Positions 1-64,000 of a stretch of DNA of 64,000 nt are shown here, piece by piece (positions within the stretch are counted from its first letter, which is position 1; every line of letters starts with the position of its first letter). The notes under the pieces are model-generated. The model did no database searches, was not told the DNA's origin, and saw nothing but the letters and a program-made list of their open reading frames with translations. Where the stretch lies: positions 195,354 to 259,353 of the forward strand of contig JBDRJV010000007.1 in NCBI GenBank assembly GCA_043814605.1, given 5' to 3'. The stretch comes from Candidatus Omnitrophota bacterium (GTDB lineage: Bacteria; Omnitrophota; Gorgyraeia; B26-G9). The translations under genes were made by a program, and so were the position numbers.

Positions 1-249
1 CAGGCGCAAGAAGCAGGTTTAAACGTAATTAATGTAAAACCGCTTTTAGAAAAAGACGAAGATTTATATAGACGCTTTAATTTTAAGTTAGAAACTGAAG
101 GGGAATTAAAAAATTTTGGAAAATTTCTCTATAAATTAGATGATTCATCCTATTTGTTTACAATTAAATATGCGCAAATTAATGCGCAGGAACAGGATCA
201 ACCTTTAAAATTTCAATTTCTTTTATCGGTGGCAATTCCTAAGGGCTAA
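1..249 (+). CDS. Type IV pilus assembly protein, PilO-like; 3' fragment, 5' end lies outside the window
   Basis: Frame 1 is open from position 1 to TAA at 247-249 (…LETEGELKNFGKFLYKLDDSSYLFTIKYAQINAQ…). It sits immediately upstream of pilP-like and pilQ genes on the same strand. Identity is inferred mainly from the conserved pilMNOPQ gene order. Confidence 0.4.
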   Translation, partial: QAQEAGLNVINVKPLLEKDEDLYRRFNFKLETEGELKNFGKFLYKLDDSSYLFTIKYAQINAQEQDQPLKFQFLLSVAIPKG

Positions 250-263
250 AGAATGGCAAAGCG

Positions 264-752
264 ATGAGCATAAGCGATCAAACATTAAAAGCTACGGATA
301 TTATAAATCTGATATTCGGAGTGATTGCAGGTATATGCCTGATTATTTTATTCTCTTTTATGTTTTCCGGAACAAAGAATTTAGATATTCTTCAAAACAG
401 CCAGAATAAAAAGGTAGGTGTAAATTTAGAGCTTAAATCTTTTAAGAAACCAATACAATATTATGAACGAATTTTAAGCCGCAGAAGGTTATTTTTAGGG
501 CAGGGATTATCCGAAACGAATAAACCTGCAAGTATTAATACAGAACAATTTAATTTACGTTTTTCTGATTTACAGTTATTAGGGGTTGTTTCCGGGGCAA
601 AAGGACCGCAAGCCATAATTAATGATGCAAAAACCGACCAGTCATACTATTGTTCTGGCAATGAAGAAGTCGGTGGTTTTTATGTTAAAGAAGTGCTTCC
701 GAATAAGGTAATTTTAGAATTAAACGGTGAAAAATTGGAATTAAGATTATGA
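264..752 (+). CDS. Type IV pilus assembly protein PilP-like (single N-terminal TM helix)
   Basis: 162-aa ORF with a hydrophobic N-terminal segment (IINLIFGVIAGICLIILFSF). It lies directly upstream of the secretin gene and its stop overlaps the secretin start, as PilP does. Confidence 0.4.
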   Translation: MSISDQTLKATDIINLIFGVIAGICLIILFSFMFSGTKNLDILQNSQNKKVGVNLELKSFKKPIQYYERILSRRRLFLGQGLSETNKPASINTEQFNLRFSDLQLLGVVSGAKGPQAIINDAKTDQSYYCSGNEEVGGFYVKEVLPNKVILELNGEKLELRL

Positions 753-2374
753 AAAAAATAGATTTTAAAATTTTTAAAATTTTCAAAATAAGTAATGTGA
801 TTGATTACGCAATCCTGTGCATTTTGACTTTTATTTTTATGAATTTATTGTGTCTTGGGGGATTAGATCGTGTTTCGGCGCAGGAACAAGCAGAAAGTGC
901 TAATATCCAAATTAAGCAAAAAATGTTGGGTGATGAAACTGGGGAAAAAAAATTACTGATTGATCTGGATGTAAAAAATATGAGTATTATTGATGTGCTT
1001 AGATTACTTGCCGAACAGGGGCAGGTAAATATTGTGGCCAGCCGTAATGTGCAGGGCAGAGTAAGTGCTAAACTACAGGATGTGACCATAGAACAGGCGT
1101 TAGATGCAATTTTAGAAGCGAATAATTTTATTTTTAAACAGGAAAAAGGAATAATTAAAGTAATTACCCAACAAGATGCTTTGCAGCAAGAACAAACAGA
1201 AAAATTAATCAGCCGGGTTTTTTTCTTGAATAATGTAAAAGCTGCGGATTTAAAGCAGGTTTTAAATTCATTGAAATCTCCTCGTGGCCGCGTGGAAATT
1301 AACACAATTTCAAATCAAATTATTATTACGGATACTGTAGATAAAATTAAGGAGGTTGAGGATTCAATATTGGTTTTAGACCGTAAATTAGTTACGCAAA
1401 TTTATAATTTGAATTATGCACAGGCTAAAGAGATGCAAGTAAAAATTTTAGAAATAATTCCCAAGCAGGAAGGCGAAGTTTTTGTGGATGAGCGAACGAA
1501 TAGTTTAGTGGTCAGGGCTATTCCGGAAACAATTGACAAAATTGATATGCTGGTTAAAAATTGGGATAAGCGTTCGCAGCAGGTTTTAATTGAAGCCAAG
1601 ATTATGGAGATATCTTTGGATAAGTCTTCGGGATTAGGGGTTAATTGGGAATATTTGAGCACTACCGGAGAAGATGCTGTGTCTGTTAGCGGAAGTTTAC
1701 CGGCAAGTATTGCCACCGGAGGCACGTTAAGGGTTGGTACATTATCTAAGGATCAGTATCAGGTAACATTGCAGGCATTGGAAAGTTCAACTGATACAAA
1801 TATTTTATCAAATCCGCGGATTGTAGTTTTAAATAATAATGAAGCAAATATTTTAGTGGGAAGTTCAGAACCCTATTTAGTGACTTATATTGATAAAGAG
1901 ACAAGTACGCAAACTGAGGAGACGAAGTTTATTGATGTGGGCATTAAATTGAATGTTTTGCCGCGGATTAGTGATGATGATTTTATTACTTTAAAAATTC
2001 ACCCAGAAGTAAGTTCCGCCCGTCGTGTGGCGGAAGTTAATAATTCTTTAGCGGTAGATACAACTCAGGCCGATACAACCGTGGTTGTTAAAGATGGTAA
2101 AACTATTGTTTTGGGAGGGTTGATAAAAGACACAGAATCTTTAGTGGAAAGTAAAATTCCTGTGCTCGGGAACATCCCTTTATTGGGAGTATTTTTTCGC
2201 AGCCGAGCGCGTAGTGATGTAAAAAAGGAAATAGTTGTATTTATCACGCCGCATATTATAAAGCAAGATTTTTTTATGGAAGATTATAAAAAAAGAGAAG
2301 ATGCAATGGAGGAAGCTGTTAATAGTGCTTTAAACAAATGGAAAAAATGGGAGGAAATTAATGCTCCGAAGTAA
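749..2374 (+). CDS. pilQ: Type IV pilus secretin PilQ (GspD/PilQ secretin family)
   Basis: 541 aa. C-terminal secretin domain signature (…TTVVVKDGKTIVLGGLIKDTESLVESKIPVLGNIPLLGVFFRSRARSDVKKEIVVFITPHII). N-terminal signal/TM segment and N0/N1-type repeats (…SLVVRAIPETIDKI…). Confidence 0.85.
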   Translation: MKKIDFKIFKIFKISNVIDYAILCILTFIFMNLLCLGGLDRVSAQEQAESANIQIKQKMLGDETGEKKLLIDLDVKNMSIIDVLRLLAEQGQVNIVASRNVQGRVSAKLQDVTIEQALDAILEANNFIFKQEKGIIKVITQQDALQQEQTEKLISRVFFLNNVKAADLKQVLNSLKSPRGRVEINTISNQIIITDTVDKIKEVEDSILVLDRKLVTQIYNLNYAQAKEMQVKILEIIPKQEGEVFVDERTNSLVVRAIPETIDKIDMLVKNWDKRSQQVLIEAKIMEISLDKSSGLGVNWEYLSTTGEDAVSVSGSLPASIATGGTLRVGTLSKDQYQVTLQALESSTDTNILSNPRIVVLNNNEANILVGSSEPYLVTYIDKETSTQTEETKFIDVGIKLNVLPRISDDDFITLKIHPEVSSARRVAEVNNSLAVDTTQADTTVVVKDGKTIVLGGLIKDTESLVESKIPVLGNIPLLGVFFRSRARSDVKKEIVVFITPHIIKQDFFMEDYKKREDAMEEAVNSALNKWKKWEEINAPK

Positions 2375-4901
2375 AGGCGCCTTTCTTTTTTTTTGTTTTT
2401 CTTTAATTTTAATAATAAATATTTTTTTTGCGGGTATTGTTTTTGCGCAGGATGACTTAACGCCAGGTTGTTTTTTAAAGGTTTCTCAAAATTTAATCAG
2501 TGCCCAAATTAAAGATGTTTTAATCACAAAGGTTAACGGGTATGATCGCATTACGATTACCGGTTTAACCAATAGTGCGGCTGCCGGAAAACCGCGGTTA
2601 CCCGTTAAAACGGTTAAATATTTAGTCCCAGCTTCAATGCAGGTAAAAAATATTAGTGTGGCCTGGACAACTAAACAAACAGTTCCCGGTAGTTATCAAA
2701 TTGAGCCAGCGCAAGCTGTATATCCTTTGAGTTATAAAGGGATTATTAAGCCTACCTTGCCGGATGTAACGGTTTACAACTCCTTTTCATCTTATCCTGG
2801 TAAAATTTATGAAATTGTATCTGTTCAAAAATTCAGGGGTTATGAAATTCTAATTATTAATTTATATCCGGTTGAATATATTCCAGCCTTAGGTGCAATT
2901 TCCTATTATAAAAATCTAAACCTGAATGTAGAGCTTGAATCCGGAGTTGATGCTGATTTAATTCCTCTTTTTAGAGCTGCTCGTAAGGATCTTGAGGCAG
3001 TACAAAAAATTGTGGATAATCCTGGGCAAAGTAATACTTATCCGTTAAGTACAAAAAAACCATTAGCTCCGGGTGATGATGTGGATCTTTTGATTATTAC
3101 CAGCCCTGATTTTAAAGCTTATAGCGGAACGAATAGTTTAAGTGTTTTAGAAACGCACAAAGAATCATTAGGGGTGCAGACAAAGATTATTGATACAGCA
3201 TGGATTTATACAAACTATGCGGGAGCGGATAATCAGACTCGGATTCGTAATTGTATTAGTGATTACTATACTAACAGTGGAATAGAATACGTTCTTTTAG
3301 CCGGAGATAGTGATGGTAATTTTACAGATACAGTTGCGAGTGATGAAAGACAAGCTTATAATGATTCTAACCGTATTCCGCACCGGGGTTTTTATGCTGC
3401 ATATTCTACAGAGCTTGATTTAAATATTCCGGCAGATATGTATTATGGCTGTCTTGACGGAGACTTTAATTATAATGGGAATACGGTTTACGGAGAAACT
3501 AGTGATGGGCCTGGCGGGGGAGATGTGGATTTAATTGCCGAAGTTTATGTAGGCCGGGCTCCGGTTGATTCCACAACGGAGTTAGCCAATTTTGTCAAGA
3601 AAACTATTGCGTATGAAAATGCAACGGGCGCTTATTTAAATTCTGCTTGTTTTGTGGGAGAGTTTCTCTACGATATTTATAACACTTATGGTAAAAGTTA
3701 TATGGAAGAATTAAAAAATGGTTCTAGTGCTAATGGATATAGTACAGTAGGTATTAATGGCAGCGGATATTTTTCTTTTAATTCTCTCTACGATCAGGAT
3801 AGATCCTGGGATAAGGCAGAATTATCGGCGATTATTAATAATGGTGTGCATGTGATTAATCAAGTAGGGCATGCGACAAATACCTCTTTTGCGGCGTATA
3901 AAGGTTTTGCAAACTATGATGTTGATGTTTTAACAAATACGGATTATTTTTTTGGTTTTACGCAAGGATGTTATTCTGGGGCATTTGATAATCGTAATAG
4001 TAATTTAAATTATGAATCCGATGATTGTGTTTTAGAGCATTTTGTTAGCGAGCCGGCCGGTGCTTTTGCGTTTATTGGTAATTCCCGTTACGGCTGGTAT
4101 GAGCCGGGCGGTACAGATGGGCCTTCGCAGCTTTACCAGCGAGAATTCTGGGATGCAGTGTTTAAAGAGGGTTTTAAAAATATTGGCCGGGCCTTGGCTG
4201 ATGCCAAGGAAGATAATATTGGAGTGATTAATGCCAACGGAGCAAATCGTTGGAGTTATTTTGAAACTAATCTTTTGGGTGATCCCCAAACCCCTTTAAA
4301 CATAGAGGTTTTATCACCGCGAAATTTTACTGCTTCGAATATCAATTTTTCTAATTCTAGCTGGGTAAGTTTAACCTGGCAAAATCCGCAAAAGTCAGAT
4401 TTTTCACAGATAATGATCCGCTATCGTACAGATGGTGTTTATCCGGCGAATTCTACAGACGGTACTTTGCTCTGCTCTAAAGCTGCAACTGCGGGTGTAT
4501 TGGATAGTTTTAATCATCAAGCTATTAGTGCTAATACAACCTATAATTATGCAGGATTTGGTTATAATGGCATTATTTATGAAGGCAATGGTTCGGCGAA
4601 TAATCGGGCTAATTTAACCACGGTAGGTGCAGGTAGTGATGATTCCTCTCGCAGTAATTGTTTTGTAGCTACAGCGTGTTATGGGGATGAAAATGCTCCG
4701 GATGTGATTACTCTAAAAAATTTTAGGGATAATTTTTTAATAAAATTTTATGCAGGAAAAAAAATTATTAGTGCTTATTATTTGTTCGGACCGTATTTAG
4801 CTGATTTTATCCGGGAGAAGCAAGGGATTAAAAAATCGGTTAGCTTGTGCCTTAAACCTGTAGTTTTTGTTAGTAATCTTTTGATAGGAGGATGCCAATA
4901 A
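2361..4901 (+). CDS. Secreted peptidase C25 (gingipain-like) family protein with FN3-like region and Cys-rich hydrophobic C-terminal tail (CFI-box-like)
   Basis: 846 aa with a signal peptide (MLRSKGAFLFFCFSLILIINIFFAGIVFAQDD). Putative catalytic His (VINQVGHATNT) and Cys (FTQGCYSGAFD) lie ~33 residues apart, as in C25/gingipain. The C-terminus reads CFVATACYGDENAPDVITLKNFRDNFL…. The start overlaps the pilQ stop by 14 nt. Confidence 0.6.
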   Translation: MLRSKGAFLFFCFSLILIINIFFAGIVFAQDDLTPGCFLKVSQNLISAQIKDVLITKVNGYDRITITGLTNSAAAGKPRLPVKTVKYLVPASMQVKNISVAWTTKQTVPGSYQIEPAQAVYPLSYKGIIKPTLPDVTVYNSFSSYPGKIYEIVSVQKFRGYEILIINLYPVEYIPALGAISYYKNLNLNVELESGVDADLIPLFRAARKDLEAVQKIVDNPGQSNTYPLSTKKPLAPGDDVDLLIITSPDFKAYSGTNSLSVLETHKESLGVQTKIIDTAWIYTNYAGADNQTRIRNCISDYYTNSGIEYVLLAGDSDGNFTDTVASDERQAYNDSNRIPHRGFYAAYSTELDLNIPADMYYGCLDGDFNYNGNTVYGETSDGPGGGDVDLIAEVYVGRAPVDSTTELANFVKKTIAYENATGAYLNSACFVGEFLYDIYNTYGKSYMEELKNGSSANGYSTVGINGSGYFSFNSLYDQDRSWDKAELSAIINNGVHVINQVGHATNTSFAAYKGFANYDVDVLTNTDYFFGFTQGCYSGAFDNRNSNLNYESDDCVLEHFVSEPAGAFAFIGNSRYGWYEPGGTDGPSQLYQREFWDAVFKEGFKNIGRALADAKEDNIGVINANGANRWSYFETNLLGDPQTPLNIEVLSPRNFTASNINFSNSSWVSLTWQNPQKSDFSQIMIRYRTDGVYPANSTDGTLLCSKAATAGVLDSFNHQAISANTTYNYAGFGYNGIIYEGNGSANNRANLTTVGAGSDDSSRSNCFVATACYGDENAPDVITLKNFRDNFLIKFYAGKKIISAYYLFGPYLADFIREKQGIKKSVSLCLKPVVFVSNLLIGGCQ

Positions 4902-5884
4902 TGAAGCAAGGTTGTTGGTTTTTTTATATTCGCTGTATGTTTAGTTTTTTTATAATTTTGTTTACATTTACAAGTTTTAGTTATGCTTCTGAAGGCGGTG
5001 CGCGCCCGACATCTATGGGTGGTGCGTATGTTGCGATTTCTGATGATGTACACGCAGCGAGTTGGAATCCAGCCGGTCTGGGTTGGCAGAGAGATCGGGA
5101 AATTTCTTATTCGGGAATAATAAATTGCCGGGATGATTATATCACGGGTGATTTTATTAGTGATGACTATCTAGCTTATGCGCAGCCAATCGAATTTGGC
5201 GTAAGCAATGATGTTAATCCGTACGGCGGAATTGGTTTTTATTTTCATAATAATAACTATAGTTCGAGTACAGTCAAAACTTCTTTATGGCAGCCGGGAA
5301 TTGCTTATGGCCGAAGATTTTCGTCGTATGAAAATATGGGATGGGGAATTGCTTTAAATTATTATATGTTTGATTCTCAAATTCCCGGGCAAACAACTGC
5401 AGATGAGGCAATTTCGTTTAACCTGGGATATTTATGGTATTTAAATAATCAGCTCACATTAGGTTTGCTTTGTGAAAATGTGAATGAGCCGACCTATACG
5501 GTTCATGGAATTACTAATCGGTTGATTCGAGTAATGCGTCCGGGAATGGCCTATTATTTTAGTGATAATACGCTGATGAGTTTTGATATTTATGATTTAA
5601 CCGGGAATACGAGTGGTCGAGGCGGCGATTACAGTCAAAATTTACGGCTGGGATTTGAGCATTATTTTACAGATGAAATTTCTGTGCGTTTAGGAGTACA
5701 TCATCCTAACTCTAAAGTTGATGCAAGTAAGTTTTACAGCCTAGGATTAGGGCTAATGCATGCGGATTTTTTGAGCCTTTATCCTGTAACTTATTATATA
5801 GACTACACTTTTATATATTGGCAGGATCCGGTGGCTGGCTTTGAGGATTACACCCACCAGCTGGGACTGATAATAAGGTTTTAA
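4892..5884 (+). CDS. Outer-membrane beta-barrel protein, PorV/PorQ-like (putative)
   Basis: 330 aa with a signal peptide. The N-terminal motif SEGGARPTSMGGAYVAISDDVHAASWNPAGLGW resembles the PorV/LptO-family N-terminus. The protein is rich in aromatic/Gly beta-strand-like segments and ends in an aromatic residue (…LIIRF). It overlaps the C25 peptidase gene end by 10 nt. Confidence 0.4.
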   Translation: MPIMKQGCWFFYIRCMFSFFIILFTFTSFSYASEGGARPTSMGGAYVAISDDVHAASWNPAGLGWQRDREISYSGIINCRDDYITGDFISDDYLAYAQPIEFGVSNDVNPYGGIGFYFHNNNYSSSTVKTSLWQPGIAYGRRFSSYENMGWGIALNYYMFDSQIPGQTTADEAISFNLGYLWYLNNQLTLGLLCENVNEPTYTVHGITNRLIRVMRPGMAYYFSDNTLMSFDIYDLTGNTSGRGGDYSQNLRLGFEHYFTDEISVRLGVHHPNSKVDASKFYSLGLGLMHADFLSLYPVTYYIDYTFIYWQDPVAGFEDYTHQLGLIIRF

Positions 5885-5920
5885 TTTAATAAAGACTATA
5901 CGTATATTTTTGCTCTTTTC

Positions 5921-5949
5921 TTGACTTAACATTATACATATGATATACT
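5921..5949 (+). promoter_or_regulatory. Sigma70-type promoter (TTGACT-17-TATACT)
   Basis: -35 TTGACT at 5921-5926, a 17-nt spacer, -10 TATACT at 5944-5949. It lies upstream of the small ORF 6034-6243. Confidence 0.45.
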
Positions 5950-6033
5950 TCAAGTAGAGGGTAATTTTTTTTACAAACTATCTAAATACTTTTATAATCT
6001 TATTAGTATGATCAAGTTAAAAGAGATAATGCC

Positions 6034-6243
6034 ATGAACGAAATAAAGTCAAATAATTTATTTATTCAACGCAGGTTTCAGGTTCAAAAAGAAATCGGAT
6101 CAAAAAATTTTAATTTGATCGGGTCTTTATACATTGCCTACTATTTTTATGTAAAAGAAGAATTATATGTATCTAAGTATGCGATTTGTGTTAAGATTAT
6201 AAAAACTGAAGCTCAAATTAAAGAATTACTTATGAAACAATAA
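6034..6243 (+). CDS. Hypothetical small protein (69 aa)
   Basis: ORF between a consensus promoter (5921-5949) and an intrinsic terminator (6268-6297). No recognisable domain; weak RBS. Confidence 0.3.
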   Translation: MNEIKSNNLFIQRRFQVQKEIGSKNFNLIGSLYIAYYFYVKEELYVSKYAICVKIIKTEAQIKELLMKQ

Positions 6244-6267
6244 ATTTTTATTTAAACAATTATTAAT

Positions 6268-6297
6268 AAAGCTCCTCTAATTGAGGAGCTTTTTTAT
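6268..6297 (+). terminator. Rho-independent terminator
   Basis: Hairpin AAGCTCCTC-TAATT-GAGGAGCTT followed by a T-run (6290-6296). Confidence 0.6.
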
Positions 6298-6326
6298 TTG
6301 ACATTATTGCCTAAATCTAGTAAAAT
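6298..6326 (+). promoter_or_regulatory. Sigma70-type promoter (TTGACA-17-TAAAAT)
   Basis: -35 TTGACA at 6298-6303, a 17-nt spacer, -10 TAAAAT at 6321-6326. It lies ~50 nt upstream of the M16 peptidase start. Confidence 0.5.
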
Positions 6327-6377
6327 TAATAAATTAAGTAATTTTTTTTAAAAATTCATGCCTATTTTGTTAAAACC

Positions 6378-7682
6378 ATGTATAAAATCAGTAAACTTGA
6401 AAATGATGTACGGATTGCAACATATTTAATGCCAAAAATGCAGACTGCGGCAATTGGAGTATGGGTCTATGTAGGAGGCCGGGATGAATTAAAGGAAAAA
6501 AACGGCATTTCCCATTTTATTGAACATTTGGCTTTTAAGGGGACAAACAAGCGCTCAATGCTTCAAATTAAAGCCGCGGTTGAAGGAATAGGCGGCGTAC
6601 TTAATGCATTTACTACGGAAGAACTAACGTGCTATTTGGCTAAAGTTTCGGGAAAGCATGCTGAGCAAACGACAGAAGTTCTTTTGGATTTAGTCTTAAA
6701 TTGCCAGTGTAAAAATAAAGATATTAAAAAGGAAAGAAATGTTATTTTTGAAGAAATAAAAATGTATTCGGATTTACCGCAGCATTTGGCATTTGATAAA
6801 TTATTAAAGCTGCTTTGGCCGGATCATGCTTTAGGCCGGAATTTAACGGGAAGTTTTCAAACTTTGAATAATTTAACACGTAAAGATATCATCCGGTTTA
6901 AAGGACATTACTACAGAGCAGAGAATATGTTAATTACTGCCTGCGGCTGCTTAAATCATGTGAAAGTTGTAAAAGTTATAAATAAATTTTTTGCTAGTAA
7001 TCCGGAGCTAAATAAAAATAGAAATGAAGGAAATGAGAAGTTTATAAAAAATATTATTAAAGTAAAAGAGTCACAAAAAAAAGCACAGTTGCAAATTTTC
7101 CGTAAAGATACTCAGCAAACCCATCTTTGTTTTGGCCTGCGTGCTTTAAAAAAAAATGATCCGCGTGAATATGTACTCACATTAATGCATATAATTTTGG
7201 GGGCAAATATGTCGAGTCGGTTATTTAATGAATTACGGGAAAAAAAAGGTTATGCTTACGATATTGGTACGGGTATTAAAAAATTTTCTGATACCGGAGC
7301 TTTTTTTATTCATGCCGGTGTTGTGAATAAATACGCGGAGCGTGTTTGTGAAATCATTTTGAAACAGTTGACTAAATTAAAAAACGTTCTGGTCCCAGGG
7401 GAAGAGCTGCAAAGAGCTAAGGAATTTTATTTTGGACAAATGTTAATGACATTGGAAGATCCGCTGGAGCGGATGGTTTGGCAGGGTGAAAATATTTTAA
7501 AAACCGGTAAAGCAAAAACAACCCGGGAAATAATTAACAAGGCTAAAAAAGTTAGCGCAGCGGAAATACGTAAATTAGCAAAATCAATCTTTATTAATGA
7601 TGCGTTGAATTTATCGATTGTCGGTCCGGTAAAAAATAGTCAATCTCAACGCATTAATGAACTTTTGAAAGGATTTAATTAA
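6378..7682 (+). CDS. M16 family zinc metallopeptidase (pitrilysin/insulinase-like)
   Basis: 434 aa; inverted zinc-binding motif HxxEH present (GISHFIEHLAFKGT). Confidence 0.85.
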   Translation: MYKISKLENDVRIATYLMPKMQTAAIGVWVYVGGRDELKEKNGISHFIEHLAFKGTNKRSMLQIKAAVEGIGGVLNAFTTEELTCYLAKVSGKHAEQTTEVLLDLVLNCQCKNKDIKKERNVIFEEIKMYSDLPQHLAFDKLLKLLWPDHALGRNLTGSFQTLNNLTRKDIIRFKGHYYRAENMLITACGCLNHVKVVKVINKFFASNPELNKNRNEGNEKFIKNIIKVKESQKKAQLQIFRKDTQQTHLCFGLRALKKNDPREYVLTLMHIILGANMSSRLFNELREKKGYAYDIGTGIKKFSDTGAFFIHAGVVNKYAERVCEIILKQLTKLKNVLVPGEELQRAKEFYFGQMLMTLEDPLERMVWQGENILKTGKAKTTREIINKAKKVSAAEIRKLAKSIFINDALNLSIVGPVKNSQSQRINELLKGFN

Positions 7683-7684
7683 TC

Positions 7685-8335
7685 ATGAAGAGACCTTTAA
7701 TTGCTCCGTCAATCTTATCGGCTGATTTTTGCTGCTTGGCAGCAGAAGTAAAGAGTGTAGAAAAAATTGGAGTGGACATGCTCCATGTTGATGTTATGGA
7801 TGGCCATTATGTGCCGAATATTACCATCGGGCCCGCAGTTGTGGCGGCTTTGAAAAAAAGAACAAAAGTTCCTTTAGATGTACATTTGATGATTGAAAAT
7901 CCATTATTTTTTTTAGACGATTTTATGAAAGCAGGTAGTTCCATAATCACTATACATATTGAGGCTTGCTCTTTAAATACAATAAAAAAAATCAGTCAAA
8001 AACTCAAAAAAGCAAAAATTAAAATGGGAATTAGCCTGAATCCTGAAACTCCGTTAAAAAAGATTAAAAAAACCCTTAGCTATGCGGATTTAATTTTAGT
8101 AATGAGTGTTAACCCTGGATTTGGCGGACAGTCGTTTATGCCGGTTGTGTTAGCTAAAATTAAAGCGTTACGGAAAATATTCAAGGGAGATATTGAGGTT
8201 GACGGCGGGATTACAGAAAAAACTGCAAAGCTTGTTTGCGCCTGCGGTGCGAATATTCTTGTTGCGGGTTCGTATATTTTTAATGCTAAAAATAGAAAAG
8301 CGGCAATAAATAGGTTAAAAAAATGCAAGCAATAA
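7685..8335 (+). CDS. rpe: Ribulose-phosphate 3-epimerase
   Basis: 216 aa; N-terminus IAPSILSADF…LHVDVMDGHYVPNITIGP and VMSVNPGFGGQSF are typical Rpe motifs. Confidence 0.9.
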   Translation: MKRPLIAPSILSADFCCLAAEVKSVEKIGVDMLHVDVMDGHYVPNITIGPAVVAALKKRTKVPLDVHLMIENPLFFLDDFMKAGSSIITIHIEACSLNTIKKISQKLKKAKIKMGISLNPETPLKKIKKTLSYADLILVMSVNPGFGGQSFMPVVLAKIKALRKIFKGDIEVDGGITEKTAKLVCACGANILVAGSYIFNAKNRKAAINRLKKCKQ

Positions 8336-9699
8336 AATTTGGTACAGACGGATTTAGAGGCATTATTGCGGATAATTTTACTTTTGAAAATGTAGAAAAA
8401 ATTGCTACGGCATTTGGACTTTATTTGCTCCAATGCAGAAACCCTAAGCTAATAAGGGGTGTGCTTATTGGCTATGACCGGCGTTTTTTATCTCAGGAGT
8501 TTGCCCAGGCTTTTGCGGATATTTTAGTGAATTTAGGTATCAATGTTCTACTAAGTGAAGAACCGGTGCCTACGCCTGCGGTAAGTTATTTTATCCGGAA
8601 AAATAAATTATTCTGCGGTGTAGTCATCACGGCCAGCCATAACCCGGCAAGTTTTAACGGTGTTAAAATTAAGAATGAATTCGGCGCATCAGTAGAGAGT
8701 AATGTTACTAAAGAAATAGAAAGAATAATAAGCAAAAATATAAATCCTAATTTTAAAGTAAAAATTTGTGGCAAAATAAAAAAAGTTAGAATTACAGATG
8801 ATTATGTCAGTTTTATAAAACGATATTTAAATATACCATTATTGAAAAAATTTCGGTATAAAATTGTAGTCGATAATATGCACGGAGTTGGAGCAGGTAT
8901 TATTGAAAAAATATTAAAAGATACTCCGATTAAAATTGAGAGCATTAGGAATTACAGAGATGTTCTTTTCGGCAGTGTGAACCCTGAGCCGATCGAGAAA
9001 AATTTAGGATTTTTACACAAGTTTATAAAAACCCATAAGTGTGATTTGGCTATTGCCTTAGACGGAGATGCAGACAGAATTGGCGCAATGAGCGCAAGCG
9101 GTCATTTTATTAGTTCGCATCAAGCAATTTGTTTATTATTACTGCATTTGATTGAAAATAAAAAATTCACCGGCAAAGTAGTAAAAAGTATTAATACAAC
9201 AACTATGGTTGATAAAATTACACGGTTTTACGGATTAGAACAAGAAGAGGTTCCAGTAGGATTTAAGTATATTGCGATAAAAATGTTAAAAGAAAATGTT
9301 TTGCTGGGAGGGGAAGAGTCCGGTGGAATTGGATTTAAAAATTATATGCCGGAGCGCGATGGGGTTCTTTCGGGGTTATTACTGCTAGAATTAATGGCGT
9401 ATAAAAGAAAATCAATAATTCAGATAATACGTGAAATGGAAAAAAAATTCGGCCGGTTTGTATATTTACGGCGCGATTTAAAAATTAATACGGTAAAAAA
9501 AATAAAACACCCTAAATTAATAAACGGTAAAAAGGTAGTTGAAATTAAAACTTATGATGGAACAAAGTTTATTTTGAATGATGAAAGCTGGCTTTTAATC
9601 CGTGCTTCCGGCACAGAGCCAATTGTCAGAATCTATGCAGAATCAGGGAATCTAATCAGCACAAAACAATTAATTAATTTTGGCGGTAATTTATTATAA
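8323..9699 (+). CDS. Phosphoglucomutase/phosphomannomutase family protein
   Basis: 458 aa; active-site loop TASHNP (GVVITASHNPASFNGVKI) and the Mg-binding DGDADR motif are present. Confidence 0.8.
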   Translation: MQAIKFGTDGFRGIIADNFTFENVEKIATAFGLYLLQCRNPKLIRGVLIGYDRRFLSQEFAQAFADILVNLGINVLLSEEPVPTPAVSYFIRKNKLFCGVVITASHNPASFNGVKIKNEFGASVESNVTKEIERIISKNINPNFKVKICGKIKKVRITDDYVSFIKRYLNIPLLKKFRYKIVVDNMHGVGAGIIEKILKDTPIKIESIRNYRDVLFGSVNPEPIEKNLGFLHKFIKTHKCDLAIALDGDADRIGAMSASGHFISSHQAICLLLLHLIENKKFTGKVVKSINTTTMVDKITRFYGLEQEEVPVGFKYIAIKMLKENVLLGGEESGGIGFKNYMPERDGVLSGLLLLELMAYKRKSIIQIIREMEKKFGRFVYLRRDLKINTVKKIKHPKLINGKKVVEIKTYDGTKFILNDESWLLIRASGTEPIVRIYAESGNLISTKQLINFGGNLL

Positions 9700-9711
9700 A
9701 ATTTTAAGGAT

Positions 9712-11502
9712 ATGAATAAAAAATACATTAGAAATTTTTCAATAATTGCGCATATTGATCATGGTAAATCTACTTTAGCCGACCGTTTGCTGGAAATTAC
9801 GCAAACAATTGAAAAACGGGAATTTCATGACCAATTATTAGATGATATGGAATTAGAAAGGGAAAGGGGCATTACAATTAAAGCCTCAGCCGTAAGATTA
9901 ATATATCAAGCACAGGATGGGAAAAAATATCAGTTAAATCTTATTGATACGCCTGGCCATGTCGATTTCAGTTATGAAGTTGCTAAGTCTCTTTCTGCGT
10001 GTGAGGGTGCACTTTTACTGGTGGATGCGGTGCAGGGGATTGAAGCGCAAACTGTGGCTAATTATTATTTGGCATCTGAGCAGAAATTGAAGATAATTCC
10101 TGTGATTAATAAGATTGATTTGCCGCATGCGCAGCCAGAAATGATTAAGCATCAAATTCAAGATATCCTTTGTTTAGATGATGAACCGATTCTAACCAGT
10201 GCGAAAGAAGGAATTGGGTCGGAACAAATTTTAGAAGAAATAATCCATAAAATCCCACCGCCAGGGGGTAAAGAGGGTAATCCCTTACAAGCTTTGATTT
10301 TTGATTCGGTTTTTGATAATTATAAAGGCGTTATCGTATATGTGCGTATTGTTAATGGCCAGGTTAAGCCACGCATGCATATTCAGTTTATGGGTTCCGG
10401 CAAAAGGTTTGAGGTTTTAGAAACAGGGTTTTTTTCGCCAAAGATGGTAAAAGCCGATGAGCTTAATTGCGGGGAGGTCGGTTATATTTGCGGTAATATA
10501 AAAAATCCGGAAGAAGTTCTAATTGGCGATACAATTACTGATTTTAAAAATCCCGCCTTGAAAGCATTGCCGGGATTTAAAGAAAATCACCCGCTGGTTT
10601 TTTGCGGGCTATATCCTGTTAACAGTACGGATTTTGATAAACTTCGCGATGCTTTAAATAAATTAAAGTTAACAGATTTTGGTTTTATTTTCGAACCAGA
10701 AAGCAGTAGTTCTTTAGGGTTTGGTTTTAGATGCGGATTTTTAGGATTATTACATATGGATATTGTGCAAGAACGCTTAGAACGTGAATTTGAATTAAAT
10801 TTAGTAGCGACAACTCCCAGTGTGGTTTACCGTGTTTTAAAAAACACAGGGGAAGTCATTGATGTTGATAACCCCTCAAAATTTCCGGATCCTTCGCAAA
10901 TTCAGCATATTGAAGAGCCCTACATAAAATCGTTTATGATTGTTCCGAACGAATCTTTAGGGGTAGTACTAAGTTTAGCGCAGTCTAAAAGAGGGGTACA
11001 TTTAAATAAGGAATTTTTGGATGAAAAAAGAATGATGCTTACCTATGAATTTCCCTTAGCCGAGATTATTGTCGATTTTTATGACAAATTGAAATCTACA
11101 ACTAAAGGCTATGGATCTCTCGATTACGAATTTATTGGTTACCGTGTAACTAAACTTGTAAAATTAGATATTTTAATTAACGGAGAACCTTGTGATGCAC
11201 TTTCTTTTCTGGTGCATAAGGATGGAGCGCATTATAAGGGGCGTGAGGTAGTAAAAAAACTGCGTGAGGTTATTCCGCGTCAATTGTATGAGGTTGCTAT
11301 TCAAGCGGCAATCGGCTCGCGCGTAATTGCCCGGGAAACGGTTAAAGCTATGGGCAAAAATGTAACGGCAAAATGCTACGGCGGTGATATTACACGCAAG
11401 AGAAAGCTCTTAGAAAAACAAAAAATGGGGCGAAAAAGAATGAAACAATTTGGCCGCGTACAAATACCGCAAGAAGCATTTATGGCGGTACTTAAACTTT
11501 AA
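9712..11502 (+). CDS. lepA: Elongation factor 4 (LepA)
   Basis: 596 aa; G1 motif [17 protein letters not shown], and the LepA-specific C-terminal domain (…[26 protein letters not shown]…). Confidence 0.95.
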
Positions 11503-11559
11503 GGGAATGCTTTTATAAATTTAGCAATGTGAAAATATAAGTAAAAGGAGAAAATTTTA

Positions 11560-12120
11560 ATGTTCCTAAAAATCAAAACATTTTTTAATAATCATAAGCA
11601 AGATATTCGCGAATATGCAGAATCCTTATTAATCGCATTTGTTTTAGCTATGGTTATTCGGGCATTTGTAGTACAAGCGTTTAAAATCCCCACTGGCTCA
11701 ATGATTCCTACGCTGATTGAGGAAGACAGAATTTTGGTTAACAAATTTATTTATTGGTTTCGGCCCCCGGAACGGGGTGAAGTTATTGTTTTTAAGTATC
11801 CGGAAGATACTAGTCTGGCATTTATAAAAAGATTAATTGGGTGTGCAGAAGAAGAATTAGAGATAAAAAATGGAAAAATTTTTATTAATAATGAAAAAAT
11901 TTTAAATACGAAAATAAATTCTCGTTTTTATTATAACCGGGGCGATTTCGGGGGGATTGATCAAAAAATAAAAATTCCAAAAGACGCTTTGTATGTTTTA
12001 GGTGATAATAGCAATAATAGCCGAGATTCTAGATACTGGGGATTTGTGCCGAAAAAAAATTTGATCGGCAAGGCAATTTTAATTTATTGGCCGCTGCAGC
12101 GTATGCGTTTGATCGAATAA
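11560..12120 (+). CDS. lepB: Signal peptidase I
   Basis: 186 aa; catalytic-Ser box IPTGSMIPTL, Lys box FIKRLIG, and GDNSNNSRDSRYWGFV box E. Confidence 0.85.
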   Translation: MFLKIKTFFNNHKQDIREYAESLLIAFVLAMVIRAFVVQAFKIPTGSMIPTLIEEDRILVNKFIYWFRPPERGEVIVFKYPEDTSLAFIKRLIGCAEEELEIKNGKIFINNEKILNTKINSRFYYNRGDFGGIDQKIKIPKDALYVLGDNSNNSRDSRYWGFVPKKNLIGKAILIYWPLQRMRLIE

Positions 12121-12157
12121 CTAAGTTAATTTTTGAGTAAAGGATATTTTTAAACAT

Positions 12158-12715
12158 ATGAATTTAGCAAATTGGATTTCTATATTTAGAATAATTTTAA
12201 TCCCTATTTTTATTAGCACAATTGTTTATTATAGTCCGGGGAAGGATTACCTGCGTTTTTTAGCATTAATAATATTTGTTACTGCAGTTTTGAGTGATGG
12301 GATTGACGGTTATATTGCTCGGACAAAAAAGCTTAAGACCAGATTAGGATCTTTTCTCGATCCTTTAGCGGATAAATTATTACTGAGTTCAAGTTTTATT
12401 ACTCTGGCGCTGGCACACAATATTCCCCTGGAAATCCGTTTGCCCTTATGGGTGCCGATTCTTGTTTTATCACGCGATATAATTTTAACCTTAGGTTCTC
12501 TTTTAATTCACGTAATTACTGGTGATTTAAAAATTACGCCAAGTATTTTAGGTAAATTGACAACTTTTTTCCAGATGGTAACTATAGTTTGTATTCTTTT
12601 ACAATACCATTTTTCTTTTATTGTGTGGCACATTGCCGTATTCTTTACGATTGTTTCCGGCTTTGATTATATCATAAAAGGTAATAAGATTATCAGTGCT
12701 TATACGGATCATTAA
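12158..12715 (+). CDS. pgsA: CDP-alcohol phosphatidyltransferase (phosphatidylglycerophosphate synthase-like)
   Basis: 185 aa; CDP-OH P-transferase motif DGIDGYIAR…GSFLDPLADKLL; multiple TM helices. Confidence 0.8.
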   Translation: MNLANWISIFRIILIPIFISTIVYYSPGKDYLRFLALIIFVTAVLSDGIDGYIARTKKLKTRLGSFLDPLADKLLLSSSFITLALAHNIPLEIRLPLWVPILVLSRDIILTLGSLLIHVITGDLKITPSILGKLTTFFQMVTIVCILLQYHFSFIVWHIAVFFTIVSGFDYIIKGNKIISAYTDH

Positions 12716-12774
12716 ATTAAATTTAATTTTAAACTGAGATGTTGCTCAGAATAGCTAACAAAGGGCAAGGCGAT

Positions 12775-14085
12775 ATGAAAAATTTGGTAGTAATAATCGG
12801 GCGGCCGAATGTGGGAAAATCTTGTTTATTTAACCGGTTTTTAGGTAAGCGTCGGGCAATTGTTGAATCAACCAGCGGTGTAACGCGGGACCGGGCTTAT
12901 GCGAGTGTGCAGTGGGGAAAAAAAGAATTTCAGCTTGTTGATACCGGCGGGATTCATTTTAAAACAAATTGTGCAATTACAAACGCAGTGTTCAGCCAAG
13001 CTCAAAAGGCATTAAAAGATGCTGATTTAATTTTATTAGTTGTTGATTGTAATTCCGGGATGGTTGTTCAAGATTATGAAATTATTGAATTTATGCGAAA
13101 ATTTAAAAAAAATGTCATTCTGGTTGTCAATAAAACTGACAATATGGTCAAAATTAATAATATTAATGAATTTTATAAGGCGGGTTTCGAGAAAGTTAAA
13201 TTTATTTCTGCATTGCACGGTTTAAATATTGACGAATTATGCGATGAAGTTGTTCAGGAATTAAACTTAGAAGATAATCAGAATCAGGCCGCTGATACCC
13301 TGTTAAAGGTGGCAATTATCGGGCGGCCGAATGTGGGAAAATCATCTTTTTTAAATAAATTATTAAAAGAAGAACGGGTGATTGTCGATGATATTCCCGG
13401 GACAACCCGCGATTCAATTGATAGTATCTTGACTTTAGATTCAGCGCGATATCTCATGATTGATACTGCGGGTATTCGGCACCGAAAGCGTCCACATACA
13501 GGAATTGATATTTTTTCCCGTTCCCGGACAATTGATTCGATAAAAAGAGCGGATATATGTATCGTGATCATTAATGCAAAAGAGGGTATAATGCGGGATG
13601 ACCTGCATATTTTTAACTTAATTAAAACAGAAGAAAAATGCTGTGTGATTGTTATTAATAAATGTGATTTAGTAAACTTAAAATTAGAGGACTGCTTATA
13701 CACTTTAAACAAAAAAGCTCCTTATATGAAATTCGCATTTTGTGTTTTATGTTCGGCTAAGAACGGCAAAAATATTAAATTTGCACTTAAATTAGTAACC
13801 CATGCCTGGGAAAATAGTCAGAAAAAAATAAAACAAAATAAACTGGCTAAAACATTAGAATTAATTAATACACACTTAAAACAAAAACATGCAGAAATAT
13901 CTTTAAAACTGCATTATTTGACACAAATTAAAATTAATCCGCCAACTTTTGTTTTGATTGTTAATCGACCGGAATTGGTAAAAGCGCAATTTTTAAGGTT
14001 TATGGAAAACTGGATAAGAAAGGACTATAATCTACAAGGAACTCCGATTCGTTTTGTAATTAAAAAGAAAAGGAGAAAAAAATAA
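12775..14085 (+). CDS. der: Ribosome-associated GTPase Der (EngA), tandem GTPase domains
   Basis: Two G-domains (GRPNVGKS twice; DTGG/DTAG) plus a KH-like C-terminus. Start chosen at ATG 12775 (MKNLVVIIGRPNVGKS; RBS AAGGGCAAGG upstream) rather than the ORF-track start 12739. Confidence 0.9.
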   Translation: MKNLVVIIGRPNVGKSCLFNRFLGKRRAIVESTSGVTRDRAYASVQWGKKEFQLVDTGGIHFKTNCAITNAVFSQAQKALKDADLILLVVDCNSGMVVQDYEIIEFMRKFKKNVILVVNKTDNMVKINNINEFYKAGFEKVKFISALHGLNIDELCDEVVQELNLEDNQNQAADTLLKVAIIGRPNVGKSSFLNKLLKEERVIVDDIPGTTRDSIDSILTLDSARYLMIDTAGIRHRKRPHTGIDIFSRSRTIDSIKRADICIVIINAKEGIMRDDLHIFNLIKTEEKCCVIVINKCDLVNLKLEDCLYTLNKKAPYMKFAFCVLCSAKNGKNIKFALKLVTHAWENSQKKIKQNKLAKTLELINTHLKQKHAEISLKLHYLTQIKINPPTFVLIVNRPELVKAQFLRFMENWIRKDYNLQGTPIRFVIKKKRRKK

Positions 14086-14086
14086 A

Positions 14087-14712
14087 ATGCAGATAATATC
14101 TATTTTTAAGGTTTTGGCGGGTATGTTGATTTGTTATTTATTAGGAGCGGTTCCTGTGGCTTACCTAATGGTTAAAGCATTAAAAGGAGTGGATATCCGT
14201 GATTATGGCAGTGGTAATGTCGGGGCAACAAATGCCGCACGCGTGATTGGCAAGCTGCCTGCATTAGCCGTATTATGTTTTGACCTGGTTAAAGGAATTA
14301 TTGCGGTTACCTTGATCAGTTTTATTTTTACTTCCCTGCCGGGTATTTCTGATGAAGGGATTAAAGCTTTATTTGGCTTGAGTGTAGTTTGCGGGCACAT
14401 TTTTAATGTGTTTTTAAATTTTAAAGCTGGTAAAGGGGAGCCACAAGTGTCGGGGTAATTTTTGCTTTGGCGCCTTTGCCGATGTTTATGGGCATAATTA
14501 TTTTTGTTTTACTGGTTTGGTTTTTTAGATATATTTCTTTAGGTTCAATTGTGGTGAGCATGTTTCTGCCGTTTATCATGTTTTGGTCACATTGTCATTA
14601 TGCTTACGTAATTTTAAGTGCAGTTTTGTCAGTGATTATAGTATTTAAACATAAATCTAACATAAAAAGATTAATTATAGGCCGGGAAAGAAAGGTTTTT
14701 GAAAAAAAATGA
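14087..14712 (+). pseudogene. plsY: Glycerol-3-phosphate acyltransferase PlsY, interrupted by a 1-nt frameshift in a G-run
   Basis: The N-terminal 117 aa (GSGNVGATNAAR…HIFNVFLNFKAGKG) are in one frame. The PlsY continuation (GATSVGVIFALAPLPMF…KHKSNIKRLIIG) is in the -1 frame, open from 14434. The frames meet at GGGG 14435-14438. A fifth G would restore an intact ~205-aa PlsY. Confidence 0.6.
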
Positions 14713-15737
14713 AGATATCGGTGATTGGCGATGGAGGATGGGGTACGGCATTAGCAATACTTTTGGCTAAAAATAAGCAAAAAGTTAGGTTATGGGGTGC
14801 ATTTGGTGATTATGTTAAAATGCTTAATAAGAAAAGAGAAAACATAAAGTTTTTGCCTGGCGTTAAAATTCCGAAGAGTATCGAAATCTCCGCAGATTTA
14901 GCTTATGTATGTATTGATGCGGAATTAATTATTCTTGCTGTGCCGTCACAATTTATGCGTATTATTTTAAAGAAAATATCTGATTATACAACAGCAGATA
15001 TGAAATTTTTAAGTGTCGCCAAAGGGATTGAATACAAAACATTACAATGTATGAGTGATGTTATTTATGAAGAGATCAGCCGAAAAATAAGGCAGGAAAA
15101 TCAAAGCGGAAAAAAAAGAAAAGAAGTGAACTTGGCTGTGCTTTCTGGCCCTAATATTGCTTATGAGGTTGCCCGCAATATACCTTCTGCTTGTGTGTGT
15201 GCTTCAAATAACAAAAAATTAGCACAAGCTGTGCAAAATATTTTAATCAGCCCGACTTTCAGAGTATATACAAGCAATGATGTTTTAGGGGTTGAACTAG
15301 CCGGGGCATTGAAAAATATTATTGCCATTGCCTGTGGAATCTCGGACGGTTTAGGTTTTGGCGCGAATACCAAAGCCGCATTACTTACACGCGGTTTAAA
15401 TGAGATTAGTAGCCTGGGTATAGCGATGGGAGCTAAATACAAAACATTTAGCGGGCTTTCGGGAATCGGCGATCTAGTAACAACATGTTTTAGTTTAAAA
15501 AGCCGTAATCGCTGGTTAGGAGAACAATTAGGTAAAGGCAAAACATTAATTAATGCACTTAAGGGTACTGAAATGGTTATGGAAGGGGTAATAACCACAA
15601 AAACAGCTTTAAAACTGGCGGATAAATATTCTGTAACTATGCCGATTACCTATGAAGTTTCCCGGGTTTTATTCCATAAAAAAAATCCGGTAGATGCGCT
15701 GAATTCATTAATGTTAAGAGAAAAAAAACAGGAATAA
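14709..15737 (+). CDS. gpsA: NAD(P)H-dependent glycerol-3-phosphate dehydrogenase
   Basis: 342 aa; Rossmann N-terminus MKISVIGDGGWGTALA and the conserved SKGIE, LSGPN(I)A and GDLVTTC motifs. Confidence 0.9.
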   Translation: MKISVIGDGGWGTALAILLAKNKQKVRLWGAFGDYVKMLNKKRENIKFLPGVKIPKSIEISADLAYVCIDAELIILAVPSQFMRIILKKISDYTTADMKFLSVAKGIEYKTLQCMSDVIYEEISRKIRQENQSGKKRKEVNLAVLSGPNIAYEVARNIPSACVCASNNKKLAQAVQNILISPTFRVYTSNDVLGVELAGALKNIIAIACGISDGLGFGANTKAALLTRGLNEISSLGIAMGAKYKTFSGLSGIGDLVTTCFSLKSRNRWLGEQLGKGKTLINALKGTEMVMEGVITTKTALKLADKYSVTMPITYEVSRVLFHKKNPVDALNSLMLREKKQE

Positions 15738-15896
15738 TTAATGTTTTAAGTTCGAGTTATTTTATACACAGAACTTGCCAAAATCAATTTATTCCTGAGG
15801 TATTAGAAATTTGGGAGAATATTTTGCTTGAATTTTTAGGAATTCTGTAGTAGTGTAGGTTCTAACTTGCTGTATTCATAGACAATAGAGAAATGA

Positions 15897-15974
15897 CGGG
15901 GCGTGGCGCAGTTTGGCTAGCGCGCTTGAATGGGGTTCAAGAGGTCGGTGGTTCAAGTCCACTCGCCCCGACCA
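15897..15974 (+). tRNA. tRNA-Pro (anticodon GGG), CCA encoded
   Basis: Manually folded cloverleaf. 7-bp acceptor stem (CGGGGCG/CGCCCCG, with C1-G72 as is typical for bacterial tRNA-Pro), U8, 4-bp D-stem, 5-bp anticodon stem CUUGA/UCAAG with loop AU-GGG-GU, 5-nt variable loop, T-arm GGUGG-UUCAAGU-CCACU, discriminator A and 3' CCA. Confidence 0.88.
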
Positions 15975-16005
15975 GATAACTGAATCATTAATAAATTTTA
16001 ACATT

Positions 16006-16452
16006 ATGAAAAACCAGGAGTTAAAGGTAAGCCAAAAAATAAATTTTAAAGAGCAACGGAAATTTGTCCGGATCGATGCAAATTTTGTAGTAAGCTATTA
16101 TATTTATCCGAAACATATTAAAGAAACAGATATGACCCTAACTCGTAATTTAAGTTTAGGAGGGATTTGTTTTACCACGGATAAACATTTTCCTCCGGGG
16201 ATAATTTTGCAGATTACTTTAAGATTGCCTAAAATCTCTCATCTTGTTAAAATTTTAGGTGAAGTGGTTTATGTAAAACAGGAAAAAAATAAAAAAATAC
16301 TTTTTGATATCGGAATTAAATTTGTACAAATCAAAGAAGAAGATATTGTTACGCTTGAGGAAATAATTAATAATTGTGCTTCAGAGCTTAAAAAAATTAA
16401 TTTTAATCTTCAAAAAAAGAAAAAAAAAGAAAAAAGAAATGAAAATCATTAA
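16006..16452 (+). CDS. PilZ domain protein (putative c-di-GMP binding)
   Basis: PilZ signature motifs RxxxR (EQRKFVRID) and D/NxSxGG (TRNLSLGGICFTT). Start set to ATG 16006, because the ORF-track start 15913 lies inside the tRNA. The Lys-rich tail overlaps the hom start. Confidence 0.6.
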   Translation: MKNQELKVSQKINFKEQRKFVRIDANFVVSYYIYPKHIKETDMTLTRNLSLGGICFTTDKHFPPGIILQITLRLPKISHLVKILGEVVYVKQEKNKKILFDIGIKFVQIKEEDIVTLEEIINNCASELKKINFNLQKKKKKEKRNENH

Positions 16453-17734
16453 TGTGGGATTAATAGGGCTGGGGACAGTCGGTTGCGGAGTAGTTAAGGT
16501 TTTTGAGAAAAAATCGGAGATTCTCCAAAAAAAGCTGGGGATTAAGCTGGTTTTAAAACGTATCTGTGATATTGATTTAACCCGCCCCAGAGATGTGAAT
16601 ATTGACTCTAATATTTTAACCTCAGATGTAAATCAATTACTTGAGGATGACCAAATTCAAATTATTATTGAATTAATCGGTGGAATTCATCCGGCGAAGA
16701 GTTATGTTGTTCGCGCCTTAAAAAATAAAAAATATGTAGTTACAGCCAATAAAGCTCTTTTAGCCGAAGCCGGGGAAGAGATCTTTAATATTGCCCGTGA
16801 GAATGCAGTGGACGTGTATTTTGAAGCTAGTGTGGGTGGCGGCATACCGATTATCAAGGCATTAAAAGAAGGGTTTGTGGCTAATCAGGTTGAAGGAATA
16901 TTCGGAATAATTAACGGCACAAGTAATTATATTCTTACCCAAATGTCTCAAAAGGGATGTGAATTTAAAATTGCTTTAACTGAGGCACAAAAAAAAGGTT
17001 ATGCAGAGAAGGATCCCACTTTAGATATTGACGGGCTGGATTCGGCGCATAAAATAGCAATTTTAGCCCAACTCTGCTTTAACCAATCTATCCAGACAAA
17101 AGATGTTTTTGTGGAGGGGATCAGAGATATTGATTTAAGTGATATTAGATATGCAGATGAACTGGGGTTTTGTGTGAAACTTTTAGCAATTGCAAAAAAA
17201 AACGGTAATGAATTACAATTGCGGGTGCATCCCACACTTTTATCAAAAAGGAGTTTATTGGCTAAAATTAATGGCGTATATAATGCAATTTTAATTAATG
17301 CAGATTTAGTCGGAGAATGCTTGTTCTACGGCCAGGGAGCCGGGCAAGCACCGACGGCAAGCGCGGTAATGAGCGATATAGTATGTGTGGCTATGAATAT
17401 ATCCGGCGAAATTTTGGCGGATAAAAATATCCCCGAAATAAAAAATAGCACAGAAAAAATTTCGTCAATTGATGATCTGGAAACCCGCTATTATATGCGG
17501 TTTGCGGCATTGGATGAGCCGGCGGTTTTATCCAGTATTGCCACAATACTGGGTAAATTCGGAATAAGCATTCATAGTGTCATACAAAAAGGCAGACGTC
17601 AGGAGCAGGCTGTGCCGATTGTGATGATGACACATGAAGCAAAAGAAAACAATTTAAAAAAGGCATTAGTTGAAATTGATCAACTACCCGTAATAAAAAG
17701 GAAAACTGTAGTTATCCGGGTAGAAAGAAATTGA
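16439..17734 (+). CDS. hom: Homoserine dehydrogenase
   Basis: NAD-binding N-terminus MKIINVGLIGLGTVGCG, catalytic domain (…AEKDPTLDIDGLDSAHKIAILA…) and a C-terminal ACT domain. Start chosen at 16439. Confidence 0.9.
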   Translation: MKIINVGLIGLGTVGCGVVKVFEKKSEILQKKLGIKLVLKRICDIDLTRPRDVNIDSNILTSDVNQLLEDDQIQIIIELIGGIHPAKSYVVRALKNKKYVVTANKALLAEAGEEIFNIARENAVDVYFEASVGGGIPIIKALKEGFVANQVEGIFGIINGTSNYILTQMSQKGCEFKIALTEAQKKGYAEKDPTLDIDGLDSAHKIAILAQLCFNQSIQTKDVFVEGIRDIDLSDIRYADELGFCVKLLAIAKKNGNELQLRVHPTLLSKRSLLAKINGVYNAILINADLVGECLFYGQGAGQAPTASAVMSDIVCVAMNISGEILADKNIPEIKNSTEKISSIDDLETRYYMRFAALDEPAVLSSIATILGKFGISIHSVIQKGRRQEQAVPIVMMTHEAKENNLKKALVEIDQLPVIKRKTVVIRVERN

Positions 17735-17758
17735 AAAATCAACAAGGAAAAGTAAAAA

Positions 17759-18829
17759 ATGCATGGGCAATACAGAGGTTTGATTCATAAGTATCGCGAG
17801 TATCTTCCTGTATCGGATAAAACGCCGATTGTGACATTGCAGGAAGGAAACACGCCATTAATTTTTGCTCCGAATGTTAGTAAATTAGTGGGAGCGAATG
17901 TAGAGGTTTATCTTAAATATGAGGGAGTTAATCCTACAGGATCTTTTAAGGATCGGGGCATGACTTTAGCGATCTCTAAGGCACGGGAAGCGGGTTCTTG
18001 TGCAGTTATGTGTGCTTCTACCGGAAATACTTCAGCTTCGGCTGCAGCTTATAGTGCCTGTTGCGGGCTTAAATGCATTGTTTTGATCCCAGAGGGATCT
18101 ATTGCTTTAGGAAAATTAGCGCAAGCACTTATTCACGGGGCTGAAGTTTTAGCAGTTGAGGGAAATTTTGACCAGGCATTAGAACTTGTGCGTCAAATTA
18201 CCGAAAAGTACCAGGTAACTTTAGTAAATTCGCTAAATCCTTTTCGGATTCAGGGCCAAAAAACCGGAGCATTTGAAATTTGTGATTATTTAGAACAATC
18301 TCCTGATTTTTTAGCTATTCCAGTAGGCAATGCCGGAAATATTACTGCGTATTGGCAGGGTTTTAAGGAATATTATGAGAAGTCATTAATTAAAAAATTA
18401 CCAAGAATGTTAGGGTTTCAGGCTGCAGGTTCTGCGCCGATAGTGCGGGGTGAAGTTGTTCCTGATCCGAAAACAATTGCTACAGCAATTAAAATTGGTA
18501 ATCCGGCTAGTTGGCGCCAAGCAGAAGCCGCGCGGGATGATTCAGGCGGGCTTATTGATCTGGTCAGTGATGAAGAGATTTTAGACGCTTATAAAATTCT
18601 TGCCCGGCAGGAAGGTATTTTTGTTGAACCAGCATCAGCAGCTTCGATTGCCGGAATTATTAAATTGTCTCATGCAGGGTTTTTTAAAAAATTAGGTAAG
18701 ATTAAAATTGCCTGTATTTTAACTGGTCATGGGTTAAAAGACCCGGATCGGGCGATAAAATGTATCCAAGCGCCTAAAATTATTCCGCCCACGCTGGAAG
18801 CAGTATTAGAGGAAACAGGTATAAAATAA
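17759..18829 (+). CDS. thrC: Threonine synthase
   Basis: 356 aa; PLP-lysine motif NPTGSFKDRGMT; fold-type II PLP enzyme architecture. Confidence 0.9.
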   Translation: MHGQYRGLIHKYREYLPVSDKTPIVTLQEGNTPLIFAPNVSKLVGANVEVYLKYEGVNPTGSFKDRGMTLAISKAREAGSCAVMCASTGNTSASAAAYSACCGLKCIVLIPEGSIALGKLAQALIHGAEVLAVEGNFDQALELVRQITEKYQVTLVNSLNPFRIQGQKTGAFEICDYLEQSPDFLAIPVGNAGNITAYWQGFKEYYEKSLIKKLPRMLGFQAAGSAPIVRGEVVPDPKTIATAIKIGNPASWRQAEAARDDSGGLIDLVSDEEILDAYKILARQEGIFVEPASAASIAGIIKLSHAGFFKKLGKIKIACILTGHGLKDPDRAIKCIQAPKIIPPTLEAVLEETGIK

Positions 18830-18868
18830 TTTTAACGTGATTAAAATTTAAATTAAAAAAATAAAAAA

Positions 18869-20089
18869 ATGAAAAATAAACGTAAAATAAAATATATAGT
18901 TTTAGTACCCGACGGAATGGCAGATTATCCATTAGAAGAATTAGGACAGCGTACGCCGCTTGAGGTTGCCAGAACTCCTAATATGGATAGTTTAGTACAA
19001 AAGGGCAGGATTGGACTATCCTCTTTTGTTCCCGAGGGGTTAACACCGGGAAGTGATGTGGCTAATTTAGCGATTTTTGGTTATGATCCTCAAAAATTTT
19101 ATTCCGGCCGCGCTTCTTTAGAAGCGGCAAATTTAGGGATTGATGTTAAGGATGACCAGATTGCGTTTCGCTGTAATTTTATTACGGAAGAAAATAATTT
19201 ACTGAGTGATTATAGTGCCGGGCATATTACGACAAAAGAAGCGCATGTTTTAATTAAGGTGCTTAATAAATATTTAGCTAATGATCAGCTGCGATTTTAC
19301 CCGGGAGTTAGTTATCGGCATTTAATGGTTATTTATAATCCCGGTAAAGAATTTCTAAAATTAAAATGCATACCGCCGCATGATATTATAGGTAAAAAAA
19401 TTTCTCAGTATTTACCGAAAGGTAAGGGTAAGGAAGAAATCCTGGAAATTATGATTAAATCGCAGGAAATTTTAAAAAATCATGAAATTAACCAGGTCAG
19501 GGTTGATTTAAAAGAAAATCCGGCAAATATGATTTGGCTGTGGGGCCAGGGTAAAAAAGTAGCCCTGCCTTCCTTTAAGACTAGATTTAATTTAGAAGGT
19601 TCAGTTATTTCAGCTGTAGATTTAATCAAAGGCATTGCTTGTTCCATTGGGCTTGAGCCAGTAAATGTACCTGGGGCAACCGGATATTATGATACAAATT
19701 ATGAAGCTAAGGCTGAGTATGCAATTAAAGAACTACACAATAAGGATTTTGTTTTTGTACATGTGGAAGCGCCGGATGAAGCTGGCCATAACGGAGATAC
19801 AAGAGAAAAAATTAAAGCAATTGAAAATTTTGATCGATATATTGTCAGCCGGGTTTTACAAGAGGCTGAAAACATGCCGAATATTCGTATATTAATCTGC
19901 CCGGATCATCCAACGCCGATTGCTTTAAAGACGCATACTGCTGATCCTGTGTGTTTTTTGATGTACGGACAGGGAATTTGTGCAGATAGCGCTCAGGTAT
20001 TCAATGAAAAAGAAGCTAAGCAAAGCAGTTTTATTTTTTCAAACGGGTTTGAATTAATGGAAACATTTATAAATAAAATTGAGATTTAA
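18869..20089 (+). CDS. apgM-family metalloenzyme (cofactor-independent phosphoglycerate mutase, archaeal-type); by context the proposed non-ThrB homoserine kinase
   Basis: 406 aa; N-terminus YIVLVPDGMADYPLEELGQRTPLEVARTPNMD and the C-terminal alkaline-phosphatase-like metal site (VHVEAPDEAGHNGD…PDHPTP) are typical of the apgM family. It lies immediately downstream of hom-thrC, and no thrB is present in the window. Confidence 0.7.
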   Translation: MKNKRKIKYIVLVPDGMADYPLEELGQRTPLEVARTPNMDSLVQKGRIGLSSFVPEGLTPGSDVANLAIFGYDPQKFYSGRASLEAANLGIDVKDDQIAFRCNFITEENNLLSDYSAGHITTKEAHVLIKVLNKYLANDQLRFYPGVSYRHLMVIYNPGKEFLKLKCIPPHDIIGKKISQYLPKGKGKEEILEIMIKSQEILKNHEINQVRVDLKENPANMIWLWGQGKKVALPSFKTRFNLEGSVISAVDLIKGIACSIGLEPVNVPGATGYYDTNYEAKAEYAIKELHNKDFVFVHVEAPDEAGHNGDTREKIKAIENFDRYIVSRVLQEAENMPNIRILICPDHPTPIALKTHTADPVCFLMYGQGICADSAQVFNEKEAKQSSFIFSNGFELMETFINKIEI

Positions 20090-20201
20090 CATAATATTTA
20101 AGGCAACCTGCAATCTTATTTACTGCCTATTATAACTTAACTCATTAAATATTAAATACTTAAATGTTCATTTTTTTAAAATTAGAGCGTAGGGAAGGAG
20201 C

Positions 20202-20230
20202 TTGACAGAAGAAAATAAGTATGCTATACT
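20202..20230 (+). promoter_or_regulatory. Sigma70-type promoter (TTGACA-17-TATACT)
   Basis: -35 TTGACA at 20202-20207, a 17-nt spacer, -10 TATACT at 20225-20230. Predicted TSS near 20237. Confidence 0.55.
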
Positions 20231-20236
20231 TATTAC

Positions 20237-20475
20237 AGAAGTTAATAAATCTTTTTATTAGTTTAAAAGAAGTTTAAAATTTATATCCGAAAATTCGCTA
20301 ATTTAAAAAGCGAATCCCGCCTTATCATGGCGGGAGGCAAATCCTTAAGAAATTAGGGATGCGCAAAGCTACGGGTCTAACGCAACAAGCTATGATCGCC
20401 GGGCGCACCGAGAACGAACAAGTTTGATGAAAGATAGCCGAGCTGCCGAGATATATGCAGTTCGGCTATTTTATT
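20237..20475 (+). ncRNA. Candidate small RNA / structured leader (~240 nt) of unknown family
   Basis: Bounded by the consensus promoter at 20202-20230 and an intrinsic terminator (10-bp stem AGCCGAGCUG/CAGUUCGGCU at 20436-20467, followed by AUUUUAUU). It contains GC-rich hairpins (AUUCGCU…AGCGAAU; UCCCGCC-UUAUCAU-GGCGGGA at 20315-20335) in an AT-rich background. No ORF of 60 aa or more. Confidence 0.35.
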
Positions 20476-20708
20476 AATTAAGGAAGGAGGATAAATGCGA
20501 AGTAAACAAAGTGTGCAAACTATAAGTTTAAATTATAATTTGGCATCATATATATTTTATAAATTTTTTATAAAAAAAGTTTGCATAAAAAATCAGAAAG
20601 GAGGAGACAGTTCACATTTATTAGATGATTTCATCATTATTATTTTAAATTTTTTTATGGCCTAATATATAATTTATAAAAATAACCTACACAAAGGGGG
20701 GGATTAAA

Positions 20709-23700
20709 ATGAAACAAGGTATACGCTATTATTCTTATTTTATTTTAGTATGTTTTTTAGTTAATATGTTAACAGTGAATGTTGGGTTGGCTTTTGATTT
20801 AAAGGCACAGCAGGATATGCTAATGTCCGATGAGGTAATCCAGGGAATTTTTGGCAGCCAGATTTCAGAACAAAGCCAGTCAAGTGATTTAAATCGGGAA
20901 ATAGCACCGGCGCCGAAAGTAATCACTACTTCTAACGGAGATGTCTACATTTATTCTGATGAAGGTGCTTCCGCACAAGTATCTAAGAATGAAACCGGGC
21001 ATACAGAAGTAACCTATTCCTTAAACGGAGCAAAAATTAAAATTAAAAATGAAAATACAGGTGAGGAATTTTCTTATCGCTATAATTTAAACGGCGCTCA
21101 GGTAAGTTTATACAGAATTGATGAAAATGGGAATGAAGCTTTGGTTTCTACTCAAACATTTAATAATTTTGGACAGCTTACTTCTACAGCAGGCCAAGGT
21201 AAAATTACTTATATTTATTCTCAAGACAACCCTGATATTTTGGTTAAATCAATTGATCAATGGGGCAATGAAACAATTTATGATGATCAGGGCCGGCCAG
21301 ATTATATTATTAATTATGATTCTGATGGTAATCAGGTTCAAGTGGGAAATTATACTTTTAATTCACGCGGAATTTTAGAAACTTTTGTCGATTATAATAA
21401 GAATGTGACGCATTTTGAAAATGACGGGATTAGACCGAGTTTTACTACCAATGCTCAAGGCACAACCACAAAGACATATACTTATGACGCAGATGGCCAT
21501 TTAGCTCAGGTTACGGACGAAGTAAACGGGCAGATTACCATAGTAGAAGACGGATACTACACAGTCACTTATAATGTTGAACCGGTTATGGATGAGCAGG
21601 GTGTTCCGGTTTTAGATGCGAACGGAGATCCAGTGGAGAATACAGTTTTAGTTGGCGCCTATAATTATAATGCTGCGGGTCAATTGGAAAGTATGACTAA
21701 TTTTGGCGATGAAGGAACCATGATGGGCTGGACTGAATTTGATGCTACCGGTCAAATATCCGGCGCTTATAACCAGCACGGGGTATTAATACAGGAGTAT
21801 TTTTATAATCAATTTGGCTTTCTTGAATACACAGTTGCTTTAGGCGCACTTAATAATTTAACTGATCAGCAAGTTAAAACTACTTATACAATTATGGATG
21901 ATCAGGGCCGGCCAAAGGAGGTTTGGCAGATTGGTGATGGCGGCAACAAAGTAAAAATCCAAGAATATGAATATGGCGCAGACGGATTGCTTGCGGCAAC
22001 TTATAGCTTAGGTATTATGCGCGGGTCAGATGAAAATAATCAAACTACTTACTGTCAGCCGATTAATGCGCAGGGCAATTTAGCTACAGATGAATCAGAA
22101 TATGTTTATTTTAGAACTTCAAAAACAGTATTTGATAGAAAAGGGCGTCCGGAATCAGTTTCGGCAGTCTGCTATCAAAGAGATGAGAATGATAATTTCA
22201 TTGTTGATGCCAATGGCGCTCCAGTGGCTGACCGAGATGAAGATGGGCAAATAATTTATGAAAAACAGCAGTCCTATAAATATAACTCCAAAGGTTTTCT
22301 TGCGGAAACTATCTCCTATGGTTTTAACGGCAGAATTACCGGAAAAACTGTATTTGATAAATTTGGCAGGCCGGAAGAGTCGTCAAATGGACAGGGGACA
22401 CTTACCCAGCGATATGTATATGGGGATGATGGATTTTTAAAGAAAACCATAAACTTTGGCGAAGATGGGGTGCAGACAGGACATACTTTGTATGATGAAA
22501 AAGCCAAACCCACAGAAGTATACAATCATGCAGGAACTTTAGTGCAAAAATATGTGTACGATGAAAACGGCTTGATGGTTATGAGCCTTAATTTAAACGG
22601 AGAAGACGGCTTAAACGGCATGCTTGTTTCTTCGATGGAAGATGCGGAATTAATTGCCGCAATGTGGGATAATTCTTTTGATGCTGAGATTATTGCCGTT
22701 ACCGGCAGTTTTGACAATCAGGCTTTAATGAATGCCATGTGGGAAAATATGGAGAGTAATCCGGAATTAGCAAAAAAGATCTGCCTGAAAGTAATCCAGC
22801 TTTTTAGTGACGGAGCAAAAGGCGGGGATCAGAACTTAATTAATGATGTAGGAACTGCTTATCATATGCTCGGACAGTTTTTAGAAGCAGAAGGTGATCA
22901 AGCTGGCGCAATTGCTGCCTATAAAGTTCAAGGCAGTGAGTTTACTGCAGCGATGGCGATTGGCGCTAGCGGTAATCCTGAATCAGTTACCGCTTGGTCC
23001 ACAGACCGCTTAGCACAAATGAATGACGGAGAAGGTGCAGATACAGCAGTGGTTACAGGGTATACAATTTTTGGCGGAGATTCTAAACCAATGGCATCTT
23101 ATCAATGCTATAATGACGGGCAAAATGGGTTACAAGTAACAAAGGTTCAGGATTTTATTTATAGTTATCAAACTACGGAAAGACGTTTAGTCGGACAAGA
23201 TGCAGAAGGTAAAGATGTATATGTTGATATTGAAGTTACAAGATTTTCAAATTCAGTACAGAAAACCGTTAATTATGGTGATAACGGTGCGGAAACTGGA
23301 TATACTTTATTTGATGATTATGGCAGGCAAAAAGCTACTTATAATGAGGAAGGACAGGTAACGCAAAAATATACATACAGCCGTGAGGGTTTTTTAACGT
23401 TAACTAAATCTTATGGTGTAGATGGCGCTTGTACAGGAGCAACAGTTTTTGATAAGTATTCCCGGCCAGTAGCTTCTTTTAATTTAGCCGGCAGTACGGT
23501 TTCTATCCCGGATGATTTAATTGCCGCTTTAAGTAATGGCCTGACAGAAGCGGATTTAGAAAATACACAATGGCAGCCGTATTTAAAAGGATTATCACAA
23601 ACTTTTGAATATAATGCAGAAACCGGGCTTATGGAATCCAGCAAATCCTGGGGTGAAGCTGTTGAGATAAGTGCAGCTAATATTGGGAATTTTGCCGATG

Positions 23701-26700
23701 CTTTAGGTTCTATTGAAGGCGATAAGAATTATAGTGTGGATTATGATTTTAATAGTGACGGGGTGATTAATGACGCAGATTTAGCGATATTCGAAGCTGC
23801 ATTTAGTGGTGCAAGTAATTTTGTGGCAGCTTATGGCTCAACTACAGGTGATGCTAATTTTGATCCCAGTTTAGATACCAATCAAGACGGTGTGATTAAT
23901 CGAACTGATGCCTCTGGGTTTAGCCGCACTTTTAGTAAGCCCACTAAATATCAGCCGACATTTACAGGTACGACATCCTATGATAAGTATGGTAAAGCTG
24001 TGGAAGTAACTAATGCTGAAGGTTCTGTGGTTAGCCGTTATGCGTATAATGAACGCGGTTTTATGATCAGATCAGATTCTTTTAGCTTAGATGAACAGGG
24101 TAATGAAATCAGAACCGGGTTTACTTTATTTGACGATAAATCTAGGCCAACGGAAACATATTCTGTTTATAATAATGGCAGTGGAGAACAAGCCGCATTA
24201 GCTCAAGTATATTTTTATAAAGATGGCTTTCTAGAACGAACTAAAAACTATGGAAAAGAAGGAACCTACACTGGTGAAACAGTATTTGATAAATACGGCA
24301 GACAGAGTGTGAGTTATAATGAAGAGGGCCAAAAAATATCTTCTTACAGCTACTCAAATCAGGGATTTTTAAAAAGTACTTCGAATTACGGGTTAGAGGG
24401 TGCGTATTTGGGAAAAACAGTTTTTGACCGCAAAGGCAGGCCGGCAGAATCCTATAATATGAGCGGAGCCCTGACCCAGAAATTTAATTATAATGAAGCT
24501 ACAGGGTTTATGCAATCCAGCACAAGTTATGGAGACCTTGATGAACAGGGCAATCCGACCCTGACTCAAACTACATTTTATGACGGTTATGGCAAAGCAA
24601 TACGCTCTGAAAATGAGCTGGGTATTGTGACCACAACTTTTGATTACGATGCTCAAGGATTTATGCTTAAATCAAACAGCTTAGCTTTTGTTGAAGATCC
24701 GGCTGCTGCGAATGCAATAACAATTACAAATAAAAATGCCGAAACTTTAACGGGTTATTATGTGGTTACCGGTTATACAGAATACGATAATTATTCCCGT
24801 CCCACAACAACCTATCAAGGCTACTGGGCTGATGAGCAAACAGGAGTGCAGACATTTTCTAAAGTGCAGGAATTTACATATGATAAAGGTTTTTTAGTCA
24901 GCACAGAAAGCTTTGGCCGCAACGGTGTTTCTACAGGCACAACAACTTTTGACCGTTATGGACGACAGGATGTCTCGAAAAATGAGTACGGAGAAGTAAC
25001 CACAAAATATAGATACTCTAACCGGGGATTTTTAAGTCAAACGTATAACTATGGGGCAAACGGTGCAATTACCGGAAGCACAACTTTTAATAGTTTAGGC
25101 CGTCCGGTTGAGGCTTATAATCAAAACAGAAAATTAGTGCAAACTTTTGAATATAATAAATCTACCGGAGCATTATTATTCAGCGAATCTTATAATTATG
25201 ATGATGCAGGCAATCAATTTAAAACTCAAATCACAACTTATGATGCTTTTGGTAAGGCAGATAAGGTATACAATACAATTGAAGATATAAATGATATTGA
25301 CCAGGATGGCGATACGACAGAATTAATAAAGGGTTATATGGTATCTTCATATCACTATGATGCTAGCGGATTTATGCTTAAGAGTTTTAGCTATGGCGAA
25401 CCGGATTTAGCAGAAACGCCTGCAGATGGAGGAGAATATCGAGGCCCTGTAACTGGTTTTACAATATTTGGCGATAGTGGCCGTCCAGAAGCTTCTTATA
25501 CTGTACATAATGGTAACTGGGATCCATTAGTACTAATTAATTTTAAAAGTGGAGATCAATTACCAGCAGGTGTAGCATTATCACAAGTGTTTATTTATAA
25601 CACTGATTTAGCTGGTACAAAGGATGCCAGTGCTGTAGAAAATTATCTGGCTGGGCCGCGTGAACAGAATACAGGTTTTGTAACTTTGACTGTGCGGTAT
25701 GGTGATAATCAAACTTTTGTGGAATTTACAACAATGAATAGATACGGACAGCAGGATACTTCTTATAATAACTACAGTGAGAAAACAACACAATTTAGGT
25801 ATAATTCATCCGGATCTTTAAGCCAAACCTATAATTATACTTTTGGCGGAAGAATATCCGGTAAAACCTATTTTAATGGAATGGGCAGGCCAGTCAAAGC
25901 TGTAAATGAATCGGGAATTCTGGTGCAGACTTTTAATTATAATAGTGCTACAGGTTTTCTGACGAGTACTGATACTTATGGAGCACCGGATGCTGAAGGT
26001 AAACAGGAAGTCACCCAGACAACATACTATAATGCAGAAGGAAAACAAACACATACTACCAATCCCGAAGGACAGACAGTTAGTAGGTTTGTCTATAATG
26101 AACGAGGATTTTTAACTGCTTCAGAAAACTGGGCTGTAGATGATAATGGGGTAGAAGTAAAAATCGGCTACACGGAAATGAGCGCAGAAACAGGCCGGCC
26201 AATTGCTTCCTACAGTGTTTCATCAACTGGCCTTGCCGTGAAAACTGCTGATTTTATCTATAGTACAGGTGCAATTACAGATAATGATGCGGCTCAAGCT
26301 TATGCCGCAATGTCACCTGCTGAACGTGATGCCGTGAACGATACTGGATTTGTACTGGGAACAATCTCATATATTGTAAATCAAAATTTAACTTCAGAAA
26401 CTACGAATATTGCCAATGTTTATAATCCGAATGCAGCAAAAACTATAGATCCGGAAACAGGAGAAGTTACTGCAGTTGATATTAGCAGCCAAATACTTTA
26501 TAACGGGTATTCAGTTAATGACAGCTATGGCCGTCAGCTTAATTCATATAATAAAGAAGGCAGCTTAATCAGCCGGAATTTCTATAAGCAGGGATTTATT
26601 AATAAAAGCATGAATTATGGAGAAGGCGGAGTGCAAATAGGGTCATTACTCTACGGTACTAATGGCAGGCCGACAATTGCGCTTAATTACCGAGGCGAAA

Positions 26701-27572
26701 AAGTCAGCGAATATCTCTATAATGATAAAGGTTTCCTTGCCCAAACACTTTCTTACTCAACCGGATTAGATGCGGACGGAAAAACTGTGGTACAGGTGAT
26801 GACTGGATACAGTAATTATGATGTCTTTGGCAAAGCCACTGAATCCTATCAGTTATTTGAAGTTGGCGAAATGGGTACGCCTCCGCCGTATGCTTATGAT
26901 GAAGACGGTTACCAGTTTGAAGCTGGCGGCAGCAAGAATTATGTTGTGATTCCTAAAGAGGATGGTAGCGGTATAGCTAAAGTTGAAACAATTAATGGCA
27001 CAGGCCTTGTTTCCAAGAATGTTTATAACGAATTTGGGGCATTACTCGAGACTCAAAACTATGGACGCGAGGGCGGTGTGATTACTACAGTAAAAATGGA
27101 CCTTTACAGCAGACCTACCATCGTTTATAATCATCTGAATGAAAAAGTACAAGAATATACATACAATAAAGATACTGGTTTCCTGAGTTATACAGTATCC
27201 TATTATAAAAAAGTGAATTCAAATGACGAAGGAGAAGTAGAAGACGGATTCAGCACGGAAAAAGAAACTTCTGTGACATTTTTTAACGCCTATGGCCAGC
27301 AATCTGTATCTTATTTATTAAACAACGAAGGAGAAGGGTTTGACGGTACATTAGATACAGTGGGTGCATTACAAAGCAAATATCAGTATAACGCTCAAGG
27401 ATTCCTGTACAAGACACTAATGTATAACGGTACAACCATGACAGGATATACAGTAAATGATGCCAGCGGCAGGCAAATCACACAATTTAATGCTTCTAAT
27501 GAGCCCACAGCATACTACTGGTATAATACTAATGGTTTCTTGCTCAGAATGTCTAATCCCACGCAGGAATAA
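20709..27572 (+). CDS. Giant secreted repeat protein (2287 aa) with YD/RHS-like ~46-aa repeats, an embedded dockerin-like Ca-binding pair and an alpha-helical insert
   Basis: Strong RBS (AAAGGGGGGG 6 nt before the ATG) and a signal peptide (MKQGIRYYSYFILVCFLVNMLTVNVGLAFD). There are dozens of degenerate repeats of the form TxFDxxGRPxxxYNxxGxLxQxYxYNxxGFLxxTxNYGxxGxxTG. The period is 46 residues, measured for example from FDKYGRQ to FDRKGRP. A dockerin-like pair lies near residues 1010-1075 (DYDFNSDGVINDADLAIFEAAF … DTNQDGVINRTDASGF). A non-repeat helical segment lies near residues 625-790. The gene is followed by an intrinsic terminator. Confidence 0.85.
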   Translation: MKQGIRYYSYFILVCFLVNMLTVNVGLAFDLKAQQDMLMSDEVIQGIFGSQISEQSQSSDLNREIAPAPKVITTSNGDVYIYSDEGASAQVSKNETGHTEVTYSLNGAKIKIKNENTGEEFSYRYNLNGAQVSLYRIDENGNEALVSTQTFNNFGQLTSTAGQGKITYIYSQDNPDILVKSIDQWGNETIYDDQGRPDYIINYDSDGNQVQVGNYTFNSRGILETFVDYNKNVTHFENDGIRPSFTTNAQGTTTKTYTYDADGHLAQVTDEVNGQITIVEDGYYTVTYNVEPVMDEQGVPVLDANGDPVENTVLVGAYNYNAAGQLESMTNFGDEGTMMGWTEFDATGQISGAYNQHGVLIQEYFYNQFGFLEYTVALGALNNLTDQQVKTTYTIMDDQGRPKEVWQIGDGGNKVKIQEYEYGADGLLAATYSLGIMRGSDENNQTTYCQPINAQGNLATDESEYVYFRTSKTVFDRKGRPESVSAVCYQRDENDNFIVDANGAPVADRDEDGQIIYEKQQSYKYNSKGFLAETISYGFNGRITGKTVFDKFGRPEESSNGQGTLTQRYVYGDDGFLKKTINFGEDGVQTGHTLYDEKAKPTEVYNHAGTLVQKYVYDENGLMVMSLNLNGEDGLNGMLVSSMEDAELIAAMWDNSFDAEIIAVTGSFDNQALMNAMWENMESNPELAKKICLKVIQLFSDGAKGGDQNLINDVGTAYHMLGQFLEAEGDQAGAIAAYKVQGSEFTAAMAIGASGNPESVTAWSTDRLAQMNDGEGADTAVVTGYTIFGGDSKPMASYQCYNDGQNGLQVTKVQDFIYSYQTTERRLVGQDAEGKDVYVDIEVTRFSNSVQKTVNYGDNGAETGYTLFDDYGRQKATYNEEGQVTQKYTYSREGFLTLTKSYGVDGACTGATVFDKYSRPVASFNLAGSTVSIPDDLIAALSNGLTEADLENTQWQPYLKGLSQTFEYNAETGLMESSKSWGEAVEISAANIGNFADALGSIEGDKNYSVDYDFNSDGVINDADLAIFEAAFSGASNFVAAYGSTTGDANFDPSLDTNQDGVINRTDASGFSRTFSKPTKYQPTFTGTTSYDKYGKAVEVTNAEGSVVSRYAYNERGFMIRSDSFSLDEQGNEIRTGFTLFDDKSRPTETYSVYNNGSGEQAALAQVYFYKDGFLERTKNYGKEGTYTGETVFDKYGRQSVSYNEEGQKISSYSYSNQGFLKSTSNYGLEGAYLGKTVFDRKGRPAESYNMSGALTQKFNYNEATGFMQSSTSYGDLDEQGNPTLTQTTFYDGYGKAIRSENELGIVTTTFDYDAQGFMLKSNSLAFVEDPAAANAITITNKNAETLTGYYVVTGYTEYDNYSRPTTTYQGYWADEQTGVQTFSKVQEFTYDKGFLVSTESFGRNGVSTGTTTFDRYGRQDVSKNEYGEVTTKYRYSNRGFLSQTYNYGANGAITGSTTFNSLGRPVEAYNQNRKLVQTFEYNKSTGALLFSESYNYDDAGNQFKTQITTYDAFGKADKVYNTIEDINDIDQDGDTTELIKGYMVSSYHYDASGFMLKSFSYGEPDLAETPADGGEYRGPVTGFTIFGDSGRPEASYTVHNGNWDPLVLINFKSGDQLPAGVALSQVFIYNTDLAGTKDASAVENYLAGPREQNTGFVTLTVRYGDNQTFVEFTTMNRYGQQDTSYNNYSEKTTQFRYNSSGSLSQTYNYTFGGRISGKTYFNGMGRPVKAVNESGILVQTFNYNSATGFLTSTDTYGAPDAEGKQEVTQTTYYNAEGKQTHTTNPEGQTVSRFVYNERGFLTASENWAVDDNGVEVKIGYTEMSAETGRPIASYSVSSTGLAVKTADFIYSTGAITDNDAAQAYAAMSPAERDAVNDTGFVLGTISYIVNQNLTSETTNIANVYNPNAAKTIDPETGEVTAVDISSQILYNGYSVNDSYGRQLNSYNKEGSLISRNFYKQGFINKSMNYGEGGVQIGSLLYGTNGRPTIALNYRGEKVSEYLYNDKGFLAQTLSYSTGLDADGKTVVQVMTGYSNYDVFGKATESYQLFEVGEMGTPPPYAYDEDGYQFEAGGSKNYVVIPKEDGSGIAKVETINGTGLVSKNVYNEFGALLETQNYGREGGVITTVKMDLYSRPTIVYNHLNEKVQEYTYNKDTGFLSYTVSYYKKVNSNDEGEVEDGFSTEKETSVTFFNAYGQQSVSYLLNNEGEGFDGTLDTVGALQSKYQYNAQGFLYKTLMYNGTTMTGYTVNDASGRQITQFNASNEPTAYYWYNTNGFLLRMSNPTQE

Positions 27573-27598
27573 TTTGGCAAAAAACCATAGTTGATTTT

Positions 27599-27637
27599 AA
27601 CAAGCCTCAAGGTAATAGCCTTGAGGCTTGTTTTTTT
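27599..27637 (+). terminator. Rho-independent terminator
   Basis: AACAAGCCTCAAGG-TAATA-GCCTTGAGGCTTGTT hairpin followed by TTTTTTT. Confidence 0.7.
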
Positions 27638-27648
27638 AGTAATTTTAC

Positions 27649-27677
27649 TTGAATTGAAACACAAGTTATTATAAAAT
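27649..27677 (+). promoter_or_regulatory. Possible sigma70 promoter (TTGAAT-17-TAAAAT)
   Basis: -35 TTGAAT at 27649-27654, a 17-nt spacer, -10 TAAAAT at 27672-27677. It lies ~85 nt upstream of kdsA. Confidence 0.35.
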
Positions 27678-27760
27678 ACTACCATTACAATTTAAATATT
27701 ATAAAAACATGAATTAACCAATCTCAGGTTTGTTCGCAAACCTTATAAAAATCAAAACTT

Positions 27761-28573
27761 ATGGAATTAGATTTAAAAAAAATTATTAAAAAAGAGTTTT
27801 TTTTAATTGCCGGGCCTTGCGTGATTGAGTCAGAAAAACTTTGTTTAGAACAAGCAAAATTGATCCGGGAAATTGCAAAGAGGGTTAATATCCATTTTAT
27901 TTTTAAAGCTAGCTTTGATAAAGCCAATCGAACAGCAGTAGATTCTTTTCGTGGCCCGGGATTAAAAAAAGGCTTATCAATACTTAAAAAAATCAAACAG
28001 ACATTAAAAATACCCATATTAACTGATGTGCACAGTCTTGACCAAGTTAGAGCTTGTGCCAGTGTTGTTGATATTATCCAAATCCCTGCATTATTATCGC
28101 GTCAAACAGATTTAATTGTTGGCGCAGCGCGCACTAAAAAAATCATCAATATTAAAAAAGGGCAGTTTATGGCTCCCTCAGATATGCAGAATGTAATTAA
28201 AAAGGCAGAATCCGCAGGCAATAAAAATATTATCTTGACTGAACGCGGAGTTTGTTTTGGGTATCATAATCTGGTGAGTGATATGCGTTCAATACAGATT
28301 ATGCAAAAATTTAATTATCCGGTTGTTTATGATGCAACTCACAGTGTGCAGCTGCCGAGTGCGGGAGGGGAAAAATCCGCGGGTGAGAGTCAATTTGTGA
28401 TTCCTTTGGCTTTGGCCGCAGTTGCTGCAGGCTGTAATGGATTATTTTTAGAAGTGCACAAAAACCCGAAAAAAGCACTTTGTGATGGGCCGAATATGAT
28501 TGCTATAAAAGATCTGGAGAAGTTATTAGGCAAGGCAAAAAAAATCTGGGAGACTGTAAATGAAAAAAAATAG
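27761..28573 (+). CDS. kdsA: 3-deoxy-8-phosphooctulonate (Kdo-8-P) synthase
   Basis: 270 aa; DAHP/KDO8P synthase family (…FIFKASFDKANRT…IPILTDVH…DATHSVQLP…). Confidence 0.9.
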   Translation: MELDLKKIIKKEFFLIAGPCVIESEKLCLEQAKLIREIAKRVNIHFIFKASFDKANRTAVDSFRGPGLKKGLSILKKIKQTLKIPILTDVHSLDQVRACASVVDIIQIPALLSRQTDLIVGAARTKKIINIKKGQFMAPSDMQNVIKKAESAGNKNIILTERGVCFGYHNLVSDMRSIQIMQKFNYPVVYDATHSVQLPSAGGEKSAGESQFVIPLALAAVAAGCNGLFLEVHKNPKKALCDGPNMIAIKDLEKLLGKAKKIWETVNEKK

Positions 28574-29528
28574 TTTTCAGGCGATTGCTAAAAAAGTTTT
28601 AAAAGTGGAAGCAAAAGCAATTCATGATTTACTGCCCAGAATAAATAAGAATTTTGATAAAGCTGTAAACCTAATTGCGCAATGCAGCGGGCGCGTGGTG
28701 ATTACGGGAATGGGAAAGCCCGGATTAATCGGCAGTAAAATTTCTGCTACTTTGGCAAGTTTAGGTGTACCCAGCTTATTTTTACATCCCGCTGAAGCTG
28801 TACACGGGGATTTGGGCCGGGTAGCTTGCGATGATATTATCATTGCAGTTTCTAACAGCGGTATGACTGAGGAAATAACCCGGCTTTTACCGATTATAAA
28901 AAAAATGGGGGTTAAATTAATCAGCTTTACCGGGAACCTAAAATCTCCGCTGGCTAAATATAGTGATGTAGTGCTAAATGTAAAAGTGGAAAAAGAAGCC
29001 TGCCCTTTTAATTTAGCTCCCACAGCCAGTACAACCGCAACCTTGGCTATGGGTGATGCATTAGCGGTTGCAGTTTTAGAAAAAAAAGGTTTTAAAATTG
29101 AAAATTATGCTTTTTACCACCCGGGAGGGAGTCTAGGGAAAAAATTGCTGAAAGTCAAGGATCTGATGCGTAAGGGGCTGCAAAATCCGATTGTTTATGA
29201 AAAGACTAAGGTGAAAACAGTACTTTTAAAAATTACCCGTTCAAGAGCCGGATGCGCTTGTATTGTGAATAAAAAAAAGCAGCTTATCGGAATTTTTACT
29301 GACGGAGATTTACGCCGCCATTTAGAAACAGAGCCGGATTTGTTATCTATGGAAGTAAAGAATGTGATGAGCCGCAATCCCATTACAATTAATAAAGAAA
29401 AGTTAGCACAAGAAGCCTTAAAAATACTCAAGGATAAAAAAATTGATGAAATACCGGTGGTGGATGAAAAAAAACATCCGGCCGGGCTTTTAGATGTACA
29501 GGATTTACTAAAAGCAGGTATTGTATGA
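28560..29528 (+). CDS. kdsD: Arabinose-5-phosphate isomerase (SIS domain plus tandem CBS domains)
   Basis: 322 aa; SIS domain (GRVVITGMGKPGLIGSKISATLASLG) followed by a CBS pair; positioned between kdsA and kdsC. Confidence 0.9.
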   Translation: MKKNSFQAIAKKVLKVEAKAIHDLLPRINKNFDKAVNLIAQCSGRVVITGMGKPGLIGSKISATLASLGVPSLFLHPAEAVHGDLGRVACDDIIIAVSNSGMTEEITRLLPIIKKMGVKLISFTGNLKSPLAKYSDVVLNVKVEKEACPFNLAPTASTTATLAMGDALAVAVLEKKGFKIENYAFYHPGGSLGKKLLKVKDLMRKGLQNPIVYEKTKVKTVLLKITRSRAGCACIVNKKKQLIGIFTDGDLRRHLETEPDLLSMEVKNVMSRNPITINKEKLAQEALKILKDKKIDEIPVVDEKKHPAGLLDVQDLLKAGIV

Positions 29529-30040
29529 ACAGAGAAAAAGCAAAAAAAATTAAAATTTTAATTACCGATGTTGACGGAGTATTAACTAACGCGATGATCG
29601 GCTATGGAAATTATAACGATACCTACCGGCAATTTAATATGCAGGATGGTTTTGGCTTGGTCTTGTTAAAAAAAACAGGGATAAAAACTGCGATTATTAC
29701 GGGCAAATCATCTCGATCTCTGGATCGCCGGGCACGGGAATTAAAATTTGATTTAGTTTGTAAGGATGTCGAAGTAAAAATGAAAGCGTTTAAGAAAATT
29801 TTAAAAAAATTTAAATTAACCCCGTCTGAAGCCTGCTACATCGGGGATGATTTATTGGATTTAGCGGTTTTAAAAAATGCCGGATTATCCGTTTGTGTAC
29901 CGGAAGCGCCTGAGGAACTTAAAGATACAGTTGATATTGTGACTAAAAAAAGCGGTGGTGCTGGTGCGGTACGAGAAATAATAGAGTTTATCCTAAAAGC
30001 CCAGGATAAATGGAGCGATATTGTTGAAAAATATCTATAA
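29525..30040 (+). CDS. kdsC: 3-deoxy-D-manno-octulosonate 8-phosphate phosphatase (HAD family)
   Basis: 171 aa; HAD motif I ILITDVDGVLTN, then …GDDLLDL…; position in the Kdo cluster. Confidence 0.85.
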   Translation: MNREKAKKIKILITDVDGVLTNAMIGYGNYNDTYRQFNMQDGFGLVLLKKTGIKTAIITGKSSRSLDRRARELKFDLVCKDVEVKMKAFKKILKKFKLTPSEACYIGDDLLDLAVLKNAGLSVCVPEAPEELKDTVDIVTKKSGGAGAVREIIEFILKAQDKWSDIVEKYL

Positions 30041-30055
30041 AAATAGAGAGAAATA

Positions 30056-30784
30056 ATGGAAGATCATTTACTGCGCACGGAATTACTTTCTAAATCATAT
30101 AAAAAAAAACAAATCGTAAAGCAGGTGAGTATTTCAATTAGAAAAGCTGAGGTTGTCGGGTTACTCGGTCCGAACGGTGCCGGGAAAACCACCACCTTTT
30201 ATATGGTTGTGGGATTAATTAGTCCGGATAACGGAAAAATTTTTTTTGATAATCGGGAAATTACGCATATGCCCATGTTTAAAAGGGCTCGCTGCGGAAT
30301 TGGATATCTTTCCCAGGAGCCGTCAATTTTTCGAAAATTAACAGTGGAAGAGAATATCATTGCGGTACTGGAGACTTTACCGTTAACAAAGCCAGAAAGA
30401 AAAAAACGTTTAGATGAATTGCTGGAAGAGTTGAGAATGACTCATTTAGCTAAAAGTAAAGCTTATATGCTCTCTGGCGGAGAACGCCGGCGTTTGGAAA
30501 TAACCCGCTGTTTAGTGACTAATCCCTCTTTTATTTTACTGGATGAGCCATTCTCCGGGGTAGATCCGATCGCGGTATTTGAAGTACAACAGATTATTTC
30601 AAATTTAAAGAAAAAAGGCCTGGGAATTTTGCTCACTGACCATAATGTGCGAGAAACATTGAGCATAACAGACCGCAGCTATATAATGGCGGAAGGAAAA
30701 ATTTTTATTTCCGGAACTGCCCAAGAACTTATTAATAATCCGGAAGCAAAAAAAATCTATTTAGGGGAACGTTTTGCCATGTAG
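30056..30784 (+). CDS. lptB: LPS export ABC transporter ATP-binding protein
   Basis: 242 aa; Walker A GPNGAGKTT, signature LSGGERRRLEI, Walker B ILLDEP; ~241-aa length and position after kdsC match LptB. Confidence 0.85.
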   Translation: MEDHLLRTELLSKSYKKKQIVKQVSISIRKAEVVGLLGPNGAGKTTTFYMVVGLISPDNGKIFFDNREITHMPMFKRARCGIGYLSQEPSIFRKLTVEENIIAVLETLPLTKPERKKRLDELLEELRMTHLAKSKAYMLSGGERRRLEITRCLVTNPSFILLDEPFSGVDPIAVFEVQQIISNLKKKGLGILLTDHNVRETLSITDRSYIMAEGKIFISGTAQELINNPEAKKIYLGERFAM

Positions 30785-30853
30785 TAGTTTCTTGACGCTG
30801 ATTAAAAATAATGATAATATACAGCGAGATTATACACAAAAAGGAGGAAAATA

Positions 30854-31213
30854 GTGGAAGTGAGAATCAGTGGCCGGCATTTTGAAATCACAAACGCTTT
30901 AAAAGTTTATTCCTATAAAAAAGCAGAAAGTTTTAATAAATATTTGAATAACATCATTGATGTCCATATTATTTTAAGCGTGGAGAAATTCCGGCAATGT
31001 GCGGAAATTTCGGTTTTAGCAAAAAAACTGAAAATTACAGAAAAAAGCATTGAAACAGACATGTATGCTGCCATTGACAAGGTCTGTTCACGCATTGAAA
31101 AAACTCTGCGGCGTCATAAAGATAAAATAAAAAGTCACAGAAAAAAAGATAATAAAAACAAAAATTTAGAAGGAACCTCAGTTGAGTTTAATGAAGAGGG
31201 AGGAAGCGAATGA
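30854..31213 (+). CDS. hpf: Ribosome hibernation promoting factor (HPF/RaiA family)
   Basis: 119 aa; GTG start with RBS AAGGAGG 6 nt upstream; …VRISGRHFEITNALKVY…; basic C-terminal tail. Confidence 0.85.
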   Translation: MEVRISGRHFEITNALKVYSYKKAESFNKYLNNIIDVHIILSVEKFRQCAEISVLAKKLKITEKSIETDMYAAIDKVCSRIEKTLRRHKDKIKSHRKKDNKNKNLEGTSVEFNEEGGSE

Positions 31214-31671
31214 AAATAATGGATTTTTTAAAAGAAAAGGCAATAACTGCAAATCTGAAAGCAACCACAAAGGAAGAAGTGATCGAAGAACTTGTCGAAC
31301 TATTATCCTGTGCCCAACCGATTAAGCATAAAGAAAAATTAGTGAAGATTCTTTTAGAACGTGAAGCCTTAGGTTCCACTGGTATTGGACAAGGGGTGGC
31401 GATCCCGCACGGAAAAAGTGATAATATGAAGGAATTAATTGCCGCATTCGGAATATCTCAAAGAGGGGTTGATTTTAATTCACTAGACGGTGAACCGGTT
31501 TATTTATTTTTTCTCCTGGTTGCGCCGGAAGATTCTGCGGGCCCGCACCTAAAAGCTTTGGCCCGAATATCCAGAATCCTAAAAGATAAATATTTTCGGG
31601 AAACTTTACGAGGTTCTCCGGATGAAAAAGCAATTTTAAAAGTTATCAAGCAGGAAGACACAAGTAAATAA
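31210..31671 (+). CDS. ptsN: PTS IIA-like nitrogen regulatory protein (EIIA-Ntr)
   Basis: 153 aa; PTS EIIA type-2 fold with the phosphorylatable His in GVAIPHGK. Confidence 0.8.
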   Translation: MKIMDFLKEKAITANLKATTKEEVIEELVELLSCAQPIKHKEKLVKILLEREALGSTGIGQGVAIPHGKSDNMKELIAAFGISQRGVDFNSLDGEPVYLFFLLVAPEDSAGPHLKALARISRILKDKYFRETLRGSPDEKAILKVIKQEDTSK

Positions 31672-31676
31672 AAATT

Positions 31677-32927
31677 ATGCGTATTTTAAAATGGCTTTAT
31701 CCAGGAATGAAAGTTAAGCGCTGGATTTTTTTAAGTGCTTTGGGAATAATTTTTGTTGTTTTAGGTACAATAGAAAGTGTTGCAGAAATAAAAAATAAAG
31801 GAATTTCTGCGCTAGGATTATTATTATTATTGCTCGGAATTATTCTAATCTTTACCGGTATTAAGAAAATGGTTAAATCCTTTATTGCAATTTTTATGCC
31901 GGGGCACAGAGAAAAGGAATTAGTTGATATTGTTTATAAAAAAAGACAATTAAGCCGCGGGCCGAAAATTGTGGTTATTGGAGGCGGCACGGGGTTATCC
32001 GTTCTTTTACACGGGCTAAAAGAATATACATCAAATTTAACCGCGATTGTGACCGTGACTGATGACGGGGGAAGTTCTGGGCGCTTACGGGAACAGTTTA
32101 ATATTTTACCCCCCGGAGATATTCGTAACTGTTTAGTGGCTTTAGCGGATGCTGAACCTTTAATGGGAGAGTTGTTTCAATTTCGTTTTCCCGCGGGAAC
32201 AGAGTTAGCCGGGCACAATTTTGGTAATTTATTCATTACGGTAATGACAAAATTAGTTGGCGATTTTGATAAGGCGATCAAAGAGTCCAGTAAGGTTTTG
32301 GCAATTAGCGGACAAGTAATCCCCTCCACTTTAAAAACCGTAAGTTTAGTGGCTGAACATTTAGACGGAAATAAAACCTATGGGGAGACGAGTATTTCAA
32401 AAAGTATGAGTCCGATCAATAAAGTGCAGCTTATCCCGGATAATTGTATGCCGACAGATAGCGCACTGGAAGCAATTGCTAATGCCGAAGCAATAGTTTT
32501 AGGCCCGGGGAGTTTGTATACTAGTGTGTTACCAAATTTAATAATTAATAAAATTCCCGAAGCGATTGAAACATCGCCTGCAGTTAAAATTTATATCTGT
32601 AATGTGATGACCCAATCCGGGGAAACAGACGGATTTTCGGCTTATGAGCATATTAAGGCAATTCAAAAGCATACGCAAAATAATATCATTGATTATTGTA
32701 TTGTAAATACCGGCCGAGTACCGGATAAATTTTTAGAAAAATACCGGAAACAAAATTCTGTACCGGTAAATCCGGATATTCAGAAAATCCGCGATGCCGG
32801 AATAACCGTCTTAGCTGATAATGTAATTAGCACACAGGATTATGTGCGGCATAATTCTAAAAGGATTGCTAAAAAAATTATTGATTTACTGCTGGAATTA
32901 AAATATCAAGGATCTGTTTTTGTTTAA
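31677..32927 (+). CDS. YvcK/UPF0052 (CofD-like) family protein, gluconeogenesis factor-like
   Basis: 416 aa; conserved VVIGGGTGLSVLLHGLK…TVTDDGGSSGRLR core. It has an extra N-terminal TM segment. Confidence 0.8.
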   Translation: MRILKWLYPGMKVKRWIFLSALGIIFVVLGTIESVAEIKNKGISALGLLLLLLGIILIFTGIKKMVKSFIAIFMPGHREKELVDIVYKKRQLSRGPKIVVIGGGTGLSVLLHGLKEYTSNLTAIVTVTDDGGSSGRLREQFNILPPGDIRNCLVALADAEPLMGELFQFRFPAGTELAGHNFGNLFITVMTKLVGDFDKAIKESSKVLAISGQVIPSTLKTVSLVAEHLDGNKTYGETSISKSMSPINKVQLIPDNCMPTDSALEAIANAEAIVLGPGSLYTSVLPNLIINKIPEAIETSPAVKIYICNVMTQSGETDGFSAYEHIKAIQKHTQNNIIDYCIVNTGRVPDKFLEKYRKQNSVPVNPDIQKIRDAGITVLADNVISTQDYVRHNSKRIAKKIIDLLLELKYQGSVFV

Positions 32928-32930
32928 CTT

Positions 32931-33212
32931 ATGGATAATGCTCAACATATAGTAAAAAAGAAAGTTGTGATAAAAAATAAAACCGGTTTGCATGCTCGGC
33001 CGGCAGCCCTTTTTGTGCAGATTGCGAATAAATTTGACAGTGAGATAACTGTTAAAAAAGGCAGGGAACAAGTTAACGGAAAATCAATAATGGGAATTCT
33101 CATGCTTGCCGCCGGGCAAGGCCAGGAAGTTTTAATTATCGCCGAAGGTCCGGATGCGCAAAATGCAGTGGAGGCATTAGAAAAAATATTATTAACTGAT
33201 GAAAATAAATAA
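32931..33212 (+). CDS. ptsH: Phosphocarrier protein HPr (or NPr)
   Basis: 93 aa; active-site GLHARPAA with the phosphorylatable His. Confidence 0.9.
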   Translation: MDNAQHIVKKKVVIKNKTGLHARPAALFVQIANKFDSEITVKKGREQVNGKSIMGILMLAAGQGQEVLIIAEGPDAQNAVEALEKILLTDENK

Positions 33213-34968
33213 AACTGATAATCATAACGAAAGAAAAATGCTCAAAGGTATTGCGGTATCTCCCGGGATTGCCATCGGGCGGGTTTTTGTCTGGGACAGC
33301 GAGGAATACACAATTAGTAAACACCTTATTCCTGAGAACAGTATTCCGCTTGAAATTACCCGTTTTGAAGAAGCTTTGATAAAAACAAGGTCAGAAATAT
33401 TAGAGATTCAAAAAAAGATTTCTAAAGAAATGGGCTTTGAGCATGCCGAAATATTTAATGCGCATTTGTTAGTTTTAGAAGATCGCATGCTGATTGAGGA
33501 AGTGATCAATAAGATCAAAAAAGAAAAGAATAACGTTGAACATGTATTTGTTACTATTTTAAAAAAATATGCGGATATTTTTTCTAAAATGGATGATGAA
33601 TACCTGCGCGAACGGCTGATTGATATTCAGGATGTGGGAAAAAGAATTATCCGAAACCTCCTAGGTAAGCAGAGACAGGGGCTAAAGGATTTAAAAGAAA
33701 AAGTAATTGTTGTCGCGACAAATCTTTCGCCTTCGGATACAGCCTTAATGCATAAAGATAAAGTCATTGCTTTTGCTACAGATATGGGCGGCAGAACTTC
33801 TCATACCGCAATTCTTGCGCGTTCTCTAGAAATTCCTGGTGTTGTCGGGTTAAAAACTCTAACCCCCTCTGTAAAAAATGGCGATATTATCATTATTGAT
33901 GGGAATAATGGCGTAGTTTTAATTAATCCAGTAAAAACAATAATTAAGAAATATCAGAGAGAGAAAAAGAAATTTCTTGATTTTGAAAAAGGATTATCGC
34001 GTTTAAAAACATTGCCCGCGATTACCCAAGATGGACACAGTGTTGTGATCGGGGCGAATATTGAATTTCCCGAGGAAATGGATTCAGTTATTGCGCATGG
34101 ATCACAAGGCATCGGATTATATCGTACGGAATATATGTATTTAAACCGGACAGATTTACCAACGGAAGAAGAACATTTTCAAGCCTATAAAAAAGTAGCT
34201 CAATCTATGAAAAAAAATCCCGTCGTCATTAGAACCATGGATATCGGGGGTGATAAATTTGTTTCACATTTAGATATTCCGTATGAGATGAATCCCCTGA
34301 TGGGACACCGGGCAATTCGATTTTGTTTAGCCCAGCCGGAAATATTTAAAGTACAGCTGCGGGGAATTTTAAGAGCGAGTATTTTTGGCAACCTAAAAAT
34401 AATGTACCCGATGATTTCTGGTTTAAATGAGCTCAGACAGGCTAACGCAATTTTAAAAGAGGTTAAACAAGAATTAAAAAAGAAACATATCCAGTTTGAT
34501 AACGATATTGAGGTTGGCATAATGATTGAAGTGCCATCGGCAGCATTAATTGCGGATATTTTGGCAAAAGAAGTTGCTTTCTTTAGTATCGGCACTAACG
34601 ATTTAATACAATATTCTCTGGCCGTAGACCGGATCAATGAAAAAATTGCTTACCTATATGAACCAGCGCATCCGGCCGTATTACGCTTAATTAAATCGAT
34701 AATTGATATTGGCCATAATGCCGGACTTTGGGTGGGGATGTGTGGTGAAATGGCTGCAGAACCGGTTTACACATTACTGCTTTTAGGCATGGGGCTGGAT
34801 GAATTTAGTGCCAGTGCAGTAGCTATCCCGGAAATAAAAAAAATTGTACGTTCCGTAACCATTGAACAAGCACGCCAAATAGCTGAACACGTTTTAGAAT
34901 TATCCGCTGCGGATGAAATTCTTGCATATGCCAATTTAAAATTGAAGGAATTAATACTGCAAAAATGA
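33199..34968 (+). CDS. ptsI: Phosphoenolpyruvate-protein phosphotransferase (PTS Enzyme I)
   Basis: 589 aa; phospho-His region GGRTSHTAILARSLEIPGVVG and a PEP-utilising C-terminal TIM barrel. An alternative start at ATG 33238 (MLKGIAVSPGIA) is possible. Confidence 0.9.
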   Translation: MKINKTDNHNERKMLKGIAVSPGIAIGRVFVWDSEEYTISKHLIPENSIPLEITRFEEALIKTRSEILEIQKKISKEMGFEHAEIFNAHLLVLEDRMLIEEVINKIKKEKNNVEHVFVTILKKYADIFSKMDDEYLRERLIDIQDVGKRIIRNLLGKQRQGLKDLKEKVIVVATNLSPSDTALMHKDKVIAFATDMGGRTSHTAILARSLEIPGVVGLKTLTPSVKNGDIIIIDGNNGVVLINPVKTIIKKYQREKKKFLDFEKGLSRLKTLPAITQDGHSVVIGANIEFPEEMDSVIAHGSQGIGLYRTEYMYLNRTDLPTEEEHFQAYKKVAQSMKKNPVVIRTMDIGGDKFVSHLDIPYEMNPLMGHRAIRFCLAQPEIFKVQLRGILRASIFGNLKIMYPMISGLNELRQANAILKEVKQELKKKHIQFDNDIEVGIMIEVPSAALIADILAKEVAFFSIGTNDLIQYSLAVDRINEKIAYLYEPAHPAVLRLIKSIIDIGHNAGLWVGMCGEMAAEPVYTLLLLGMGLDEFSASAVAIPEIKKIVRSVTIEQARQIAEHVLELSAADEILAYANLKLKELILQK

Positions 34969-35705
34969 AAGTTTTAATATTGGCCGCAGGTTATGCCACA
35001 AGAATGTATCCATTAACAAAACACTGGCCAAAACCTTTATTACTGGTTAAAGAAAAACCGATAATTTCTCATATTGTCGATAATATAAAGTGTTTAAAAG
35101 GATTGAATGAAATCATTGTTATCTCTAATGATAAATTTTATCAACATTTTGTGGATTGGGCCAAACAAATTAATATAAATACTAAAATTAGCATATTAAA
35201 TGATCTTTCTACTTCAGAAGATAATCGTTTAGGGGCAATTGGGGATATTTATTTTGCTCTGGAAAACTGCGTAATCAATGATGATTTATTAATTATTGGC
35301 GGGGATAATCTTTTTTCTTTTGACCTGAAAGATTTTGTAAAATTTTCACAAGAAAAAAAAGACGGATGTTCTATTGGTTTGTATGATATTAAGGATTATA
35401 GCATGGTGAAAAATTACGGGGTGGTAACAATTAATCCCTTAAGCAAAGTGATTGATTTTAAGGAAAAACCGAGAAAAAGCGCTTCGACTCTAATTTCAAT
35501 GTGTATTTATTATTTTTCCCGCAAAAGTTTCAAATATATTAAGGAATACGTAATGCATAAAGATTCTTTGGATACTTCTGGCGATTATATAAAATGGCTT
35601 GCAAAAAAAAATATTGTTTGGGGTGTTGAATTAAAGGGCACTTGGTATGATATTGGAGATATTATTTCTTTTTACCATGCAAATATGACCTATAATATTA
35701 ATTAA
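34965..35705 (+). CDS. Sugar-phosphate nucleotidyltransferase (NTP_transferase family)
   Basis: 246 aa; N-terminal LAAGYATRMYPLTKHWPKPLL motif. Confidence 0.7.
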   Translation: MKVLILAAGYATRMYPLTKHWPKPLLLVKEKPIISHIVDNIKCLKGLNEIIVISNDKFYQHFVDWAKQININTKISILNDLSTSEDNRLGAIGDIYFALENCVINDDLLIIGGDNLFSFDLKDFVKFSQEKKDGCSIGLYDIKDYSMVKNYGVVTINPLSKVIDFKEKPRKSASTLISMCIYYFSRKSFKYIKEYVMHKDSLDTSGDYIKWLAKKNIVWGVELKGTWYDIGDIISFYHANMTYNIN

Positions 35706-35720
35706 GAAAGGAGTAAAAAA

Positions 35721-36878
35721 ATGAGTAAAACATATCTTTTAACGTCAGAATCTGTAGCTTGCGGCCATCCGGATAAACTTTGCGATCAGGTTTCTGATGC
35801 GGTATTAGACGAACTGATAAGACAAGATCGTTTAAGCCGCGTGGCTTGTGAAACATTTGTAACTATGGGGCTGATTATTGTCGGAGGGGAAATTACGACA
35901 AAAGCCTATATTGACGTACATGAAATTGTCAGAAAAGTAGTGCGTGAAATCGGATACATTCATCCTAAATATGGATTTGATTATAAAACCTGTGCAATTT
36001 TAAATGCAATTCATAGTCAATCACCAGATATTGCTCAAGGCGTAGATACCGGCGGAGCCGGTGACCAGGGGATGATGACAGGCTATGCCTGTCGTGAAAC
36101 GAAAGAGCTAATGCCTTTATCTTTGATGTTATCTCATAAACTTTGCCAGCGCATGAAAATGGTACGAGATAAAAAGATTCTTGATTATTTAGGGCCGGAT
36201 GGCAAGGCTCAGGTTACTGTGCTTTTTGAAAATAGCCAACCGAAAAAAGTAACATCCGTGGTTTTAGCTTGCCAGCATACAGAAAGTATTTTAGATAAAA
36301 GCGGAAAACATATTACGAATAAATCCCGGCAGGAAATAATCGATATTATTGGTAAACCAGTTTTAGGTAAATGGATTGATAAAACTACTAAATTTTATGT
36401 GAATCAAACCGGAAAGTTTGTTGTCGGCGGTCCGCAATCAGATGCAGGAGTAACTGGCCGTAAAATTGTCGTGGATACTTATGGCGGAGTTGTTCCTGTC
36501 GGAGGCGGTGCTTTTTCCGGTAAAGACCCCACTAAGGTTGATCGTTCCGCAGCTTATATGGGACGTTATATTGCAAAAAATATAGTTGCCTCCGGAATCG
36601 CGGATAAATGTTATATAGAAATGGCTTACTGTATTGGAAAAAGTGAACCAGTTTCTGTTTTAGTGGAAACATATGGTACCGCTAAGATTTCTGATGAAAA
36701 GATAATAAAATTAATAAGAGGAAATTTTGACTTAAAGCCACGCGGTATTATTAAGACGCTGAATTTATTAAGGCCGATTTATCAAATGACCGCTGCACAC
36801 GGGCATTTTGGCCGAGATGAAAAAGAATTTACTTGGGAAAAGACTGATAAGTCAGCTATTTTAAAAAAACAAGCTTAA
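35721..36878 (+). CDS. metK: S-adenosylmethionine synthetase
   Basis: 385 aa; SESVACGHPDKLCDQVSDAVLD, GAGDQGMM and GGGAFSGKDPTKVDRSAAY signatures. Confidence 0.95.
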   Translation: MSKTYLLTSESVACGHPDKLCDQVSDAVLDELIRQDRLSRVACETFVTMGLIIVGGEITTKAYIDVHEIVRKVVREIGYIHPKYGFDYKTCAILNAIHSQSPDIAQGVDTGGAGDQGMMTGYACRETKELMPLSLMLSHKLCQRMKMVRDKKILDYLGPDGKAQVTVLFENSQPKKVTSVVLACQHTESILDKSGKHITNKSRQEIIDIIGKPVLGKWIDKTTKFYVNQTGKFVVGGPQSDAGVTGRKIVVDTYGGVVPVGGGAFSGKDPTKVDRSAAYMGRYIAKNIVASGIADKCYIEMAYCIGKSEPVSVLVETYGTAKISDEKIIKLIRGNFDLKPRGIIKTLNLLRPIYQMTAAHGHFGRDEKEFTWEKTDKSAILKKQA

Positions 36879-36906
36879 TTAAAATTAGCAGTTTGAGGAG
36901 TAAGTT

Positions 36907-38322
36907 ATGCACGCAATAAACGATAAATATAAAGTTAAAGATATTAATTTAGCTGATTTTGGGAGAAAAGAAATTGAAATTGCAGAGAAAGAAATGCCCG
37001 GTTTAATGGCAATTCGTAAAAAATATTCCCAAACAAAACCACTAACTAATGTGCGGATTATGGGTTCATTACATATGACTATTCAAACCGCGGTTTTAAT
37101 TGAAACTTTAGTGGCATTAGGAGCACAAGTGAGATGGGCAAGTTGTAACATATTCTCAACACAGGATCATGCCGCAGCCGCTATTGCCGCGCGAGGTATT
37201 CCGATTTTTGCCTGGAAAGGTGAGACTTTAGCCGAATATTGGTGGTGCACGGAACAGGCATTAACATTTGGGCCAGGATTGGGACCGCAATTAATTGTGG
37301 ATGATGGCGGAGATGCTACTTTAATGATTCATCTGGGGTTTGCGGCAGAAAAAAACTGCAGTGTTTTAGATAAAAAATCAGAGGGGGAAGATGAGGCAGA
37401 ATTGATAAAAAATCTAAAACAAGGGCGGCAAAAGAATCCGAATAAATGGTCAAAAATAGTGCAGGAATGGAAAGGTGTTTCTGAGGAAACAACAACGGGT
37501 GTACACCGGCTTTACCAAATGATGGCTAAAAAAGAGTTATTGGTACCAGCGATAAATGTTAACGATTCTGTGACTAAATCAAAGTTTGATAATTTATACG
37601 GCTGCCGAGAATCTTTAGCCGATGGAATAAAACGGGCTACGGATGTTATGTTTGCGGGAAAGGTTGCGGTAATTTGCGGTTATGGCGATGTCGGAAAGGG
37701 TTCTGCCCAGTCTTTAAGAGGAATCGGGGCACGGGTTTTAATTACAGAAATCGACCCGATTTGTGCTTTACAAGCCGCCATGGCCGGATATGAGGTTACC
37801 ACTGTTGAATCTACCCTTGGTATGGCCGATATTTATGTAACAACAACTGGTAACCGTGATGTAATTAGAATTGAACATATGCAGAAAATGAAGGATCAGG
37901 CGATAGTTTGTAATATCGGTCATTTTGATAATGAAATTGATGTCGCTGGCTTAGAAAAATTTTCCGGGATAAAGAAAATAAATATAAAACCGCAAGTTGA
38001 TAAATATATTTTTCCCGATGGACGAGCCATATTTATTTTAGCCCAAGGCAGGTTAGTTAATTTAGGTTGTGCCACGGGACATCCGTCTTTTGTCATGTCC
38101 AATTCATTCTGCAATCAAGTTTTGGCTCAAATAGAGTTATGGAAAAATAAGGATACCTACGAAAAAAAAGTTTATTGCTTATCAAAAAGCTTAGATGAGG
38201 AAGTAGCCAGACTGCATTTAGATAAAATTGGCGTTAGATTAACTAAATTGACTAAAGCCCAGGCAGATTATATTGGTGTACCGGTAGAAGGGCCGTATAA
38301 GCCAGAACATTATCGTTATTAG
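36907..38322 (+). CDS. ahcY: Adenosylhomocysteinase
   Basis: 471 aa; [27 protein letters not shown]-terminus and the NAD-binding GYGDVGKG motif. Confidence 0.95.
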
Positions 38323-38435
38323 TAGATCCCTGTTAAAGGCAAACTTGAAGCAGTAAACAGTAATATTCAAACAAAAAAATATATAATCAGTTGCGAAAAT
38401 GTAGATCATCAGTTTTAAAAAGAGGAAGGGGAAAA

Positions 38436-39443
38436 ATGGCCTTGTATAAAGAACTCGGTTTAACAAATACTAAAGAAATGTTTAAAAAAGCATTCGCAGG
38501 TAAGTATGCAGTACCCGCTTATAACTTTAATAATATGGAGCAAATTCAAGCGATTATTGTTGCTTGTGTGGAAACTCAATCTCCCGTAATTCTACAGGTA
38601 TCTAGCGGTGCTCGCAAATATGCAAATAAAATATTATTACGTTATATGGGGCAGGGAGCTGTCGCAATGATGCGTGATCTAGCCAGAGAAAAAAGATTAA
38701 AAGAAATCCCTATAGCTTTACATTTAGATCATGGTGATACTTTGGAATTATCTAAATCCTGTATTGATTCTGGATTTTCATCGGTAATGATTGACGGTTC
38801 ACATCATTCGTTTGAAGATAATATTAAATTAACACGCCAAGTGGTTGATTATGCACATCAGTTTGATGTCACAGTAGAAGGAGAATTAGGGGTTTTAGCG
38901 GGAATCGAGGATGAAGTGTCTGCAGAAAAATCCACTTACACACATCCAGAAGAAGTTATTGAATTCGTGGAGAAAACCGGGGTTGATTCATTGGCAATTT
39001 CTATTGGTACCTCCCACGGTGCAAATAAATTTAAACCCGAACAATGCACTAAAAATAAAGATGGGATATATATTCCTCCGGAATTAAGATTTGATATTTT
39101 AGAGGAAATTGAAAAGAAAATACCCGGGTTTCCGATTGTTTTACACGGATCATCCAGCGTACCTGTAGAAGCGGTGAATATGATTAATACTCATGGGGGG
39201 AAATTAAAGGACTCTGTAGGTATTCCGGAAGAACAGATCAGAAAGGCAACTAAATCCGCAGTGTGTAAGGTTAATATTGATTCTGATGGCCGGCTTTGGA
39301 TGACTGCGGCAATTCGAAAACATTTTAGTGATAAACCCGCGGATTTTGACCCGCGTCAATATTTAGGCCCTGCGCGGGAAGCGTTGATTGCCATGTACAA
39401 GCATAAAAATAAAAACGTCTTAGGCTCTGCAAATAGAGTTTAA
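38436..39443 (+). CDS. fba: Class II fructose-bisphosphate aldolase
   Basis: FBA class II TIM-barrel motifs (…IALHLDHGDT…GELGVLAGIED…ISIGTSHGA…). Start chosen at ATG 38436 with RBS AGAGGAAGGGG upstream, rather than the ORF-track start 38391. Confidence 0.9.
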   Translation: MALYKELGLTNTKEMFKKAFAGKYAVPAYNFNNMEQIQAIIVACVETQSPVILQVSSGARKYANKILLRYMGQGAVAMMRDLAREKRLKEIPIALHLDHGDTLELSKSCIDSGFSSVMIDGSHHSFEDNIKLTRQVVDYAHQFDVTVEGELGVLAGIEDEVSAEKSTYTHPEEVIEFVEKTGVDSLAISIGTSHGANKFKPEQCTKNKDGIYIPPELRFDILEEIEKKIPGFPIVLHGSSSVPVEAVNMINTHGGKLKDSVGIPEEQIRKATKSAVCKVNIDSDGRLWMTAAIRKHFSDKPADFDPRQYLGPAREALIAMYKHKNKNVLGSANRV

Positions 39444-39464
39444 ATATAGTTTATATAGCAAAAA

Positions 39465-39501
39465 AAAGCTTTGTTTTAATAAATAAAACAGAGCTTTTTT
39501 T
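39465..39501 (+). terminator. Rho-independent terminator
   Basis: AAAGCTTTGTTTTA-ATAAAT-AAAACAGAGCTTT hairpin (one mismatch) followed by TTTTTTTT. Confidence 0.55.
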
Positions 39502-39975
39502 TGTTTGGGAAAAAGGGGCTGTGCCGCCTGCGGCCAGCATACTGTGTAATGTTAAATGTTTAATGTGTAATGTAGCAAGTAGAGAGTAGAGAGAATTTCA
39601 GATGCTGCTTTTCTATTTGATGCTTTTTTTAGTCTATAGTCTTTTGTCTGTTGATCCCGCAATTGCGGGACCCCGAAGATATCCCAGGGAAGTTTCTTCA
39701 TTCGGGGCTGAGGACTAGTTTCGTCGCTTGGTTTCTAAAGGGGGGATAAAAACCAGGCTTGTCCATTTTTCATTGACTAACGGATGATAGAAGCGTATTA
39801 TTTATGTATTACAAAAATTCGGTTTTAATAGCTAATCTAATATCATGATATTACGCAGGAAATGCGAAATGTTTCCAGGCAAAAACTTGTTAGTTGAAGA
39901 GAAAAACAATAGGGAATTACTGAAAAATAGACTGAAAGTATATTAACTGTTATCTGCAAATAAATAAGGAGAAAT

Positions 39976-40191
39976 ATGAAAAAAATAATTAAACCCCTCC
40001 TGATTTTGGTAATTCTATTCTTGCTTGTTTATTCTGGTATGGCTCAAAAAGCTCATAAGGTAAAAGAAGTAAGAATGAGATTTAAACTTCAAGAAAAAGA
40101 AATATCTGAAAAAGAATATAATGAATTTATAAAAAATCATACATTTATTAATACACTCTTAGATCCAAAATCTGTTCTTAATGTTGACTAA
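39976..40191 (+). CDS. Small secreted hypothetical protein (71 aa)
   Basis: Strong RBS AAGGAG 7 nt upstream; N-terminal signal peptide MKKIIKPLLILVILFLLVYSGMAQ; lies in the accessory intergenic island. Confidence 0.5.
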   Translation: MKKIIKPLLILVILFLLVYSGMAQKAHKVKEVRMRFKLQEKEISEKEYNEFIKNHTFINTLLDPKSVLNVD

Positions 40192-40282
40192 AAAAACAGA
40201 TAACAAGTCAATCCACCTGACCTTCCTCGCGGCTTCGCCGCTTCGTAAGGCAGCTGATTTTTGTGTTATAAGGAGACAAAAA

Positions 40283-40662
40283 ATGAAAAAAATAATACTT
40301 GCAACGACACTATTCTTCTTAATGCTAGGTGTGGGATATGCTCAGGATAATAACATACAATTACAAAAAGTTACAGGAACATTCTATAAAGCCATAAAGG
40401 CAAATGTCCCATATTATATTGAACTTGACGGCTCCGTTGGGATAGGAAATATAAAAAAAGGCTTGGACTGAAGGGTGAAATTCTAAATAACATTGAAGAA
40501 GGTTCAAGGATATTAGTAAAAGGCATCGTAAAAACTTCTTGGCATAATGGGGGAAGTCAAGATAATCCTTCGCCTTTCCCTGCAGATTGGTTAATATATA
40601 TGGATGTAAAAGAAGTCATAATAACAGATAAAGATACACCTGTAGAAAAATTAGTATTTTAA
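40283..40662 (+). pseudogene. Small secreted hypothetical protein gene interrupted at an A7 run (or requiring a -1 frameshift)
   Basis: The ATG at 40283 has RBS AAGGAGA and a signal peptide (MKKIILATTLFFLMLGVGYAQD). The frame stops at TGA 40469-40471. The -1 frame is open from 40429 to TAA 40660-40662 with no ATG of its own (…LGLKGEILNNIEEGSRILVKGIVKTSWHNGG…). The frames meet at the A7 run 40453-40459. Confidence 0.4.
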
Positions 40663-40716
40663 TCATTAATAAACGGGCCGAGGCAAGAGCGGCCCCTACA
40701 ATTTCCAAAATTATAA

Positions 40717-40890
40717 GGTCATTTAAATTATATTAATCAAAATAATTTGAACATTTCCGGCAAAATTTGGCAACGATCATTTTACGATCACATTATTCGC
40801 AATGACAAATCATTACAAAAAATACATGAATATATTTTGAACAACCCTATTAATTGGGAACAGGATATTGATAATTTAATTAACCTATAA
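40717..40890 (+). mobile_element. Remnant (C-terminal ~57 codons only) of an IS200/IS605-family Y1 transposase (TnpA/RAYT-like)
   Basis: The open frame translates to …NISGKIWQRSFYDHIIRNDKSLQKIHEYILNNPINWEQDIDNL*. This matches the conserved C-terminus (WQ+xFYDHIIRNExxLxxIxxYIxNNPxxWxxD) of IS200-like/REP-associated tyrosine transposases. There is no start codon and no N-terminal HUH region, so it is a fragment. Confidence 0.55.
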
Positions 40891-41263
40891 CAAATCGCCC
40901 ACGCCACAAAGCTGCGGGGGAAACTTCAATTCAGGCAATCGAAAAAACAGCGATTAGCGGTTAGGGCTTAGGGTTGAGTTTTTAGTTTTTCCCGCTAACG
41001 CTATACGCTATGCTTGCTTTTCGTCTCCCCTTTAAAAATTTTCACGTAATTTTATTTAATTTACTAGAGAGGGTGGAGACAGGATGTCGGAACGCCGTAA
41101 ACCAGGACGGTTTTTCGGCGGTGAAACCCGAACAAGTAAATTATTATAAAATAAGAGAAAATTTGCTAGGGGCTGTTTTCCTTTGCTTCGTTTCCTTTGT
41201 CAGCACAAAGGAAATGAAGGCGGGGGGACGCTTTTTCGGGGGCAGGCATCGCCCCAAGTTTTC

Positions 41264-42352
41264 TTATTTTTTTACGGATTCAATCAGACCTATTCCAATA
41301 AAAACAAAAATTATATTAGTCAGCCAGGCAGATAAGAGAGGGGAAAGTATGCCAATTTTACCTAAGGACAAGCTAATCGCATTCACTCCCCAGTAGCTAA
41401 AACTGATTGCCACACTCAAGCTAATTCCTAAAAACATACTTTGACTGCGATTACGGGTTAAAGTGAAAGGGACCGCAAAGAAAATAATAATGAAATTTGC
41501 CAAAGGAAATGCAATTTTATTGTATAAAATTACTAATTCTTTACTGGCTTTAAAACCACTATTTTTTAAGCGGTTAATATATTTTTTTAACTGCCAATAA
41601 CCCATTAATTCCGGTTGTAAATCTGCCCGCTCAATATCCCGGGGTTTTTCATTGATCAAGATCATTTTTTCTTTATAATGAGATGGTTTGCCGTTAATTT
41701 TACCATCCAGATATTCTGTAATTATACAATCATAAAAAATCCAGAAACCATCTAACCACTGAGCTTTTTTAGCTACGATTTGCCGGGATAATTCATTTTT
41801 CTGATTATTTTCAGATATTGTGATATTATTAATTTGCTGGCGTTTAATATCATAACTGCTGATAATGAAAATACGGTTATTTGATCCGTAAAGTGTAACA
41901 TTTTCAATAATTTTATTTTTATGTTTATCCTTTGTAGGTTTAAAATATTCTTCTTTTAGATTTATCGAATGTAAATACGAATCCGGCTTTATCAATTCAT
42001 TGACAGAAAAACTCACTGCACTCATAAAAATTCCAAATCCCAAAAATATCCAAACAATGCTCCAAAGGTTTATGCCGATAGCTTTTATCGCCATAATTTC
42101 ATTATTATGGTTTAACAGGCTTAAAGCAATAATCGTAGAAAGAATGATTATAATCGGTGAAATATTTACAAACAAAAACGGAGTGATTGAAAAATAGTAA
42201 TCGCAAAGTACAAATAAAGGAACTTTTGCCTTTACTATTTCATCCAGATGATCAAAGAGATCGATAATCCAGGATAATGAAATAAAAAGGATTAAACAGC
42301 CAATAAATGGTTTTAAAAATTCCGCTAAAATATATTCTTTAATTATTTTCAT
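41264..42352 (-). CDS. LPS export ABC transporter permease, LptG-like (YjgP/YjgQ family)
   Basis: 362 aa; YjgP/YjgQ permease topology (3 TM, periplasmic beta-jellyroll, 3 TM); paired with the adjacent paralogue. Confidence 0.7.
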   Translation of the reverse strand: MKIIKEYILAEFLKPFIGCLILFISLSWIIDLFDHLDEIVKAKVPLFVLCDYYFSITPFLFVNISPIIIILSTIIALSLLNHNNEIMAIKAIGINLWSIVWIFLGFGIFMSAVSFSVNELIKPDSYLHSINLKEEYFKPTKDKHKNKIIENVTLYGSNNRIFIISSYDIKRQQINNITISENNQKNELSRQIVAKKAQWLDGFWIFYDCIITEYLDGKINGKPSHYKEKMILINEKPRDIERADLQPELMGYWQLKKYINRLKNSGFKASKELVILYNKIAFPLANFIIIFFAVPFTLTRNRSQSMFLGISLSVAISFSYWGVNAISLSLGKIGILSPLLSAWLTNIIFVFIGIGLIESVKK

Positions 42353-42361
42353 AACATTTAA

Positions 42362-43456
42362 TTACTTTTCTAACATTTTTATGTTTAAAATTACGCCTAA
42401 AAATAAAAAAACGATATTTGCGAACCAAACACCAAAAAAGGCAGGTAGCTTATTACGTAGTGCTAAGCTCTCTCCGGTAGCCATTAATAAATAGTAACAT
42501 AGACATATTATCACACTTATGGCAAATCCCATAGAACGTTCTCGACGTTTTATTCTGATTGCTAAAGGAATTCCGATAAGAATAAATATCATACTACTAA
42601 AAGAAATTGCAAATTTTCGGTGTAGACCGACAAACAGCGGCGTTGCGTCAATATTTAAACTGCGCATTAGATTAATCTCACGCTGGAGTTCGTCAATTGT
42701 CATATCGGAAACCTTTTTTTTAAGCCGTGATGAAATTTGATCTTCAGCTAGCTTAAGCGAAAGCTGATATCTTTTAAAGTTAAGCTTATAAAACATTTCC
42801 GGATCTTCGAAGCTTGGCTCATCCGCTGTTCCATCATTCAATATTAATTTAATTGAATTTTTTTCAGGGATTGAAATAAACTGTCCTGTTCTTGCCATAA
42901 TCGATCTTGTCGGTTTATTTGTTTGCGGCTGATAAATGCGTACGTCCTCAAGATAATTTCCCCTGATTTTATAAATAAACATTATGTGGTCTTTAAAAGC
43001 TTTGATAAAAGTTTTTTCTTCTAAGTAAGTTGTGGGTTTTTTTATCCCGATTTCCTGTGTAATCACACGAATTTGGTAATGGGCATAAGGTATAATCGAA
43101 TCATTAAAATGCAGGCATAAGGCACTAAACAGGGTCCCAATCAATAAAATAGTACCTAAAAACGGGTACAAATTAATACCGCTGGATCGGATTGCGGTAA
43201 TTTCATTTTCATAAGACATACGCCCAAAAGTTAAAAGTGTCGCGGTAAGAATTGCAATCGGTATAGAAAAAATTAATAAACTGGGCATGAGAAATAAAAA
43301 TAATTGTGCAACGATTGTAAAATTAATACCTTTGGTGATTATTAATTCTACTAATTTTATTATATTTCCGATTACGAGAATAAAACTGATGATTACAGTT
43401 GAAAGAAAAAAAAGCGACAACCATTCACCCAAAATAAAATTTTTTAGAATTTTCAT
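42362..43456 (-). CDS. LPS export ABC transporter permease, LptF-like (YjgP/YjgQ family)
   Basis: 364 aa; …ENEITAIRSSGINLYPFLGTILLIG… is the typical YjgP/YjgQ motif. Confidence 0.7.
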   Translation of the reverse strand: MKILKNFILGEWLSLFFLSTVIISFILVIGNIIKLVELIITKGINFTIVAQLFLFLMPSLLIFSIPIAILTATLLTFGRMSYENEITAIRSSGINLYPFLGTILLIGTLFSALCLHFNDSIIPYAHYQIRVITQEIGIKKPTTYLEEKTFIKAFKDHIMFIYKIRGNYLEDVRIYQPQTNKPTRSIMARTGQFISIPEKNSIKLILNDGTADEPSFEDPEMFYKLNFKRYQLSLKLAEDQISSRLKKKVSDMTIDELQREINLMRSLNIDATPLFVGLHRKFAISFSSMIFILIGIPLAIRIKRRERSMGFAISVIICLCYYLLMATGESLALRNKLPAFFGVWFANIVFLFLGVILNIKMLEK

Positions 43457-43467
43457 ATTTTTATTTA

Positions 43468-44256
43468 CTATTTTGCCAAAGTAAACGCAATTATTTTTCT
43501 TGCCCCAGCATTTTTAATGACTTTAGCGCATTCATTTAAGGTTATCCCAGTTGTGTAAATATCATCAACCAAAAGTACAGATTTGTGCTGAAACTCTTTA
43601 ATATCCTGGCAGCGAAAAGCGTTCTTTAAATTTTTAGCTCTTTGTTGTCTATTTAAATTATATTGTGATTTTGTTTTTTTATGTCTGATTAAATTTCCCG
43701 CAGAAAAAGGCATGTTAAAATTATTTGCGATTCTTTGGGCTAAAATATCTGATTGATTAAATCCGCGTATTTTTTGTTTTGATCGGTGCAAGGGAATTGC
43801 CGTAATTAAATCAATATCTGCCATTGAATAGTGCTGCTTAATATACCCGGCCATTTTTTCCGCGAGTAAGTTTCCTAGTTTAACATTCCGTTTATATTTG
43901 AACATTATTATGCAAGTTTTTATATCCCGGGTATAATCATAAACATTTACCAAACGATTAAAATTAAAAAGCAGTCCTTTACAAGCCGGACAAAAATGCG
44001 ATTCTATTTGTATCGTATCTAAGCTCTGGGCACATCTTTGGCAAAATGGGGCAGCCTTAATTTTTATTTTATCTAAGCAGCCTGGGTGTATGCCTAATTC
44101 AGGGTTAACGGTAATTTTAAAAGAACAAATAGCACAAAATTTAGGATAAATTAAGTCTAAAAATTTATTGATTCGATAATTAATAATTTTTAGAAAATTC
44201 ATAACGAAATCAAGGCGGACAGAATGTATTTTATTTAACCGCAGCCCAATTTTCAA
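43468..44256 (-). CDS. comF: ComF family protein (phosphoribosyltransferase domain)
   Basis: N-terminal Cys-rich zinc-finger-like region (CAICS…CLDKIK…CQRCAQ…CPACKG) and a C-terminal PRTase motif VLLVDDIYTTGITLNE. The true start may be the internal Met (MNFLKIIN…). Confidence 0.7.
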   Translation of the reverse strand: MKIGLRLNKIHSVRLDFVMNFLKIINYRINKFLDLIYPKFCAICSFKITVNPELGIHPGCLDKIKIKAAPFCQRCAQSLDTIQIESHFCPACKGLLFNFNRLVNVYDYTRDIKTCIIMFKYKRNVKLGNLLAEKMAGYIKQHYSMADIDLITAIPLHRSKQKIRGFNQSDILAQRIANNFNMPFSAGNLIRHKKTKSQYNLNRQQRAKNLKNAFRCQDIKEFQHKSVLLVDDIYTTGITLNECAKVIKNAGARKIIAFTLAK

Positions 44257-44413
44257 AACAAGAAAAATTTATTAATAAAATGGAACCCCCACGGGCTAAA
44301 GCCCGTGGTTCCTGGGGTGGAATACTCAAGCGGCCTCCTTTTATCCGCGCCATAAATGGGCGCGGTTTTAGGCCGCGGATGTATAAAGTTTAGCTCAAGC
44401 ACAGTTCTCAACA

Positions 44414-45571
44414 CTAAAAACTGGGTTCAATGCAAAAAGTTTTGAATTTTCCTGAACGCTTAAGGCCACCGATCAAAAACATTAAATTAGTCATGTATTT
44501 CATCTTGCACCAAGTAAAGAAATGCTTGTGCGGTTTCATCAAAAAACAGACATCAAAGTAGCGGCGAACAAAATATAATGTAAGTAAACTAAAAATAGCA
44601 CAAAGAATATGGGCTAACCCATAGGCGGAAGAGAAGATAGCAAATATTGCACTGATTATTGCTGCCAGGGCAGTCAAATGCATTACTTGAAAATAGCCAA
44701 TATAGATAAATCCCTTAATTGGTGATTTTAGAGTGATCATGGGCATTTTAGGCCAAGCTCCAAATATTTGAAAAATAACATCAAAAGTGTTTGATGCATG
44801 TTTTGCTAAAAGAGGAGCATGCGCCATGCCGTATGATTTCCAGACTTTTTTAAGTGCCGGGAAGTCAGCCCGGTGCATATGGTCTACCTTAGCCTGCGGG
44901 GCAAAATATAATTTCCATCCTTTTTGTTGTATTTGTAAGCCAAATTCCATATCTTCCCCCGTAGGTTCACTCCAGAATTTTGCGTTTGCTTCATCAATAG
45001 CTTTTTTTCTGTAGGCCGCGTTAGCGGTAACAAAAAAATAAGCTCGATGACCAACGATTTGCGTGGGGGATTTGTCCGTTAAGGACGGAAAGTATCCTTC
45101 TTCAATAAAACCATATCTTGGGGCAACCATATTAAATCTAAAATGTTCACAGTATAATTCTGTAAGATTATTAGGGTCTACGCGTAAGGTATAAATTTCA
45201 CCTCCGACAATACCAATTGTTGAATCTTTTTCAAAAATTTTTAACATATCCGAAATCCATGTGTTACAAGGTGCACAGTCTCCATCTGTAAAAAATATGA
45301 AATCTCCTTTCACAACTTCTAAAGCTTTGTTCCGGGCAAAACCTGGCGAAGGACAATTAGGAACTTCTACTAGTTTAATAAACGCATGATGGCTTTGCCA
45401 TTCTTTAATCACCGCCAAAGTTTTATCTGTGCTGCCACCATCGGCAATAACTACTTCCATTTTATCTCTGGGATATTCAACATTTAAAATATATTCGAAA
45501 GTTTTAATTAATGTTCTTTCCGCATTTCTCACGGGTATAATAATCGAAACAAAATGATCTTTGTCCACCAA
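44414..45571 (-). CDS. Family 2 glycosyltransferase with C-terminal transmembrane region
   Basis: GT2 N-terminus VSIIIPVRNAERTL…VVIADGGSTD…FFTDGDC (DxD-like) and hydrophobic C-terminal helices. Confidence 0.75.
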   Translation of the reverse strand: MVDKDHFVSIIIPVRNAERTLIKTFEYILNVEYPRDKMEVVIADGGSTDKTLAVIKEWQSHHAFIKLVEVPNCPSPGFARNKALEVVKGDFIFFTDGDCAPCNTWISDMLKIFEKDSTIGIVGGEIYTLRVDPNNLTELYCEHFRFNMVAPRYGFIEEGYFPSLTDKSPTQIVGHRAYFFVTANAAYRKKAIDEANAKFWSEPTGEDMEFGLQIQQKGWKLYFAPQAKVDHMHRADFPALKKVWKSYGMAHAPLLAKHASNTFDVIFQIFGAWPKMPMITLKSPIKGFIYIGYFQVMHLTALAAIISAIFAIFSSAYGLAHILCAIFSLLTLYFVRRYFDVCFLMKPHKHFFTWCKMKYMTNLMFLIGGLKRSGKFKTFCIEPSF

Positions 45572-45815
45572 TACCTCCTCTCTTAATTTATTAAATAATT
45601 AATATATTATAAATTAAGAGTTAAAGGAGTGTCAAGCTTAAACTATGCCTAAAAGGCAAATAATTTTGGCCGGTAGTTTCAATATTTAAGCGTTTAACAG
45701 CTGCTGATTTTGTCTATAATTGAATGGGATAAAACACCAAAAATATGTCTTACCATTTATCTGGCTGTTGCTAATTCAATTAAATTTTAAAAACAACATA
45801 AATTTTAACTTAGAA

Positions 45816-45844
45816 TTGACTATTTTTTAATGTAGTAGTATAAT
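45816..45844 (+). promoter_or_regulatory. Sigma70 consensus promoter (TTGACT-17-TATAAT)
   Basis: -35 at 45816-45821, a 17-nt spacer, -10 TATAAT at 45839-45844. RBS AGGAG precedes the ATG at 45863. Confidence 0.55.
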
Positions 45845-45862
45845 TCATGCAGGAGTTCAAGG

Positions 45863-46537
45863 ATGAGAAAACCAGAAAATAAAATTTTTATAATTACGTT
45901 AGCTGTTTCTTTATTGGTTCACGCTGTTTTTTTTCTGCCGCCAGAGTTTTTAAATTTTAAAGTAAAACCGGAAATAAAGTATAAAACACTGCATTATCCT
46001 AAAACTACATTTTCACAGGCAGTTTACCCCTCAGGCACAAAAAGTAAGCCAAGATTTACACGCTTCCGTGGCGGTACCCAAAGTTATCAAAAACGTATTT
46101 TGAAAAACATTGGTGTGGGCAACCAAGATACCGATAACACTGCCGCAAGCCAAACAGATAAATTAAAAATAAATACAGCCCGATTTTCACAAAGCCCTAA
46201 ACGAAAAATTTCTGTAGCAAAATTCAAGCAGGATAATTTATCACAAGATGAAATATTTGTAAATTATTACCGGCAAGTGAATGAACAATTAAGGCAATCT
46301 GTGGTTTATCCGGATAATTTTTCCGAGGGGGAGATTGCGTTGACTTTTGTTCTCGCTTGTGATGGAAGTTTAAGGAGCGTAGAAGTAATCGATAGCACTT
46401 CTCCGGGTAATATCTCCCTGTGTGAGACGGCGATGCAAATTGTGGAAAAAGCTTCTCCTTTTCCTCCTTTTCCTGAAAACCTGCAACAAAGTCAGCTTAC
46501 CTTTAATGTCGTAATTTGTTTCCGTGAACACAGTTAA
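45863..46537 (+). CDS. Energy transducer TonB-like protein
   Basis: N-terminal membrane anchor, a Pro/Lys-rich linker, and a C-terminal TonB-C-like domain (…YPDNFSEGEIALTFVLACDGSLRSVEVIDSTSPGNISLCETAMQIVEKASPFPPFP). Confidence 0.6.
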   Translation: MRKPENKIFIITLAVSLLVHAVFFLPPEFLNFKVKPEIKYKTLHYPKTTFSQAVYPSGTKSKPRFTRFRGGTQSYQKRILKNIGVGNQDTDNTAASQTDKLKINTARFSQSPKRKISVAKFKQDNLSQDEIFVNYYRQVNEQLRQSVVYPDNFSEGEIALTFVLACDGSLRSVEVIDSTSPGNISLCETAMQIVEKASPFPPFPENLQQSQLTFNVVICFREHS

Positions 46538-46574
46538 TCCGTATTTCCGCGGCAAATTAAGGGAGAAAATTTAA

Positions 46575-47321
46575 ATGTACAAAAGAAGAATTTACCGGAA
46601 TAATACAAAAAATAATCCGAGCTTAGAAAAATTCGAACTTAAATATTTTGAAAGTGATTTATTGTTTTATACAGATACGAATCTAGAAAATATTGCCCGC
46701 CGTTGGTTGATGTTTTATCATGATCAAATTTTACAATATTGCTGCGAAAATCCTGAATTCAGAAAATCACTGGCTCCTTTAAAGCTAAAGGGAAAATTAC
46801 CTTTAATTATTCGGCGCATGCTTTTTGCCAGTAAACAAGCTCATGTGGGCCCCATGGCTTCAGTCGCAGGAGCGATTGCTGAATTTGTGGGTAAGAAATT
46901 GTTAGCTTACAGCAAAACTGTAATTATTGAAAATGGAGGAGATATTTTTATTAAAACAGAGAAAAAAAGAAAAGTTGGGTTGTTTGCGGGTATGAACAGT
47001 ATTTATAATAGATTATATTTGAATATTTCTCCCGCGGACACTCCTTGTGGAATATGTACTTCAAGTTCAAAAATAGGGCACTCTTTAAGCTTTGGCAAGA
47101 CTGAGGCTTGTGTGATTATTGCCAAATCAGCCATAATCGCAGATTGCTTTGCAACGTATATTGGTAATCTCATAAAATCAGAGTCAGATTTCTCTAAAGC
47201 TCTAAAAATTGTTAAGTCTCATAAAAGTATTTCCGGGGCGATTTTTATAACTAATTCCAAACTAACAGCTTATGGAAAATTAAAGCTTAACGTTCTTGAC
47301 AAACATAAATTAGATTGGTAA
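46575..47321 (+). CDS. Hypothetical protein, UPF0280-like
   Basis: 248 aa; conserved-looking core …AHVGPMASVAGAIAEFVGKKLL…IENGGDIFI…. The family assignment is tentative. Confidence 0.4.
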   Translation: MYKRRIYRNNTKNNPSLEKFELKYFESDLLFYTDTNLENIARRWLMFYHDQILQYCCENPEFRKSLAPLKLKGKLPLIIRRMLFASKQAHVGPMASVAGAIAEFVGKKLLAYSKTVIIENGGDIFIKTEKKRKVGLFAGMNSIYNRLYLNISPADTPCGICTSSSKIGHSLSFGKTEACVIIAKSAIIADCFATYIGNLIKSESDFSKALKIVKSHKSISGAIFITNSKLTAYGKLKLNVLDKHKLDW

Positions 47322-47408
47322 AATATTAAAACTTAATTAACTTATGCGTTTCATTATGTCTAATTATTAATCAATATTTTGCGTGACGAGAGAAGGGGTG
47401 AATATAAA

Positions 47409-47582
47409 GTGGCTAAAGTTCGAGTTGGAAAAGGTGAACCATTAGAAAAAGCACTGAGAATTTTTAAGAAAAAATTGGACCGTGAAGGTACTCTCAAAGA
47501 AATGAGAGCTAAAAAACATTACGAAAAGCCCAGTGAACGGAAAAAGAGAAAGGCTAAAAACGCGAGAATGTCGCATCGCTAA
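47409..47582 (+). CDS. rpsU: 30S ribosomal protein S21
   Basis: GTG start at 47409 with RBS GAAGGGG upstream. The protein reads VAKVRVGKGEPLEKALRIFKKKLDREGTLKEMRAKKHYEKPSERKKRKAKNARMSHR, with the typical S21 length and basic tail. Confidence 0.85.
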   Translation: MAKVRVGKGEPLEKALRIFKKKLDREGTLKEMRAKKHYEKPSERKKRKAKNARMSHR

Positions 47583-47592
47583 AATAATAGAT

Positions 47593-50307
47593 ATGAGGTA
47601 TAAATTAATATCTATTTTTCTGGGATTAATTCTGCTGACTATAGTTACGGATGTATTTGAAGCAAGAGTATTGGCAGCAAATTATTCCTTAGCCAGAAAA
47701 TATCGGGAAAATTTATCTACCACAGATACCGTAAATGAATTTAATATTTCAGTTTCGGCAAAACCAATAACTCTTTCCTCAAATCCTGCTTTAAAAAACT
47801 TCACACTTGAAAATGGCTTATCTGTATTGATTAAAGAGGATCATAATCATGAACTTGTAGCAATTGAGGTACTAGTAAAAACAGGCAGCTTATATGAGGG
47901 ACAGTGGCTGGGATCAGGCCTGGCCCATTTAGTTGAACACATGGTATTTAAAGGGACGAAAACCCAGCCAACCGGTTCAATTGAAGATCAAATTAAAAAT
48001 TTAGGAGGATCGATTAATGGTTACACCTCCTATGAATTTACCGGGTATAACTTGATTCTTCCGGCTAAGAATTTTACTGCAGGATTAGAAATAATTGCGG
48101 ATATGCTGCAAAACCCTTTATTTGATATAGATGAATTGGCCAAGGAAAAAGATGTTATTCTTAATGAAATCAGCATGCATAACGATGACCCGGATCATTA
48201 TTTACAAAGAAAATTTTTCGAGCAGGCTTATGCTATCGAACCTTATAATTTGCCGATAATTGGCAACGAAAAATTACTTATCCAACTAAAACAGCAAGAT
48301 GTTATTGAATTTTATAAAAAATGGTATATACCGAATAACATTATTTTAGCTATCGCCGGAGATATAAAAGCAATTGAAGCCGAAAAGACCGTGCAGAGTT
48401 TTTTTAATGGCTTTAAAATGCAAAATTATCCGGATAAACATATCCCGAAAATACCCGCTTTTACCTCCGGCAGAACTTACGAGGAAGAAATAGCTATAAA
48501 TTCAAGTTATTTAATGCTGGGTTTTGAAAGCGTCGAATTAACCCATGCTGATGCTGTATGTTTAGACGTACTTTCCGTGATTTTAGCGCAGGGCAAAGAT
48601 TCATTACTTTATAAACATTTAGTACAAGAAAAAAACCTTTTAGATTCACTTAGCGCCTATAATTTTACCCCTGGATTTCGAGGTGTTTTTGTAATTAAAG
48701 GTATCTTTGATTATAAAAATAGAGCGGCAATACTTGCCGCAATCTTTTCTGATATTGAAACCCTTAAAAAAAATAAAATTAATCGGAAAACTTTAGAAAA
48801 AGCAAAAAATTTATATTTAGCTGAATATATTTTTGATAAAGAGCCGATAGCTTATCAGGCAAAAACATTGGCGACTGATTTTGTGTACACAAAGGATCCT
48901 GGTTTTACTAAAAAATATATTGATTTGCTGCAAAAAGTTTGCGCTGATGATATCCAGCGATGCGCTCAACAATATTTAAAAAGCGAAAAATTAATCACGG
49001 TAATATTAAAACCTAAAAGTTCTGATTATAAAACCTCGACTGAAAAAAGGGTTTCGGATGAAAGAAACAACCAAGTAAAATTAATCAAACTTTCCCCTGG
49101 CATAAAAATTATTTTAAAACAGGATCATAACCTACCAATAATAAACTTTTATGCCTGTTTTGGCGGTGGGACAAGATTTGAAAATGAGAATAATAATGGA
49201 TTATTTTGCCTGTTAAGTAAACTGCTGCAGTCTGGGACAAAAAAACGCTCGGCAATAGAAATTGCCGAATTTTTCGAAAATATCGGGGCACAAATAAAAC
49301 CGTTTAATGGGTATAACAGCTTTGGGCTGGGGTTAAAAATAATGCACAAGGATTTAAAGGAAAGTTTGGAAACATTAACAGATTTAATTTTAAATTCAAA
49401 TTTTCCCGAAAAGCAATTAGATACAGAAAAACGCCTAATTTTAAAAGATCTAGAAAGGCAGCAGGATGATATTTTTCAAAATACGTTGAATATTTTAAAA
49501 CAAACATTGTTTAGTAACCTGCCTTATCGATTCAATACATTAGGCGCAAAAGAGTCTGTGGGGAAACTCGATCGAGCAATATTAGTTAAAAATGCACATG
49601 AATTTATATGTGCCGATAATCTGGTGTTGGCTGTTTTTGGCGATTTTGACGATGCTGATGAAAATTATATTATCCAATTACTGGAAAATAAATTAAAAAA
49701 AATGCCTTTTAAAAGCAAAAAAACAAAACTTGAATTCAGGGAGCAGAAATTAACCTCGCAAAAGATAGTTCAAAATAGGCAGGAAAAAGAACAAGCTGTT
49801 TTAATGCTCGGTTTTAAAGGAGTGAATGTTTATCACGAGGACCGTTATGTTTTAGAATGCATAAATGAATTATTGAGTAGCCCTGGATCGGCTTTATATA
49901 AAAGAATCCGAGAAGAATACGGTTTATCTTATACTTTGGGCGGGGCATCAATAAACGGACTGGACTCAGGCTATTTTTTTATTTATGTTGCCACGAAATC
50001 AGAATTTATTGATGAAATTAGAAAAATTATCGACGAGGAAATTACTAAAATAGTTCAGCAATCAATATCTGAGGAAAAACTGACGCAGGTCAAGAATTAT
50101 CTGATCGGAAATAAAATGGTTGATTTACAGACTAATCAAAATTTGGCATTTGTTTGCGCGTTAGATGAATTATACGGTTTAGGTTTTGAATATTATAAAA
50201 AATATGAATCAGCAATAATGTCGATAACGCCAGAGCAAATAATTCAGATTGCTCAAAAATATTTAAAATCAGAACAAAGTGTTCTGATTATCACAAAGGA
50301 TGAATAA
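47593..50307 (+). CDS. Tandem two-unit M16 family peptidase (N-terminal unit with HxxEH; second unit likely non-catalytic), membrane-anchored or secreted
   Basis: N-terminal hydrophobic segment MRYKLISIFLGLILLTIVTDVF. The first half carries GLAHLVEHMVFKGT (HxxEH). The second half is M16-like without the zinc motif. Start chosen at ATG 47593, just after the rpsU stop. Confidence 0.8.
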   Translation: MRYKLISIFLGLILLTIVTDVFEARVLAANYSLARKYRENLSTTDTVNEFNISVSAKPITLSSNPALKNFTLENGLSVLIKEDHNHELVAIEVLVKTGSLYEGQWLGSGLAHLVEHMVFKGTKTQPTGSIEDQIKNLGGSINGYTSYEFTGYNLILPAKNFTAGLEIIADMLQNPLFDIDELAKEKDVILNEISMHNDDPDHYLQRKFFEQAYAIEPYNLPIIGNEKLLIQLKQQDVIEFYKKWYIPNNIILAIAGDIKAIEAEKTVQSFFNGFKMQNYPDKHIPKIPAFTSGRTYEEEIAINSSYLMLGFESVELTHADAVCLDVLSVILAQGKDSLLYKHLVQEKNLLDSLSAYNFTPGFRGVFVIKGIFDYKNRAAILAAIFSDIETLKKNKINRKTLEKAKNLYLAEYIFDKEPIAYQAKTLATDFVYTKDPGFTKKYIDLLQKVCADDIQRCAQQYLKSEKLITVILKPKSSDYKTSTEKRVSDERNNQVKLIKLSPGIKIILKQDHNLPIINFYACFGGGTRFENENNNGLFCLLSKLLQSGTKKRSAIEIAEFFENIGAQIKPFNGYNSFGLGLKIMHKDLKESLETLTDLILNSNFPEKQLDTEKRLILKDLERQQDDIFQNTLNILKQTLFSNLPYRFNTLGAKESVGKLDRAILVKNAHEFICADNLVLAVFGDFDDADENYIIQLLENKLKKMPFKSKKTKLEFREQKLTSQKIVQNRQEKEQAVLMLGFKGVNVYHEDRYVLECINELLSSPGSALYKRIREEYGLSYTLGGASINGLDSGYFFIYVATKSEFIDEIRKIIDEEITKIVQQSISEEKLTQVKNYLIGNKMVDLQTNQNLAFVCALDELYGLGFEYYKKYESAIMSITPEQIIQIAQKYLKSEQSVLIITKDE

Positions 50308-50310
50308 AAG

Positions 50311-51231
50311 ATGTTAAGCTTATCTACAGCCTGGAATGCAATTTTGCATGATCAGGCGCAAAATATTTTAAAAGATATAAAGGCTATGGGAATTTTTAAT
50401 GTGGAATTGGGGTTTAATTTATCCCGAGAAATGATTGAGGTTATAAAAGAATTTAAGAAAAAAAATTTGATTAATATTTCCAGTGTCCATAATTTCTGTC
50501 CTGTTCCGGACGGTTATGTTCGTAATGAATTTGGACCAGATTATTTTTCTCTCGCTTCTCCCGATGAAAAAGAAAGAAGCCTGGCAATTGAGCTGACCAA
50601 ACAAACTATTATTACGGCAAAAGAAATTCAAGCTAACGCTGTAATTATCCATGCCGGACGTGTACAAATGCAGCAAAAAACAAAGCAGTTAATTCATTTG
50701 TATGAGCAGGGGAAGAAAAATACCCCGGAATATAAAGAGTTTCTAAAGCAAATGCAGCTTGAACGTGATGCAAAGAAAAAAGTATATTTAGAGTCAGCCC
50801 TCTTAAGCCTGGAGGAATTAATTTCTTTTGCTAAAACTTTCCAGATCAATGTTTGCGTGGAAAACAGATATTATTTCCGGGAAATACCTTGTTTTGAGGA
50901 ACTAAAACTAATTTTTGAGCATTTTGGCAATTGTGATAATTTGTTCTATTGGCATGATGTCGGACACGCTCAAGTCAATGAAAATTTAGGATTTGCTAAT
51001 CATCTGGACTTTCTTAACACTTATAGTAATAGGCTCTTAGGTATACATTTACATGATGTTATTGGAGCTCAGGACCATAAAGTTCCGGGAACAGGCAACT
51101 TTGAATTTAATCGCTTGCAACCCTATTTAAAAAAGCATACAATAAGAGTACTAGAAGTTCATCAGCCTGCAACGCAATCAGAGGTTTTAACCGGCATTTC
51201 CTTTCTAAAAAAAATGGGAATATGTGATTAA
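50311..51231 (+). CDS. Sugar phosphate isomerase/epimerase (xylose-isomerase-like TIM barrel)
   Basis: 306 aa; AP-endonuclease-2/XylA-like TIM-barrel features (…NVCVENRYYF…WHDVGHAQV…GIHLHD…). Confidence 0.65.
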   Translation: MLSLSTAWNAILHDQAQNILKDIKAMGIFNVELGFNLSREMIEVIKEFKKKNLINISSVHNFCPVPDGYVRNEFGPDYFSLASPDEKERSLAIELTKQTIITAKEIQANAVIIHAGRVQMQQKTKQLIHLYEQGKKNTPEYKEFLKQMQLERDAKKKVYLESALLSLEELISFAKTFQINVCVENRYYFREIPCFEELKLIFEHFGNCDNLFYWHDVGHAQVNENLGFANHLDFLNTYSNRLLGIHLHDVIGAQDHKVPGTGNFEFNRLQPYLKKHTIRVLEVHQPATQSEVLTGISFLKKMGICD

Positions 51232-51257
51232 GTTACCGCCAACTTTCGGTGTAAAAA

Positions 51258-52067
51258 ATGAATAGGAAACCAGTTTGGGCTGGCCCATACAAGTTTTATC
51301 CGAGTGATCCGAATCAGTTACATCAATATTTAGAACAAGTAATTGATGTAGACAAAACAAGGATTACGGCAAAAGCTGTTGTCTTGCCGCACGCGGGATA
51401 TGTTTACTCCGGTTTAGTTGCCGGGAAAACTATTTCCGGTATTAATATTCCAGATACAATGATTGTCCTTGGCCCTAATCATACAGGATTAGGACAACCT
51501 TATAGCTTGATCAAAAGCGGCAAATGGATAACACCATTAGGCCCCCTAACAATAAATGAAACATTGGCTATTTTGTTATTAGATGATTGTAAAATCATCA
51601 CTGAAGATTTTAGGGCGCATGAACAGGAACATTCTATTGAAGTTATTTTACCTTTTTTACAGTTTTTAAATAAAAATACAAGTATTGTGCCCATGGTAAT
51701 TTCAGATTGTGATATTAATAATTTTGAACTTGTGGGGATGAAAATTGCTGAAGTAATTAAAACATACAATCAGCCGGTATTAATCGTGGCTAGTTCAGAT
51801 ATGACTCATTTTGAATCACAAAAAAAGGCAGAGCAAAAAGATAGCTTCGTCATCGATTCAATCCTAAAACTTAATCCTCAAGAAATGATGGTACGCATTA
51901 AGCAGCAGAATGTAACGATGTGCGGTTTTGCTCCTGTTGCCATGAGTCTTTTTGCCGCGATTAATTTAGGGGCTAAAAAATCGGAATTAATTGAGTATCG
52001 GACAAGTGCCGAAGCAAGCGGAGATTATTCTAATGTTGTTGGCTATGCGGGAATCGTGATTAGTTGA
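51258..52067 (+). CDS. MEMO1-family protein (AmmeMemoRadiSam system protein B)
   Basis: 269 aa; …KAVVLPHAGYVYSGLVAGKT…VLGPNHTG…MTHFES… is typical of the Memo/dioxygenase-like family. Confidence 0.8.
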   Translation: MNRKPVWAGPYKFYPSDPNQLHQYLEQVIDVDKTRITAKAVVLPHAGYVYSGLVAGKTISGINIPDTMIVLGPNHTGLGQPYSLIKSGKWITPLGPLTINETLAILLLDDCKIITEDFRAHEQEHSIEVILPFLQFLNKNTSIVPMVISDCDINNFELVGMKIAEVIKTYNQPVLIVASSDMTHFESQKKAEQKDSFVIDSILKLNPQEMMVRIKQQNVTMCGFAPVAMSLFAAINLGAKKSELIEYRTSAEASGDYSNVVGYAGIVIS

Positions 52068-52095
52068 TTACCTTTTATAAAAAAATGGGAGGCAG

Positions 52096-52488
52096 ATGAT
52101 AATGGAAGGAAAAAGAGTTGATGAGAGCTGGAAAGAAAAAATTCAAAAAGAAAAAGAGTCAAACGTAAATGGATTAAAACAAGATGATCAGACTCCTCCG
52201 ACACAATCAAAACCAGAAACAATGGATGAAAATAATGATCATATGCCCGAGGTTAGTTTTAATGTTTTTATTACTAGTTTAGGAATGCAGGCATTAATGT
52301 TTCTCGGAGAAATAGAAAATCCAATGACCAATAAAAAAGAAGTTGATATCCATCAGGCCAAATATCTGATCGACACCCTGGGGATGCTGGAGGAAAAAAC
52401 TGAAGGAAATTTAGATGAACAGGAAAAACAAGTAATTACCCAATTACTCTATGAGTTAAGATTAAAATTTGTGGAAAAATCAAAATAA
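52096..52488 (+). CDS. DUF1844 domain protein
   Basis: 130 aa, acidic, with the DUF1844-like core FNVFITSLGMQALMFLGEIENPMTNKKEVDIHQAKYLIDTLGMLEEKTEGNL. Confidence 0.5.
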   Translation: MIMEGKRVDESWKEKIQKEKESNVNGLKQDDQTPPTQSKPETMDENNDHMPEVSFNVFITSLGMQALMFLGEIENPMTNKKEVDIHQAKYLIDTLGMLEEKTEGNLDEQEKQVITQLLYELRLKFVEKSK

Positions 52489-52563
52489 TCCATTGAAAAA
52501 TGTGCAACTTGACATTATAATAAAGCAAATATATTAATTTAACAGAAAATAGGGAGGAATAAA

Positions 52564-53607
52564 ATGCAAAAAAAGAGTTCAAAAAGCGTAACGGAAACTA
52601 AAACTCCGCAGGAACCAAATCAAAAACTAAAAGCACTTGATTTAGCGCTTAGCCAAATTGAGAAGCAATTTGGTAAGGGTTCAATCATGAAATTAGGGCA
52701 AGACACAAAATTAAATATTGAAGCAATCCCTACCGGAGCTTTGTCTTTAGATATTGCTTTAGGAGTTGGCGGGTTTCCCCGCGGCCGGATAGTTGAGATT
52801 TATGGTCCGGAAGCTAGTGGAAAAACTACTTTAAGCTTAAGTGCTGCTGTTGTTGCACAGAACAGGGGAGGAGTTGCGGCATTTATCGATGCCGAACATG
52901 CTTTTGACCCTACTTATGCAAAAAAGTTAGGATTAAATTTAGATAATTTATTGATTTCCCAGCCGGATAATGGGGAACAAGCATTAGAAATTGCCGAAAC
53001 ATTAGTGCGTTCTAATGCTGTGGATTTAATCATTATTGATTCTGTAGCGGCATTAACGCCTAAGGCGGAAATTGACGGGGATATAGGAGATTCGCATATG
53101 GGTTTGCATGCCCGTTTAATGTCGCAGGCATTAAGAAAATTAACCGGGGCTATATCAAAATCTAAAACCTGCGTAATTTTTATTAATCAAATTAGGATGA
53201 AAATTGGTGTTATGTTCGGTAATCCGGAAACAACTACAGGAGGACGTGCTTTAAAATTCTATTCTTCGGTAAGATTGGATATTCGAAAAATAGAATCGCT
53301 TAAATTACAGGAAGAAGTAGTCGGCTCCAGAGTTCGGGTTAAAGTTGTAAAAAACAAAGTTGCCGCGCCTTTTCGGCAAGCTGAATTTGATATTATGCAT
53401 TCAGAAGGAATTTCTAAAGAATCAAGTTTAATTGAAATGGGCATTCTTTACGGCTTTGTATTAAAAACTGGGGCCTGGTTTACTTATGGCAATGAAAAAT
53501 TAGGGCAGGGCAAAGAGAATTCTAAAAATTTTCTTAAAACCAATAAAAAAATTGCCCAAGAATTGGAAAAAAGAATTAAACAAGAGTCAAAAATTGTAGA
53601 GAATTAA
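52564..53607 (+). CDS. recA: Recombinase RecA
   Basis: 347 aa; [20 protein letters not shown], Walker [10 protein letters not shown], and the [23 protein letters not shown] loop. Confidence 0.97.
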
Positions 53608-53621
53608 GCGAAAAATTAATT

Positions 53622-55148
53622 ATGAGTTTACTTAATGTGCAAATAAAAAGCAGGCTGAGTTATCTTTGTTTTCTTTTTATATTTTTATTGCTTTTCGTAA
53701 ATATTCTTTTTGCGGAAAACCAGAGTGAAGTTATCACTGGGAAATTACTGAAACAAAAAGAACAGGAAATTACGCAGATAATCGAAAAATCCAGCGCTGC
53801 AATTGTCAGCATCAGCACGGAAAAAATATTAAAATCTCAAAGCTACAGCCGTAAACCAGAAGATGAGCTTTTCGATAATTTTTTTCGTGACTTTTTTTAC
53901 GGAGATATTTCTAACCGGAAAATAGAACAGATTGCACTCGGCAGCGGAGTTATTGTTGATCACCAGGGGCATATTTTGACTAATGAATTTATAGTTGCGG
54001 ATGCCCAACAGATAACGGTAACGCTTTTTGACAGCCGTAAGTTTACAGCAAAATTAAAAAATGTTTCCCTGCGTGAAAACCTGGCGGTTATAAAAATTGA
54101 AGCACCAGATTTAATGCCGCTAATTTTAAGTGATTCCGATGACTTAAAACCAGGACAAACTGTAATTGCTATGGGGAATCCTTTTGGTTTTTCCCAAGAT
54201 GGGGCAGCCCCGATTGCCAGTGTCGGCGTAATTGCAGCTTTGCATAGATCATTGCCGCATACTGCATTGCGCTGGAGGTCTTATTTAGATTTAATCCAAA
54301 CCGATGCGGTAATTAATCCGGGGAATTCCGGGGGGGCATTATTAAATTTAGAGGGTGAGATTGTGGGAATTAATGTCGCGGTAGGCCGGAGTGATTCTAG
54401 CTTTGGGTTTGCAATCCCGATTAACCGCGGTAAGGAAATTTTACGTAAACTAAAGCAAGGAAATGAAATTCTAAAAGAACGTTTAGGGATAAAAATACAA
54501 GATTTAAATTTTGCCCTCGCTGAGTATTTTAATTTAAAACGCCCGGAAGGAGCTCTGGTACTAGAAGTTTATCTGGGAAGTAGTGCAGAAGCTGCGAATT
54601 TAAAAGCGGATGATATTATTATTAAATTTAATGACATTAAAATAAGAAACTCTTTACATTTTTTTACTGAAATAAATAAATGGCAATCCCCGAAAAAAGT
54701 AAAAATTAAAATTATGCGTAAGGGGCTAGCGCACACTTTCACCTTAAGTTTGCAAAATACTGCTGGGCAAAAAAATTTGCAGCTGGAAGATATTAGTGAA
54801 ACAGTTGAAATTAAACAAAAAGAGATTTATGAAGAGCAGTTAAAAAGTAAAGAAGCCGTAACTAATCCTTTGAAAATTCAAAGTAATCGTTTTAGAGGCT
54901 TAAAGGTTTCTGCAATTACAGAAGAATTTGCTAAAAATTTTGATATTGAAAGTACACAAGGGGTTATTGTAACTGACGTAAGTAGCGGCAGTGCGGGAGC
55001 TCAAGCGGGGATTAAAGTCAAGGATATAATCATTCAGATTAATACAACGCAAATAAAATCCCTGCAGGATTATGAGCAAATTTTACCAGAGCTTTCCGGA
55101 AACGTTTTAATTAAAACCGATAGAGGCTATTTAATTATCGAAGAATAA
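53622..55148 (+). CDS. Periplasmic serine endoprotease DegP/HtrA family (trypsin-like domain plus 2 PDZ)
   Basis: Signal peptide; catalytic His (GHILTNEFIV), Asp (LAVIKIE) and Ser (GNSGGALLNLEG); PDZ-like regions (…GALVLEVYLGSSAEAANLKADDIII…, …GVIVTDVSSGSAGAQAGIKVKDIII…). Confidence 0.8.
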   Translation: MSLLNVQIKSRLSYLCFLFIFLLLFVNILFAENQSEVITGKLLKQKEQEITQIIEKSSAAIVSISTEKILKSQSYSRKPEDELFDNFFRDFFYGDISNRKIEQIALGSGVIVDHQGHILTNEFIVADAQQITVTLFDSRKFTAKLKNVSLRENLAVIKIEAPDLMPLILSDSDDLKPGQTVIAMGNPFGFSQDGAAPIASVGVIAALHRSLPHTALRWRSYLDLIQTDAVINPGNSGGALLNLEGEIVGINVAVGRSDSSFGFAIPINRGKEILRKLKQGNEILKERLGIKIQDLNFALAEYFNLKRPEGALVLEVYLGSSAEAANLKADDIIIKFNDIKIRNSLHFFTEINKWQSPKKVKIKIMRKGLAHTFTLSLQNTAGQKNLQLEDISETVEIKQKEIYEEQLKSKEAVTNPLKIQSNRFRGLKVSAITEEFAKNFDIESTQGVIVTDVSSGSAGAQAGIKVKDIIIQINTTQIKSLQDYEQILPELSGNVLIKTDRGYLIIEE

Positions 55149-55207
55149 AACCTATAAAATTACTTAAACATCGGTGAATGTAACAAAACTATAATGAAAA
55201 TTATAAT

Positions 55208-55678
55208 ATGGATCAGCTACTCGATCAGGCGAAAAAAAGTGCTTTTAGATTATTGAAATTCAGACTGCGGAGTGGACTTGAAATCAATCAACATTTAAAA
55301 AAAAAAGGTTTTACAAAACAGATCATCAATAAAACACTCACCTTTCTGCAGGAGCTTGGGTATATTGACGATTTAAAATTTGCAAAAGTTTGGGTAAATT
55401 ATCGACTAAAATTAAACCCTTGCAGTAAAAACCTGTTGCAGCACGAACTAAGGGAAAAAGGGATTGACCCCAACTTTATTAAAGAAGCACTTTTAGTAAT
55501 TAACGCTGATGCTGAATTTGACATTGCCCGGGAAATAGCGAAAAAAAGATTAAGGCAAATTAAGGGCCTGCCGGTCGAGGTAATAGCACGGCGGTTAGCG
55601 GGATATTTAGCCCGCCGGGGATATACGCAATCTTTAATTGTGGATTTAGTTAAGGAATTAATCAATGATGAAAAGTGA
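55208..55678 (+). CDS. recX: Recombination regulator RecX
   Basis: 156 aa three-repeat helical protein immediately downstream of recA, in the conserved position. Confidence 0.8.
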   Translation: MDQLLDQAKKSAFRLLKFRLRSGLEINQHLKKKGFTKQIINKTLTFLQELGYIDDLKFAKVWVNYRLKLNPCSKNLLQHELREKGIDPNFIKEALLVINADAEFDIAREIAKKRLRQIKGLPVEVIARRLAGYLARRGYTQSLIVDLVKELINDEK

Positions 55679-58343
55679 AGAAATTAGGAGTAAATTTTTA
55701 GAATTTTTTAAACAAAAAGGGCATCAGATTGTTCCGAGTGACTCTTTAGTCCCGAAAAATGATCCTTCAGTATTATTTACTTCCGCAGGTATGAATCAAT
55801 TTAAAGAGCAGTTTATGGGCAAAATTACTGATTTTACGCGTGCGGCTAGCTGCCAAAAATGTTTACGCACTGCCGATCTGATTAATGTGGGGAAAAGTCC
55901 GTCACATCATACTTTTTTTGAAATGCTGGGTAATTTTTCTTTTGGGGATTATTTCAAACCCGAAGCTATTGCTTGGGCGTGGGAATTTGTAACGGAAGTT
56001 TTAAAATTACCTCGGGAAAAACTCTGGATTTCTGTGCATGAGCAGGATGAAACAACTTATAAAATTTGGGTAGAAAATATCAAAATTGATACAAATAAAA
56101 TAATAAAACTATCGGATATTGATAATTTTTGGCCGGCTAATGCACCAAAAAATGGACCAAATGGTCCTTGTGGCCCATGTTCGGAAATATTTTTTGATTG
56201 GGGGAGTGAATTCGGCTGTAAACGTGCGGATTGCAGCCCAGTTTGCGATTGTAAACGATTTACAGAAATTTGGAATTTAGTTTTCACCCAATATGACCGG
56301 CAATCTGACGGAAGTTTACAGCCCTTACCCAGTAAAAATATTGATACAGGTATGGGATTAGAAAGAATTACCGCAGTGATGCAACGAGTACGGAATAATT
56401 ATGAAACAGATTTGTTCGTGCCTATTTTAAATTGTTTATTTGAACTTTTAAACAAAGAAAATTTAAGCCTGAATAAAAACTGGCGGGAAGTTCAAGCAAA
56501 AGCAATTGTTGATCATCTGCGTGCGGCAACTTTTGCCATTGCCGATGGGATAATCCCTTCGAATGAAGCACGGGGTTATGTCATCCGGAAGCTGATTAGA
56601 CGGTCAATTGTTAACTTGAAAAAGATAGGCGTTAAAGAGCCTTTGTGTTTTAAGCTTGTTTTCAGTATTGGGCAAGTTATGGGAAATACTTATCCGGAAG
56701 TTAAAAACCGGCACGCAACCATTGCCGGAATTATAAAAAAAGAAGAAGAAATGTTTTGGTCTGTACTTAATGAGCGTTCGGAGCAAGTAGAGCAGGAAGC
56801 GAAAATTTTATCCGAAAAGACTAAAACGATGACTAGAGTTATTGCGGATGTGACAACGGCTAATGCTGTTTTCACTCAGTTTGATACTTACGGGGTACCA
56901 ATTGAGATATCCAAAGAGATTTATGCCAAGCATGGATTGATTGTCTCGGATGAACTTATTGAGAAAGAGATCGACAAACAGCGCGAAAGATCACGCAGTA
57001 GCTCTCAAATTTCTAATGAAATTTTTGTTAAGGGTATTGCCCATCAATTGGTAGGCATAAAAAGTGAATTTCTCGGATATGAAACTTTGGAAACAGAAGG
57101 AACTGTTTTGGCAATTATTAAAAATAATAGCGTTGTGGATGAAGCAAAAGCCCCGGAGCAGGCTGATGTTGTATTAGATAAAACCACATGTTATCCTGAA
57201 TCGGGAGGCCAGGCAGGTGATCAAGGTATTTTACAAACTGCAGATGGCTTTAAAGCAGAAATAATTAATACAATTAAAATTGATAATGCAATCGTGCATA
57301 AATTAAAAATTGAGACTGGATCTCTAAAAAAGAAAAATAAACTTGCGGTTAGGGTAACATCGCAGGCACGTATTGCGACTGCACGCAATCATACGGCAAC
57401 TCATTTGTTGCAGTATGTATTGCGTAAAGTATTAGGGGAAACAGTTGAACAATCCGGCTCAGATGTTAGTCCAGAACGTTTGCGCTTTGATTTTACGTAT
57501 TTTAAGGCTTTAAAAAAAGAAACATTGCGTGAAATAGAGACAACTGTTAATCATTTAATTTGGGAAAATATTGCAGTTTCTACAAAAATTATGGATATTG
57601 AGGAAGCCAAAAAAACCCCGGCATTAGCATTTTTTGGAGAGAAATATGCACAAGTTGTACGAGTTGTGTGTGTGGGGGATTATTCTCAGGAATTTTGCGG
57701 CGGTACGCATGTTAAAAATACCGGGCAAATAGGTCTTTTTAAAATAGTTTCTGAAGCCTCTGTAGCGCAGGGGATACGCCGTATTGAAGCGATTACTAAC
57801 GAAAGTGCCGTAAATTTAATTTATGGACAGGAAGAACTTATTGAAAATTTATGTCAGAAACTTAAGACAAAACCGGAAATATTAGTTGCCTCTATTGATA
57901 AAGTTCTGGAACAATCCAAGCAGATGGAAAAAGATTTAAAAAAAATTAAAATGGGAAGCTTCGTTCAAGTAGCAGATGAATTAATAAAAAACACAAGAAT
58001 TATAAACAATATAAATGTATTGATGGCTAAATTGCAGGATTATGATTTGAATTCTTTACGGGGAATCAGTGATATTATTCGCAATAAAAAGGATCCTGTG
58101 GTTTTTGTCTTAACTTCTTTAACTTCTGAGAAAGCATTATTATTGGTGGGAATCAGTAAGAGTCTAGTTCAAAAGGGATTAGACTCTGTTAAGATTATTA
58201 AAGAATTAACCGACGAGATTGGCGTTAGCGGCGGCGGAAAAAAAGAGTTAGCCCAGGCAGGATGCAAAAATCCGAAAGATATGGAAAAAATATATAAACA
58301 GGCAAAATCAAAAGTTGAAAAAATAATCCAAACATTGAGGTAA
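55665..58343 (+). CDS. alaS: Alanine--tRNA ligase
   Basis: 892 aa; class II aaRS motifs (FTSAGMNQF, GNFSFGDYFK), editing-domain HTATHLL…CGGTH zinc site and C-terminal DHHA1-like region. Confidence 0.97.
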   Translation: MMKSEEIRSKFLEFFKQKGHQIVPSDSLVPKNDPSVLFTSAGMNQFKEQFMGKITDFTRAASCQKCLRTADLINVGKSPSHHTFFEMLGNFSFGDYFKPEAIAWAWEFVTEVLKLPREKLWISVHEQDETTYKIWVENIKIDTNKIIKLSDIDNFWPANAPKNGPNGPCGPCSEIFFDWGSEFGCKRADCSPVCDCKRFTEIWNLVFTQYDRQSDGSLQPLPSKNIDTGMGLERITAVMQRVRNNYETDLFVPILNCLFELLNKENLSLNKNWREVQAKAIVDHLRAATFAIADGIIPSNEARGYVIRKLIRRSIVNLKKIGVKEPLCFKLVFSIGQVMGNTYPEVKNRHATIAGIIKKEEEMFWSVLNERSEQVEQEAKILSEKTKTMTRVIADVTTANAVFTQFDTYGVPIEISKEIYAKHGLIVSDELIEKEIDKQRERSRSSSQISNEIFVKGIAHQLVGIKSEFLGYETLETEGTVLAIIKNNSVVDEAKAPEQADVVLDKTTCYPESGGQAGDQGILQTADGFKAEIINTIKIDNAIVHKLKIETGSLKKKNKLAVRVTSQARIATARNHTATHLLQYVLRKVLGETVEQSGSDVSPERLRFDFTYFKALKKETLREIETTVNHLIWENIAVSTKIMDIEEAKKTPALAFFGEKYAQVVRVVCVGDYSQEFCGGTHVKNTGQIGLFKIVSEASVAQGIRRIEAITNESAVNLIYGQEELIENLCQKLKTKPEILVASIDKVLEQSKQMEKDLKKIKMGSFVQVADELIKNTRIINNINVLMAKLQDYDLNSLRGISDIIRNKKDPVVFVLTSLTSEKALLLVGISKSLVQKGLDSVKIIKELTDEIGVSGGGKKELAQAGCKNPKDMEKIYKQAKSKVEKIIQTLR

Positions 58344-58346
58344 TTC

Positions 58347-59567
58347 ATGAAAGTAGTTAAATTTACAGGAAAAACTTTGGAAAAAATTTATGGACGTTTA
58401 GCGCGACGAAAAATCCGGGTAAAAAAAACAGTAGAAAAAATTATTCAGGATGTTAGTTTAAAAGGCGATGATGCTTTAATTAGTTATACGAAAAAGCTGG
58501 ATAAAGTTGAGTTAACGGCAAAACAAATTGTGGTTACTGAGTCAGAAATAAACGGGGCTTACCAGAATATTGATTCAGAATTTATCGCAAGTTTAAAATT
58601 AGCAATCAATAATGTCACTAATTTTTATAAAAAAGAGGTGGCTAAGTCTTGGAAAATGAAAGGTGAGGATGGCGTTACTTTAGGGGAAATACTTAATCCC
58701 ATTGAAAAGGTTGGGATCTATGTGCCCGGCGGTACAGCGCCTCTGGTTTCTTCCGTTTATATGAGTGTGCTTCCGGCTAAAATCGCCGGCGTTAATAAAG
58801 TTTATTTAACTACACCTCCCGGCCCTGACGGTGAAGTAAACCCTTATATTTTAGCTGTCGCTAATTTATTAAAGGTGGATGCTGTTTTTAAACTAGGCGG
58901 TGCCCAGGCAATCGCAGCCATGGCTTTTGGAACAAAAAGTGTACCTAAGGTGGATAAGATTGTGGGGCCAGGAAATGACTATGTTACGGAAGCAAAAAGA
59001 CAAGTATTTGGCTACTGTGATATTGATATGCTGGCTGGACCGAGTGAGGTAGTGATTATTGCTAATAATTTTGCTAGCCCCGTTCACGTAATCGCAGATT
59101 TACAGGCTCAGGCTGAACATAAATTAGGGATTGGCATCTTAATCACAAACTCTAAAAAGCTAGCGCGCATTGTCCGAAAAGAAGTCAGTGATGGCTATAT
59201 TATTATGGTTAAAAATATTGACGAAGCCATGGATGTATCTAATAAAATTGCCCCCGAACATCTGCAATTAATTGTCAGACAACCGCAAAAAATATTAAAG
59301 AAAATTAAAAATGCCGGGGCAGTTTTTGTCGGGCCTTATTCACCTGTGGTTGTCGGTGATTATATATCTGGACCAAGCCATGTTCTGCCCACATCCGGAA
59401 CAGCAAGATTTTTTTCCGGACTAGGAGTTCACGATTTTATGAAAAGCACACACTTTATAAGCTATGACAAGAAAGCTTTAGAAAAAGTGGCTCCGGCAAT
59501 AGAAAAAATTGCGGCTTTAGAAGGCATGAAAAAACATATACAATCATTAAAAGTGCGATTTGAATAG
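58347..59567 (+). CDS. hisD: Histidinol dehydrogenase
   Basis: 406 aa; conserved …IYVPGGTAPLVSSVYM…GPGNDYVTEAKRQVFG…QAEH…VGDY…GPSHVLPT motifs. Confidence 0.9.
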   Translation: MKVVKFTGKTLEKIYGRLARRKIRVKKTVEKIIQDVSLKGDDALISYTKKLDKVELTAKQIVVTESEINGAYQNIDSEFIASLKLAINNVTNFYKKEVAKSWKMKGEDGVTLGEILNPIEKVGIYVPGGTAPLVSSVYMSVLPAKIAGVNKVYLTTPPGPDGEVNPYILAVANLLKVDAVFKLGGAQAIAAMAFGTKSVPKVDKIVGPGNDYVTEAKRQVFGYCDIDMLAGPSEVVIIANNFASPVHVIADLQAQAEHKLGIGILITNSKKLARIVRKEVSDGYIIMVKNIDEAMDVSNKIAPEHLQLIVRQPQKILKKIKNAGAVFVGPYSPVVVGDYISGPSHVLPTSGTARFFSGLGVHDFMKSTHFISYDKKALEKVAPAIEKIAALEGMKKHIQSLKVRFE

Positions 59568-59612
59568 TAAAACAGTAAAAAAAATAATTTTTAAATTGTG
59601 AGGAATTAAAAT

Positions 59613-60251
59613 ATGGGCAAACAAAATAGTAAAAAAAGACTTTCCGCAATAAAAAGAAAAACTAATGAAGTTGATATACGCGGTAAACTTAATCTTGATG
59701 GAAAAGGAAAAGCTAAAATAATTACGGGATTTGAACCTTTAAATCATTTGTTAACACTATTTACATTCCACGGTTTCTTTGATCTGCAAATTGAAGCAGC
59801 TGGAGATTTACCACATCATGTCATAGAGGACATCGGCATAGCTTTGGGAAAGGCATTTAAAGAAGCTTTGGGGCAAAAAGATGGGATTAATCGTTACGGT
59901 TGTTTTACTGTTGTCATGGATAAAGTTGCCGTGGAAGCAGCTCTGGATATTAGCGGGCGGCCTTCTTTACACGGAATTTGTATCCCTAACTCTCTTAATA
60001 ATCTCCAAAATCGTTTAGACAAAGAAACATTCGATAATACAGATTTTACATTTAAACATGCCCTTGAATTTTTAGAATCTTTTCTGCAGCATGCGGGTTT
60101 TAATTTAGTTTACACCATTAAATCGGGAGAAGGAGATTTGCATCATATTTTAGAAGCCTTATTTAAAGCATTGGGCAAGGCCTTAGATCAGGCAACACAG
60201 ATTGACCTAAGACGTAAAGGTATTCCTTCAACCAAAGGGATTATTGATTAA
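59613..60251 (+). CDS. hisB: Imidazoleglycerol-phosphate dehydratase
   Basis: 212 aa; two metal-binding D/ExHH motifs (DLPHHVIEDIGIALG and GDLHHILEALFKALG). Confidence 0.9.
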   Translation: MGKQNSKKRLSAIKRKTNEVDIRGKLNLDGKGKAKIITGFEPLNHLLTLFTFHGFFDLQIEAAGDLPHHVIEDIGIALGKAFKEALGQKDGINRYGCFTVVMDKVAVEAALDISGRPSLHGICIPNSLNNLQNRLDKETFDNTDFTFKHALEFLESFLQHAGFNLVYTIKSGEGDLHHILEALFKALGKALDQATQIDLRRKGIPSTKGIID

Positions 60252-61014
60252 ACGTATGCAGATACTACCGGCAATTGACATCAGAGACGGCAAAGTTGTC
60301 CGTTTATTACAGGGTGATTATGCCCGGGAAACCGTCTATCATCAAGATCCTTTGGAAGTTGCGAAAATTTGGGTTCAAGCCGGGGCAGAAATAATTCATA
60401 TTGTTGACTTAGACGGAGCGCGTACCGGTATTTTAAAGAATTTAGCGATCGTTAAAAATATCGTAAAAAAATTAAAAGTAAAAGTGCATTTAGGCGGCGG
60501 AGTACGCAGCATTGAAAATATAAAAACAATATTAAACGCGGATATTCACCGCGTGATTGTGGGAACAAAGGTTTTCACTGACCCGGATTTTTTAGTTAAC
60601 ATAACTACCGACCCTGTATTAAGAGAAAATTTGGACCGGATTATTATTGGGCTAGATTGCCGTAAAATCAAAGAGAATTATTTTTTAGCGCATAGCGGAT
60701 GGACGCAAGAAACAAAATTAGATATTTTTGATTATCTAAAAAAAATTGAAAAAGTAAATATTGCGATGGTTCTGGTAACAGATATCAGCCGTGACGGGAT
60801 GCTCAAGGGGCCAAACATAGAGTTTTTAAAATTAATATTGAATGCGACGAAAATTAATATTATCGCTTCCGGCGGGATTACTTCATTAGAAGACATAAAA
60901 CAGTTAATAAATTTAAATACGGCATCCCGGGGGAAGATTTATGGAATAATCATCGGTAAGGCTTTGTACGAAAATAAATTAACTCTTAGGGAGGCAATAA
61001 ATTGTGAAAGTTAA
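60244..61014 (+). CDS. hisA: 1-(5-phosphoribosyl)-5-[(5-phosphoribosylamino)methylideneamino]imidazole-4-carboxamide isomerase
   Basis: 256 aa; HisA-type N-terminus [22 protein letters not shown] and (beta/alpha)8 barrel phosphate-binding GGG motifs. Confidence 0.85.
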
Positions 61015-61369
61015 GAAACCAAAAACAAAAAAAATTACTTTAAAAAATCTAAAATCAATCAATGATTTAAAATTTGATAAAAATGGCCTAATTCCGGCAG
61101 TTATTCAAGATTCTCAGAATAAGGACGTATTAATGGTTGCTTATATGAATAAAATTTCATTGCAGAAAACTATGGCTTGTGGTTTAGCAACTTACTGGTC
61201 TCGTTCGAGAAAATGTTTATGGCTCAAAGGTGAAACTTCGGGTCATTTTCAAAAAGTAAAAAAGATTTACTATGATTGTGATAAGGATACTTTATTAATC
61301 CAAGTTATTCAATTTGGTGTAGCTTGTCATACGGGTGAATACTCCTGTTTTTTTACCCGAATGGGATAG
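61004..61369 (+). CDS. hisI: Phosphoribosyl-AMP cyclohydrolase (stand-alone HisI, not fused to HisE)
   Basis: 121 aa; GLIPAVIQD…VLMVAYMN…[17 protein letters not shown]…CDKDTLL is the typical PRA-CH pattern with zinc-binding Cys. Confidence 0.85.
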
Positions 61370-61375
61370 GAAATT

Positions 61376-62890
61376 ATGTTTTACCCCAATTTTAATGATT
61401 TTTTAAAATTAAGTAAAAAAGGCAATTTAATTCCGGTATACAGAGAATTATTAGCGGATTTAGAAACTCCGGTTTCTGCATTTATGAAAATTGATACCGG
61501 TAAATATTCTTACTTACTGGAATCTGTTGAAGGCGGCGAGAAAATCGGCCGTTATTCAATTTTAGGCTCTAATCCATCGCTGATCATAAAAAGCAAAGGG
61601 AGAAAAGTGGAAATACTTATAAGAGAAGGCAAAAAATTAAAAAAAACCCGTTTTATTGCCGAAGTGGACCCTTTAGATGAAATTAGAAAAATTATCGCTA
61701 AATATAAATTTGTTAATGTTAGCGGATTGCCCCGTTTTTGCGGCGGATTAGTTGGATATTTAGGCTATGACACTGTACGTTTTTTTGAAAATATTCCGGA
61801 TAAAAATAAAAATGATTTAAAATTAGATGATCTAATTTTTGTCTTAACTAATACGATTTTAATTTTTGATCATATCGCCCACAAAATCAAAATTGTATCC
61901 AACATTCACTTAGATAAAATTAAAGGTAAAAAAAGCAAGGCTAAACTGGCAAAACTTTATAAAGATTCTATTAAAGAAATTAATAAATTAGCGCATCAAT
62001 TGGAAAAACCGCTCAAACATTCAAAATCTAAATCTAAATTTAAAAATAAAAATATTACTGTCCAGTCAAATATAAGTAAAACTGCCTTTAAAAAAGCTGT
62101 CGCCTGCGCTAAAGAGTATATCAGAGCTGGCGATATTATTCAAACAGTACTTTCGCAAAGGTTTCAGGTTAAAATTAATATTCCGCATTTCGAATTATAC
62201 CGGGCATTAAGAATCGTTAATCCCTCACCCTATATGTATTATTTAAAATTTGATAAAATTAAGCTAATCGGAGCATCGCCTGAGGTTATGGTGCGTTGTG
62301 AATCAGAACTGGCACAGGTCAGGCCGATTGCGGGAACGCGTAAACGCGGCAGGAACGAGGAAGAAGATAAAACGCTGATTAATGATTTACTTAATGATCC
62401 CAAGGAATTAGCTGAGCATATTATGCTGGTTGATTTAGGCCGTAATGATTTAGGCCGGGTATGTAGATTTGGCAGTGTAAAAGTTACTGAATTAATGAAT
62501 ATTGAAAAATATTCACATGTAATGCATATTGTCAGTAATGTTGAAGGAATAATAAAAAGAGGAAAAGATGGATTTGATGTTTTAAAATCTACTTTTCCTG
62601 CCGGGACTGTAAGTGGTGCGCCAAAAATCAGGGCCATGGAAATTATTGATGAATTAGAAAATGTACGGCGTGGTCCGTATGCTGGTTGCGTGGGTTATTT
62701 TAGTTTCTCCGGCAATCTGGATACTTGTATTACGATAAGAACAATCGTCATTTCCGGCCAGAATGCTTATGTTCAGGCAGGGGCAGGAATTGTCGCTGAT
62801 TCCGATCCGGAAAGAGAGTTCCAGGAAACAGTAAATAAAGCAAAAGCATTATTAAAATCTATTGCGATTGCGCAGAAGGGACTGCAATGA
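61376..62890 (+). CDS. trpE: Anthranilate synthase component I
   Basis: 504 aa; chorismate-binding-enzyme C-terminal signatures (…PSPYMYYL…GAGIVADSDPEREFQET…) and N-terminal Trp-feedback region LLESVEGGEKIGRYS. Confidence 0.9.
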   Translation: MFYPNFNDFLKLSKKGNLIPVYRELLADLETPVSAFMKIDTGKYSYLLESVEGGEKIGRYSILGSNPSLIIKSKGRKVEILIREGKKLKKTRFIAEVDPLDEIRKIIAKYKFVNVSGLPRFCGGLVGYLGYDTVRFFENIPDKNKNDLKLDDLIFVLTNTILIFDHIAHKIKIVSNIHLDKIKGKKSKAKLAKLYKDSIKEINKLAHQLEKPLKHSKSKSKFKNKNITVQSNISKTAFKKAVACAKEYIRAGDIIQTVLSQRFQVKINIPHFELYRALRIVNPSPYMYYLKFDKIKLIGASPEVMVRCESELAQVRPIAGTRKRGRNEEEDKTLINDLLNDPKELAEHIMLVDLGRNDLGRVCRFGSVKVTELMNIEKYSHVMHIVSNVEGIIKRGKDGFDVLKSTFPAGTVSGAPKIRAMEIIDELENVRRGPYAGCVGYFSFSGNLDTCITIRTIVISGQNAYVQAGAGIVADSDPEREFQETVNKAKALLKSIAIAQKGLQ

Positions 62891-63471
62891 TTCTTTTTAT
62901 TGATAATTATGATTCATTTACCTATAACTTGGTGCAGTATTTTGGGCAATTAAAGCAACCTCTTAAAGTTGTACGAAATGATAAAATTAGTTTACACCAA
63001 TTAAAAAAAATAAATCCGTCACATATTGTAATTTCTCCTGGGCCATGTACTCCGCATGAGGCCGGGATGTCTTGTGCGATTATCAAAGAGTTTGCGCCGA
63101 GCATTCCGATGTTAGGGGTTTGTTTAGGCCACCAGTGCATCGCGGAAAGTTTTGGCGCAAAAATAGTTCGGGCTAAAGAATTAATGCACGGAAAAACATC
63201 TAAAATATTTCATGACCAAAAAGGGTTGTTTACAGGAATTCCTAATCCCTTTGTTGCTACAAGATACCATTCCTTAGTGATTAAAGAAAACACTTTACCC
63301 CCTGAGCTAAAAATAACCGCACGTACTAAGGATGGAACAATTATGGGTATTGAACATAAAAGTTTCGCTTTATTCGGTGTGCAATTTCATCCGGAATCTA
63401 TTTTAACCAAAGAAGGCATGGCGTTATTAAAAAATTTCCTAAAAATTTCAAATCAGAGGCGGCGCAAATGA
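62887..63471 (+). CDS. trpG: Anthranilate synthase component II (class I glutamine amidotransferase)
   Basis: 194 aa; catalytic triad context GVCLGHQCI … HSL … FGVQFHPES. Confidence 0.9.
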   Translation: MILFIDNYDSFTYNLVQYFGQLKQPLKVVRNDKISLHQLKKINPSHIVISPGPCTPHEAGMSCAIIKEFAPSIPMLGVCLGHQCIAESFGAKIVRAKELMHGKTSKIFHDQKGLFTGIPNPFVATRYHSLVIKENTLPPELKITARTKDGTIMGIEHKSFALFGVQFHPESILTKEGMALLKNFLKISNQRRRK

Positions 63472-64000
63472 TACAAGAAGGTTTGCATCAGGTTGTTAAT
63501 GGAAAAAATTTATCCCAAACTACAATGGAAAAAATTTTTACCGAAATTATGCAGGGCAAGGCTACCTCTGCTCAAATTGCCGCATTTATCACCGCTTTAA
63601 GAATTAAAGGGGAAACAATAGAAGAAATTACCGGGGCAGCTTTTGTTATGCGTAAATTTGCAATAAAAATTAACATTGCCGATTCTGTAGTTTTAGATAC
63701 ATGTGGTACAGGCGGTTCCGGAAAACATGTTTTTAATGTTTCTACATTATCCGCTTTAATTTGTGCCGCGTGTGGAGTTAAAGTTGCAAAACACGGCAAT
63801 CGCAGTGTTTCCAGTAAATCCGGCAGTGCTGATTTACTGGAAAAACTCGGGGTGAATATTAGTGCTGCCCCGCAGATAATGGAAAAATGTATAAATGATA
63901 TTAATATTGGTTTTTTATTCGCTCCCTGTTTTCATACGGCAATGAAGTACGCTCTTGGGCCAAGAAAGGAAATTGGCATAAGAACAATATTCAATGTTTT
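63468..64000 (+). CDS. trpD: Anthranilate phosphoribosyltransferase; 5' part, continues beyond the window end
   Basis: The ATG at 63468 overlaps the trpG stop. Frame open to the window end. Shows …DTCGTGGSGKHVFNVSTLSALICAACGVKVAKHGNRSVSSKSGSADLLE…, the TrpD glycine-rich PRPP loop. Confidence 0.85.
   Translation, partial: MIQEGLHQVVNGKNLSQTTMEKIFTEIMQGKATSAQIAAFITALRIKGETIEEITGAAFVMRKFAIKINIADSVVLDTCGTGGSGKHVFNVSTLSALICAACGVKVAKHGNRSVSSKSGSADLLEKLGVNISAAPQIMEKCINDINIGFLFAPCFHTAMKYALGPRKEIGIRTIFNV

Follow-up and report, generated by a model that had tools for sequence, protein, structure and literature searches.

The DNA analysed (the window) is a 64-kb stretch of a MAG from the uncultured phylum Omnitrophota, and the genes described here lie at its beginning, all on the forward strand. 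The window opens inside a gene for a PilO/GspM-like protein, of which only the 3′ end (1–249) is present. Next come genes for a GspC/PilP-like protein (264–752), a secretin (749–2374), a C25-family pro-protease (2361–4901) and a PorV/PorQ-superfamily outer-membrane beta-barrel (4901–5884, or from 4892). The open reading frames 749–2374, 2361–4901 and 4892–5884 named in the original prediction were all located, as were both of the peptides that it quoted. The end of the GspC-like gene overlaps the start of the secretin gene by 4 nt, and the secretin stop codon (TAA, 2372–2374) lies 14 nt within the protease reading frame, whose ATG at 2361 has a Shine-Dalgarno sequence, GGGAGG, 5 nt upstream and whose stop is the TAA at 4899–4901. 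The barrel gene has two candidate starts, at ATG 4892 (330 aa) and ATG 4901 (327 aa). The second is more likely, because it forms a TAATG overlap with the protease stop codon and has AGGAGG 9 nt upstream, and because it matches the start of an NCBI protein that is 100% identical (P0121, 327 aa). Gene overlaps are frequent in this genome, occurring at 8 of 27 junctions and in some cases joining unrelated genes, so the 14-nt overlap between secretin and protease alone says little.

Downstream of the barrel gene, a 69-aa open reading frame (6034–6243) without any family match is conserved in the related locus L001, and a 65-aa version is called as a gene in L001, L003 and L005. It is probably the final gene of the unit. 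It is followed by a terminator-like hairpin with a 10-bp stem and a T-run (6268–6292) and by a promoter-like site (6298–6326) ahead of an M16 gene. Rfam matches in this stretch were all below threshold and all fell on the hairpin, and no convincing terminator was found in the unit before it. The genes thus form a tightly packed unit, as had been claimed, with overlapping or abutting starts, Shine-Dalgarno sites and the hairpin as boundary. The claim that the window contains no other sign of a T9SS also held: no T9SS genes were found in the 64 kb, SprA/Sov and PorK/L/M/N included. Nor does the 64-kb window contain a pseudopilin or T2SS ATPase gene. To our knowledge, no T9SS has been described in Omnitrophota, which belong to the PVC group.

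The 541-aa secretin consists of an STN/N0 domain, two Secretin_N domains and a Secretin domain (PF00263, E 4.5e-48; PF03958, E 4.8e-20; PF07660, E 5.6e-9), and is 65–76% identical to the secretins of related loci. It had been labelled PilQ, of a type IV pilus operon. Comparison with the family models did not establish this label, as the protein scored alike, and below cutoff, on the GspD model (TIGR02517, 275.1 bits, cutoff 351.35) and the PilQ model (TIGR02515, 274.7 bits, cutoff 284.35). Pfam reported no AMIN domain in it. The adjoining GspC-type partner, encoded at 264–752, has an N-terminal membrane helix (peak hydropathy at aa 16–34) and an HR-type domain without a PDZ domain, and passed PF11356 T2SSC with 33.5 bits against a cutoff of 27. 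The truncated PilO/GspM-like product is 58–70% identical to the C-termini of PilO-like proteins in related loci; its orthologue in L016 passed both T2SSM_b (28.2 bits, cutoff 21.7) and PilO (25 bits, cutoff 22). In the relatives, where the region upstream of the PilO-like gene can be seen (the window itself starts inside this gene), it contains genes for an MBL-fold hydrolase, a small lipoprotein and a metallophosphoesterase, not PilM/PilN. GspC-PDZ, GspG and GspH genes lie nearby in these relatives, and no pilM/pilN genes adjoin their secretin genes. In L008, L016, L017 and L018 the barrel gene is followed by another GspC-like gene, this one encoding a PDZ domain, and GspC-PDZ, GspG and GspH genes are also found near the protease-barrel pair of L138. 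Assignment to a type IV pilus is therefore not established, and by these matches and neighbours the secretin genes resemble T2SS genes as much as pilus genes, or more.

The 846-aa product of 2361–4901 has a signal peptide, a gingipain-type prodomain, a C25 catalytic domain, an FN3 domain and a CFI-box-CTERM domain. Its identification as a gingipain-type C25 peptidase was confirmed with the Peptidase_C25 model (PF01364; 203.3 bits, cutoff 23, E 8.9e-60), which matched over profile positions 2–373 of 374, placing the catalytic domain at aa 244–645 (3090–4295). The catalytic dyad had been said to be spaced by about 33 residues; His504 (codon 3870–3872) and Cys537 (3969–3971) are exactly 33 apart and were invariant in an alignment of 17 sequences. 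In the profile alignment GHATNT falls on GHGSET of RgpB (His211) and GCYSG on ACVNG (Cys244). The pair is intact, and proteolytic activity is predicted. The prodomain (about aa 35–195, 2463–2945) passed Propeptide_C25 (PF08126; 30.3 bits, cutoff 22, E 2.7e-7), and a profile search of the PDB returned the prodomains of Kgp (E 2.8e-6) and RgpB (E 0.0038), entries 5mun and 4ief_A. Its predicted structure (pLDDT about 85) matched the RgpB prodomain 4ief in Foldseek with E 2e-10 and a TM-score of 0.69–0.73. Full-length orthologues at about 50% identity numbered 15, and every one with a source organism name came from Omnitrophota; at about 40% identity the protease resembles ordinary, uncharacterised secreted C25 enzymes that occur in many phyla of bacteria and archaea. 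We also considered whether it is a PorU orthologue and rejected this, since it scored 72.5 bits on the PorU model NF033707 (cutoff 420), on which the genuine PorUs of L022, L027 and L041 scored 505–688 bits.

As had been proposed, the protease does not end in a T9SS C-terminal domain: no T9SS CTD model was among its NCBIfam matches at E ≤ 0.1, and a CFI-box-CTERM domain stands in that place. The catalytic domain is followed by an FN3-like beta-sandwich (about aa 650–755, 4308–4625) with the conserved motif IRYRTDG, modelled by AF2 with pLDDT 80–90 and returning FN3 domains in Foldseek. After a Gly/Ser-rich linker, the CFI-box domain (aa 767–846, 4659–4898) begins with CFVATACYG, of which Cys767 is invariant in the homologue alignment. 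NF041770 matched at aa 767–835 of 846, the extreme C-terminus, with 71.6 bits against a cutoff of 40. The tail had been described as a Cys-containing hydrophobic CFI-box sequence. The CFI-box part of that description is correct, whereas the hydrophobic tail is a domain of about 75 aa, modelled as four helices. The last of these helices is hydrophobic only in the protein from the window among the homologues compared, and a conserved hydrophobic anchor was accordingly rejected as the identity of the tail. There is no other CFI-box protein in the 64-kb window, and a search for literature on CFI-box-CTERM returned none. CFI-box domains are present in archaea too. In 39 other metagenome loci encoding one, with flanks of at most 6 kb and many contigs of only 1–3 kb, no PorV-like or secretin gene was detected beside it, and all seven of the CFI-box proteins with complete N-termini that were read from these loci were judged by eye to have no signal peptide. 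Outside the Omnitrophota loci, the CFI-box is thus not tied to barrels or secretins.

The barrel, which has a signal peptide and a C-terminal Phe, had been called PorV/LptO-like. Membership of the PorV/PorQ superfamily was supported by a match to PorV_fam (NF033709, E 3.3e-16) covering profile positions 11–325 of 326, and hhalign of an Omnitrophota barrel profile with nine PorU-adjacent PorVs gave 99.7% probability and E 4.2e-27 over 269 aligned columns. The PorV_fam score of 59.8 bits is below the NCBI cutoff of 90, as are those of the barrels of L016 (58.5 bits) and L138 (67.6 bits). By these scores the protein is a divergent member of the superfamily and not a PorV equivalog. The AF2 model (pLDDT 84, pTM 0.80) bore out a FadL-type beta-barrel fold. 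The best Foldseek E-values were to the transporters FadL (E 7e-10), TodX and TbuX, and the best TM-score, 0.63, was to chain 8gl6_F of a T9SS complex, which we take to be PorV. A weak match to Toluene_X was present, and the Pfam E-value for FadL was 0.017. In the model, short N-terminal helices (aa 37–65) precede the first strand and may form a FadL/PorV-like plug able to move aside. Outside Omnitrophota its nearest relatives, at 26–28% identity, belong to PorV_fam and have their genes immediately downstream of genuine PorU genes, and this porU-porV order (L022, L027, L030, L031, L034, L039, L041 and L051) parallels the C25-barrel order of the window. More divergent Omnitrophota paralogues of the barrel (L139, L140) have no CFI-box neighbour, and another homologue (L020) lies within an LPS/outer-membrane biogenesis cluster.

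The gene order PilO/GspM-like, GspC-like, secretin, protease, barrel was found in at least 20 Omnitrophota loci. It was complete in 12 of 12 close loci from GTDB species representatives, where the flanks allow this to be seen, and occurred in further metagenome loci. However, synteny between these genomes takes in the entire region, with its housekeeping genes M16, Rpe, PGM and LepA, and the packed gene run of the relatives also holds the metallophosphoesterase and MBL-fold hydrolase genes. Given this shared synteny, the mixed gene run and the frequency of overlaps, adjacency alone is weak evidence; and as all occurrences trace to Omnitrophota, very few evolutionary events may account for the linkage. 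The strongest evidence for a functional module is an exchange of protease heads while tail and barrel stay constant. The slot of the C25 protease in L016 and L017 is occupied by Peptidase_M10 + FN3 + CFI-box proteins, with M10 heads nearest to the NCBIfam family ‘myxosortase-dependent metalloprotease’. At L138, a distinct locus, the gene for a protein with propeptide, Peptidase_S8, FN3 and CFI-box immediately precedes that of a more divergent barrel (E 1.5e-88). The FN3 domain is thus common to all three protease types, the CFI-box domains of the M10 and S8 proteins score 76.6, 80.9 and 71.1 bits (cutoff 40), and the tails of the C25, M10 and S8 versions are 36–41% identical over about 200 aa. 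Retention of tail and barrel while the protease type changes suggests that proteases are brought to the cell surface by a mechanism not described before.

The conserved gene module has three parts: a secretin sub-complex of GspM/PilO-like protein, GspC/PilP-like protein and secretin; a protease, predicted to be a Sec-exported zymogen, with a variable head (C25, M10 or S8) and a constant FN3 + CFI-box tail; and a PorV/PorQ-family barrel with a FadL-type fold. Its domains, the intact catalytic pair, the gene order with its conservation and the exchange of heads are observed; how the parts work together is proposed. The pro-protease would be carried to the periplasm by Sec and would leave it by way of the secretin encoded alongside, crossing the outer membrane in T2SS-like fashion, with recognition information residing in the Ig-like FN3 domain and the tail, as it does for the GspC PDZ domain in the Ig-fold of VesB. 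The tail would then dock non-covalently on the barrel, in the way that PorV holds PorU, PorQ holds PorZ and PorP/SprF hold type B CTD cargo, so that the protease would be retained on the surface and become active on removal of its prodomain. We give this scheme, T2SS-like export followed by retention on the barrel, about an even chance of being correct. A wider proposal is more tentative: that Omnitrophota have a T9SS-independent surface display system, in which PorV-family barrels serve as docking ports for interchangeable Cys, Zn and Ser pro-proteases tagged with FN3 + CFI-box and exported by a dedicated T2SS-like secretin, and that the C25 + PorV pair predates the T9SS attachment complex or is its sister, which would give a clue to the origin of PorU-PorV.

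Among the other readings, one treats the genes as uncoupled neighbours, the protease and outer-membrane protein genes having been inserted once after an ancestral secretin gene and co-inherited in compact genomes. The synteny of the whole region with its unrelated housekeeping genes, the overlaps between unrelated genes, the mixed functions of the upstream run in relatives and the restriction of all cases to a single phylum would fit this account. Against it stand the occurrence of one tail on three catalytic classes, each directly upstream of a barrel of the family and one of them at a distinct locus (L138), and the repeated presence of a GspC-PDZ gene after the barrel, and we regard it as improbable. 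Somewhat less probable still is a role in nutrient acquisition, in which the protease digests external protein, the FadL-type barrel takes up the products or other hydrophobic compounds rather than acting as an anchor, and the secretin is a mere neighbour. FadL, TodX and TbuX are the leading structural matches by Foldseek E-value, there is a weak Toluene_X match, and peptidase secretion by Omnitrophota has been inferred in published work (PMC8542988). By sequence, however, PorV/PorQ is by far the nearer match of the barrel (E 3e-16; hhalign E 4e-27), compared with a Pfam E of 0.017 for FadL, and retention of a non-catalytic tail through exchange of the head would be left unexplained. FadL channels, moreover, pass hydrophobic molecules, not peptides.

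Two further readings give the protease-barrel pair itself a different function, and both appear distinctly unlikely. In a PorU/PorV-type sortase complex, the C25 protein would be a barrel-held transpeptidase that cleaves C-terminal signals from other exported proteins and attaches these to the surface. PorU is itself a C25-family protein retained on the surface by PorV, and the nearest outside barrels follow genuine PorU genes, giving the same gene order as porU-porV. Against this, the protease falls far short of the PorU cutoff, and its match to PorU in the PDB profile search (E 0.26) is far poorer than those to RgpB (E 4.6e-9) and gingipain prodomains. It also shares about 40% identity with ordinary secreted C25 enzymes from many phyla; the zinc metalloprotease heads of L016 and L017 and the subtilisin of L138 are hard to reconcile with a conserved sortase role, and the window encodes no other CFI-box protein. 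The reading to which we give the least weight makes the barrel the translocator or insertion partner, in two-partner style, with the C-terminal helical domain plugging or threading it and the secretin serving pili or other cargo. Protease and barrel genes are strictly adjacent, the tail is C-terminal, as where a C-terminal element engages a barrel, and the helices at aa 37–65 of the model are a possible plug. But a folded protease of about 90 kDa does not fit through a barrel with only about 14 strands, and Pfam and NCBIfam searches of the barrel showed no POTRA/TpsB-type features. The known PorV, PorQ and PorP barrels tether proteins and do not translocate them (PMC9143113).

PorV-type barrels have so far been known almost only from T9SS, in Bacteroidota and relatives, and the C-terminal tags of T2SS cargo (GlyGly-CTERM, MYXO-CTERM) have hitherto been linked to membrane proteases, not to barrels. 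The module described here, from a phylum of the PVC group, combines a secretin with a tagged protease and a PorV-like barrel, and has one tail on three protease classes. If it works as proposed, it would add a new means of bringing enzymes to the Gram-negative cell surface and would place the uncharacterised CFI-box domain in a functional context for the first time. It would also be relevant to how the T9SS attachment complex arose. A life as ultra-small predators or parasites has been proposed for Omnitrophota (PMC10066038); with such a lifestyle, surface proteases would be plausible tools for attacking host cells.

Several known systems share features with the module. PorU-PorV of the T9SS, in Bacteroidota and other FCB phyla, likewise has a C25-family gene directly upstream of a gene for a PorV-family FadL-fold barrel, to which the Omnitrophota barrel is homologous over its full length, and PorV keeps PorU on the cell surface. 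Unlike PorU, the Omnitrophota protease is no PorU orthologue, lacks a T9SS CTD and is replaced by M10 or S8 proteases in relatives, and the partner genes encode a secretin and GspC/GspM-like proteins, not SprA/PorK–N. The gingipains RgpB and Kgp of Porphyromonas gingivalis have the same prodomain fold, a C25 domain with His and Cys 33 residues apart and an Ig-like domain next to it; sequence identity is low, and the Omnitrophota protease has neither their T9SS CTD nor their haemagglutinin/adhesin domains. For type B CTD cargo (PG1035-PorP, SprB-SprF), the C-terminal domain binds a PorP-like barrel for surface localisation (PMC9143113). There, too, the cargo gene adjoins the gene of its own barrel, but the Omnitrophota tail is FN3 + CFI-box, the barrel belongs to the PorV/PorQ branch and not to PorP, and the secretion route would be another one.

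T2SS-dependent display also offers precedents, in tagged proteins. MYXO-CTERM of Myxococcota is a tag with an invariant Cys that mediates T2SS-dependent surface display (PMC11980579). Its architecture differs from that of the CFI-box, and its CPBP-type sorting enzyme was not seen in the Omnitrophota loci. The CFI-box likewise has an invariant Cys, whose lipidation would be pure conjecture, and the M10 heads are nearest to the myxosortase-dependent metalloprotease family. VesB of Vibrio cholerae is a T2SS cargo retained on the surface and composed of a protease, an Ig-fold and GlyGly-CTERM; information for its secretion lies in the Ig-fold and depends on the EpsC (GspC) PDZ domain (PMC12369372, PMC6219818). 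VesB has no partner barrel, no counterpart of its rhombosortase was identified for the Omnitrophota module, and the CFI-box, helical and about 75 aa long, does not have the layout of motif, TM helix and basic tail. The two nevertheless share the arrangement of a pro-protease with an Ig-like domain and a C-terminal sorting domain, putative in the case of the CFI-box, and in Omnitrophota relatives the module is flanked by genes for GspC-PDZ proteins.

The three open reading frames of the module, encoding a secretin (749–2374), a C25-type protease (2361–4901) and an outer-membrane barrel (4892 or 4901 to 5884), all on the plus strand, were found exactly where the original prediction placed them. 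Frames of 541, 846 and 330 codons respectively are very unlikely to have arisen by chance in a window of 35% GC. The protease gene starts at ATG 2361, preceded by a GGGAGG Shine-Dalgarno sequence, and the secretin stop codon (TAA, 2372–2374) lies 14 nt within it. The protease frame ends with TAA at 4899–4901. Of the two candidate barrel starts, ATG 4901 is probably the correct one, as it gives a TAATG overlap, has AGGAGG 9 nt upstream and matches P0121, an NCBI protein of 327 aa, 100% identical to the barrel, which is encoded on a Candidatus Omnitrophota contig of 264 kb. Overlap is common in this genome, with 8 of 27 junctions affected (Rpe/phosphoglucomutase among them), and is therefore weak evidence of functional coupling when taken alone. 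The end of the transcription unit most likely lies shortly after the barrel gene, since a strong hairpin with a T-run (6268–6292, +) is followed by a promoter-like site upstream of an M16 (insulinase-type) peptidase gene (6378–7682, +). Between the barrel gene and this hairpin is a small conserved ORF (6034–6243, +) that encodes 69 aa (65 aa in the comparison loci L001, L003 and L005) and may therefore be the unit's final gene; a family search with it gave no match. When the intergenic region 5885–6377 was searched for RNA families, only sub-threshold matches were obtained, all on the terminator hairpin.

The assignment of the protease to the C25 family was borne out by HMM search (Peptidase_C25, E 8.9e-60), and Pfam Propeptide_C25 also scored above its cutoff. 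Searched against the PDB as a single sequence, the protein gave one marginal match of no evident relevance, and a profile was needed. The profile, built from 17 homologues, matched RgpB at E 4.6e-9, together with the prodomains of Kgp and RgpB, and aligned the motifs GHATNT and GCYSG onto the RgpB catalytic residues His211 and Cys244. The His–Cys dyad (His504 and Cys537) is invariant, and its spacing of 33 residues is that predicted by analogy with gingipains. The AlphaFold model was of moderate overall confidence (pLDDT 67), with three good regions. The modelled prodomain matches that of RgpB (Foldseek E 2e-10, TM ~0.7), a well-modelled FN3 domain occupies aa 650–755, and a four-helix domain forms the C terminus (aa 769–841). 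The last of these is the NCBIfam CFI-box-CTERM domain (71.6 bits, cutoff 40), as predicted, and no T9SS C-terminal domain model matches the protein. The PorU sortase model scored 72.5 bits against a cutoff of 420. As judged from these matches, the protease is a gingipain-type zymogen and not a PorU orthologue. The tail had also been described as hydrophobic. The C-terminal helix has a Kyte-Doolittle value of 1.73 in the window protein and is not hydrophobic in the orthologues, so this is not a family feature. A conserved transmembrane anchor was rejected for the same reason and because the domain is modelled as four helices; a Hint/intein-like reading of the Cys-Phe start found no support, the modelled domain being short and helical.

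In every close Omnitrophota locus with sufficient flank, the order PilO-like gene, GspC-like gene, secretin, protease, barrel is kept. The M16, Rpe, PGM, LepA and LepB genes are likewise syntenic across these loci, and conserved order alone is therefore no proof of a functional link. The best evidence comes from exchange of the protease head. In two loci (L016 and L017), the slot between secretin and barrel holds a small secreted protein and a 411–416-aa protein whose Peptidase_M10 head (HEIGHFFG; 39.2 bits, cutoff 24) precedes the same FN3 and CFI-box domains as in the window protease. In a third (L138), the barrel is more divergent (E 1.5e-88), and the gene before it encodes a protein of 623 aa with a propeptide and a Peptidase_S8 head, which also ends in the FN3 and CFI-box tail; genes for GspC-PDZ, GspG and GspH follow a short way (a few genes) downstream. 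Over ~200 residues, the four tails can be aligned with 36–41% identity, and they share the motifs IRYRTDG and CF[VI][AT]TACYG. Three catalytic classes thus carry one tail, and each gene lies directly upstream of a barrel of the same family, which suggests that tail and barrel work together and that the head is exchangeable cargo.

The small protein encoded between secretin and protease is confined to modules with an M10 head; it is conserved, secreted and of no known family (L016 6109–6753, L017 6111–6701; 196–214 aa). It might be a chaperone, an inhibitor or a prodomain substitute. The M10 heads themselves (L016 6769–8004, L017 6730–7980) are nearest to the NCBIfam family 'myxosortase-dependent metalloprotease MXAN_2677/2678' (66–82 bits, below the cutoff of 250), pointing to related metalloprotease heads with different C-terminal sorting tags across phyla.

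The barrel has a signal peptide and a C-terminal Phe, and was modelled confidently as a FadL-type barrel (pLDDT 84, pTM 0.80). Foldseek gave the lowest E-values to FadL, TodX and TbuX, and the best TM-score (0.63) to chain 8gl6_F of a T9SS complex, which we take to be PorV. The Pfam FadL model reached only E 0.017; the NCBIfam PorV_fam model matched over its full length (E 3.3e-16), with 59.8 bits against a curated cutoff of 90. A scan of GTDB species genomes returned 12 close Omnitrophota loci, and then relatives of 24–30% identity in FCB-group phyla. In eight of these distant loci the gene directly 5′ of the barrel encodes a large C25-type protein; all three tested are genuine PorU (505–688 bits, cutoff 420) and are paired with barrels that score above the PorV_fam cutoff. 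Profile–profile comparison of the Omnitrophota barrels with these PorU-adjacent PorVs gave 99.7% probability and E 4e-27 over 269 columns. This similarity, together with that to PorV_fam, identifies the barrel at the sequence level as a divergent member of the PorV/PorQ superfamily. The predicted PorV-like character thus holds for superfamily and fold, and not at the level of the PorV_fam cutoff.

An exhaustive HMM search showed the barrel family to be large, with 48 cluster representatives at E ≤ 1e-30 rising to 1054 at E ≤ 1e-10; in the next tier of matches, all those bearing an organism name are Omnitrophota. NCBI annotates these barrels as 'hypothetical protein', with a few entered as 'conjugal transfer protein TraF'. 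Distant Omnitrophota paralogues occur without a CFI-box neighbour (L139, L140), and some carry a fused C-terminal extension of ~140 aa that by eye resembles a TonB C-terminal domain (P0279, P0281, P0283, P0285 and L140 8001–9440; P0278 and P0279 were found on contigs of 1–2 kb only). The L140 fusion adjoins a PDZ protein and a pair of Band_7 genes, and a Band_7 pair and GspC-PDZ gene also lie near the barrel in L138. In L020, a high-GC MAG labelled Clostridia, a PorV-family barrel (7878–8837) that shares 28% identity with the window protein lies by eye in a cluster of Skp/OmpH, LpxD, small OMP, barrel, LptF/G and LptD genes. This locus shows that the superfamily is also present in LPS/outer-membrane biogenesis contexts.

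The secretin had been assigned to a type IV pilus operon, which was not established. The GspD and PilQ models give it equal scores, each time below cutoff, the preceding gene passes Pfam T2SSC, and the gene truncated at the start of the window resembles PilO/GspM. In relatives, neither pilM nor pilN is adjacent; upstream of the secretin set lie genes for an MBL-fold hydrolase, a lipoprotein and a metallophosphoesterase. In L008, L016, L017 and L018, though not in the window, the barrel is followed by a second gene of GspC-like type, which contains a PDZ domain. Interpretation as a T2SS-like system is at least equally good. As predicted, there are no T9SS genes elsewhere in the 64-kb window, nor pilin or T2SS ATPase genes. 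The remainder comprises housekeeping genes, including LptF/LptG, which indicate an LPS outer membrane. These two lie in the sole minus-strand block (41264–45571, −), where GC skew is locally flat. A double-length fused M16 peptidase is encoded at 47533–50307 (+). A 2287-aa ORF (20709–27572, +) was considered as SprA/Sov and rejected, as it has only RHS/YD-repeat and dockerin-like matches. Large surface or toxin-like proteins have been reported for Omnitrophota, and this may be one of them.

The CFI-box also occurs outside the module. In a metagenome scan, it formed the C terminus of unrelated proteins of 125–550 aa at 39 further loci; neither barrel nor secretin was detected in the available flanks (≤6 kb; many contigs 1–3 kb). 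The domain is also present in archaea, and a general role as ligand of PorV-like barrels was rejected on both counts. None of seven of these CFI-box proteins that were read and have complete N-termini shows a signal peptide by eye, which fits poorly with a role of the domain as a simple sorting signal for the cell surface. The heads in these loci (L097–L135) are zinc-ribbon-like, pentapeptide-repeat-like or unknown (for example L097 4615–6270, L112 5013–6179 and L126 5389–6231). P0018, a C25 and CFI-box protein of 39% identity, has no secretin or barrel neighbour on its JGI metagenome contig.

Building on the observed domain identities and gene arrangements, we propose that a pro-protease exported by Sec would pass the outer membrane in the manner of a T2SS, by way of the co-encoded secretin, that the FN3 domain and tail would carry the recognition information, that the PorV-like barrel would retain the protease on the cell surface, and that activation would follow loss of the prodomain. 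We give this four-step model as a whole about an even chance of being right. A PorU-like sortase complex, to which the gene order and the C25 fold might point, is disfavoured mainly by the replacement of C25 by M10 and S8 heads in relatives and by the low PorU score. Rival readings are that the protease is paired with an uptake channel, that the barrel is itself the translocator, or that the two genes are neutral neighbours. All protease–barrel pairs come from one phylum, Omnitrophota, and so may reflect few independent events. This narrow distribution weakens the model, as do the CFI-boxes that occur away from barrels, the barrel paralogues that lack a CFI-box neighbour and the homologue in the L020 cluster.

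No description of the CFI-box was found in the literature searched, and the searchable literature on Omnitrophota with secretin, gingipain or PorV does not describe the protease–barrel module. All its parts are of known kinds; what is new is the combination of secretin, interchangeable tagged protease and PorV-family barrel in a PVC-group phylum. We infer the export route and docking to the barrel from several precedents. VesB, a protease with an Ig-fold and GlyGly-CTERM, is a surface-retained T2SS cargo that needs the PDZ domain of EpsC (PMC12369372, PMC6219818), and MYXO-CTERM has an invariant Cys and T2SS-dependent display (PMC11980579). Docking has precedents in the PorU-PorV and PorZ-PorQ pairs (PMC11285876) and in the PorP/SprF barrels, which bind type B CTD cargo (PMC9143113). 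The porU-porV gene order is mirrored by the Omnitrophota arrangement of C25 protein followed by barrel.

Follow-up and report, generated by a model that had tools for sequence, protein, structure and literature searches.

BT2402 of Bacteroides thetaiotaomicron, the type member of the HomK family (also named ThrB2), is needed for threonine prototrophy, and mutants in this gene require threonine (PMC7311316). Both BT2402 and the diverged DET_RS08350 of Dehalococcoides mccartyi rescued an E. coli thrB::kan strain, as described in the GapMind 2026 preprint (bioRxiv 10.1101/2024.10.14.618325). The rescue by BT2402 was weak, with an OD increase of 0.14 in 47 h (bioRxiv 10.1101/2024.10.14.618325), and an earlier complementation attempt was unsuccessful (bioRxiv 10.1101/2024.10.14.618325; PMC7311316). 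The occurrence of thrB2 and thrB is complementary, as 278 of 300 genomes with thrB2 were found to be without thrB (PMC9026213). The residue connected with HomK specificity is E299 of BT2402, a position occupied by Lys in phosphoglycerate mutases (PGMs) (bioRxiv 10.1101/2024.10.14.618325). No biochemical assay of any HomK was found in the literature searched.

Here we describe a gene from a member of the Omnitrophota, located in a 64-kb stretch of DNA (the window), that in all likelihood encodes a HomK (ThrB2, TIGR02535), which would supply O-phospho-L-homoserine to ThrC in place of the GHMP-type ThrB. The family is thus already described, and the window protein is an Omnitrophota addition to the known HomK/ThrB2. 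The original prediction for this locus had referred to the replacement of ThrB by apgM homologues as a TIGRFAMs proposal. In substance this holds, but the status given is outdated, since BT2402 and DET_RS08350 have been tested genetically.

The hom-thrC locus with a probable homK

The genes hom, thrC and homK follow each other head to tail (Table 1), separated by gaps of 24 nt (hom/thrC) and 39 nt (thrC/homK). All three ORFs were confirmed, and hom and thrC directly precede the apgM-family gene as had been predicted. The product of hom makes L-homoserine, the substrate of the homK product, and ThrC consumes O-phospho-L-homoserine. The three genes are probably transcribed as a single transcript.

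Table 1. Genes of the threonine locus, with positions in the window.
Gene	Position	Strand	Product and family matches
hom	16439..17734	+	homoserine dehydrogenase with C-terminal ACT domain; NF004976, 528.6 bits
thrC	17759..18829	+	PLP-dependent threonine synthase; TIGR00260 equivalog, Pfam PALP
homK/thrB2	18869..20089	+	predicted homoserine phosphotransferase, 406 aa; TIGR02535, PF10143 + PF01676

In the hom product the Pfam domains NAD_binding_3, Homoserine_dh and ACT were detected, and residues 1–430 of its 431 aa were aligned to NF004976. Because this alignment spans the protein end to end, we favoured the ATG at 16439 over the upstream GTG at 16376 as the start of hom. The start overlaps by 14 nt with an upstream PilZ ORF, whose stop lies at 16452. 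A Shine-Dalgarno-like site, AAGGAA, precedes thrC, and the thrC product scored 322.8 bits on TIGR00260 (cutoff 167.1). When the region upstream of hom was searched against Rfam, a leader or riboswitch for the operon was not found. A c-di-GMP riboswitch downstream of the operon is part of the next gene.

All 51 plausible ORFs of the window were scanned against Pfam, that is 48 ORFs of at least 110 aa besides hom, thrC and homK, and the only long ORF-poor stretch (39443-41010) was inspected. The scan thus covered the 64 kb of the window. Neither a GHMP_kinases domain nor a second phosphoglycerate mutase was detected among the 51 ORFs, and the inspected stretch likewise held no ThrB, in agreement with the original prediction that the window lacks a ThrB/GHMP kinase. 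The protein encoded at 8323-9699 is an unrelated hexose-phosphate mutase of the PGM_PMM family. A tblastn search with an approximate E. coli ThrB query, to which we give little weight, produced no match in the window or in 80 related loci. The glycolytic neighbourhood that had been predicted around fba was borne out for fba itself (38391/38436-39443), but next to it lie metK, ahcY and a gene for a nucleotidyl transferase, which do not make up such a neighbourhood.

Family assignment and active-site residues

The window protein scored 550.4 bits on TIGR02535, named 'proposed homoserine kinase', and passed the cutoff of 446.3, while the score on the general apgM model TIGR00306 was lower (523.3 bits). 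Both equivalog models for the archaeal mutases were failed, NF003104 with 331.9 against a cutoff of 489 and NF003160 with 212.3 against 468. The reverse was seen for the mutases with solved structures, as 2zkt reached 590.5 on NF003104 and 323.4 on TIGR02535, and 3idd 525 and 273, respectively. The window protein also passed NF003242 (564.8 against 426), a model named 'cofactor-independent phosphoglycerate mutase'. Because the scores on NF003242 and TIGR02535 co-vary on every protein tested, we concluded that NF003242 merely attaches the mutase name to the clade of TIGR02535, and that passing it is no independent evidence. In Pfam the protein was recognized as a two-domain metalloenzyme, with the domains PhosphMutase (PF10143) and Metalloenzyme (PF01676), and neither Pfam nor NCBIfam gave a match to GHMP_kinases_N or GHMP_kinases_C.

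The AlphaFold model of the window protein was obtained with a pLDDT of 96.2 and a pTM of 0.92. Its nearest solved structure was 2zkt (TM 0.82-0.87), which also matched by sequence with E=1.6e-68 and 35% identity. Together with the Thermoplasma acidophilum structures 3idd/3kd8, 2zkt (PH0037) represents ApgM, and to these mutases the window protein is 32-35% identical. It has the same fold as they do and has kept both the phospho-serine nucleophile and the binuclear metal site. By alignment to 2zkt and 3idd, on which the ligand assignment is based, the catalytic apparatus was found to be present as D15, S62 (the phospho-acceptor), D303, H307, D346, H347 and H356. For the ligand numbers D274, H278 and H325 given in the preprint, no consistent offset matched the numbering of the window protein.

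At the specificity position the window protein carries Glu300, where both 2zkt and 3idd have Lys. The motif around this site reads HVEAPDEAGH in the window protein, HFKPTDAAGH in 2zkt and NIKATDVAGH in 3idd, so that the mutase pattern K-x-x-D-x-x-G-H, with Lys ahead of the metal-binding Asp, is absent from the window protein. E300 was kept in all 119 close relatives and was found in 134 of 150 representatives of 50%-identity clusters. Column 300 is the sole position in the protein with a clade-conserved Glu and a Lys in both mutases, and by this exclusion, rather than by direct alignment, E300 appears to match E299 of BT2402, the published specificity switch. The cluster representative P0203 was tried as a stand-in for BT2402. 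It fitted five published numbers (D9, S56, E299, D346, H347), yet it is archaeal by its context (aIF5A, deoxyhypusine synthase), and the fit was regarded as a coincidence.

Further clade-specific changes, from a contrast with two mutase sequences only, are Arg to Trp225, His to Tyr149 and Ala/Val to Glu304. Compared with the two PGMs, positive charge is lost or negative charge gained through these changes.

Gene neighbourhoods and alternative functions

We compared the gene neighbourhoods of 80 related loci, which had been picked by a scan pattern containing the Glu, so that the presence of the Glu in these loci is by construction. Aspartate kinase, hom or thrC was located within 5 kb of the homologue in 58 of the 80, distributed over many phyla. 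When the neighbours were clustered without bias, the four most frequent were aspartate kinase with 45 loci, hom with 37, citramalate synthase with 36 and thrC with 32, nearly all on the strand of the homologue. Such linkage to threonine-pathway genes across phyla is not expected of a glycolytic enzyme. The window locus shows the same linkage, as hom and thrC lie immediately upstream.

The window protein resembles BT2402 and DET_RS08350 in its two-domain fold, catalytic Ser, metal ligands, specificity Glu and TIGR02535 score above the cutoff, and its gene is a same-strand neighbour of hom and thrC. It differs in its host, which belongs to the Omnitrophota and not to the Bacteroidota (BT2402) or Chloroflexota (DET_RS08350), and in that no aspartate kinase or citramalate synthase gene lies downstream of homK, unlike in 45 of the 80 relatives. 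From ApgM it is set apart by the score below the NF003104 cutoff, by the four substitutions at positions 300, 225, 149 and 304 and by a gene context of threonine synthesis instead of glycolysis. With the ATP-dependent ThrB of the GHMP family it would share the product O-phospho-L-homoserine, and it shares the pathway and the place in the operon, but it has an unrelated fold and chemistry, lacks both a GHMP domain and an ATP-binding motif, and probably uses a donor other than ATP (bioRxiv 10.1101/2024.10.14.618325).

The TIGR02535 score above and the NF003104 score below the respective cutoff, Glu300, the intact catalytic residues and the linkage in 58 of 80 loci all support the original prediction that the gene in the thrB position encodes a non-orthologous homoserine kinase. 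A genuine glycolytic or gluconeogenic cofactor-independent phosphoglycerate mutase, located beside thrC by chance, would share with the archaeal PGMs just the homology, fold, catalytic Ser and metal ligands that were observed, would be in line with the passed NF003242, and would agree with the lack of any other PGM within the 64-kb window. Nevertheless we regard this as very improbable. The equivalogs passed by the solved PGMs were failed by the window protein, Glu stands in place of Lys at the specificity site and Trp in place of Arg at 225, the name of NF003242 is a label on the TIGR02535 clade, the linkage to threonine genes extends across phyla, and orthologues have a threonine phenotype (bioRxiv 10.1101/2024.10.14.618325; PMC7311316). 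The database name, glycolytic phosphoglycerate mutase, is almost certainly wrong for this gene.

It is also unlikely, if somewhat less remote, that the protein is bifunctional or promiscuous and combines the role of homoserine phosphotransferase with that of the cell's phosphoglycerate mutase, for instance with phosphoglycerate as the donor. The pocket is without Lys300, Arg225 and His149 and has two extra Glu, and these changes speak against a substrate that is anionic and has no amine, although the phospho-enzyme chemistry would allow such a double role and phosphoglycerate has been called the 'most obvious' donor by homology (bioRxiv 10.1101/2024.10.14.618325). HomK and glycerate kinases do not co-occur, which argues against phosphoglycerate as the donor, and D. 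mccartyi carries a PGM separate from its HomK (bioRxiv 10.1101/2024.10.14.618325). No other PGM is encoded within the window, as this reading would have it, but that absence covers 64 kb, with roughly 95% of the genome outside. A function in the aspartate-family pathway on a different substrate, either the formation of L-threonine O-3-phosphate or a phosphatase activity on a pathway intermediate, is again highly improbable. Glu-bearing homologues adjacent to cobD have been proposed to form threonine phosphate (bioRxiv 10.1101/2024.10.14.618325), but the window gene adjoins hom and thrC, not cobD, and the window protein scores higher on TIGR02535 than on TIGR00306, unlike the cobD-linked proteins (bioRxiv 10.1101/2024.10.14.618325). 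The genetics alone were at first no proof of O-phosphohomoserine formation (PMC7311316); the later complementation of thrB by two family members shows that this compound is made (bioRxiv 10.1101/2024.10.14.618325).

Proposed reaction, phosphate donor and naming

As a HomK, the window protein would be a phosphotransferase that works with two metals. Its fold is the one known from archaeal-type cofactor-independent phosphoglycerate mutases and belongs to the alkaline-phosphatase superfamily. By analogy with the mutases, a phosphorylated donor would transfer its phosphate onto Ser62, located within a binuclear metal site that may be formed by D15/S62/D346/H347 and D303/H307/H356. In a ping-pong reaction the gamma-hydroxyl of L-homoserine would then receive the phosphate from the phospho-serine enzyme. 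Glu300, which takes the position of the Lys of true mutases, could bind the amino group of homoserine, probably with the aid of Glu304. ThrC would turn O-phospho-L-homoserine into threonine and phosphate and in this way draw the reaction forward.

The donor of HomK is probably a compound other than ATP (bioRxiv 10.1101/2024.10.14.618325); phosphoserine, phosphoglycerate and PEP have been suggested. A precedent comes from Pseudomonas aeruginosa, whose phosphoserine:homoserine phosphotransferase ThrH makes O-phosphohomoserine with a non-nucleotide donor and can replace ThrB (bioRxiv 10.1101/2024.10.14.618325). If phosphoserine were the donor of HomK, the two enzymes might work in a similar way. 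They are not homologous. The nucleophile of ThrH is an Asp in a HAD fold, that of HomK a Ser in a fold of the alkaline-phosphatase type. We tentatively consider that the pocket changes (Glu300, Glu304, Trp225, Tyr149) might together characterize HomK as a phosphotransferase that is specific for amino acids, independent of ATP and supplied by a phospho-amino acid donor such as O-phosphoserine, a possibility that we hold to be less probable than its opposite. If it is true, threonine synthesis in Omnitrophota and many other phyla would be tied to the serine pathway and not to ATP. The neighbourhoods gave no clue to the donor, as neither serA nor serC, and no gene for a glycerate kinase or related to PEP, recurred beside the family in the 80 loci. 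Eight HomK-like proteins of 1,000-1,100 aa were examined for fusion partners; their C-terminal 600-700 aa were without a Pfam domain and uninformative on function. The window gene offers no special handle on the questions of HomK donor or structure.

For the source genome, the assignment would fill the step of threonine synthesis for which thrB seems to be missing, and would remove a false "phosphoglycerate mutase" from the reconstruction of glycolysis. The window protein is 100% identical to NCBI MFH1459244.1, which is listed there as "cofactor-independent phosphoglycerate mutase", and its closest match in the genome collection was only 60% identical. All 120 named top matches carry the mutase name. 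Because NF003242 puts this name on the TIGR02535 clade, many MAG proteins are probably misnamed, and metabolic models that use such names would lack a step in threonine synthesis and gain a spurious one in glycolysis.

The hom-thrC-homK locus

The open reading frames of hom, thrC and homK were found head to tail, separated by gaps of 24 and 39 nt in which no convincing terminator was detected. This operon-like linkage bore out the original prediction that a gene of the apgM family directly follows hom and thrC. The two Pfam domains of the window protein, the homK product, are the set found in archaeal-type cofactor-independent phosphoglycerate mutases. At 100% identity it matches NCBI MFH1459244.1, which is encoded on a 264-kb contig of a Candidatus Omnitrophota metagenome-assembled genome and annotated there as "cofactor-independent phosphoglycerate mutase".

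Features of the window discussed in the text
Feature	Position	Strand	Remarks
Secretion and peptidase genes	264-4901		consecutive: type II secretion GspC-like, secretin, 846-aa peptidase C25 (gingipain family) with propeptide domain
Hexose-phosphate mutase	8323-9699		PGM_PMM type
plsY, first ORF	14087-14458		glycerol-3-phosphate acyltransferase, PF02660, profile positions 1-90
plsY, second ORF	14467-14712		PF02660, profile positions 104-164
tRNA-Pro(GGG)	15897-15974		upstream of hom
PilZ-domain ORF	15913-16452		mechanical ORF
hom, homoserine dehydrogenase	16439-17734	+	NF004976, 528.6 bits, end-to-end; Pfam NAD_binding_3, Homoserine_dh, ACT
thrC, threonine synthase	17759-18829	+	TIGR00260 equivalog, 322.8 bits (cutoff 167.1)
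homK	18869-20089	+	406 aa; Pfam PhosphMutase PF10143, Metalloenzyme PF01676
Promoter-like site	20202-20230		strong, near-consensus TTGACA-17-TATACT; downstream of homK
c-di-GMP-I riboswitch	20326-20450		Rfam RF01051, 48.2 bits (cutoff 35)
RHS/YD-repeat protein	20709-27572		2,287 aa; dockerin type I domain at aa 1012-1069; downstream of riboswitch
kdsA to ptsI	27761-34968		one same-strand run: kdsA, kdsD, kdsC, lptB, hpf, ptsN (EIIA-2), CofD/YvcK-like, ptsI (enzyme I)
fba	38391-39443
Stretch of small ORFs	39443-41010		1.5 kb
Transposase-like ORF	40747-40890		REP-associated/IS200-type fragment, by eye
Minus-strand block	41264-45571	-	lptF/lptG, phosphoribosyltransferase-domain protein, glycosyltransferase

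Upstream of hom, the PilZ-domain ORF runs through the tRNA-Pro gene, so the real PilZ gene must begin at an ATG further on. Its stop and the start of hom overlap by 14 nt, so that hom-thrC-homK may share a transcript with the PilZ gene. Downstream, the promoter-like site and the riboswitch serve the next gene and set the 3' boundary of the unit. The RHS/YD-repeat protein that follows appears to be a giant protein, surface-bound or secreted, under c-di-GMP control in this Omnitrophota genome.

A Pfam scan of all 48 other plausible window ORFs of at least 110 aa, with inspection of the only long ORF-poor stretch, detected neither a GHMP-kinase domain nor a second phosphoglycerate mutase, in agreement with the earlier statement that no ThrB is encoded anywhere in the window. 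The hexose-phosphate mutase of the window is of the unrelated PGM_PMM type.

Clade assignment and active site

TIGRFAMs curators reportedly put the TIGR02535 family forward as a substitute for ThrB. The window protein is a member: it passed both TIGR02535, "proposed homoserine kinase" (550.4, cutoff 446.3), and NF003242, "cofactor-independent phosphoglycerate mutase" (564.8, cutoff 426), and failed the archaeal-mutase equivalogs NF003104 (331.9, cutoff 489) and NF003160 (212.3, cutoff 468). In the identical scan the solved archaeal-type mutases 2zkt and 3idd gave the opposite pattern, scoring 590.5 and 525 on NF003104, 323.4 and 273.3 on TIGR02535, and 323.8 and 278 on NF003242, respectively. 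Scores on NF003242 and TIGR02535 ran in parallel for all ten proteins tested; the two models describe a single clade under conflicting names, and the mutase name is therefore no independent evidence. Among the top 120 hits, all those with a name carry this one, and HomK proteins are probably systematically misnamed in PGAP-annotated genomes.

A neighbour-joining tree, a comparison with archaeal mutases of the kind suggested alongside the original prediction, placed the window protein among Omnitrophota sequences within a large clade, parted from 2zkt and 3idd by a long branch. Glu-type proteins (see below) with very high TIGR02535 scores are also carried by archaea, Methanosarcinales among them (loci L039, Methanomethylovorans sp., and L059, Methanolobus profundi; further loci L032, L057 and L072). 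The Methanolobus protein scored 578 bits on TIGR02535, thus the clade is not limited to bacteria.

The catalytic apparatus is intact: the protein keeps the nucleophilic serine and both metal-ligand sets of the enzyme class (D15, S62, D303, H307, D346, H347 and H356). Three residues N-terminal to the metal-binding Asp303 lies Glu300 (HVEAPDEAGH), whereas the solved mutases have Lys at this position (HFKPTDAAGH in 2zkt, NIKATDVAGH in 3idd). Glu300 is conserved in 119/119 close relatives and, among 150 representatives of clusters at 50% identity, occurs in 134; a residue census identified it as the sole column of the whole protein with a clade-conserved Glu and Lys in both mutases. The clade further differs from 2zkt and 3idd by Trp225 for Arg, Tyr149 for His (adjoining the invariant Arg150), Glu304 for Ala/Val and Trp223 for Leu, and at Pro55 and Asp251. 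In this contrast, which is drawn from two mutase sequences only, the net change is towards less positive and more negative charge.

Two Pacearchaeota representatives, P0137 and P0154, have Lys at the specificity position and keep Trp225, but nest within the Glu clade and not with the true mutases. No threonine genes were found near P0154 (locus L082). Their Lys may be a secondary reversion or mark a different specificity.

The AlphaFold model of the window protein was very confident (pLDDT 96.2, pTM 0.92). Its nearest solved structures were 2zkt (TM 0.82-0.87) and 3kd8/3idd, with bacterial iPGM, phosphopentomutase and alkaline phosphatases ranking next; no solved HomK-type structure was found in this search.

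About eight HomK-like representatives from outside the window are 970-1,120 aa long (P0126, P0128, P0129, P0138, P0159, P0166, P0195 and P0229). They comprise a HomK-like N-terminal domain, an acidic/lysine-rich linker, a predicted transmembrane helix and a region of 600-700 aa, which is mutually homologous (22-35% identity) and gave no Pfam match. From this layout they look like a cytoplasmic enzyme fused to a membrane-anchored extracellular region.

Gene context and catalytic proposal

A one-genome-per-species scan yielded 80 loci with 46-60% identity (best tblastn segment) from Omnitrophota, Planctomycetota, Nitrospirota, Desulfobacterota, Actinomycetota, Latescibacterota and Methanosarcinales; since the Glu motif formed part of the scan pattern, finding Glu there is no independent evidence. 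When every ORF within 5 kb was clustered, with no labels assigned beforehand, the four most frequent neighbours, on the same strand in nearly all cases, were aspartate kinase (45/80, typically about 140 nt downstream of the homK homologue), homoserine dehydrogenase (37), citramalate synthase (36) and threonine synthase (32), with identities confirmed by curated models (NF005155, 604 bits; TIGR00977, 747 bits). Aspartate kinase comes directly after the homK homologue in 45 loci, and citramalate synthase also lies downstream in 36. In 58 loci aspartate kinase, hom or thrC, singly or in combination, was present within 5 kb. L039 and L059 differ in having an aspartate kinase upstream, on the opposite strand, in place of same-strand hom/thrC. 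Neither aspartate kinase nor citramalate synthase was found anywhere in the 64-kb window. As the usual place of aspartate kinase after homK (20090-20708) is here taken by the riboswitch and the RHS gene, a rearrangement or insertion 3' of homK is suggested.

Orthologues are needed in threonine synthesis and stand in for ThrB. Price and colleagues found that mutants of Bacteroides thetaiotaomicron in the type member BT2402 require threonine, and a first complementation attempt was unsuccessful (PMC7311316). The name ThrB2 comes from Ashniev et al., who found the occurrence of the family complementary to that of thrB, which is absent from 278 of 300 thrB2 genomes (PMC9026213). In the 2026 GapMind preprint an E. 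coli thrB::kan strain was rescued by BT2402 and by the diverged DET_RS08350 of Dehalococcoides mccartyi; the family was renamed HomK, its catalytic serine was identified as S56 and a specificity residue as E299 (a position occupied by Lys in mutases), and the donor was argued not to be ATP, probably not phosphoglycerate, and maybe phosphoserine (bioRxiv 10.1101/2024.10.14.618325). No in-vitro characterisation of HomK was found in the literature searched.

The prediction that the apgM-family gene encodes a non-orthologous homoserine kinase is supported by the model scores, Glu300, the catalytic residues and the hom/thrC linkage. As the family is known and now genetically supported, the window gene adds an Omnitrophota member and no new family, and the practical value of the finding is chiefly annotation correction. 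We propose that a donor would phosphorylate Ser62 at the two-metal site and that the phosphate would pass, in a ping-pong transfer, to the gamma-hydroxyl of a homoserine molecule that Glu300, and perhaps Glu304, would hold by its amino group. ThrC would then turn O-phosphohomoserine into threonine and so pull the reaction. We speculate that the acidic, less cationic pocket might suit phosphoserine or another zwitterionic donor better than it would PEP or phosphoglycerate; no recurrent neighbour in the 80 loci pointed to the donor.

That the protein is a plain glycolytic phosphoglycerate mutase, as its database name says, is highly improbable: model scores, gene context and the change from Lys to Glu all contradict it. 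A bifunctional enzyme, acting as homoserine phosphotransferase as well as phosphoglycerate mutase, is also unlikely on the 64 kb of sequence analysed, if a little less so. The hom/thrC linkage, together with the complementation reported for orthologues, also makes action on another substrate within the aspartate-family pathway highly improbable.

Other features of the window

The glycolytic neighbourhood originally proposed around fba was confirmed only for the gene itself: its neighbours are metK and ahcY, and there is no glycolytic cluster. The stretch of small ORFs, with its transposase-like fragment, adjoins the only minus-strand gene block, where the GC skew, steadily positive elsewhere, falls to zero (about 40-46 kb). 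The split plsY reflects either a frameshift or stop (a pseudogene) or an assembly error. The run from kdsA to ptsI is a nitrogen-PTS-type regulatory neighbourhood beside LPS genes in this Omnitrophota genome, and near the start of the window the gingipain-family peptidase gene stands in one series with the type II secretion genes.

Follow-up and report, generated by a model that had tools for sequence, protein, structure and literature searches.

What is the strongly structured RNA that appears to be transcribed and terminated on its own just ahead of a gene for a 2,287-aa protein in an Omnitrophota genome? A preliminary description of the 64-kb stretch of DNA analysed here (the window) had pointed to a sigma70 promoter, TTGACA-17-TATACT, followed by a strong intrinsic terminator, to the lack of any ORF of 60 aa or more between them and to GC-rich stem-loops in AT-rich surroundings, and had offered two readings of the interval, a small RNA (6S-like or novel) or a regulatory leader or attenuator of the giant gene. 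These sequence observations stood up well. The promoter matched 11 of 12 consensus positions, was the top-scoring site within 4 kb and carried an extended -10 TG at 20222-23. Promoter-like sites as a class were not clearly enriched (22 versus 15.2 +/- 4.0 in shuffles), and the reality of this promoter is therefore argued from its conservation in orthologous loci, where a sequence comparison found TTGACx-17-TGnTATACT at the equivalent place; TTGACx-17-TGnTATACTTAWT also precedes other members of the riboswitch subfamily described below. Transcription is inferred to start at about 20237, at the head of an AU-rich leader. The leader motif UUUUAAAAG..UUUAAUUAGUUU, the counterpart of the AATAAA/TTTATT repeat, is kept in relatives and was found in locus L001 too, which has no riboswitch.

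The G+C content of 20284-20476 was 45.6%, against 23% in both flanks and 35.9% in the window. The 245-nt plus strand folded at -76.7 kcal/mol (z = -5.3; 0/200 shuffles equally good) and the minus strand of the same 245 nt with a z of -3.2. The list of ORFs confirmed that none of at least 60 aa lies between promoter and terminator, the sole one of at least 25 aa being a 27-aa frame on the minus strand.

An Rfam scan of the locus, one of the checks proposed in the preliminary description, gave a full-length c-di-GMP-I (GEMM-I) aptamer, RF01051, on the plus strand at 20326-20450. The match covered all 87 model positions (1-87) with 48.2 bits, the gathering score being 35, and had an E of 2.4e-6 with the whole window as reference; scores were 42-64 bits in orthologous loci and reached 80 bits in other members. 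The aptamer elements could all be aligned, namely GGCAAA, a 7-bp GAAA-capped hairpin, the linker with GCAAAG, the second helix and the GCCGAG tail, with a 49-nt insertion in the window at the place of 13 nt in the RF01051 consensus. Three nucleotides, G20336, A20365 and C20446, align to conserved consensus letters, and with the additional use of the alignment to RF03167, a model that includes P1, we take them to be G20, A47 and C92 in Vc2 numbering, which in Vc2 are ligand-contacting nucleotides. The Rfam alignment places the C44 equivalent at C20362 and the G83 equivalent at G20437; the C44-G83 pair, or G83, is important in the c-di-GMP-I riboswitch (PMC11705072). The tetraloop receptor is represented by UCUAA at 20377-81, its 3' side being atypical in the window (GAAAGAU) and UAUGA in relatives; the bulged AG is A20436-G20437, and the linker reads UGC in place of the consensus GAC. 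Judged from its sequence, the RNA of 20282-20476 is a c-di-GMP-I (GEMM-I) riboswitch, a known class, with its own promoter and terminator. The coordinates of its parts are collected in the table.

Table. Features of the riboswitch locus (positions in the window)
Feature	Position	Strand	Basis or remark
Sigma-70-type promoter	20202-20230	+	-35 TTGACA 20202-07, 17-nt spacer, -10 TATACT 20225-30
AU-rich 5' leader	20237-20281	+	AATAAA/TTTATT inverted repeat, upstream of aptamer
P1 5' strand UAUAUCCG and J1/2 AAAA	20282-20293 (strand 20282-89)	+	MFE of pre-terminator transcript, RF03167 model
Inserted hairpin hpA, UUCGCU / AAUUUAAAA / AGCGAA	20294-20314	+	Alignment A1
Inserted hairpin hpB, UCCCGCC / UUAUCAU / GGCGGGA	20315-20335	+	Alignment A1
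Aptamer core, 5' part	20336-20366	+	Rfam alignment
Second-helix 5' strand S2, AGCU-A-CGGGUC, and UAAC receptor side	20367-20381 (S2 20367-77)	+	Rfam alignment
Proximal module GAUCGCCGGGCG-CACCGAGAACG	20394-20416	+	Near-invariant, 23 nt, apex of extended helix
Distal 3' strand, GAU-AG-CCGAGCU, then G and C92 equivalent (20446)	20433-20446	+	Rfam-aligned strand
P1 3' strand CG-A-GAUAUA	20447-20456	+	Doubles as terminator loop
Terminator 3' arm GCAGUUCGGCUAU and U-tract UUUUAUU	20457-20475	+	Fold energy, conservation
AU-rich spacer to start codon	20476-20708	+	Two AAGGAGGA motifs, at 20484 and 20598
Putatively regulated gene, 2,287 aa	20709-27572	+	Domain and protein-database searches

Two variants of the class were considered. 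An A at position 20 marks the GEMM-Ib 3',3'-cGAMP riboswitch; the equivalent position is G in the window (G20336) and in 33/33 members of the family assembled below, which argues against cGAMP specificity. The c-di-GMP-I-GGC variant (RF03167) is marked by GCGAAG. The window and all relatives have GCAAAG, a motif whose A, at position 47, speaks against this variant as well. When L071 is aligned to RF03167, the G of the model has no match, and the RF03167 matches in L012, L139 and L151 appear to derive from the P1 pairs included in that model.

With RF01051 types such as Vc2 of Vibrio cholerae and Cd1 of Clostridioides difficile, the window shares GGCAAA, a GNRA-capped P1a, xxC-GCAAAG, a second helix with an NG bulge, the U-GCCGA tail, the G20/A47/C92/C44-G83 equivalents and a place in the 5' UTR of a surface-protein gene. 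It differs from them in the two hairpins (42 nt) between P1 and G20, in a second helix lengthened by about 40-55 nt that contains a near-invariant copy of its own 3' strand and tail, in the UGC linker for GAC and in its host phylum, Omnitrophota. Among the relatives, insertions lie between P1a and GCAAAG, lie at both sites, or are absent.

The covariation analysis against homologous loci, likewise proposed earlier, pointed to a conserved structure. On A1, an alignment of 11 window-type members, the whole aptamer fold had 92% of cells paired and 15 pairs changed on both sides, a result reached in 0/500 shuffles. In the 5' part of the core, the G20 equivalent is followed by GC (20337-38), paired with GC at 20363-64 next to the A47 equivalent; between them lie the P1a hairpin (20342-59, UCCUUAA-GAAA-UUAGGGA, GNRA tetraloop 20349-52) and the UGC linker with C20362. 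P1a had 95.5% of cells paired and 5/6 pairs changed on both sides. S2, which forms the 5' side of the second helix, does not vary within the subfamily; it could pair with any of three partners, namely the distal strand, the proximal strand or the leader. The distal strand was paired in 99% of cells, and the extension of its helix covaries (0/5000 permutations). It has the family consensus, with an AG bulge containing the G83 equivalent, a closing U and the GCCGA tail, and its bulged A is found in 26/33 members; the C at distal position 92 is absent (G, A, U or missing) in L004, L140, L023 and L027.

The inserted hairpins hpA and hpB sit between AAAAU and GGCAAA in the window type. On A1, hpA had 100% of cells paired with 2 pairs changed on both sides, and hpB had 5/5 pairs changed on both sides; the hpB stem also recurs at other places in related leaders. 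The example stem-loop of the preliminary description, UCCCGCC-UUAUCAU-GGCGGGA, is exact in the sequence at 20315-20335; it is hpB, one of two lineage-specific inserted hairpins, and lies outside the canonical aptamer. In members of the L004 type, two hairpins are inserted between P1a and GCAAAG instead, and L101 carries both sets. The AUCCG upstream of the insertions is near-invariant in the subfamily. In insertion-free members AUCCGAAAA adjoins GGCAAA, and AUCCG was assigned to the P1 5' strand because ..AUCCG-AAAA-GGCAAAC.. is contiguous in the insertion-free L012, L016, L023 and L071; in the RF03167 model, which has P1, the leader CG is joined to the CG in the 3' tail. The pre-terminator transcript of the window has, in its MFE, a P1 of 8 bp (20282-89 with 20447-55) with one bulged A, and 88.5% of the P1 cells are paired on A1. 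A comparison of own-versus-cross duplex energies for P1 and the distal tail in 32 members was not significant (1401/5000 permutations). Covariation in P1 as seen by eye in L147, L016, L138 and L023 is suggestive only.

The gene behind this leader starts 233 nt beyond the U-tract (235 nt in the preliminary description). Its 2,287-aa product has YD/RHS-type repeats, one dockerin-like EF-hand module and an N-terminus that by eye is hydrophobic and signal-peptide-like, and is 100% identical to an NCBI protein from a 'Candidatus Omnitrophota' MAG. Almost all of the named homologues belong to Omnitrophota MAGs, one carrying the label PVC group; identity in the closest is 42-49% over the full length. 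A PDB sequence search with the giant protein gave no match, and a protein-based scan of GTDB genomes with its N-terminus found nothing; the protein database and DNA patterns supplied the relatives used here.

Twelve orthologous gene places were obtained as 13 loci, L005 and L006 being near-identical copies, with the synteny hom - thrC-like - apgM - intergenic region - giant gene - kdsA - kdsD - kdsC - lptB. The riboswitch was present in 9/11 distinct syntenic loci with a full intergenic region, about 170 nt before the start codon, with 8 matches to RF01051 and 1 to the clan member RF03167; L003 is cut by a contig end and stands outside these 11. No riboswitch was found in the full intergenic regions of L001 and L013. 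Since L001 keeps the promoter and the leader, its sequence looks like a clean absence of the cassette.

In the spacer, a 56-aa ORF (20495-20665) has a strong Shine-Dalgarno sequence. It was rejected as a leader peptide or conserved coding sequence: it had no Pfam match, L007 has no ATG, and a conserved TTGCAY falls in differing frames among the orthologues. Unlike the 56-aa ORF, a purine-rich GGAGG motif 15-35 nt past the terminator is conserved in the orthologues. A CsrB-like identity of the GGA repeats that occur in related leaders is at most hinted at by a match of 19 bits (E = 0.18), and a search by regular expression found no GGDEF motif or CsrA-like ORF in the 64-kb window, a span too small for this to be telling.

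Scanning with DNA patterns and filtering with nhmmer enlarged the family to 33 distinct members, which belong to Omnitrophota and to one Firestonebacteria MAG. Of the 120 hits to the first pattern, which was too permissive, the majority were chance matches in G+C-rich genomes and were removed by nhmmer. In 33/33 loci the riboswitch lies in sense orientation directly upstream of a gene. Besides the giant gene, the downstream genes include an operon led by a gene for a ~160-aa signal-anchored protein and including a PilZ protein, a protein with MshEN and PilZ domains, a T2SSE (PilB-like) ATPase with an MshEN domain, a MotA/ExbB-family protein and a 1,514-aa S8 protease with FG-GAP and fn3 domains. 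With their c-di-GMP effectors and surface or secretion functions, these targets are, as far as annotation from sequence goes, a typical c-di-GMP kind of regulon.

The way in which the riboswitch would act was considered from its terminator. This was located at 20434-20475 as AUAGCCGAGCUGC, a 10-nt loop CGAGAUAUAU and GCAGUUCGGCUAU, followed by UUUUAUU, with a 13-bp core stem (20434-46 / 20457-69); ViennaRNA folded 20430-20482 at -24.3 kcal/mol, in keeping with the strong terminator described earlier. Our terminator consensus scan limited the loop to 8 nt and consequently missed it. The predicted terminator is kept in all members, with one-sided changes only. Its 5' arm and loop consist of aptamer strands, namely the distal strand 20433-44, G20445, C20446 and the P1 3' strand 20447-55, and aptamer and terminator are mutually exclusive for this reason. 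When successive 3' ends of the window transcript were folded, the canonical aptamer was the MFE for ends at 20444-20464 (P = 0.99 at 20456, with the 8-bp P1), and from 20466 onwards the terminator dominated (P = 1.00 at 20478). In the terminated fold, the 5' strand is predicted to re-pair with the leader AUCCG (P = 0.91 in the window), the partner of AUCCG being CGGGU of the P1b 5' strand. The distal aptamer was the pre-terminator MFE in 25/32 members and was retained at full length in 4/32.

With this layout, the element is probably a transcriptional ON switch in which a c-di-GMP-I riboswitch controls the 2,287-aa gene by termination. Bound c-di-GMP would lock P1, the second helix and C20446, itself a part of the terminator stem, so that 20457-69 would be unable to invade and RNA polymerase would read through into the giant gene; high c-di-GMP would then induce a secreted, adhesin-like protein. 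Without ligand the terminator would form and a transcript of about 240 nt would be released, and the freed 5' strand AGCUACGGGUC would find a new partner in the leader AUCCG or in the internal copy GAUCGCCGGGCG, paying for the opening of the aptamer. This ON reading is preferred because the layout matches that of the pilM ON switch, with a terminator arm inside the aptamer and exclusive folds. In the excerpts of PMC9262584 considered here, pilM of Geobacter, a GEMM-Ib riboswitch for 3',3'-cGAMP, is a transcriptional ON switch described as having the 'T strand in front of the A strand'. The window RNA resembles it, as so excerpted, in the terminator 5' arm drawn from aptamer strands, the exclusive folds, the short decision window and the pilus or surface target; it differs in having G where pilM, which senses cGAMP, has A at position 20, and those excerpts describe no internal decoy copy for pilM. 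The thermodynamics favour an ON switch but leave the sign undecided, since Cd1, an OFF switch, also has an equilibrium that favours the terminator.

The internal copy lies at the apex of the extended second helix. This proximal module (GAUCGCCGGGCG-CACCGAnAAC) is an imperfect copy of the aptamer 3' half, GAUAGCCGAGCU-GCCGA, and was found in 10/10 riboswitch-bearing members of the giant-gene locus type (the window and the 9 found via protein). The wider DNA pattern scans required the module, except for its NAAC part, and its invariance is thus unbiased only in those 10 members. A possible co-variation of R9 and Y15 inside the module was noticed on inspecting the sequences by eye. With chimeras, the proximal apical hairpin showed weak covariation (-3.6 versus -3.2 kcal/mol). 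By eye, a few divergent members (L012, L027, L137 and L071) lend this hairpin some support. Under the ON reading, the most economical role of the proximal copy and the leader AUCCG would be that of partners for the displaced 5' strand, which would make for a cheap and tight ligand-free terminated state, and the frozen sequences could be explained by each nucleotide having two or three alternative partners.

The copy could also be the sensor itself. In such an OFF switch, comparable to Cd1, a compact sensing aptamer would be closed by the proximal strand (20394-20405, tail CACCGA); the ligand would keep the 5' strand on the proximal strand and leave the distal strand free to form the terminator, and without ligand the longer distal helix would displace the proximal strand as a transient antiterminator. 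Several observations fit this design: the RNAalifold consensus of the full-length alignment was the proximal aptamer together with the terminator (96.5% of cells paired), the proximal module paired with S2 in 100% of cells on A1, and the 10 members mentioned above show almost no variation in the module and its tail, a tail better conserved than that of the distal strand. Rfam accepted the proximal strand in L147 (51.9 bits), the distal tail of L027 is without CC and in three further members this tail has no C92 equivalent. The lack of significant covariation between P1 and the distal tail counts against the ON reading, and the covarying distal extension is equally expected of an antiterminator. 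Against it, the proximal copy deviates from the consensus, with C at the bulged A, G at the closing U and one extra nucleotide, and the P1 available to it is 2 bp only (4 bp in the window), whereas the distal copy of the window follows the canonical pattern, with a P1 of 8 bp. The OFF design would be defeated by a distal fold able to bind the ligand, the proximal fold is hardly populated along the folding path of the window (P <= 0.09), and the target genes suit induction by c-di-GMP. According to the excerpts of PMC9262584, Cd1 of C. difficile (flgB) is a transcriptional OFF switch in which the terminator is the equilibrium state and the antiterminator is likewise only transiently stable. If the proximal strand were the sensor, aptamer and terminator would here, as in that partial account of Cd1, coexist and compete with a transient antiterminator; unlike in Cd1, where the antiterminator pairs with the aptamer 3' strand, it would here displace that strand from the 5' strand, and the proximal copy of the window is, unlike the Cd1 aptamer as there described, non-canonical at conserved positions. 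On balance, these models make an OFF switch rather unlikely, though a serious competitor to the ON switch.

It is improbable, by comparison, that the aptamer is degenerate or has changed its ligand, and that the leader is a constitutive attenuator or one controlled by a protein through the inserted hairpins or the GGA-rich spacer. Such a change would be in line with the two extra hairpins that break J1/2 beside the pocket, the UGC linker and the deviating receptor 3' side in the window, the moderate bit score of 48.2 and the riboswitch having been lost from, or never present in, orthologous loci L001 and L013. However, the equivalents of G20, A47, C92, C44 and G83 are all in place, the G at 20 and the A at 47 speak against cGAMP and the GGC variant, respectively, conservation and covariation are strong over the 33 members, and PilZ and MshEN proteins belong to the regulon. 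As for the two readings offered at the outset, a regulatory leader of the giant gene, which had been one of them, is borne out by a riboswitch leader whose terminator overlaps its aptamer and which is conserved upstream of orthologous giant genes. The other, a trans-acting sRNA (6S-like or novel) that is independent of the giant gene and only happens to precede it, is very improbable: its own promoter and terminator would indeed yield a discrete RNA of about 240 nt, and terminated riboswitch leaders act in trans in a few bacteria, but no 6S or other sRNA family matched 20100-20760 in Rfam even at E <= 1, where only chance-level snoRNA matches (E 0.8-1) accompanied RF01051, and a known cis-regulatory family, always in sense and upstream of a gene in the 33 loci, accounts for the whole structure.

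Judged from the sequences compared, the inserted hairpins of the junction, together with the duplicated 3' half, may amount to a new architectural variant. Only tentatively would we go further and regard the Omnitrophota and Firestonebacteria riboswitches as a distinct GEMM-I subfamily with two alternative conserved 3' halves and a ligand junction that accommodates one or two pairs of additional hairpins, an idea that we hold to be possible rather than likely. Were both 3' halves functional, they would constitute a strand-swap expression platform undescribed for the class, in which the copy may act as a decoy that tightens the OFF state, as an early-capture or hand-over device that lengthens the sensing window, or as a reversal of sign.

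The riboswitch class is well known and its identification is in itself ordinary; for its phylum and gene-family context we found no description, and c-di-GMP riboswitches were not mentioned in the Omnitrophota literature searched. Riboswitches of class I do precede large surface adhesin genes elsewhere: in the excerpted text of PMC4933901, the Bc2 c-di-GMP riboswitch precedes cap, the gene for a collagen adhesion protein of Bacillus thuringiensis, and the window RNA resembles both Bc2 and the cbpA riboswitch (PMC4933901 and PMC7423583, both as excerpted) in class, in its long 5' UTR and in its kind of target. It differs from the systems in those excerpts in phylum and protein family, the comparison covering features other than the expression platforms. 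Omnitrophota are an uncultured phylum of very small cells, whose long extracellular proteins are thought to serve attachment to hosts or prey (PMC10066038; bioRxiv 10.1101/2023.11.21.568195). For one such conserved, long, secreted repeat protein, c-di-GMP is here proposed as a concrete regulatory input, and a small c-di-GMP RNA regulon is outlined that comprises the giant protein, the PilZ operon, the MshEN proteins and the protease. With its duplicated 3' half and junction insertions, the RNA is a compact natural system in which to study the default state of a riboswitch and how it is set. If the subfamily reading holds, long surface proteins, PilZ proteins and pilus ATPases of these ultra-small, possibly host-dependent bacteria would be under the control of c-di-GMP.

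The giant gene, which encodes a YD-repeat/dockerin-like protein, sits between a threonine-pathway cluster (homoserine dehydrogenase, a PLP enzyme and an apgM-type phosphoglycerate mutase) and kdsA-kdsD-kdsC-lptB, and this gene order was kept in all the orthologous loci (L001-L013), with an additional CstA gene in L011. In the window a tRNA gene (Rfam, 58 bits) precedes the homoserine dehydrogenase gene, and a tRNA was likewise located upstream in L063, another riboswitch-bearing locus.

The c-di-GMP-I riboswitch was absent from two of these orthologue loci, L001 and L013. The promoter, the AU-rich leader and the post-terminator sequence of L001 are shared with its riboswitch-bearing relative L147, and because these flanking parts are retained, the riboswitch cassette appears to be cleanly missing in L001, as a natural presence/absence polymorphism. 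The promoter-proximal sequence TGnTATACTTAWTRYAG, spanning the -10 element and the initial transcribed region, was conserved in about 20 loci before differing genes, together with an AU-rich inverted repeat that comes after it (e.g. TTAAAAGCTTTTAA). Both were also found at loci without the riboswitch, and may constitute a 5' stem-loop or an operator.

Downstream of the terminator, two copies of AAGGAGGA were found in the spacer preceding the giant gene, with just two further copies elsewhere in the 64 kb, and a GGAGG-type motif was kept 15-35 nt 3' of the terminator in the orthologous loci. The 56-aa ORF 3' of this motif was not conserved, L007 having no ATG and the frames varying, and conservation of a TTGCAY motif about 50-100 nt 3' of the terminator was at the DNA level.

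Features of the riboswitch loci and their positions
Feature	Position	Strand	Remarks
tRNA gene	window 15897-15971	+	Rfam, 58 bits; upstream of homoserine dehydrogenase gene
Giant-gene flanks	window 16376-20089 and 27761-30784		gene order kept in L001-L013; extra CstA gene in L011
-10/initial transcribed region	window 20225-20262
Post-terminator spacer	window 20476-20708		AAGGAGGA at 20484 and 20598; ORF 20495-20665
(AAUC)UCCCGCC-loop-GGCGGGA hairpin	window 20315-20335		L004/L140, 3' of aptamer hairpin P1a; L139/L145/L146/L150, 3' of terminator
Riboswitch absent	L001 2636-3000; L013 2724-3000
Terminator-loop insertion	L063 ~6613-6660; L151 ~7280-7330		~48 nt
Leader with CAGGAUG copies (example)	L150 ~1480-1682	-
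Second-operon ORFs	L142 +130, +658, +1007, +1788		from conserved aptamer stretch GCAAAGC

By its position, a second conserved operon is placed under control of the same riboswitch type (L142, L143, L145, L149, L150, L152, L016, L137, L144 and L151). Its products are a PilZ protein, a signal-anchored protein (about 160 aa, with FWFKIIxIIIIQALLLTQxDFALA) that had no match in Pfam, and secreted proteins that are rich in Ser and Thr and in which 'AGYS..E' motifs recur. In L139, L145, L146, L150 and L016, the leaders 3' of the riboswitch terminator contain 2-7 copies of CAGGAUG(AAAUAAUC..), several within hairpin loops (ACAGGAUGU), which in sequence are similar to the GGA sites bound by CsrA. Against the CsrB model of Rfam, related leaders scored only 19 bits (E = 0.18), and a CsrA gene was not found within the 64-kb window.

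A structured insertion (..GCUCAGGAUUSGUCCUGAGUA..GGGACGA), without a match in Rfam, occupies the terminator loop at the identical point of the riboswitch tail in L063 and L151, whose gene contexts differ. In several members with two hairpins inserted between P1 and G20, as in the window, the junction hairpin hpB reads CUGCC-loop-GGCAG, similar to the upper part of the terminator stem-loop. Across related leaders, (AAUC)UCCCGCC-loop-GGCGGGA was found at varying sites, which is suggestive of a hairpin module that can be reused or can move.

Follow-up and report, generated by a model that had tools for sequence, protein, structure and literature searches.

A conserved, exported YD-repeat protein gene behind a predicted c-di-GMP-I riboswitch in Omnitrophota

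The gene, its leader and its surroundings

The window, i.e., the whole stretch of 64,000 nucleotides analysed from a Candidatus Omnitrophota metagenome-assembled genome (MAG), carries on its forward strand a 6.9-kb single gene that encodes a 2,287-aa protein, as the earlier note had described, and whose product is named "dockerin type I domain-containing protein" at NCBI. The gene, its leader and the parts of its product are the following (all on the + strand; the basis of each assignment is in brackets):

20202..20230: sigma-70-like promoter, TTGACA-17 nt-TATACT, with an extended -10 TG (consensus match only)
20326..20450: c-di-GMP-I riboswitch aptamer, Rfam RF01051 (covariance model)
20436..20475: expression platform, an intrinsic terminator with 5' arm 20436-20446, 3' arm 20457-20467 and U-run 20468-20475
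20480-20491: conserved strong SD-like motif, GAAAGGAGG (leader comparison)
20495-20665: short leader ORF of 56 aa, ATG 20495 to TAA 20665 (sequence reading)
20709..27572: CDS of the 2,287-aa YD-repeat protein (ORF list)
20709..20792: Sec-type signal peptide, aa 1-28, predicted cleavage after GLA (sequence reading)
21066..22619: N-terminal YD-repeat array, aa ~120-637 (repeat HMM; continuous beta-hairpins in AF2)
22602..23066: TPR-like helical insert, aa 632-786, the one non-repeat module kept in every family member
23742..23915: type-I-dockerin-like module, aa 1012-1069, with Ca loops DFNSDGVINDAD and DTNQDGVINRTD (Pfam PF00404)
23973..27560: C-terminal YD-repeat array, aa 1089-2284 (AF2, Foldseek)
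24123-26183: tandem ~225-aa super-repeat within the C-terminal array, aa 1139-1825 (block alignment)
27599..27642: intrinsic terminator of the gene, a 15-bp stem (7 G-C pairs) followed by a T-run (sequence reading)

The riboswitch is the most informative functional clue for the gene. The long leader and the terminator of its own that the earlier note had assigned to the gene are both present, but the riboswitch and the terminator that overlaps it had been missed. The aptamer scores 48.2 bits (gathering score 35), matches the full model (1-87) and carries a long, near-invariant insertion in its distal P2 arm. Orthologous aptamers are found at 11 other loci, ten of which score 36.7-67.9 bits with RF01051, while the one at L005 is best matched as the GGC variant RF03167. 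Among eight orthologous aptamers, compensatory changes keep the pairing at 9 of the 30 predicted pairs, and the conserved segments GGCAAA, CGCAAAGC and GCUGCCGA, which we take to hold the ligand-contacting nucleotides, agree with the Rfam consensus. Of the 15 distinct orthologous loci with upstream sequence, 12 share the layout, and the riboswitch is lacking at the remaining three (L001, L006, L021).

In all riboswitch-bearing leaders, the terminator takes its 5' arm from the aptamer, namely the 3' strand of helix P2, and an ON switch is predicted from this overlap. In the minimum free energy fold of positions 20300-20480, the terminator hairpin replaces P2 (-63.1 kcal/mol, z -4.9), and across ten orthologous leaders the terminator helix is 91.8% paired, compared with no more than 49% in slid controls. 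When c-di-GMP is scarce, the leader RNA would fold as an intrinsic terminator by using the aptamer's own 3' strand, so that transcription would stop ahead of the gene; upon c-di-GMP binding, this strand would be held in the aptamer, the terminator would be blocked and the gene would be transcribed, following the same logic as the Bc2 riboswitch (see below). Hence, the gene appears to respond to c-di-GMP in the ON direction.

The promoter matches the consensus at 11 of 12 positions and is the best promoter-like site of the region; together with the terminator at 27599, it makes the riboswitch and the gene a monocistronic unit. A second promoter-like site (20644-20673) lies downstream of the riboswitch and could bypass it. 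All riboswitch-bearing leaders have the SD-like motif ~20-30 nt past the terminator. The short leader ORFs are poorly conserved across loci, and at L022 and L070 they are in frame with the main ORF.

The gene has been seen so far only in Omnitrophota, where it is inherited vertically as a core gene with conserved synteny, and not as a mobile toxin cassette; in most genomes it is located directly upstream of kdsA-kdsD-kdsC-lptB. The 41 window ORFs scanned with Pfam comprise housekeeping genes plus a secretin and a C25 peptidase at a distance of ~16 kb, and the housekeeping synteny extends to six other genomes.

Repeat arrays and inserted modules

The signal peptide announced by the earlier note is borne out by a predicted layout of K/R n-region, h-region and AxA motif that is kept across all orthologues, and it is the sole hydrophobic segment of the protein. 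Neither an anchor motif nor an outer-membrane translocation signal was recognised in the 2,287-aa sequence, and the protein may therefore reside in the periplasm.

An iterated repeat HMM finds 36 matches to a ~46-aa unit across aa 120-2284, in agreement with the degenerate repeat noticed earlier, and the known YD families are recognised above their cut-offs by both Pfam RHS_repeat PF05593 (36.6 bits in four stretches, cut-off 22) and TIGR01643 YD_repeat_2x (20.7 bits, cut-off 15.8). Each of the ~36 units is a pair of YD hairpins; thus, the "distinct register" proposed at first does not hold, the 46-aa unit being composed of two alternating flavours (FDxxGRP... and YxYNxxGFL...) of the ordinary ~21-25-aa YD repeat. 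The blocks of the super-repeat align with scores of 308-397, compared with 49+-9 for shuffles.

The protein was modelled with AF2 as separate halves from shallow alignments (11-12 sequences). Both halves are nearly all beta-hairpin and adopt the antiparallel strip fold of the solved YD shells, the C-terminal array being composed of hairpins throughout (pLDDT 81.7, pTM 0.75). With this array, the top 48 Foldseek matches are T6SS Rhs effectors, Tc BC cocoons, teneurins and SGS1, with E-values from 1e-30 to 1e-13. The C-terminal half, confident but modelled alone from a shallow alignment, does not appear to superpose on Rhs cocoons; given the separate halves and shallow alignments, the full-length chain may still close into a shell.

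The strip is interrupted by two modules. The region described earlier as an Ala-rich helical insert is indeed helical and non-repetitive in the AF2 model (seven helices, aa ~643-774, pLDDT 85-93), but the description overlooked that it is a TPR-like domain of an unnamed family. Specifically, its fold is a helix-turn-helix repeat of the 3-TPR type, and its closest structural relatives are periplasmic (YbgF/CpoB, BamD, LpoP, SprE). At the sequence level, the insert of the window protein reaches TPR_8 with 15.5 bits (E 0.02), below the cut-off of 25.7, while stand-alone relatives pass generic TPR models with the central hairpin only and give weak NCBIfam matches to YbgF, BamD and PorW; beyond such generic TPR matches, no Pfam or NCBIfam model captures the family. 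The latter is large, with at least 764 representative proteins, and is marked by the signature motifs WALNDVGTCYFILG and AQCWDPxGWFW, the second of which has been lost from the window protein. The four relatives inspected among the 764 matches have links to glycan enzymes or to genes for sugar uptake.

The dockerin-like module was likewise placed correctly by the earlier note (nt ~23740-23935), since Dockerin_1 PF00404 scores above its cut-off of 22.9 both in the whole protein (28.5 bits) and in the excised segment (33.4 bits). A family profile searched against the PDB retrieves cellulosomal dockerins at the top, led by 2y3n_B (E 2.4e-7) with both loops spanned, and both loops read with the canonical ligand positions D1, N3, D5, G6, N9 and D12. 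DSSP on the AF2 model predicts a loop-helix, a short helix and a second loop-helix, i.e., a helix after each loop as in a dockerin fold. The module is not conserved alongside the protein, contrary to what would be expected if docking were essential: two loops are present in the window protein and in L001, L004, L005 and L009, a single loop in six orthologues (L002, L003, L007, L010, L011, L021), and none in the two most divergent ones (L006, L022); all eight of these orthologues retain the remainder of the protein.

Proposed function and competing explanations

The locus is best read as encoding a c-di-GMP-induced, cargo-less YD-strip scaffold of the envelope or surface that serves attachment or matrix formation, to which we assign a probability of roughly 0.6. 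The product is a long strip of ~70 YD/RHS-type beta-hairpins that carries the TPR domain in all orthologues and the Ca-binding, dockerin-like EF-hand pair in a lineage-variable manner. It would be made when the host-dependent nanobacteria raise c-di-GMP and switch to the attached state, and attachment would probably proceed through the binding of glycans or of a partner protein. We infer the response to the ligand and its direction, the final cellular location of the protein and its adhesive or glycan-binding role, whereas the ORF, the repeats and domains, the riboswitch with its overlapping terminator, the synteny and the lack of toxin parts are shown by the analysis.

The kinship of the repeats raises the question of a conventional Rhs/Tc-type toxin container, in which the YD strip closes as a cocoon, encloses a toxic domain and brings it to a host or a competing cell. 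The Foldseek matches listed above, the total length of ~2,200 aa, near that of a TcB-TcC fusion, and the proposal that Omnitrophota are predators or parasites (PMC10066038) speak for it. Nonetheless, the toxin-related parts are missing, as the earlier note had claimed for the RHS core and the C-terminal toxin: TIGR03696 is not reported at E<=1, TIGR01643 being the sole NCBIfam match of the whole protein; a regular-expression search of the entire protein returns zero DPxG autoprotease motifs; the chain ends in ...GFLLRMSNPTQE, 3 residues past the last repeat, and has no C-terminal toxin; no immunity gene is adjacent, the next gene past a terminator being kdsA; and none of the 41 window ORFs scanned with Pfam provides a delivery context (PAAR/VgrG/T6SS, TcA or WapA-type). 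The toxin container is a highly improbable explanation; with no toxin and a c-di-GMP riboswitch that appears to switch it on, the YD protein most likely serves in attachment or in a matrix and not as a weapon. Docking as the main function, with the internal dockerin plugging into a cohesin-bearing scaffold in a cellulosome-like assembly, draws on the Pfam score, the alignment over both loops of 2y3n_B followed by further cellulosomal dockerins, and the canonical Ca ligands, but it is improbable as well. The module is internal instead of terminal, and many orthologues have it in reduced form or lack it; the Pfam scan of 41 window ORFs turned up no cohesin domain; and non-cellulosomal dockerins without known cohesin partners are common (Peer et al. 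2009, as cited in PMC10066038). For the same reasons, the cohesin-like partner that the module had been taken to imply is weakly founded.

A periplasmic or outer-membrane-associated scaffold for envelope biogenesis or maintenance, rather than a surface adhesin, deserves more weight, although it still appears unlikely. It would account for a Sec signal peptide that is the only recognisable export or anchoring signal, for the periplasmic envelope factors that neighbour the TPR insert in structure and for the weak NCBIfam matches of its stand-alone relatives, as well as for the position of the gene ahead of kdsA-kdsD-kdsC-lptB. Returning to the c-di-GMP-induced attachment or matrix scaffold, a bolder version can be put forward tentatively, in which the protein defines a class of cargo-less YD strips whose hollow spiral or tube stays open instead of closing as a toxin cocoon and serves one lineage of these host-dependent nanobacteria as a c-di-GMP-triggered attachment device, and the TPR-like "WALNDV/CWDPxGWFW" domain is an unrecognised glycan-recognition module. 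If so, hundreds of small secreted proteins and glycan enzymes would rely on this module as well.

Omnitrophota are abundant, uncultivated and ultra-small bacteria for which a life as predators of other cells or in attachment to them has been proposed, and c-di-GMP is a messenger that controls attachment in many bacteria. For such contacts, the locus offers a concrete and conserved candidate molecule, namely a large exported YD-repeat scaffold with predicted direct dependence on c-di-GMP. Moreover, it retains the RHS/YD fold as a core structural protein with all the toxin-related parts missing and thereby bears on the relation of toxin cocoons to teneurin-like adhesion proteins. The riboswitch-gene pair is testable in vitro without culture, and the unnamed TPR-like family (at least 764 representative proteins, glycan-linked in the inspected members) merits a family definition.

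Comparison with known systems

With the YD shells of Rhs proteins, Tc BC and teneurins (PF05593, TIGR01643; 7q97, 4igl, 6fb3), the window protein shares YD repeats above the family cut-offs and the antiparallel beta-hairpin strip (Foldseek E down to 1e-30). It differs in the lack of the RHS-associated core, DPxG motifs, N-terminal plug, toxin and delivery-system context, in a length about twice that of the T6SS Rhs shell, and in a modelled geometry (separate AF2 halves, shallow alignments) that does not appear to superpose on the Rhs/Tc cocoon; its gene is core and syntenic rather than polymorphic. The inserted modules have known counterparts, too. The type I dockerins (PF00404; 2y3n_B, 1ohz_B) show the same duplicated 12-residue Ca loop and helix, with the Pfam gathering score passed, whereas here the module is internal, its inter-loop linker is ~10 residues longer, its presence varies among orthologues and no cohesin is nearby (41 window ORFs). 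Compared with the periplasmic 3-TPR modules (YbgF/CpoB 2xev, BamD 8adg_D, LpoP 6w5q), the TPR domain belongs to a distinct sequence family and sits inside a YD array.

Bc2, a tested c-di-GMP-I ON riboswitch, precedes the gene of the collagen adhesion protein Cap in Bacillus thuringiensis (PMC4933901). As in that case, the 5' leader of a large gene for an exported, adhesin-type protein contains a c-di-GMP-I aptamer and has a terminator/anti-terminator logic in which the ligand leads to read-through, here predicted from sequence only; the differences are the phylum (Omnitrophota, a diderm), the unrelated cargo gene and the long conserved P2 insertion of the aptamer.

Non-cellulosomal dockerins have been noted in giant ORFs of Omnitrophota as possible adhesins (PMC10066038), and the "antiparallel beta-helix" tubules and dockerin-type giants of this phylum form long hollow spirals of antiparallel beta-sheet that their authors likened to RHS repeats (West-Roberts et al., bioRxiv 10.1101/2023.11.21.568195). 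These giants, which we liken to the window protein by description, share with it the phylum, export, dockerin/EF-hand modules and a proposed role in attachment. While they exceed 30,000 aa and are membrane-anchored, poorly conserved and multi-enzyme, the window protein is 2.3 kaa long, well conserved and syntenic, matches RHS_repeat directly and is predicted to be riboswitch-controlled.

Architecture of the giant YD-repeat protein

The giant gene occupies positions 20709-27572 (+) and codes for 2,287 aa, exactly the coordinates and length of the earlier note, within a window of 35-39% G+C whose coding bias is strongly toward the plus strand. Its product is identical to the NCBI entry 'MAG: dockerin type I domain-containing protein [Candidatus Omnitrophota bacterium]', from a contig of 264 kb. 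The protein begins, as had been read, with a signal peptide, in which a basic n-region is followed by a hydrophobic core and an AxA-type site; it is kept in every orthologue and represents the sole hydrophobic segment of the chain. An iteratively built repeat HMM yields 36 matches between aa 120 and 2284, bearing out the dozens of ~46-residue repeats recognised on first reading. Specifically, each unit of ~46 aa consists of two YD hairpins of alternating flavours (T-x-F-D-x-x-G-R-P... and Y-x-Y-N-x-x-G-F-L...N-Y-G-x-x-G), and the protein exceeds two family thresholds, scoring 36.6 bits with Pfam RHS_repeat (cut-off 22) and 20.7 bits with NCBIfam TIGR01643 (cut-off 15.8). The "distinct register" claimed for these repeats turns out to be the ordinary YD repeat viewed two at a time; a new repeat type is ruled out because the unit equals two ordinary YD repeats, TIGR01643 itself being a two-repeat model. 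The consecutive four-unit blocks at aa 1139-1356, 1357-1584, and 1585-1825 can be aligned with one another over their full length (scores 308-397, versus 49 ± 9 when shuffled), and therefore part of the array expanded via duplication of a super-repeat of ~225 aa. Compared in full length with the sequences of the PDB, the protein gives no match, and Pfam returns nothing or sub-threshold noise on the N-terminal region (aa 29-190) and on the irregular segments aa 1585-1680 and 1815-1940.

Two modules are embedded in the array. The dockerin-like module passes Pfam Dockerin_1 (28.5 bits with the whole protein, 33.4 bits with the segment), a profile of five two-loop family members has cellulosomal dockerins as best PDB matches (2y3n_B over both loops, E 2.4e-7), and in the AF2 secondary structure each Ca loop is followed by a helix, with a short one in between, so that the failure to resemble a dockerin, by which the first reading of this segment would have been refuted, is not seen. 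The Ala-rich insert (22602-23066, aa 632-786) is helical, as proposed, and belongs to a large TPR-like family with a domain of ~120 aa, 764 representatives at E<=1e-3, and the signature motifs WALNDVGTCYFILG and AQCWDPxGWFWKVA. Pfam and NCBIfam hold no model for this family beyond generic TPR matches. Its members are found as small secreted proteins or lipoproteins, in tandem arrays of 2-6 copies, and in GT2/cellulose-synthase-like and chitobiase-type fusions; two stand-alone genes inspected lie, respectively, in a sugar-ABC/GH2/ROK locus and beside a LacI regulator and an autotransporter. The orthologue at locus L021 (protein P0025) bears a second TPR-like copy further along the YD array (aa ~880-1010), and the module was therefore inserted or duplicated within the family.

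A predicted c-di-GMP switch in the leader

The end of apgM (20089) and the start codon of the giant gene are separated by 619 nt. The long leader described in the earlier note is present and holds a complete c-di-GMP-I aptamer, which that reading missed. The leader features are the following:

20202-20230, plus strand: near-consensus promoter with an extended -10, by sequence match
20326-20450, plus strand: complete c-di-GMP-I aptamer, Rfam 48.2 bits versus a gathering score of 35

The strand of the final aptamer helix, GAUAGCCGAGCUGCC, is complementary to GCAGUUCGGCU at 20457-20467, which is followed by a U-run, and in the minimum-energy fold of 20300-20480 without ligand a terminator hairpin replaces the aptamer helix P2 (-63.1 kcal/mol, z = -4.9). 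Since the 5' arm of the terminator belongs to the aptamer, either the terminator or the ligand-bound form of the aptamer can exist, but not both, from which an ON switch is predicted. The architecture matches that of the Bc2 riboswitch of B. thuringiensis, for which tests indicate that c-di-GMP binding favours read-through into a collagen-adhesin gene (PMC4933901). Compensatory double changes occur at 9 of the 30 predicted aptamer pairs among the eight aptamers compared. Double-sided covariation is not seen in the terminator helix among orthologous leaders, as expected because the aptamer constrains the 5' arm; the support for the terminator therefore comes from conservation and slid controls, the helix being 91.8% paired in 10 leaders versus <=49% with the 3' arm slid by 1-3 columns.

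The distal part of P2 (window 20385-20411; A11 columns ~69-92) contains an insertion of 49 nt versus 13 nt in the Rfam consensus. Its core GAUCGCCGGGCGCACCGAnAACG is almost invariant among orthologues, a conservation that exceeds the needs of a plain stem and hints at a tertiary contact particular to this lineage or at an additional binding site. When metagenomes are scanned for the 18-nt P2 insertion, 2 of 120 stretches are real and the rest are chance matches in GC-rich contigs. One, L070, is another member of the giant-protein family; the other, L081 (3760-4191), has the same riboswitch subtype, P2 insertion, and overlapping terminator, followed by an unrelated small signal-peptide ORF (MNFRKSKVIDKVLIVFIALVMIQ...), past which the contig runs out. 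Moreover, a strong SD-like motif, GAAAGGAGG, is located ~20-30 nt past the riboswitch terminator (window region 20480-20665) and is kept in every riboswitch leader, at the same position in L002-L005, L007, L009-L011, L017, L022, and L070; the window has a second copy at 20597-20608. The short ORF that follows is poorly conserved, measures 56 aa in the window, and is in frame with the main ORF in L022 and L070. Motif and ORF could provide a leader peptide, a place for ribosomes to load, or a further layer of control.

Conservation and genomic setting

Among 5.8 billion proteins, a word-indexed search retrieves 18 relatives with 30-51% identity and one weak match; 13 of the 18 align over 99-100% of the query, and those with a named source are all labelled Omnitrophota/Omnitrophica or 'PVC group'. 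Scanning one genome per GTDB species gives 16 loci, 14 from Candidatus Omnitrophota, one from a 'PVC group bacterium', and one from an 'uncultured Planctomycetia'. The kept gene order is PilZ, hom, thrC, apgM, giant gene, kdsA, kdsD, kdsC, lptB, hpf, ptsN, yvcK, HPr, ptsI; in L022, the most divergent member, the upstream block is kept and the kds genes do not adjoin. The giant gene is a core gene, vertically inherited and not a mobile cassette. A functional tie to the downstream kds/lpt genes is set aside, since L022 lacks the adjacency and the giant gene's own terminator, correctly noted at first reading, lies between.

Of the 15 distinct loci whose sequence extends upstream of the orthologue, 12 have the aptamer there, L005 in the form of the GGC variant. 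Rfam finds no riboswitch in the leaders of L001 (5635-6001) and L006 (5723-6001), even at E<=1, or upstream of 4819 in L021, so that this form of control is not shared by all orthologues. With three orthologous loci lacking a detectable riboswitch, among them L001, whose protein is the nearest to that of the window (49% identity) at the loci examined, loss or replacement of the element has occurred on more than one occasion. Its occurrence in 12 of 15 loci, the compensatory changes, and the pairing of the terminator helix mark the riboswitch, together with its terminator overlap and its association with the giant gene, as ancient and under selection. The orthologous aptamers (5690-5811 in L005, also L002 and L010) alternate canonical GAC and 'GGC' before GCAAAGC, that of L005 scoring best as the Rfam c-di-GMP-I-GGC variant (67.9 bits); such mixing upstream of one orthologous gene suggests that the GGC variant may leave ligand specificity unchanged.

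Other features of the neighbourhood are worth recording. A small PilZ-domain protein (c-di-GMP receptor type; 15913-16452, +) is encoded four genes before the riboswitch-controlled gene and is conserved just ahead of hom-thrC-apgM at each of the orthologous loci; its listed TTG start overlaps tRNA-Pro(GGG) at 15897-15974, and the true start is therefore probably further downstream. The kdsA-kdsD-kdsC-lptB cluster (27761-30784, +) has neither lptC nor lptA between kdsC and lptB, unlike E. coli, in which both are so placed; lptF and lptG are encoded on the opposite, minus strand (41264-43456). Lastly, a T2SS/T4P-type secretin (STN, Secretin_N) and an 846-aa gingipain-like Peptidase_C25 with propeptide directly follow one another at 749-4901 (+), the stop of the first overlapping the start of the second; such a combination is unusual and might give a protease an export route of its own.

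Proposed role and its alternatives

The favoured reading, to which we assign a probability of about 0.6, is that of a c-di-GMP-induced, Sec-exported YD-strip scaffold for attachment or matrix formation. High c-di-GMP would stabilise the aptamer, the terminator would not form, and the 6.9-kb mRNA would be transcribed; the protein would be exported by Sec, lose its signal peptide, and fold as a long strip of YD hairpins bearing a TPR module and, in the window lineage, a Ca-binding dockerin-like module, the strip then serving as a scaffold in the envelope or at the surface. The analysis shows the sequence features, how they are conserved, and that the two RNA structures exclude each other; ligand specificity and switching direction are drawn by analogy from Bc2 (PMC4933901) and from what c-di-GMP riboswitches generally do (PMC6366702).

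The final location and the binding partner of the protein are our inference. The chain has no recognisable outer-membrane export or anchor signal and its TPR-fold relatives are periplasmic, as would suit a role in the periplasmic envelope, the main rival, which we regard as rather unlikely. The earlier note took the dockerin to imply a cohesin-like docking partner, a deduction that is weak: six orthologues keep one loop of the module and the two most divergent have none of it, and no cohesin occurs among the window ORFs scanned. This variability and the lack of a cohesin among those ORFs make cohesin docking improbable and the module therefore accessory; it probably serves Ca-dependent stabilisation or binding, and its presence does not establish that a cohesin scaffold exists. 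A toxin container is the least credible reading, because all the sequence and gene-context features that make Rhs, Tc, or teneurin proteins such containers are absent: as first noted, the RHS-associated core domain is not detected and there is no C-terminal toxin domain, the chain stopping three residues past the last repeat; moreover, DPxG has zero occurrences across 2,287 residues, and no PAAR, VgrG, TcA, or immunity genes lie nearby, the 41 window ORFs scanned being housekeeping genes apart from the secretin and the C25 peptidase ~16 kb away.

The papers searched in full text for Omnitrophota riboswitches or dockerins give no account of this protein family or its control. Without being paradigm-changing, the giant gene offers a starting point for testing how members of an uncultivated phylum attach, and its analysis exposes an unnamed TPR-like domain family. 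The parts, namely YD repeats, dockerin, TPR, and c-di-GMP-I riboswitch, are all of known kinds; what the papers searched do not describe is their combination, in a phylum of host-dependent nanobacteria, into a cargo-less core-genome YD protein (2.2-3.0 kaa) with embedded TPR/dockerin modules and a conserved predicted c-di-GMP ON switch.
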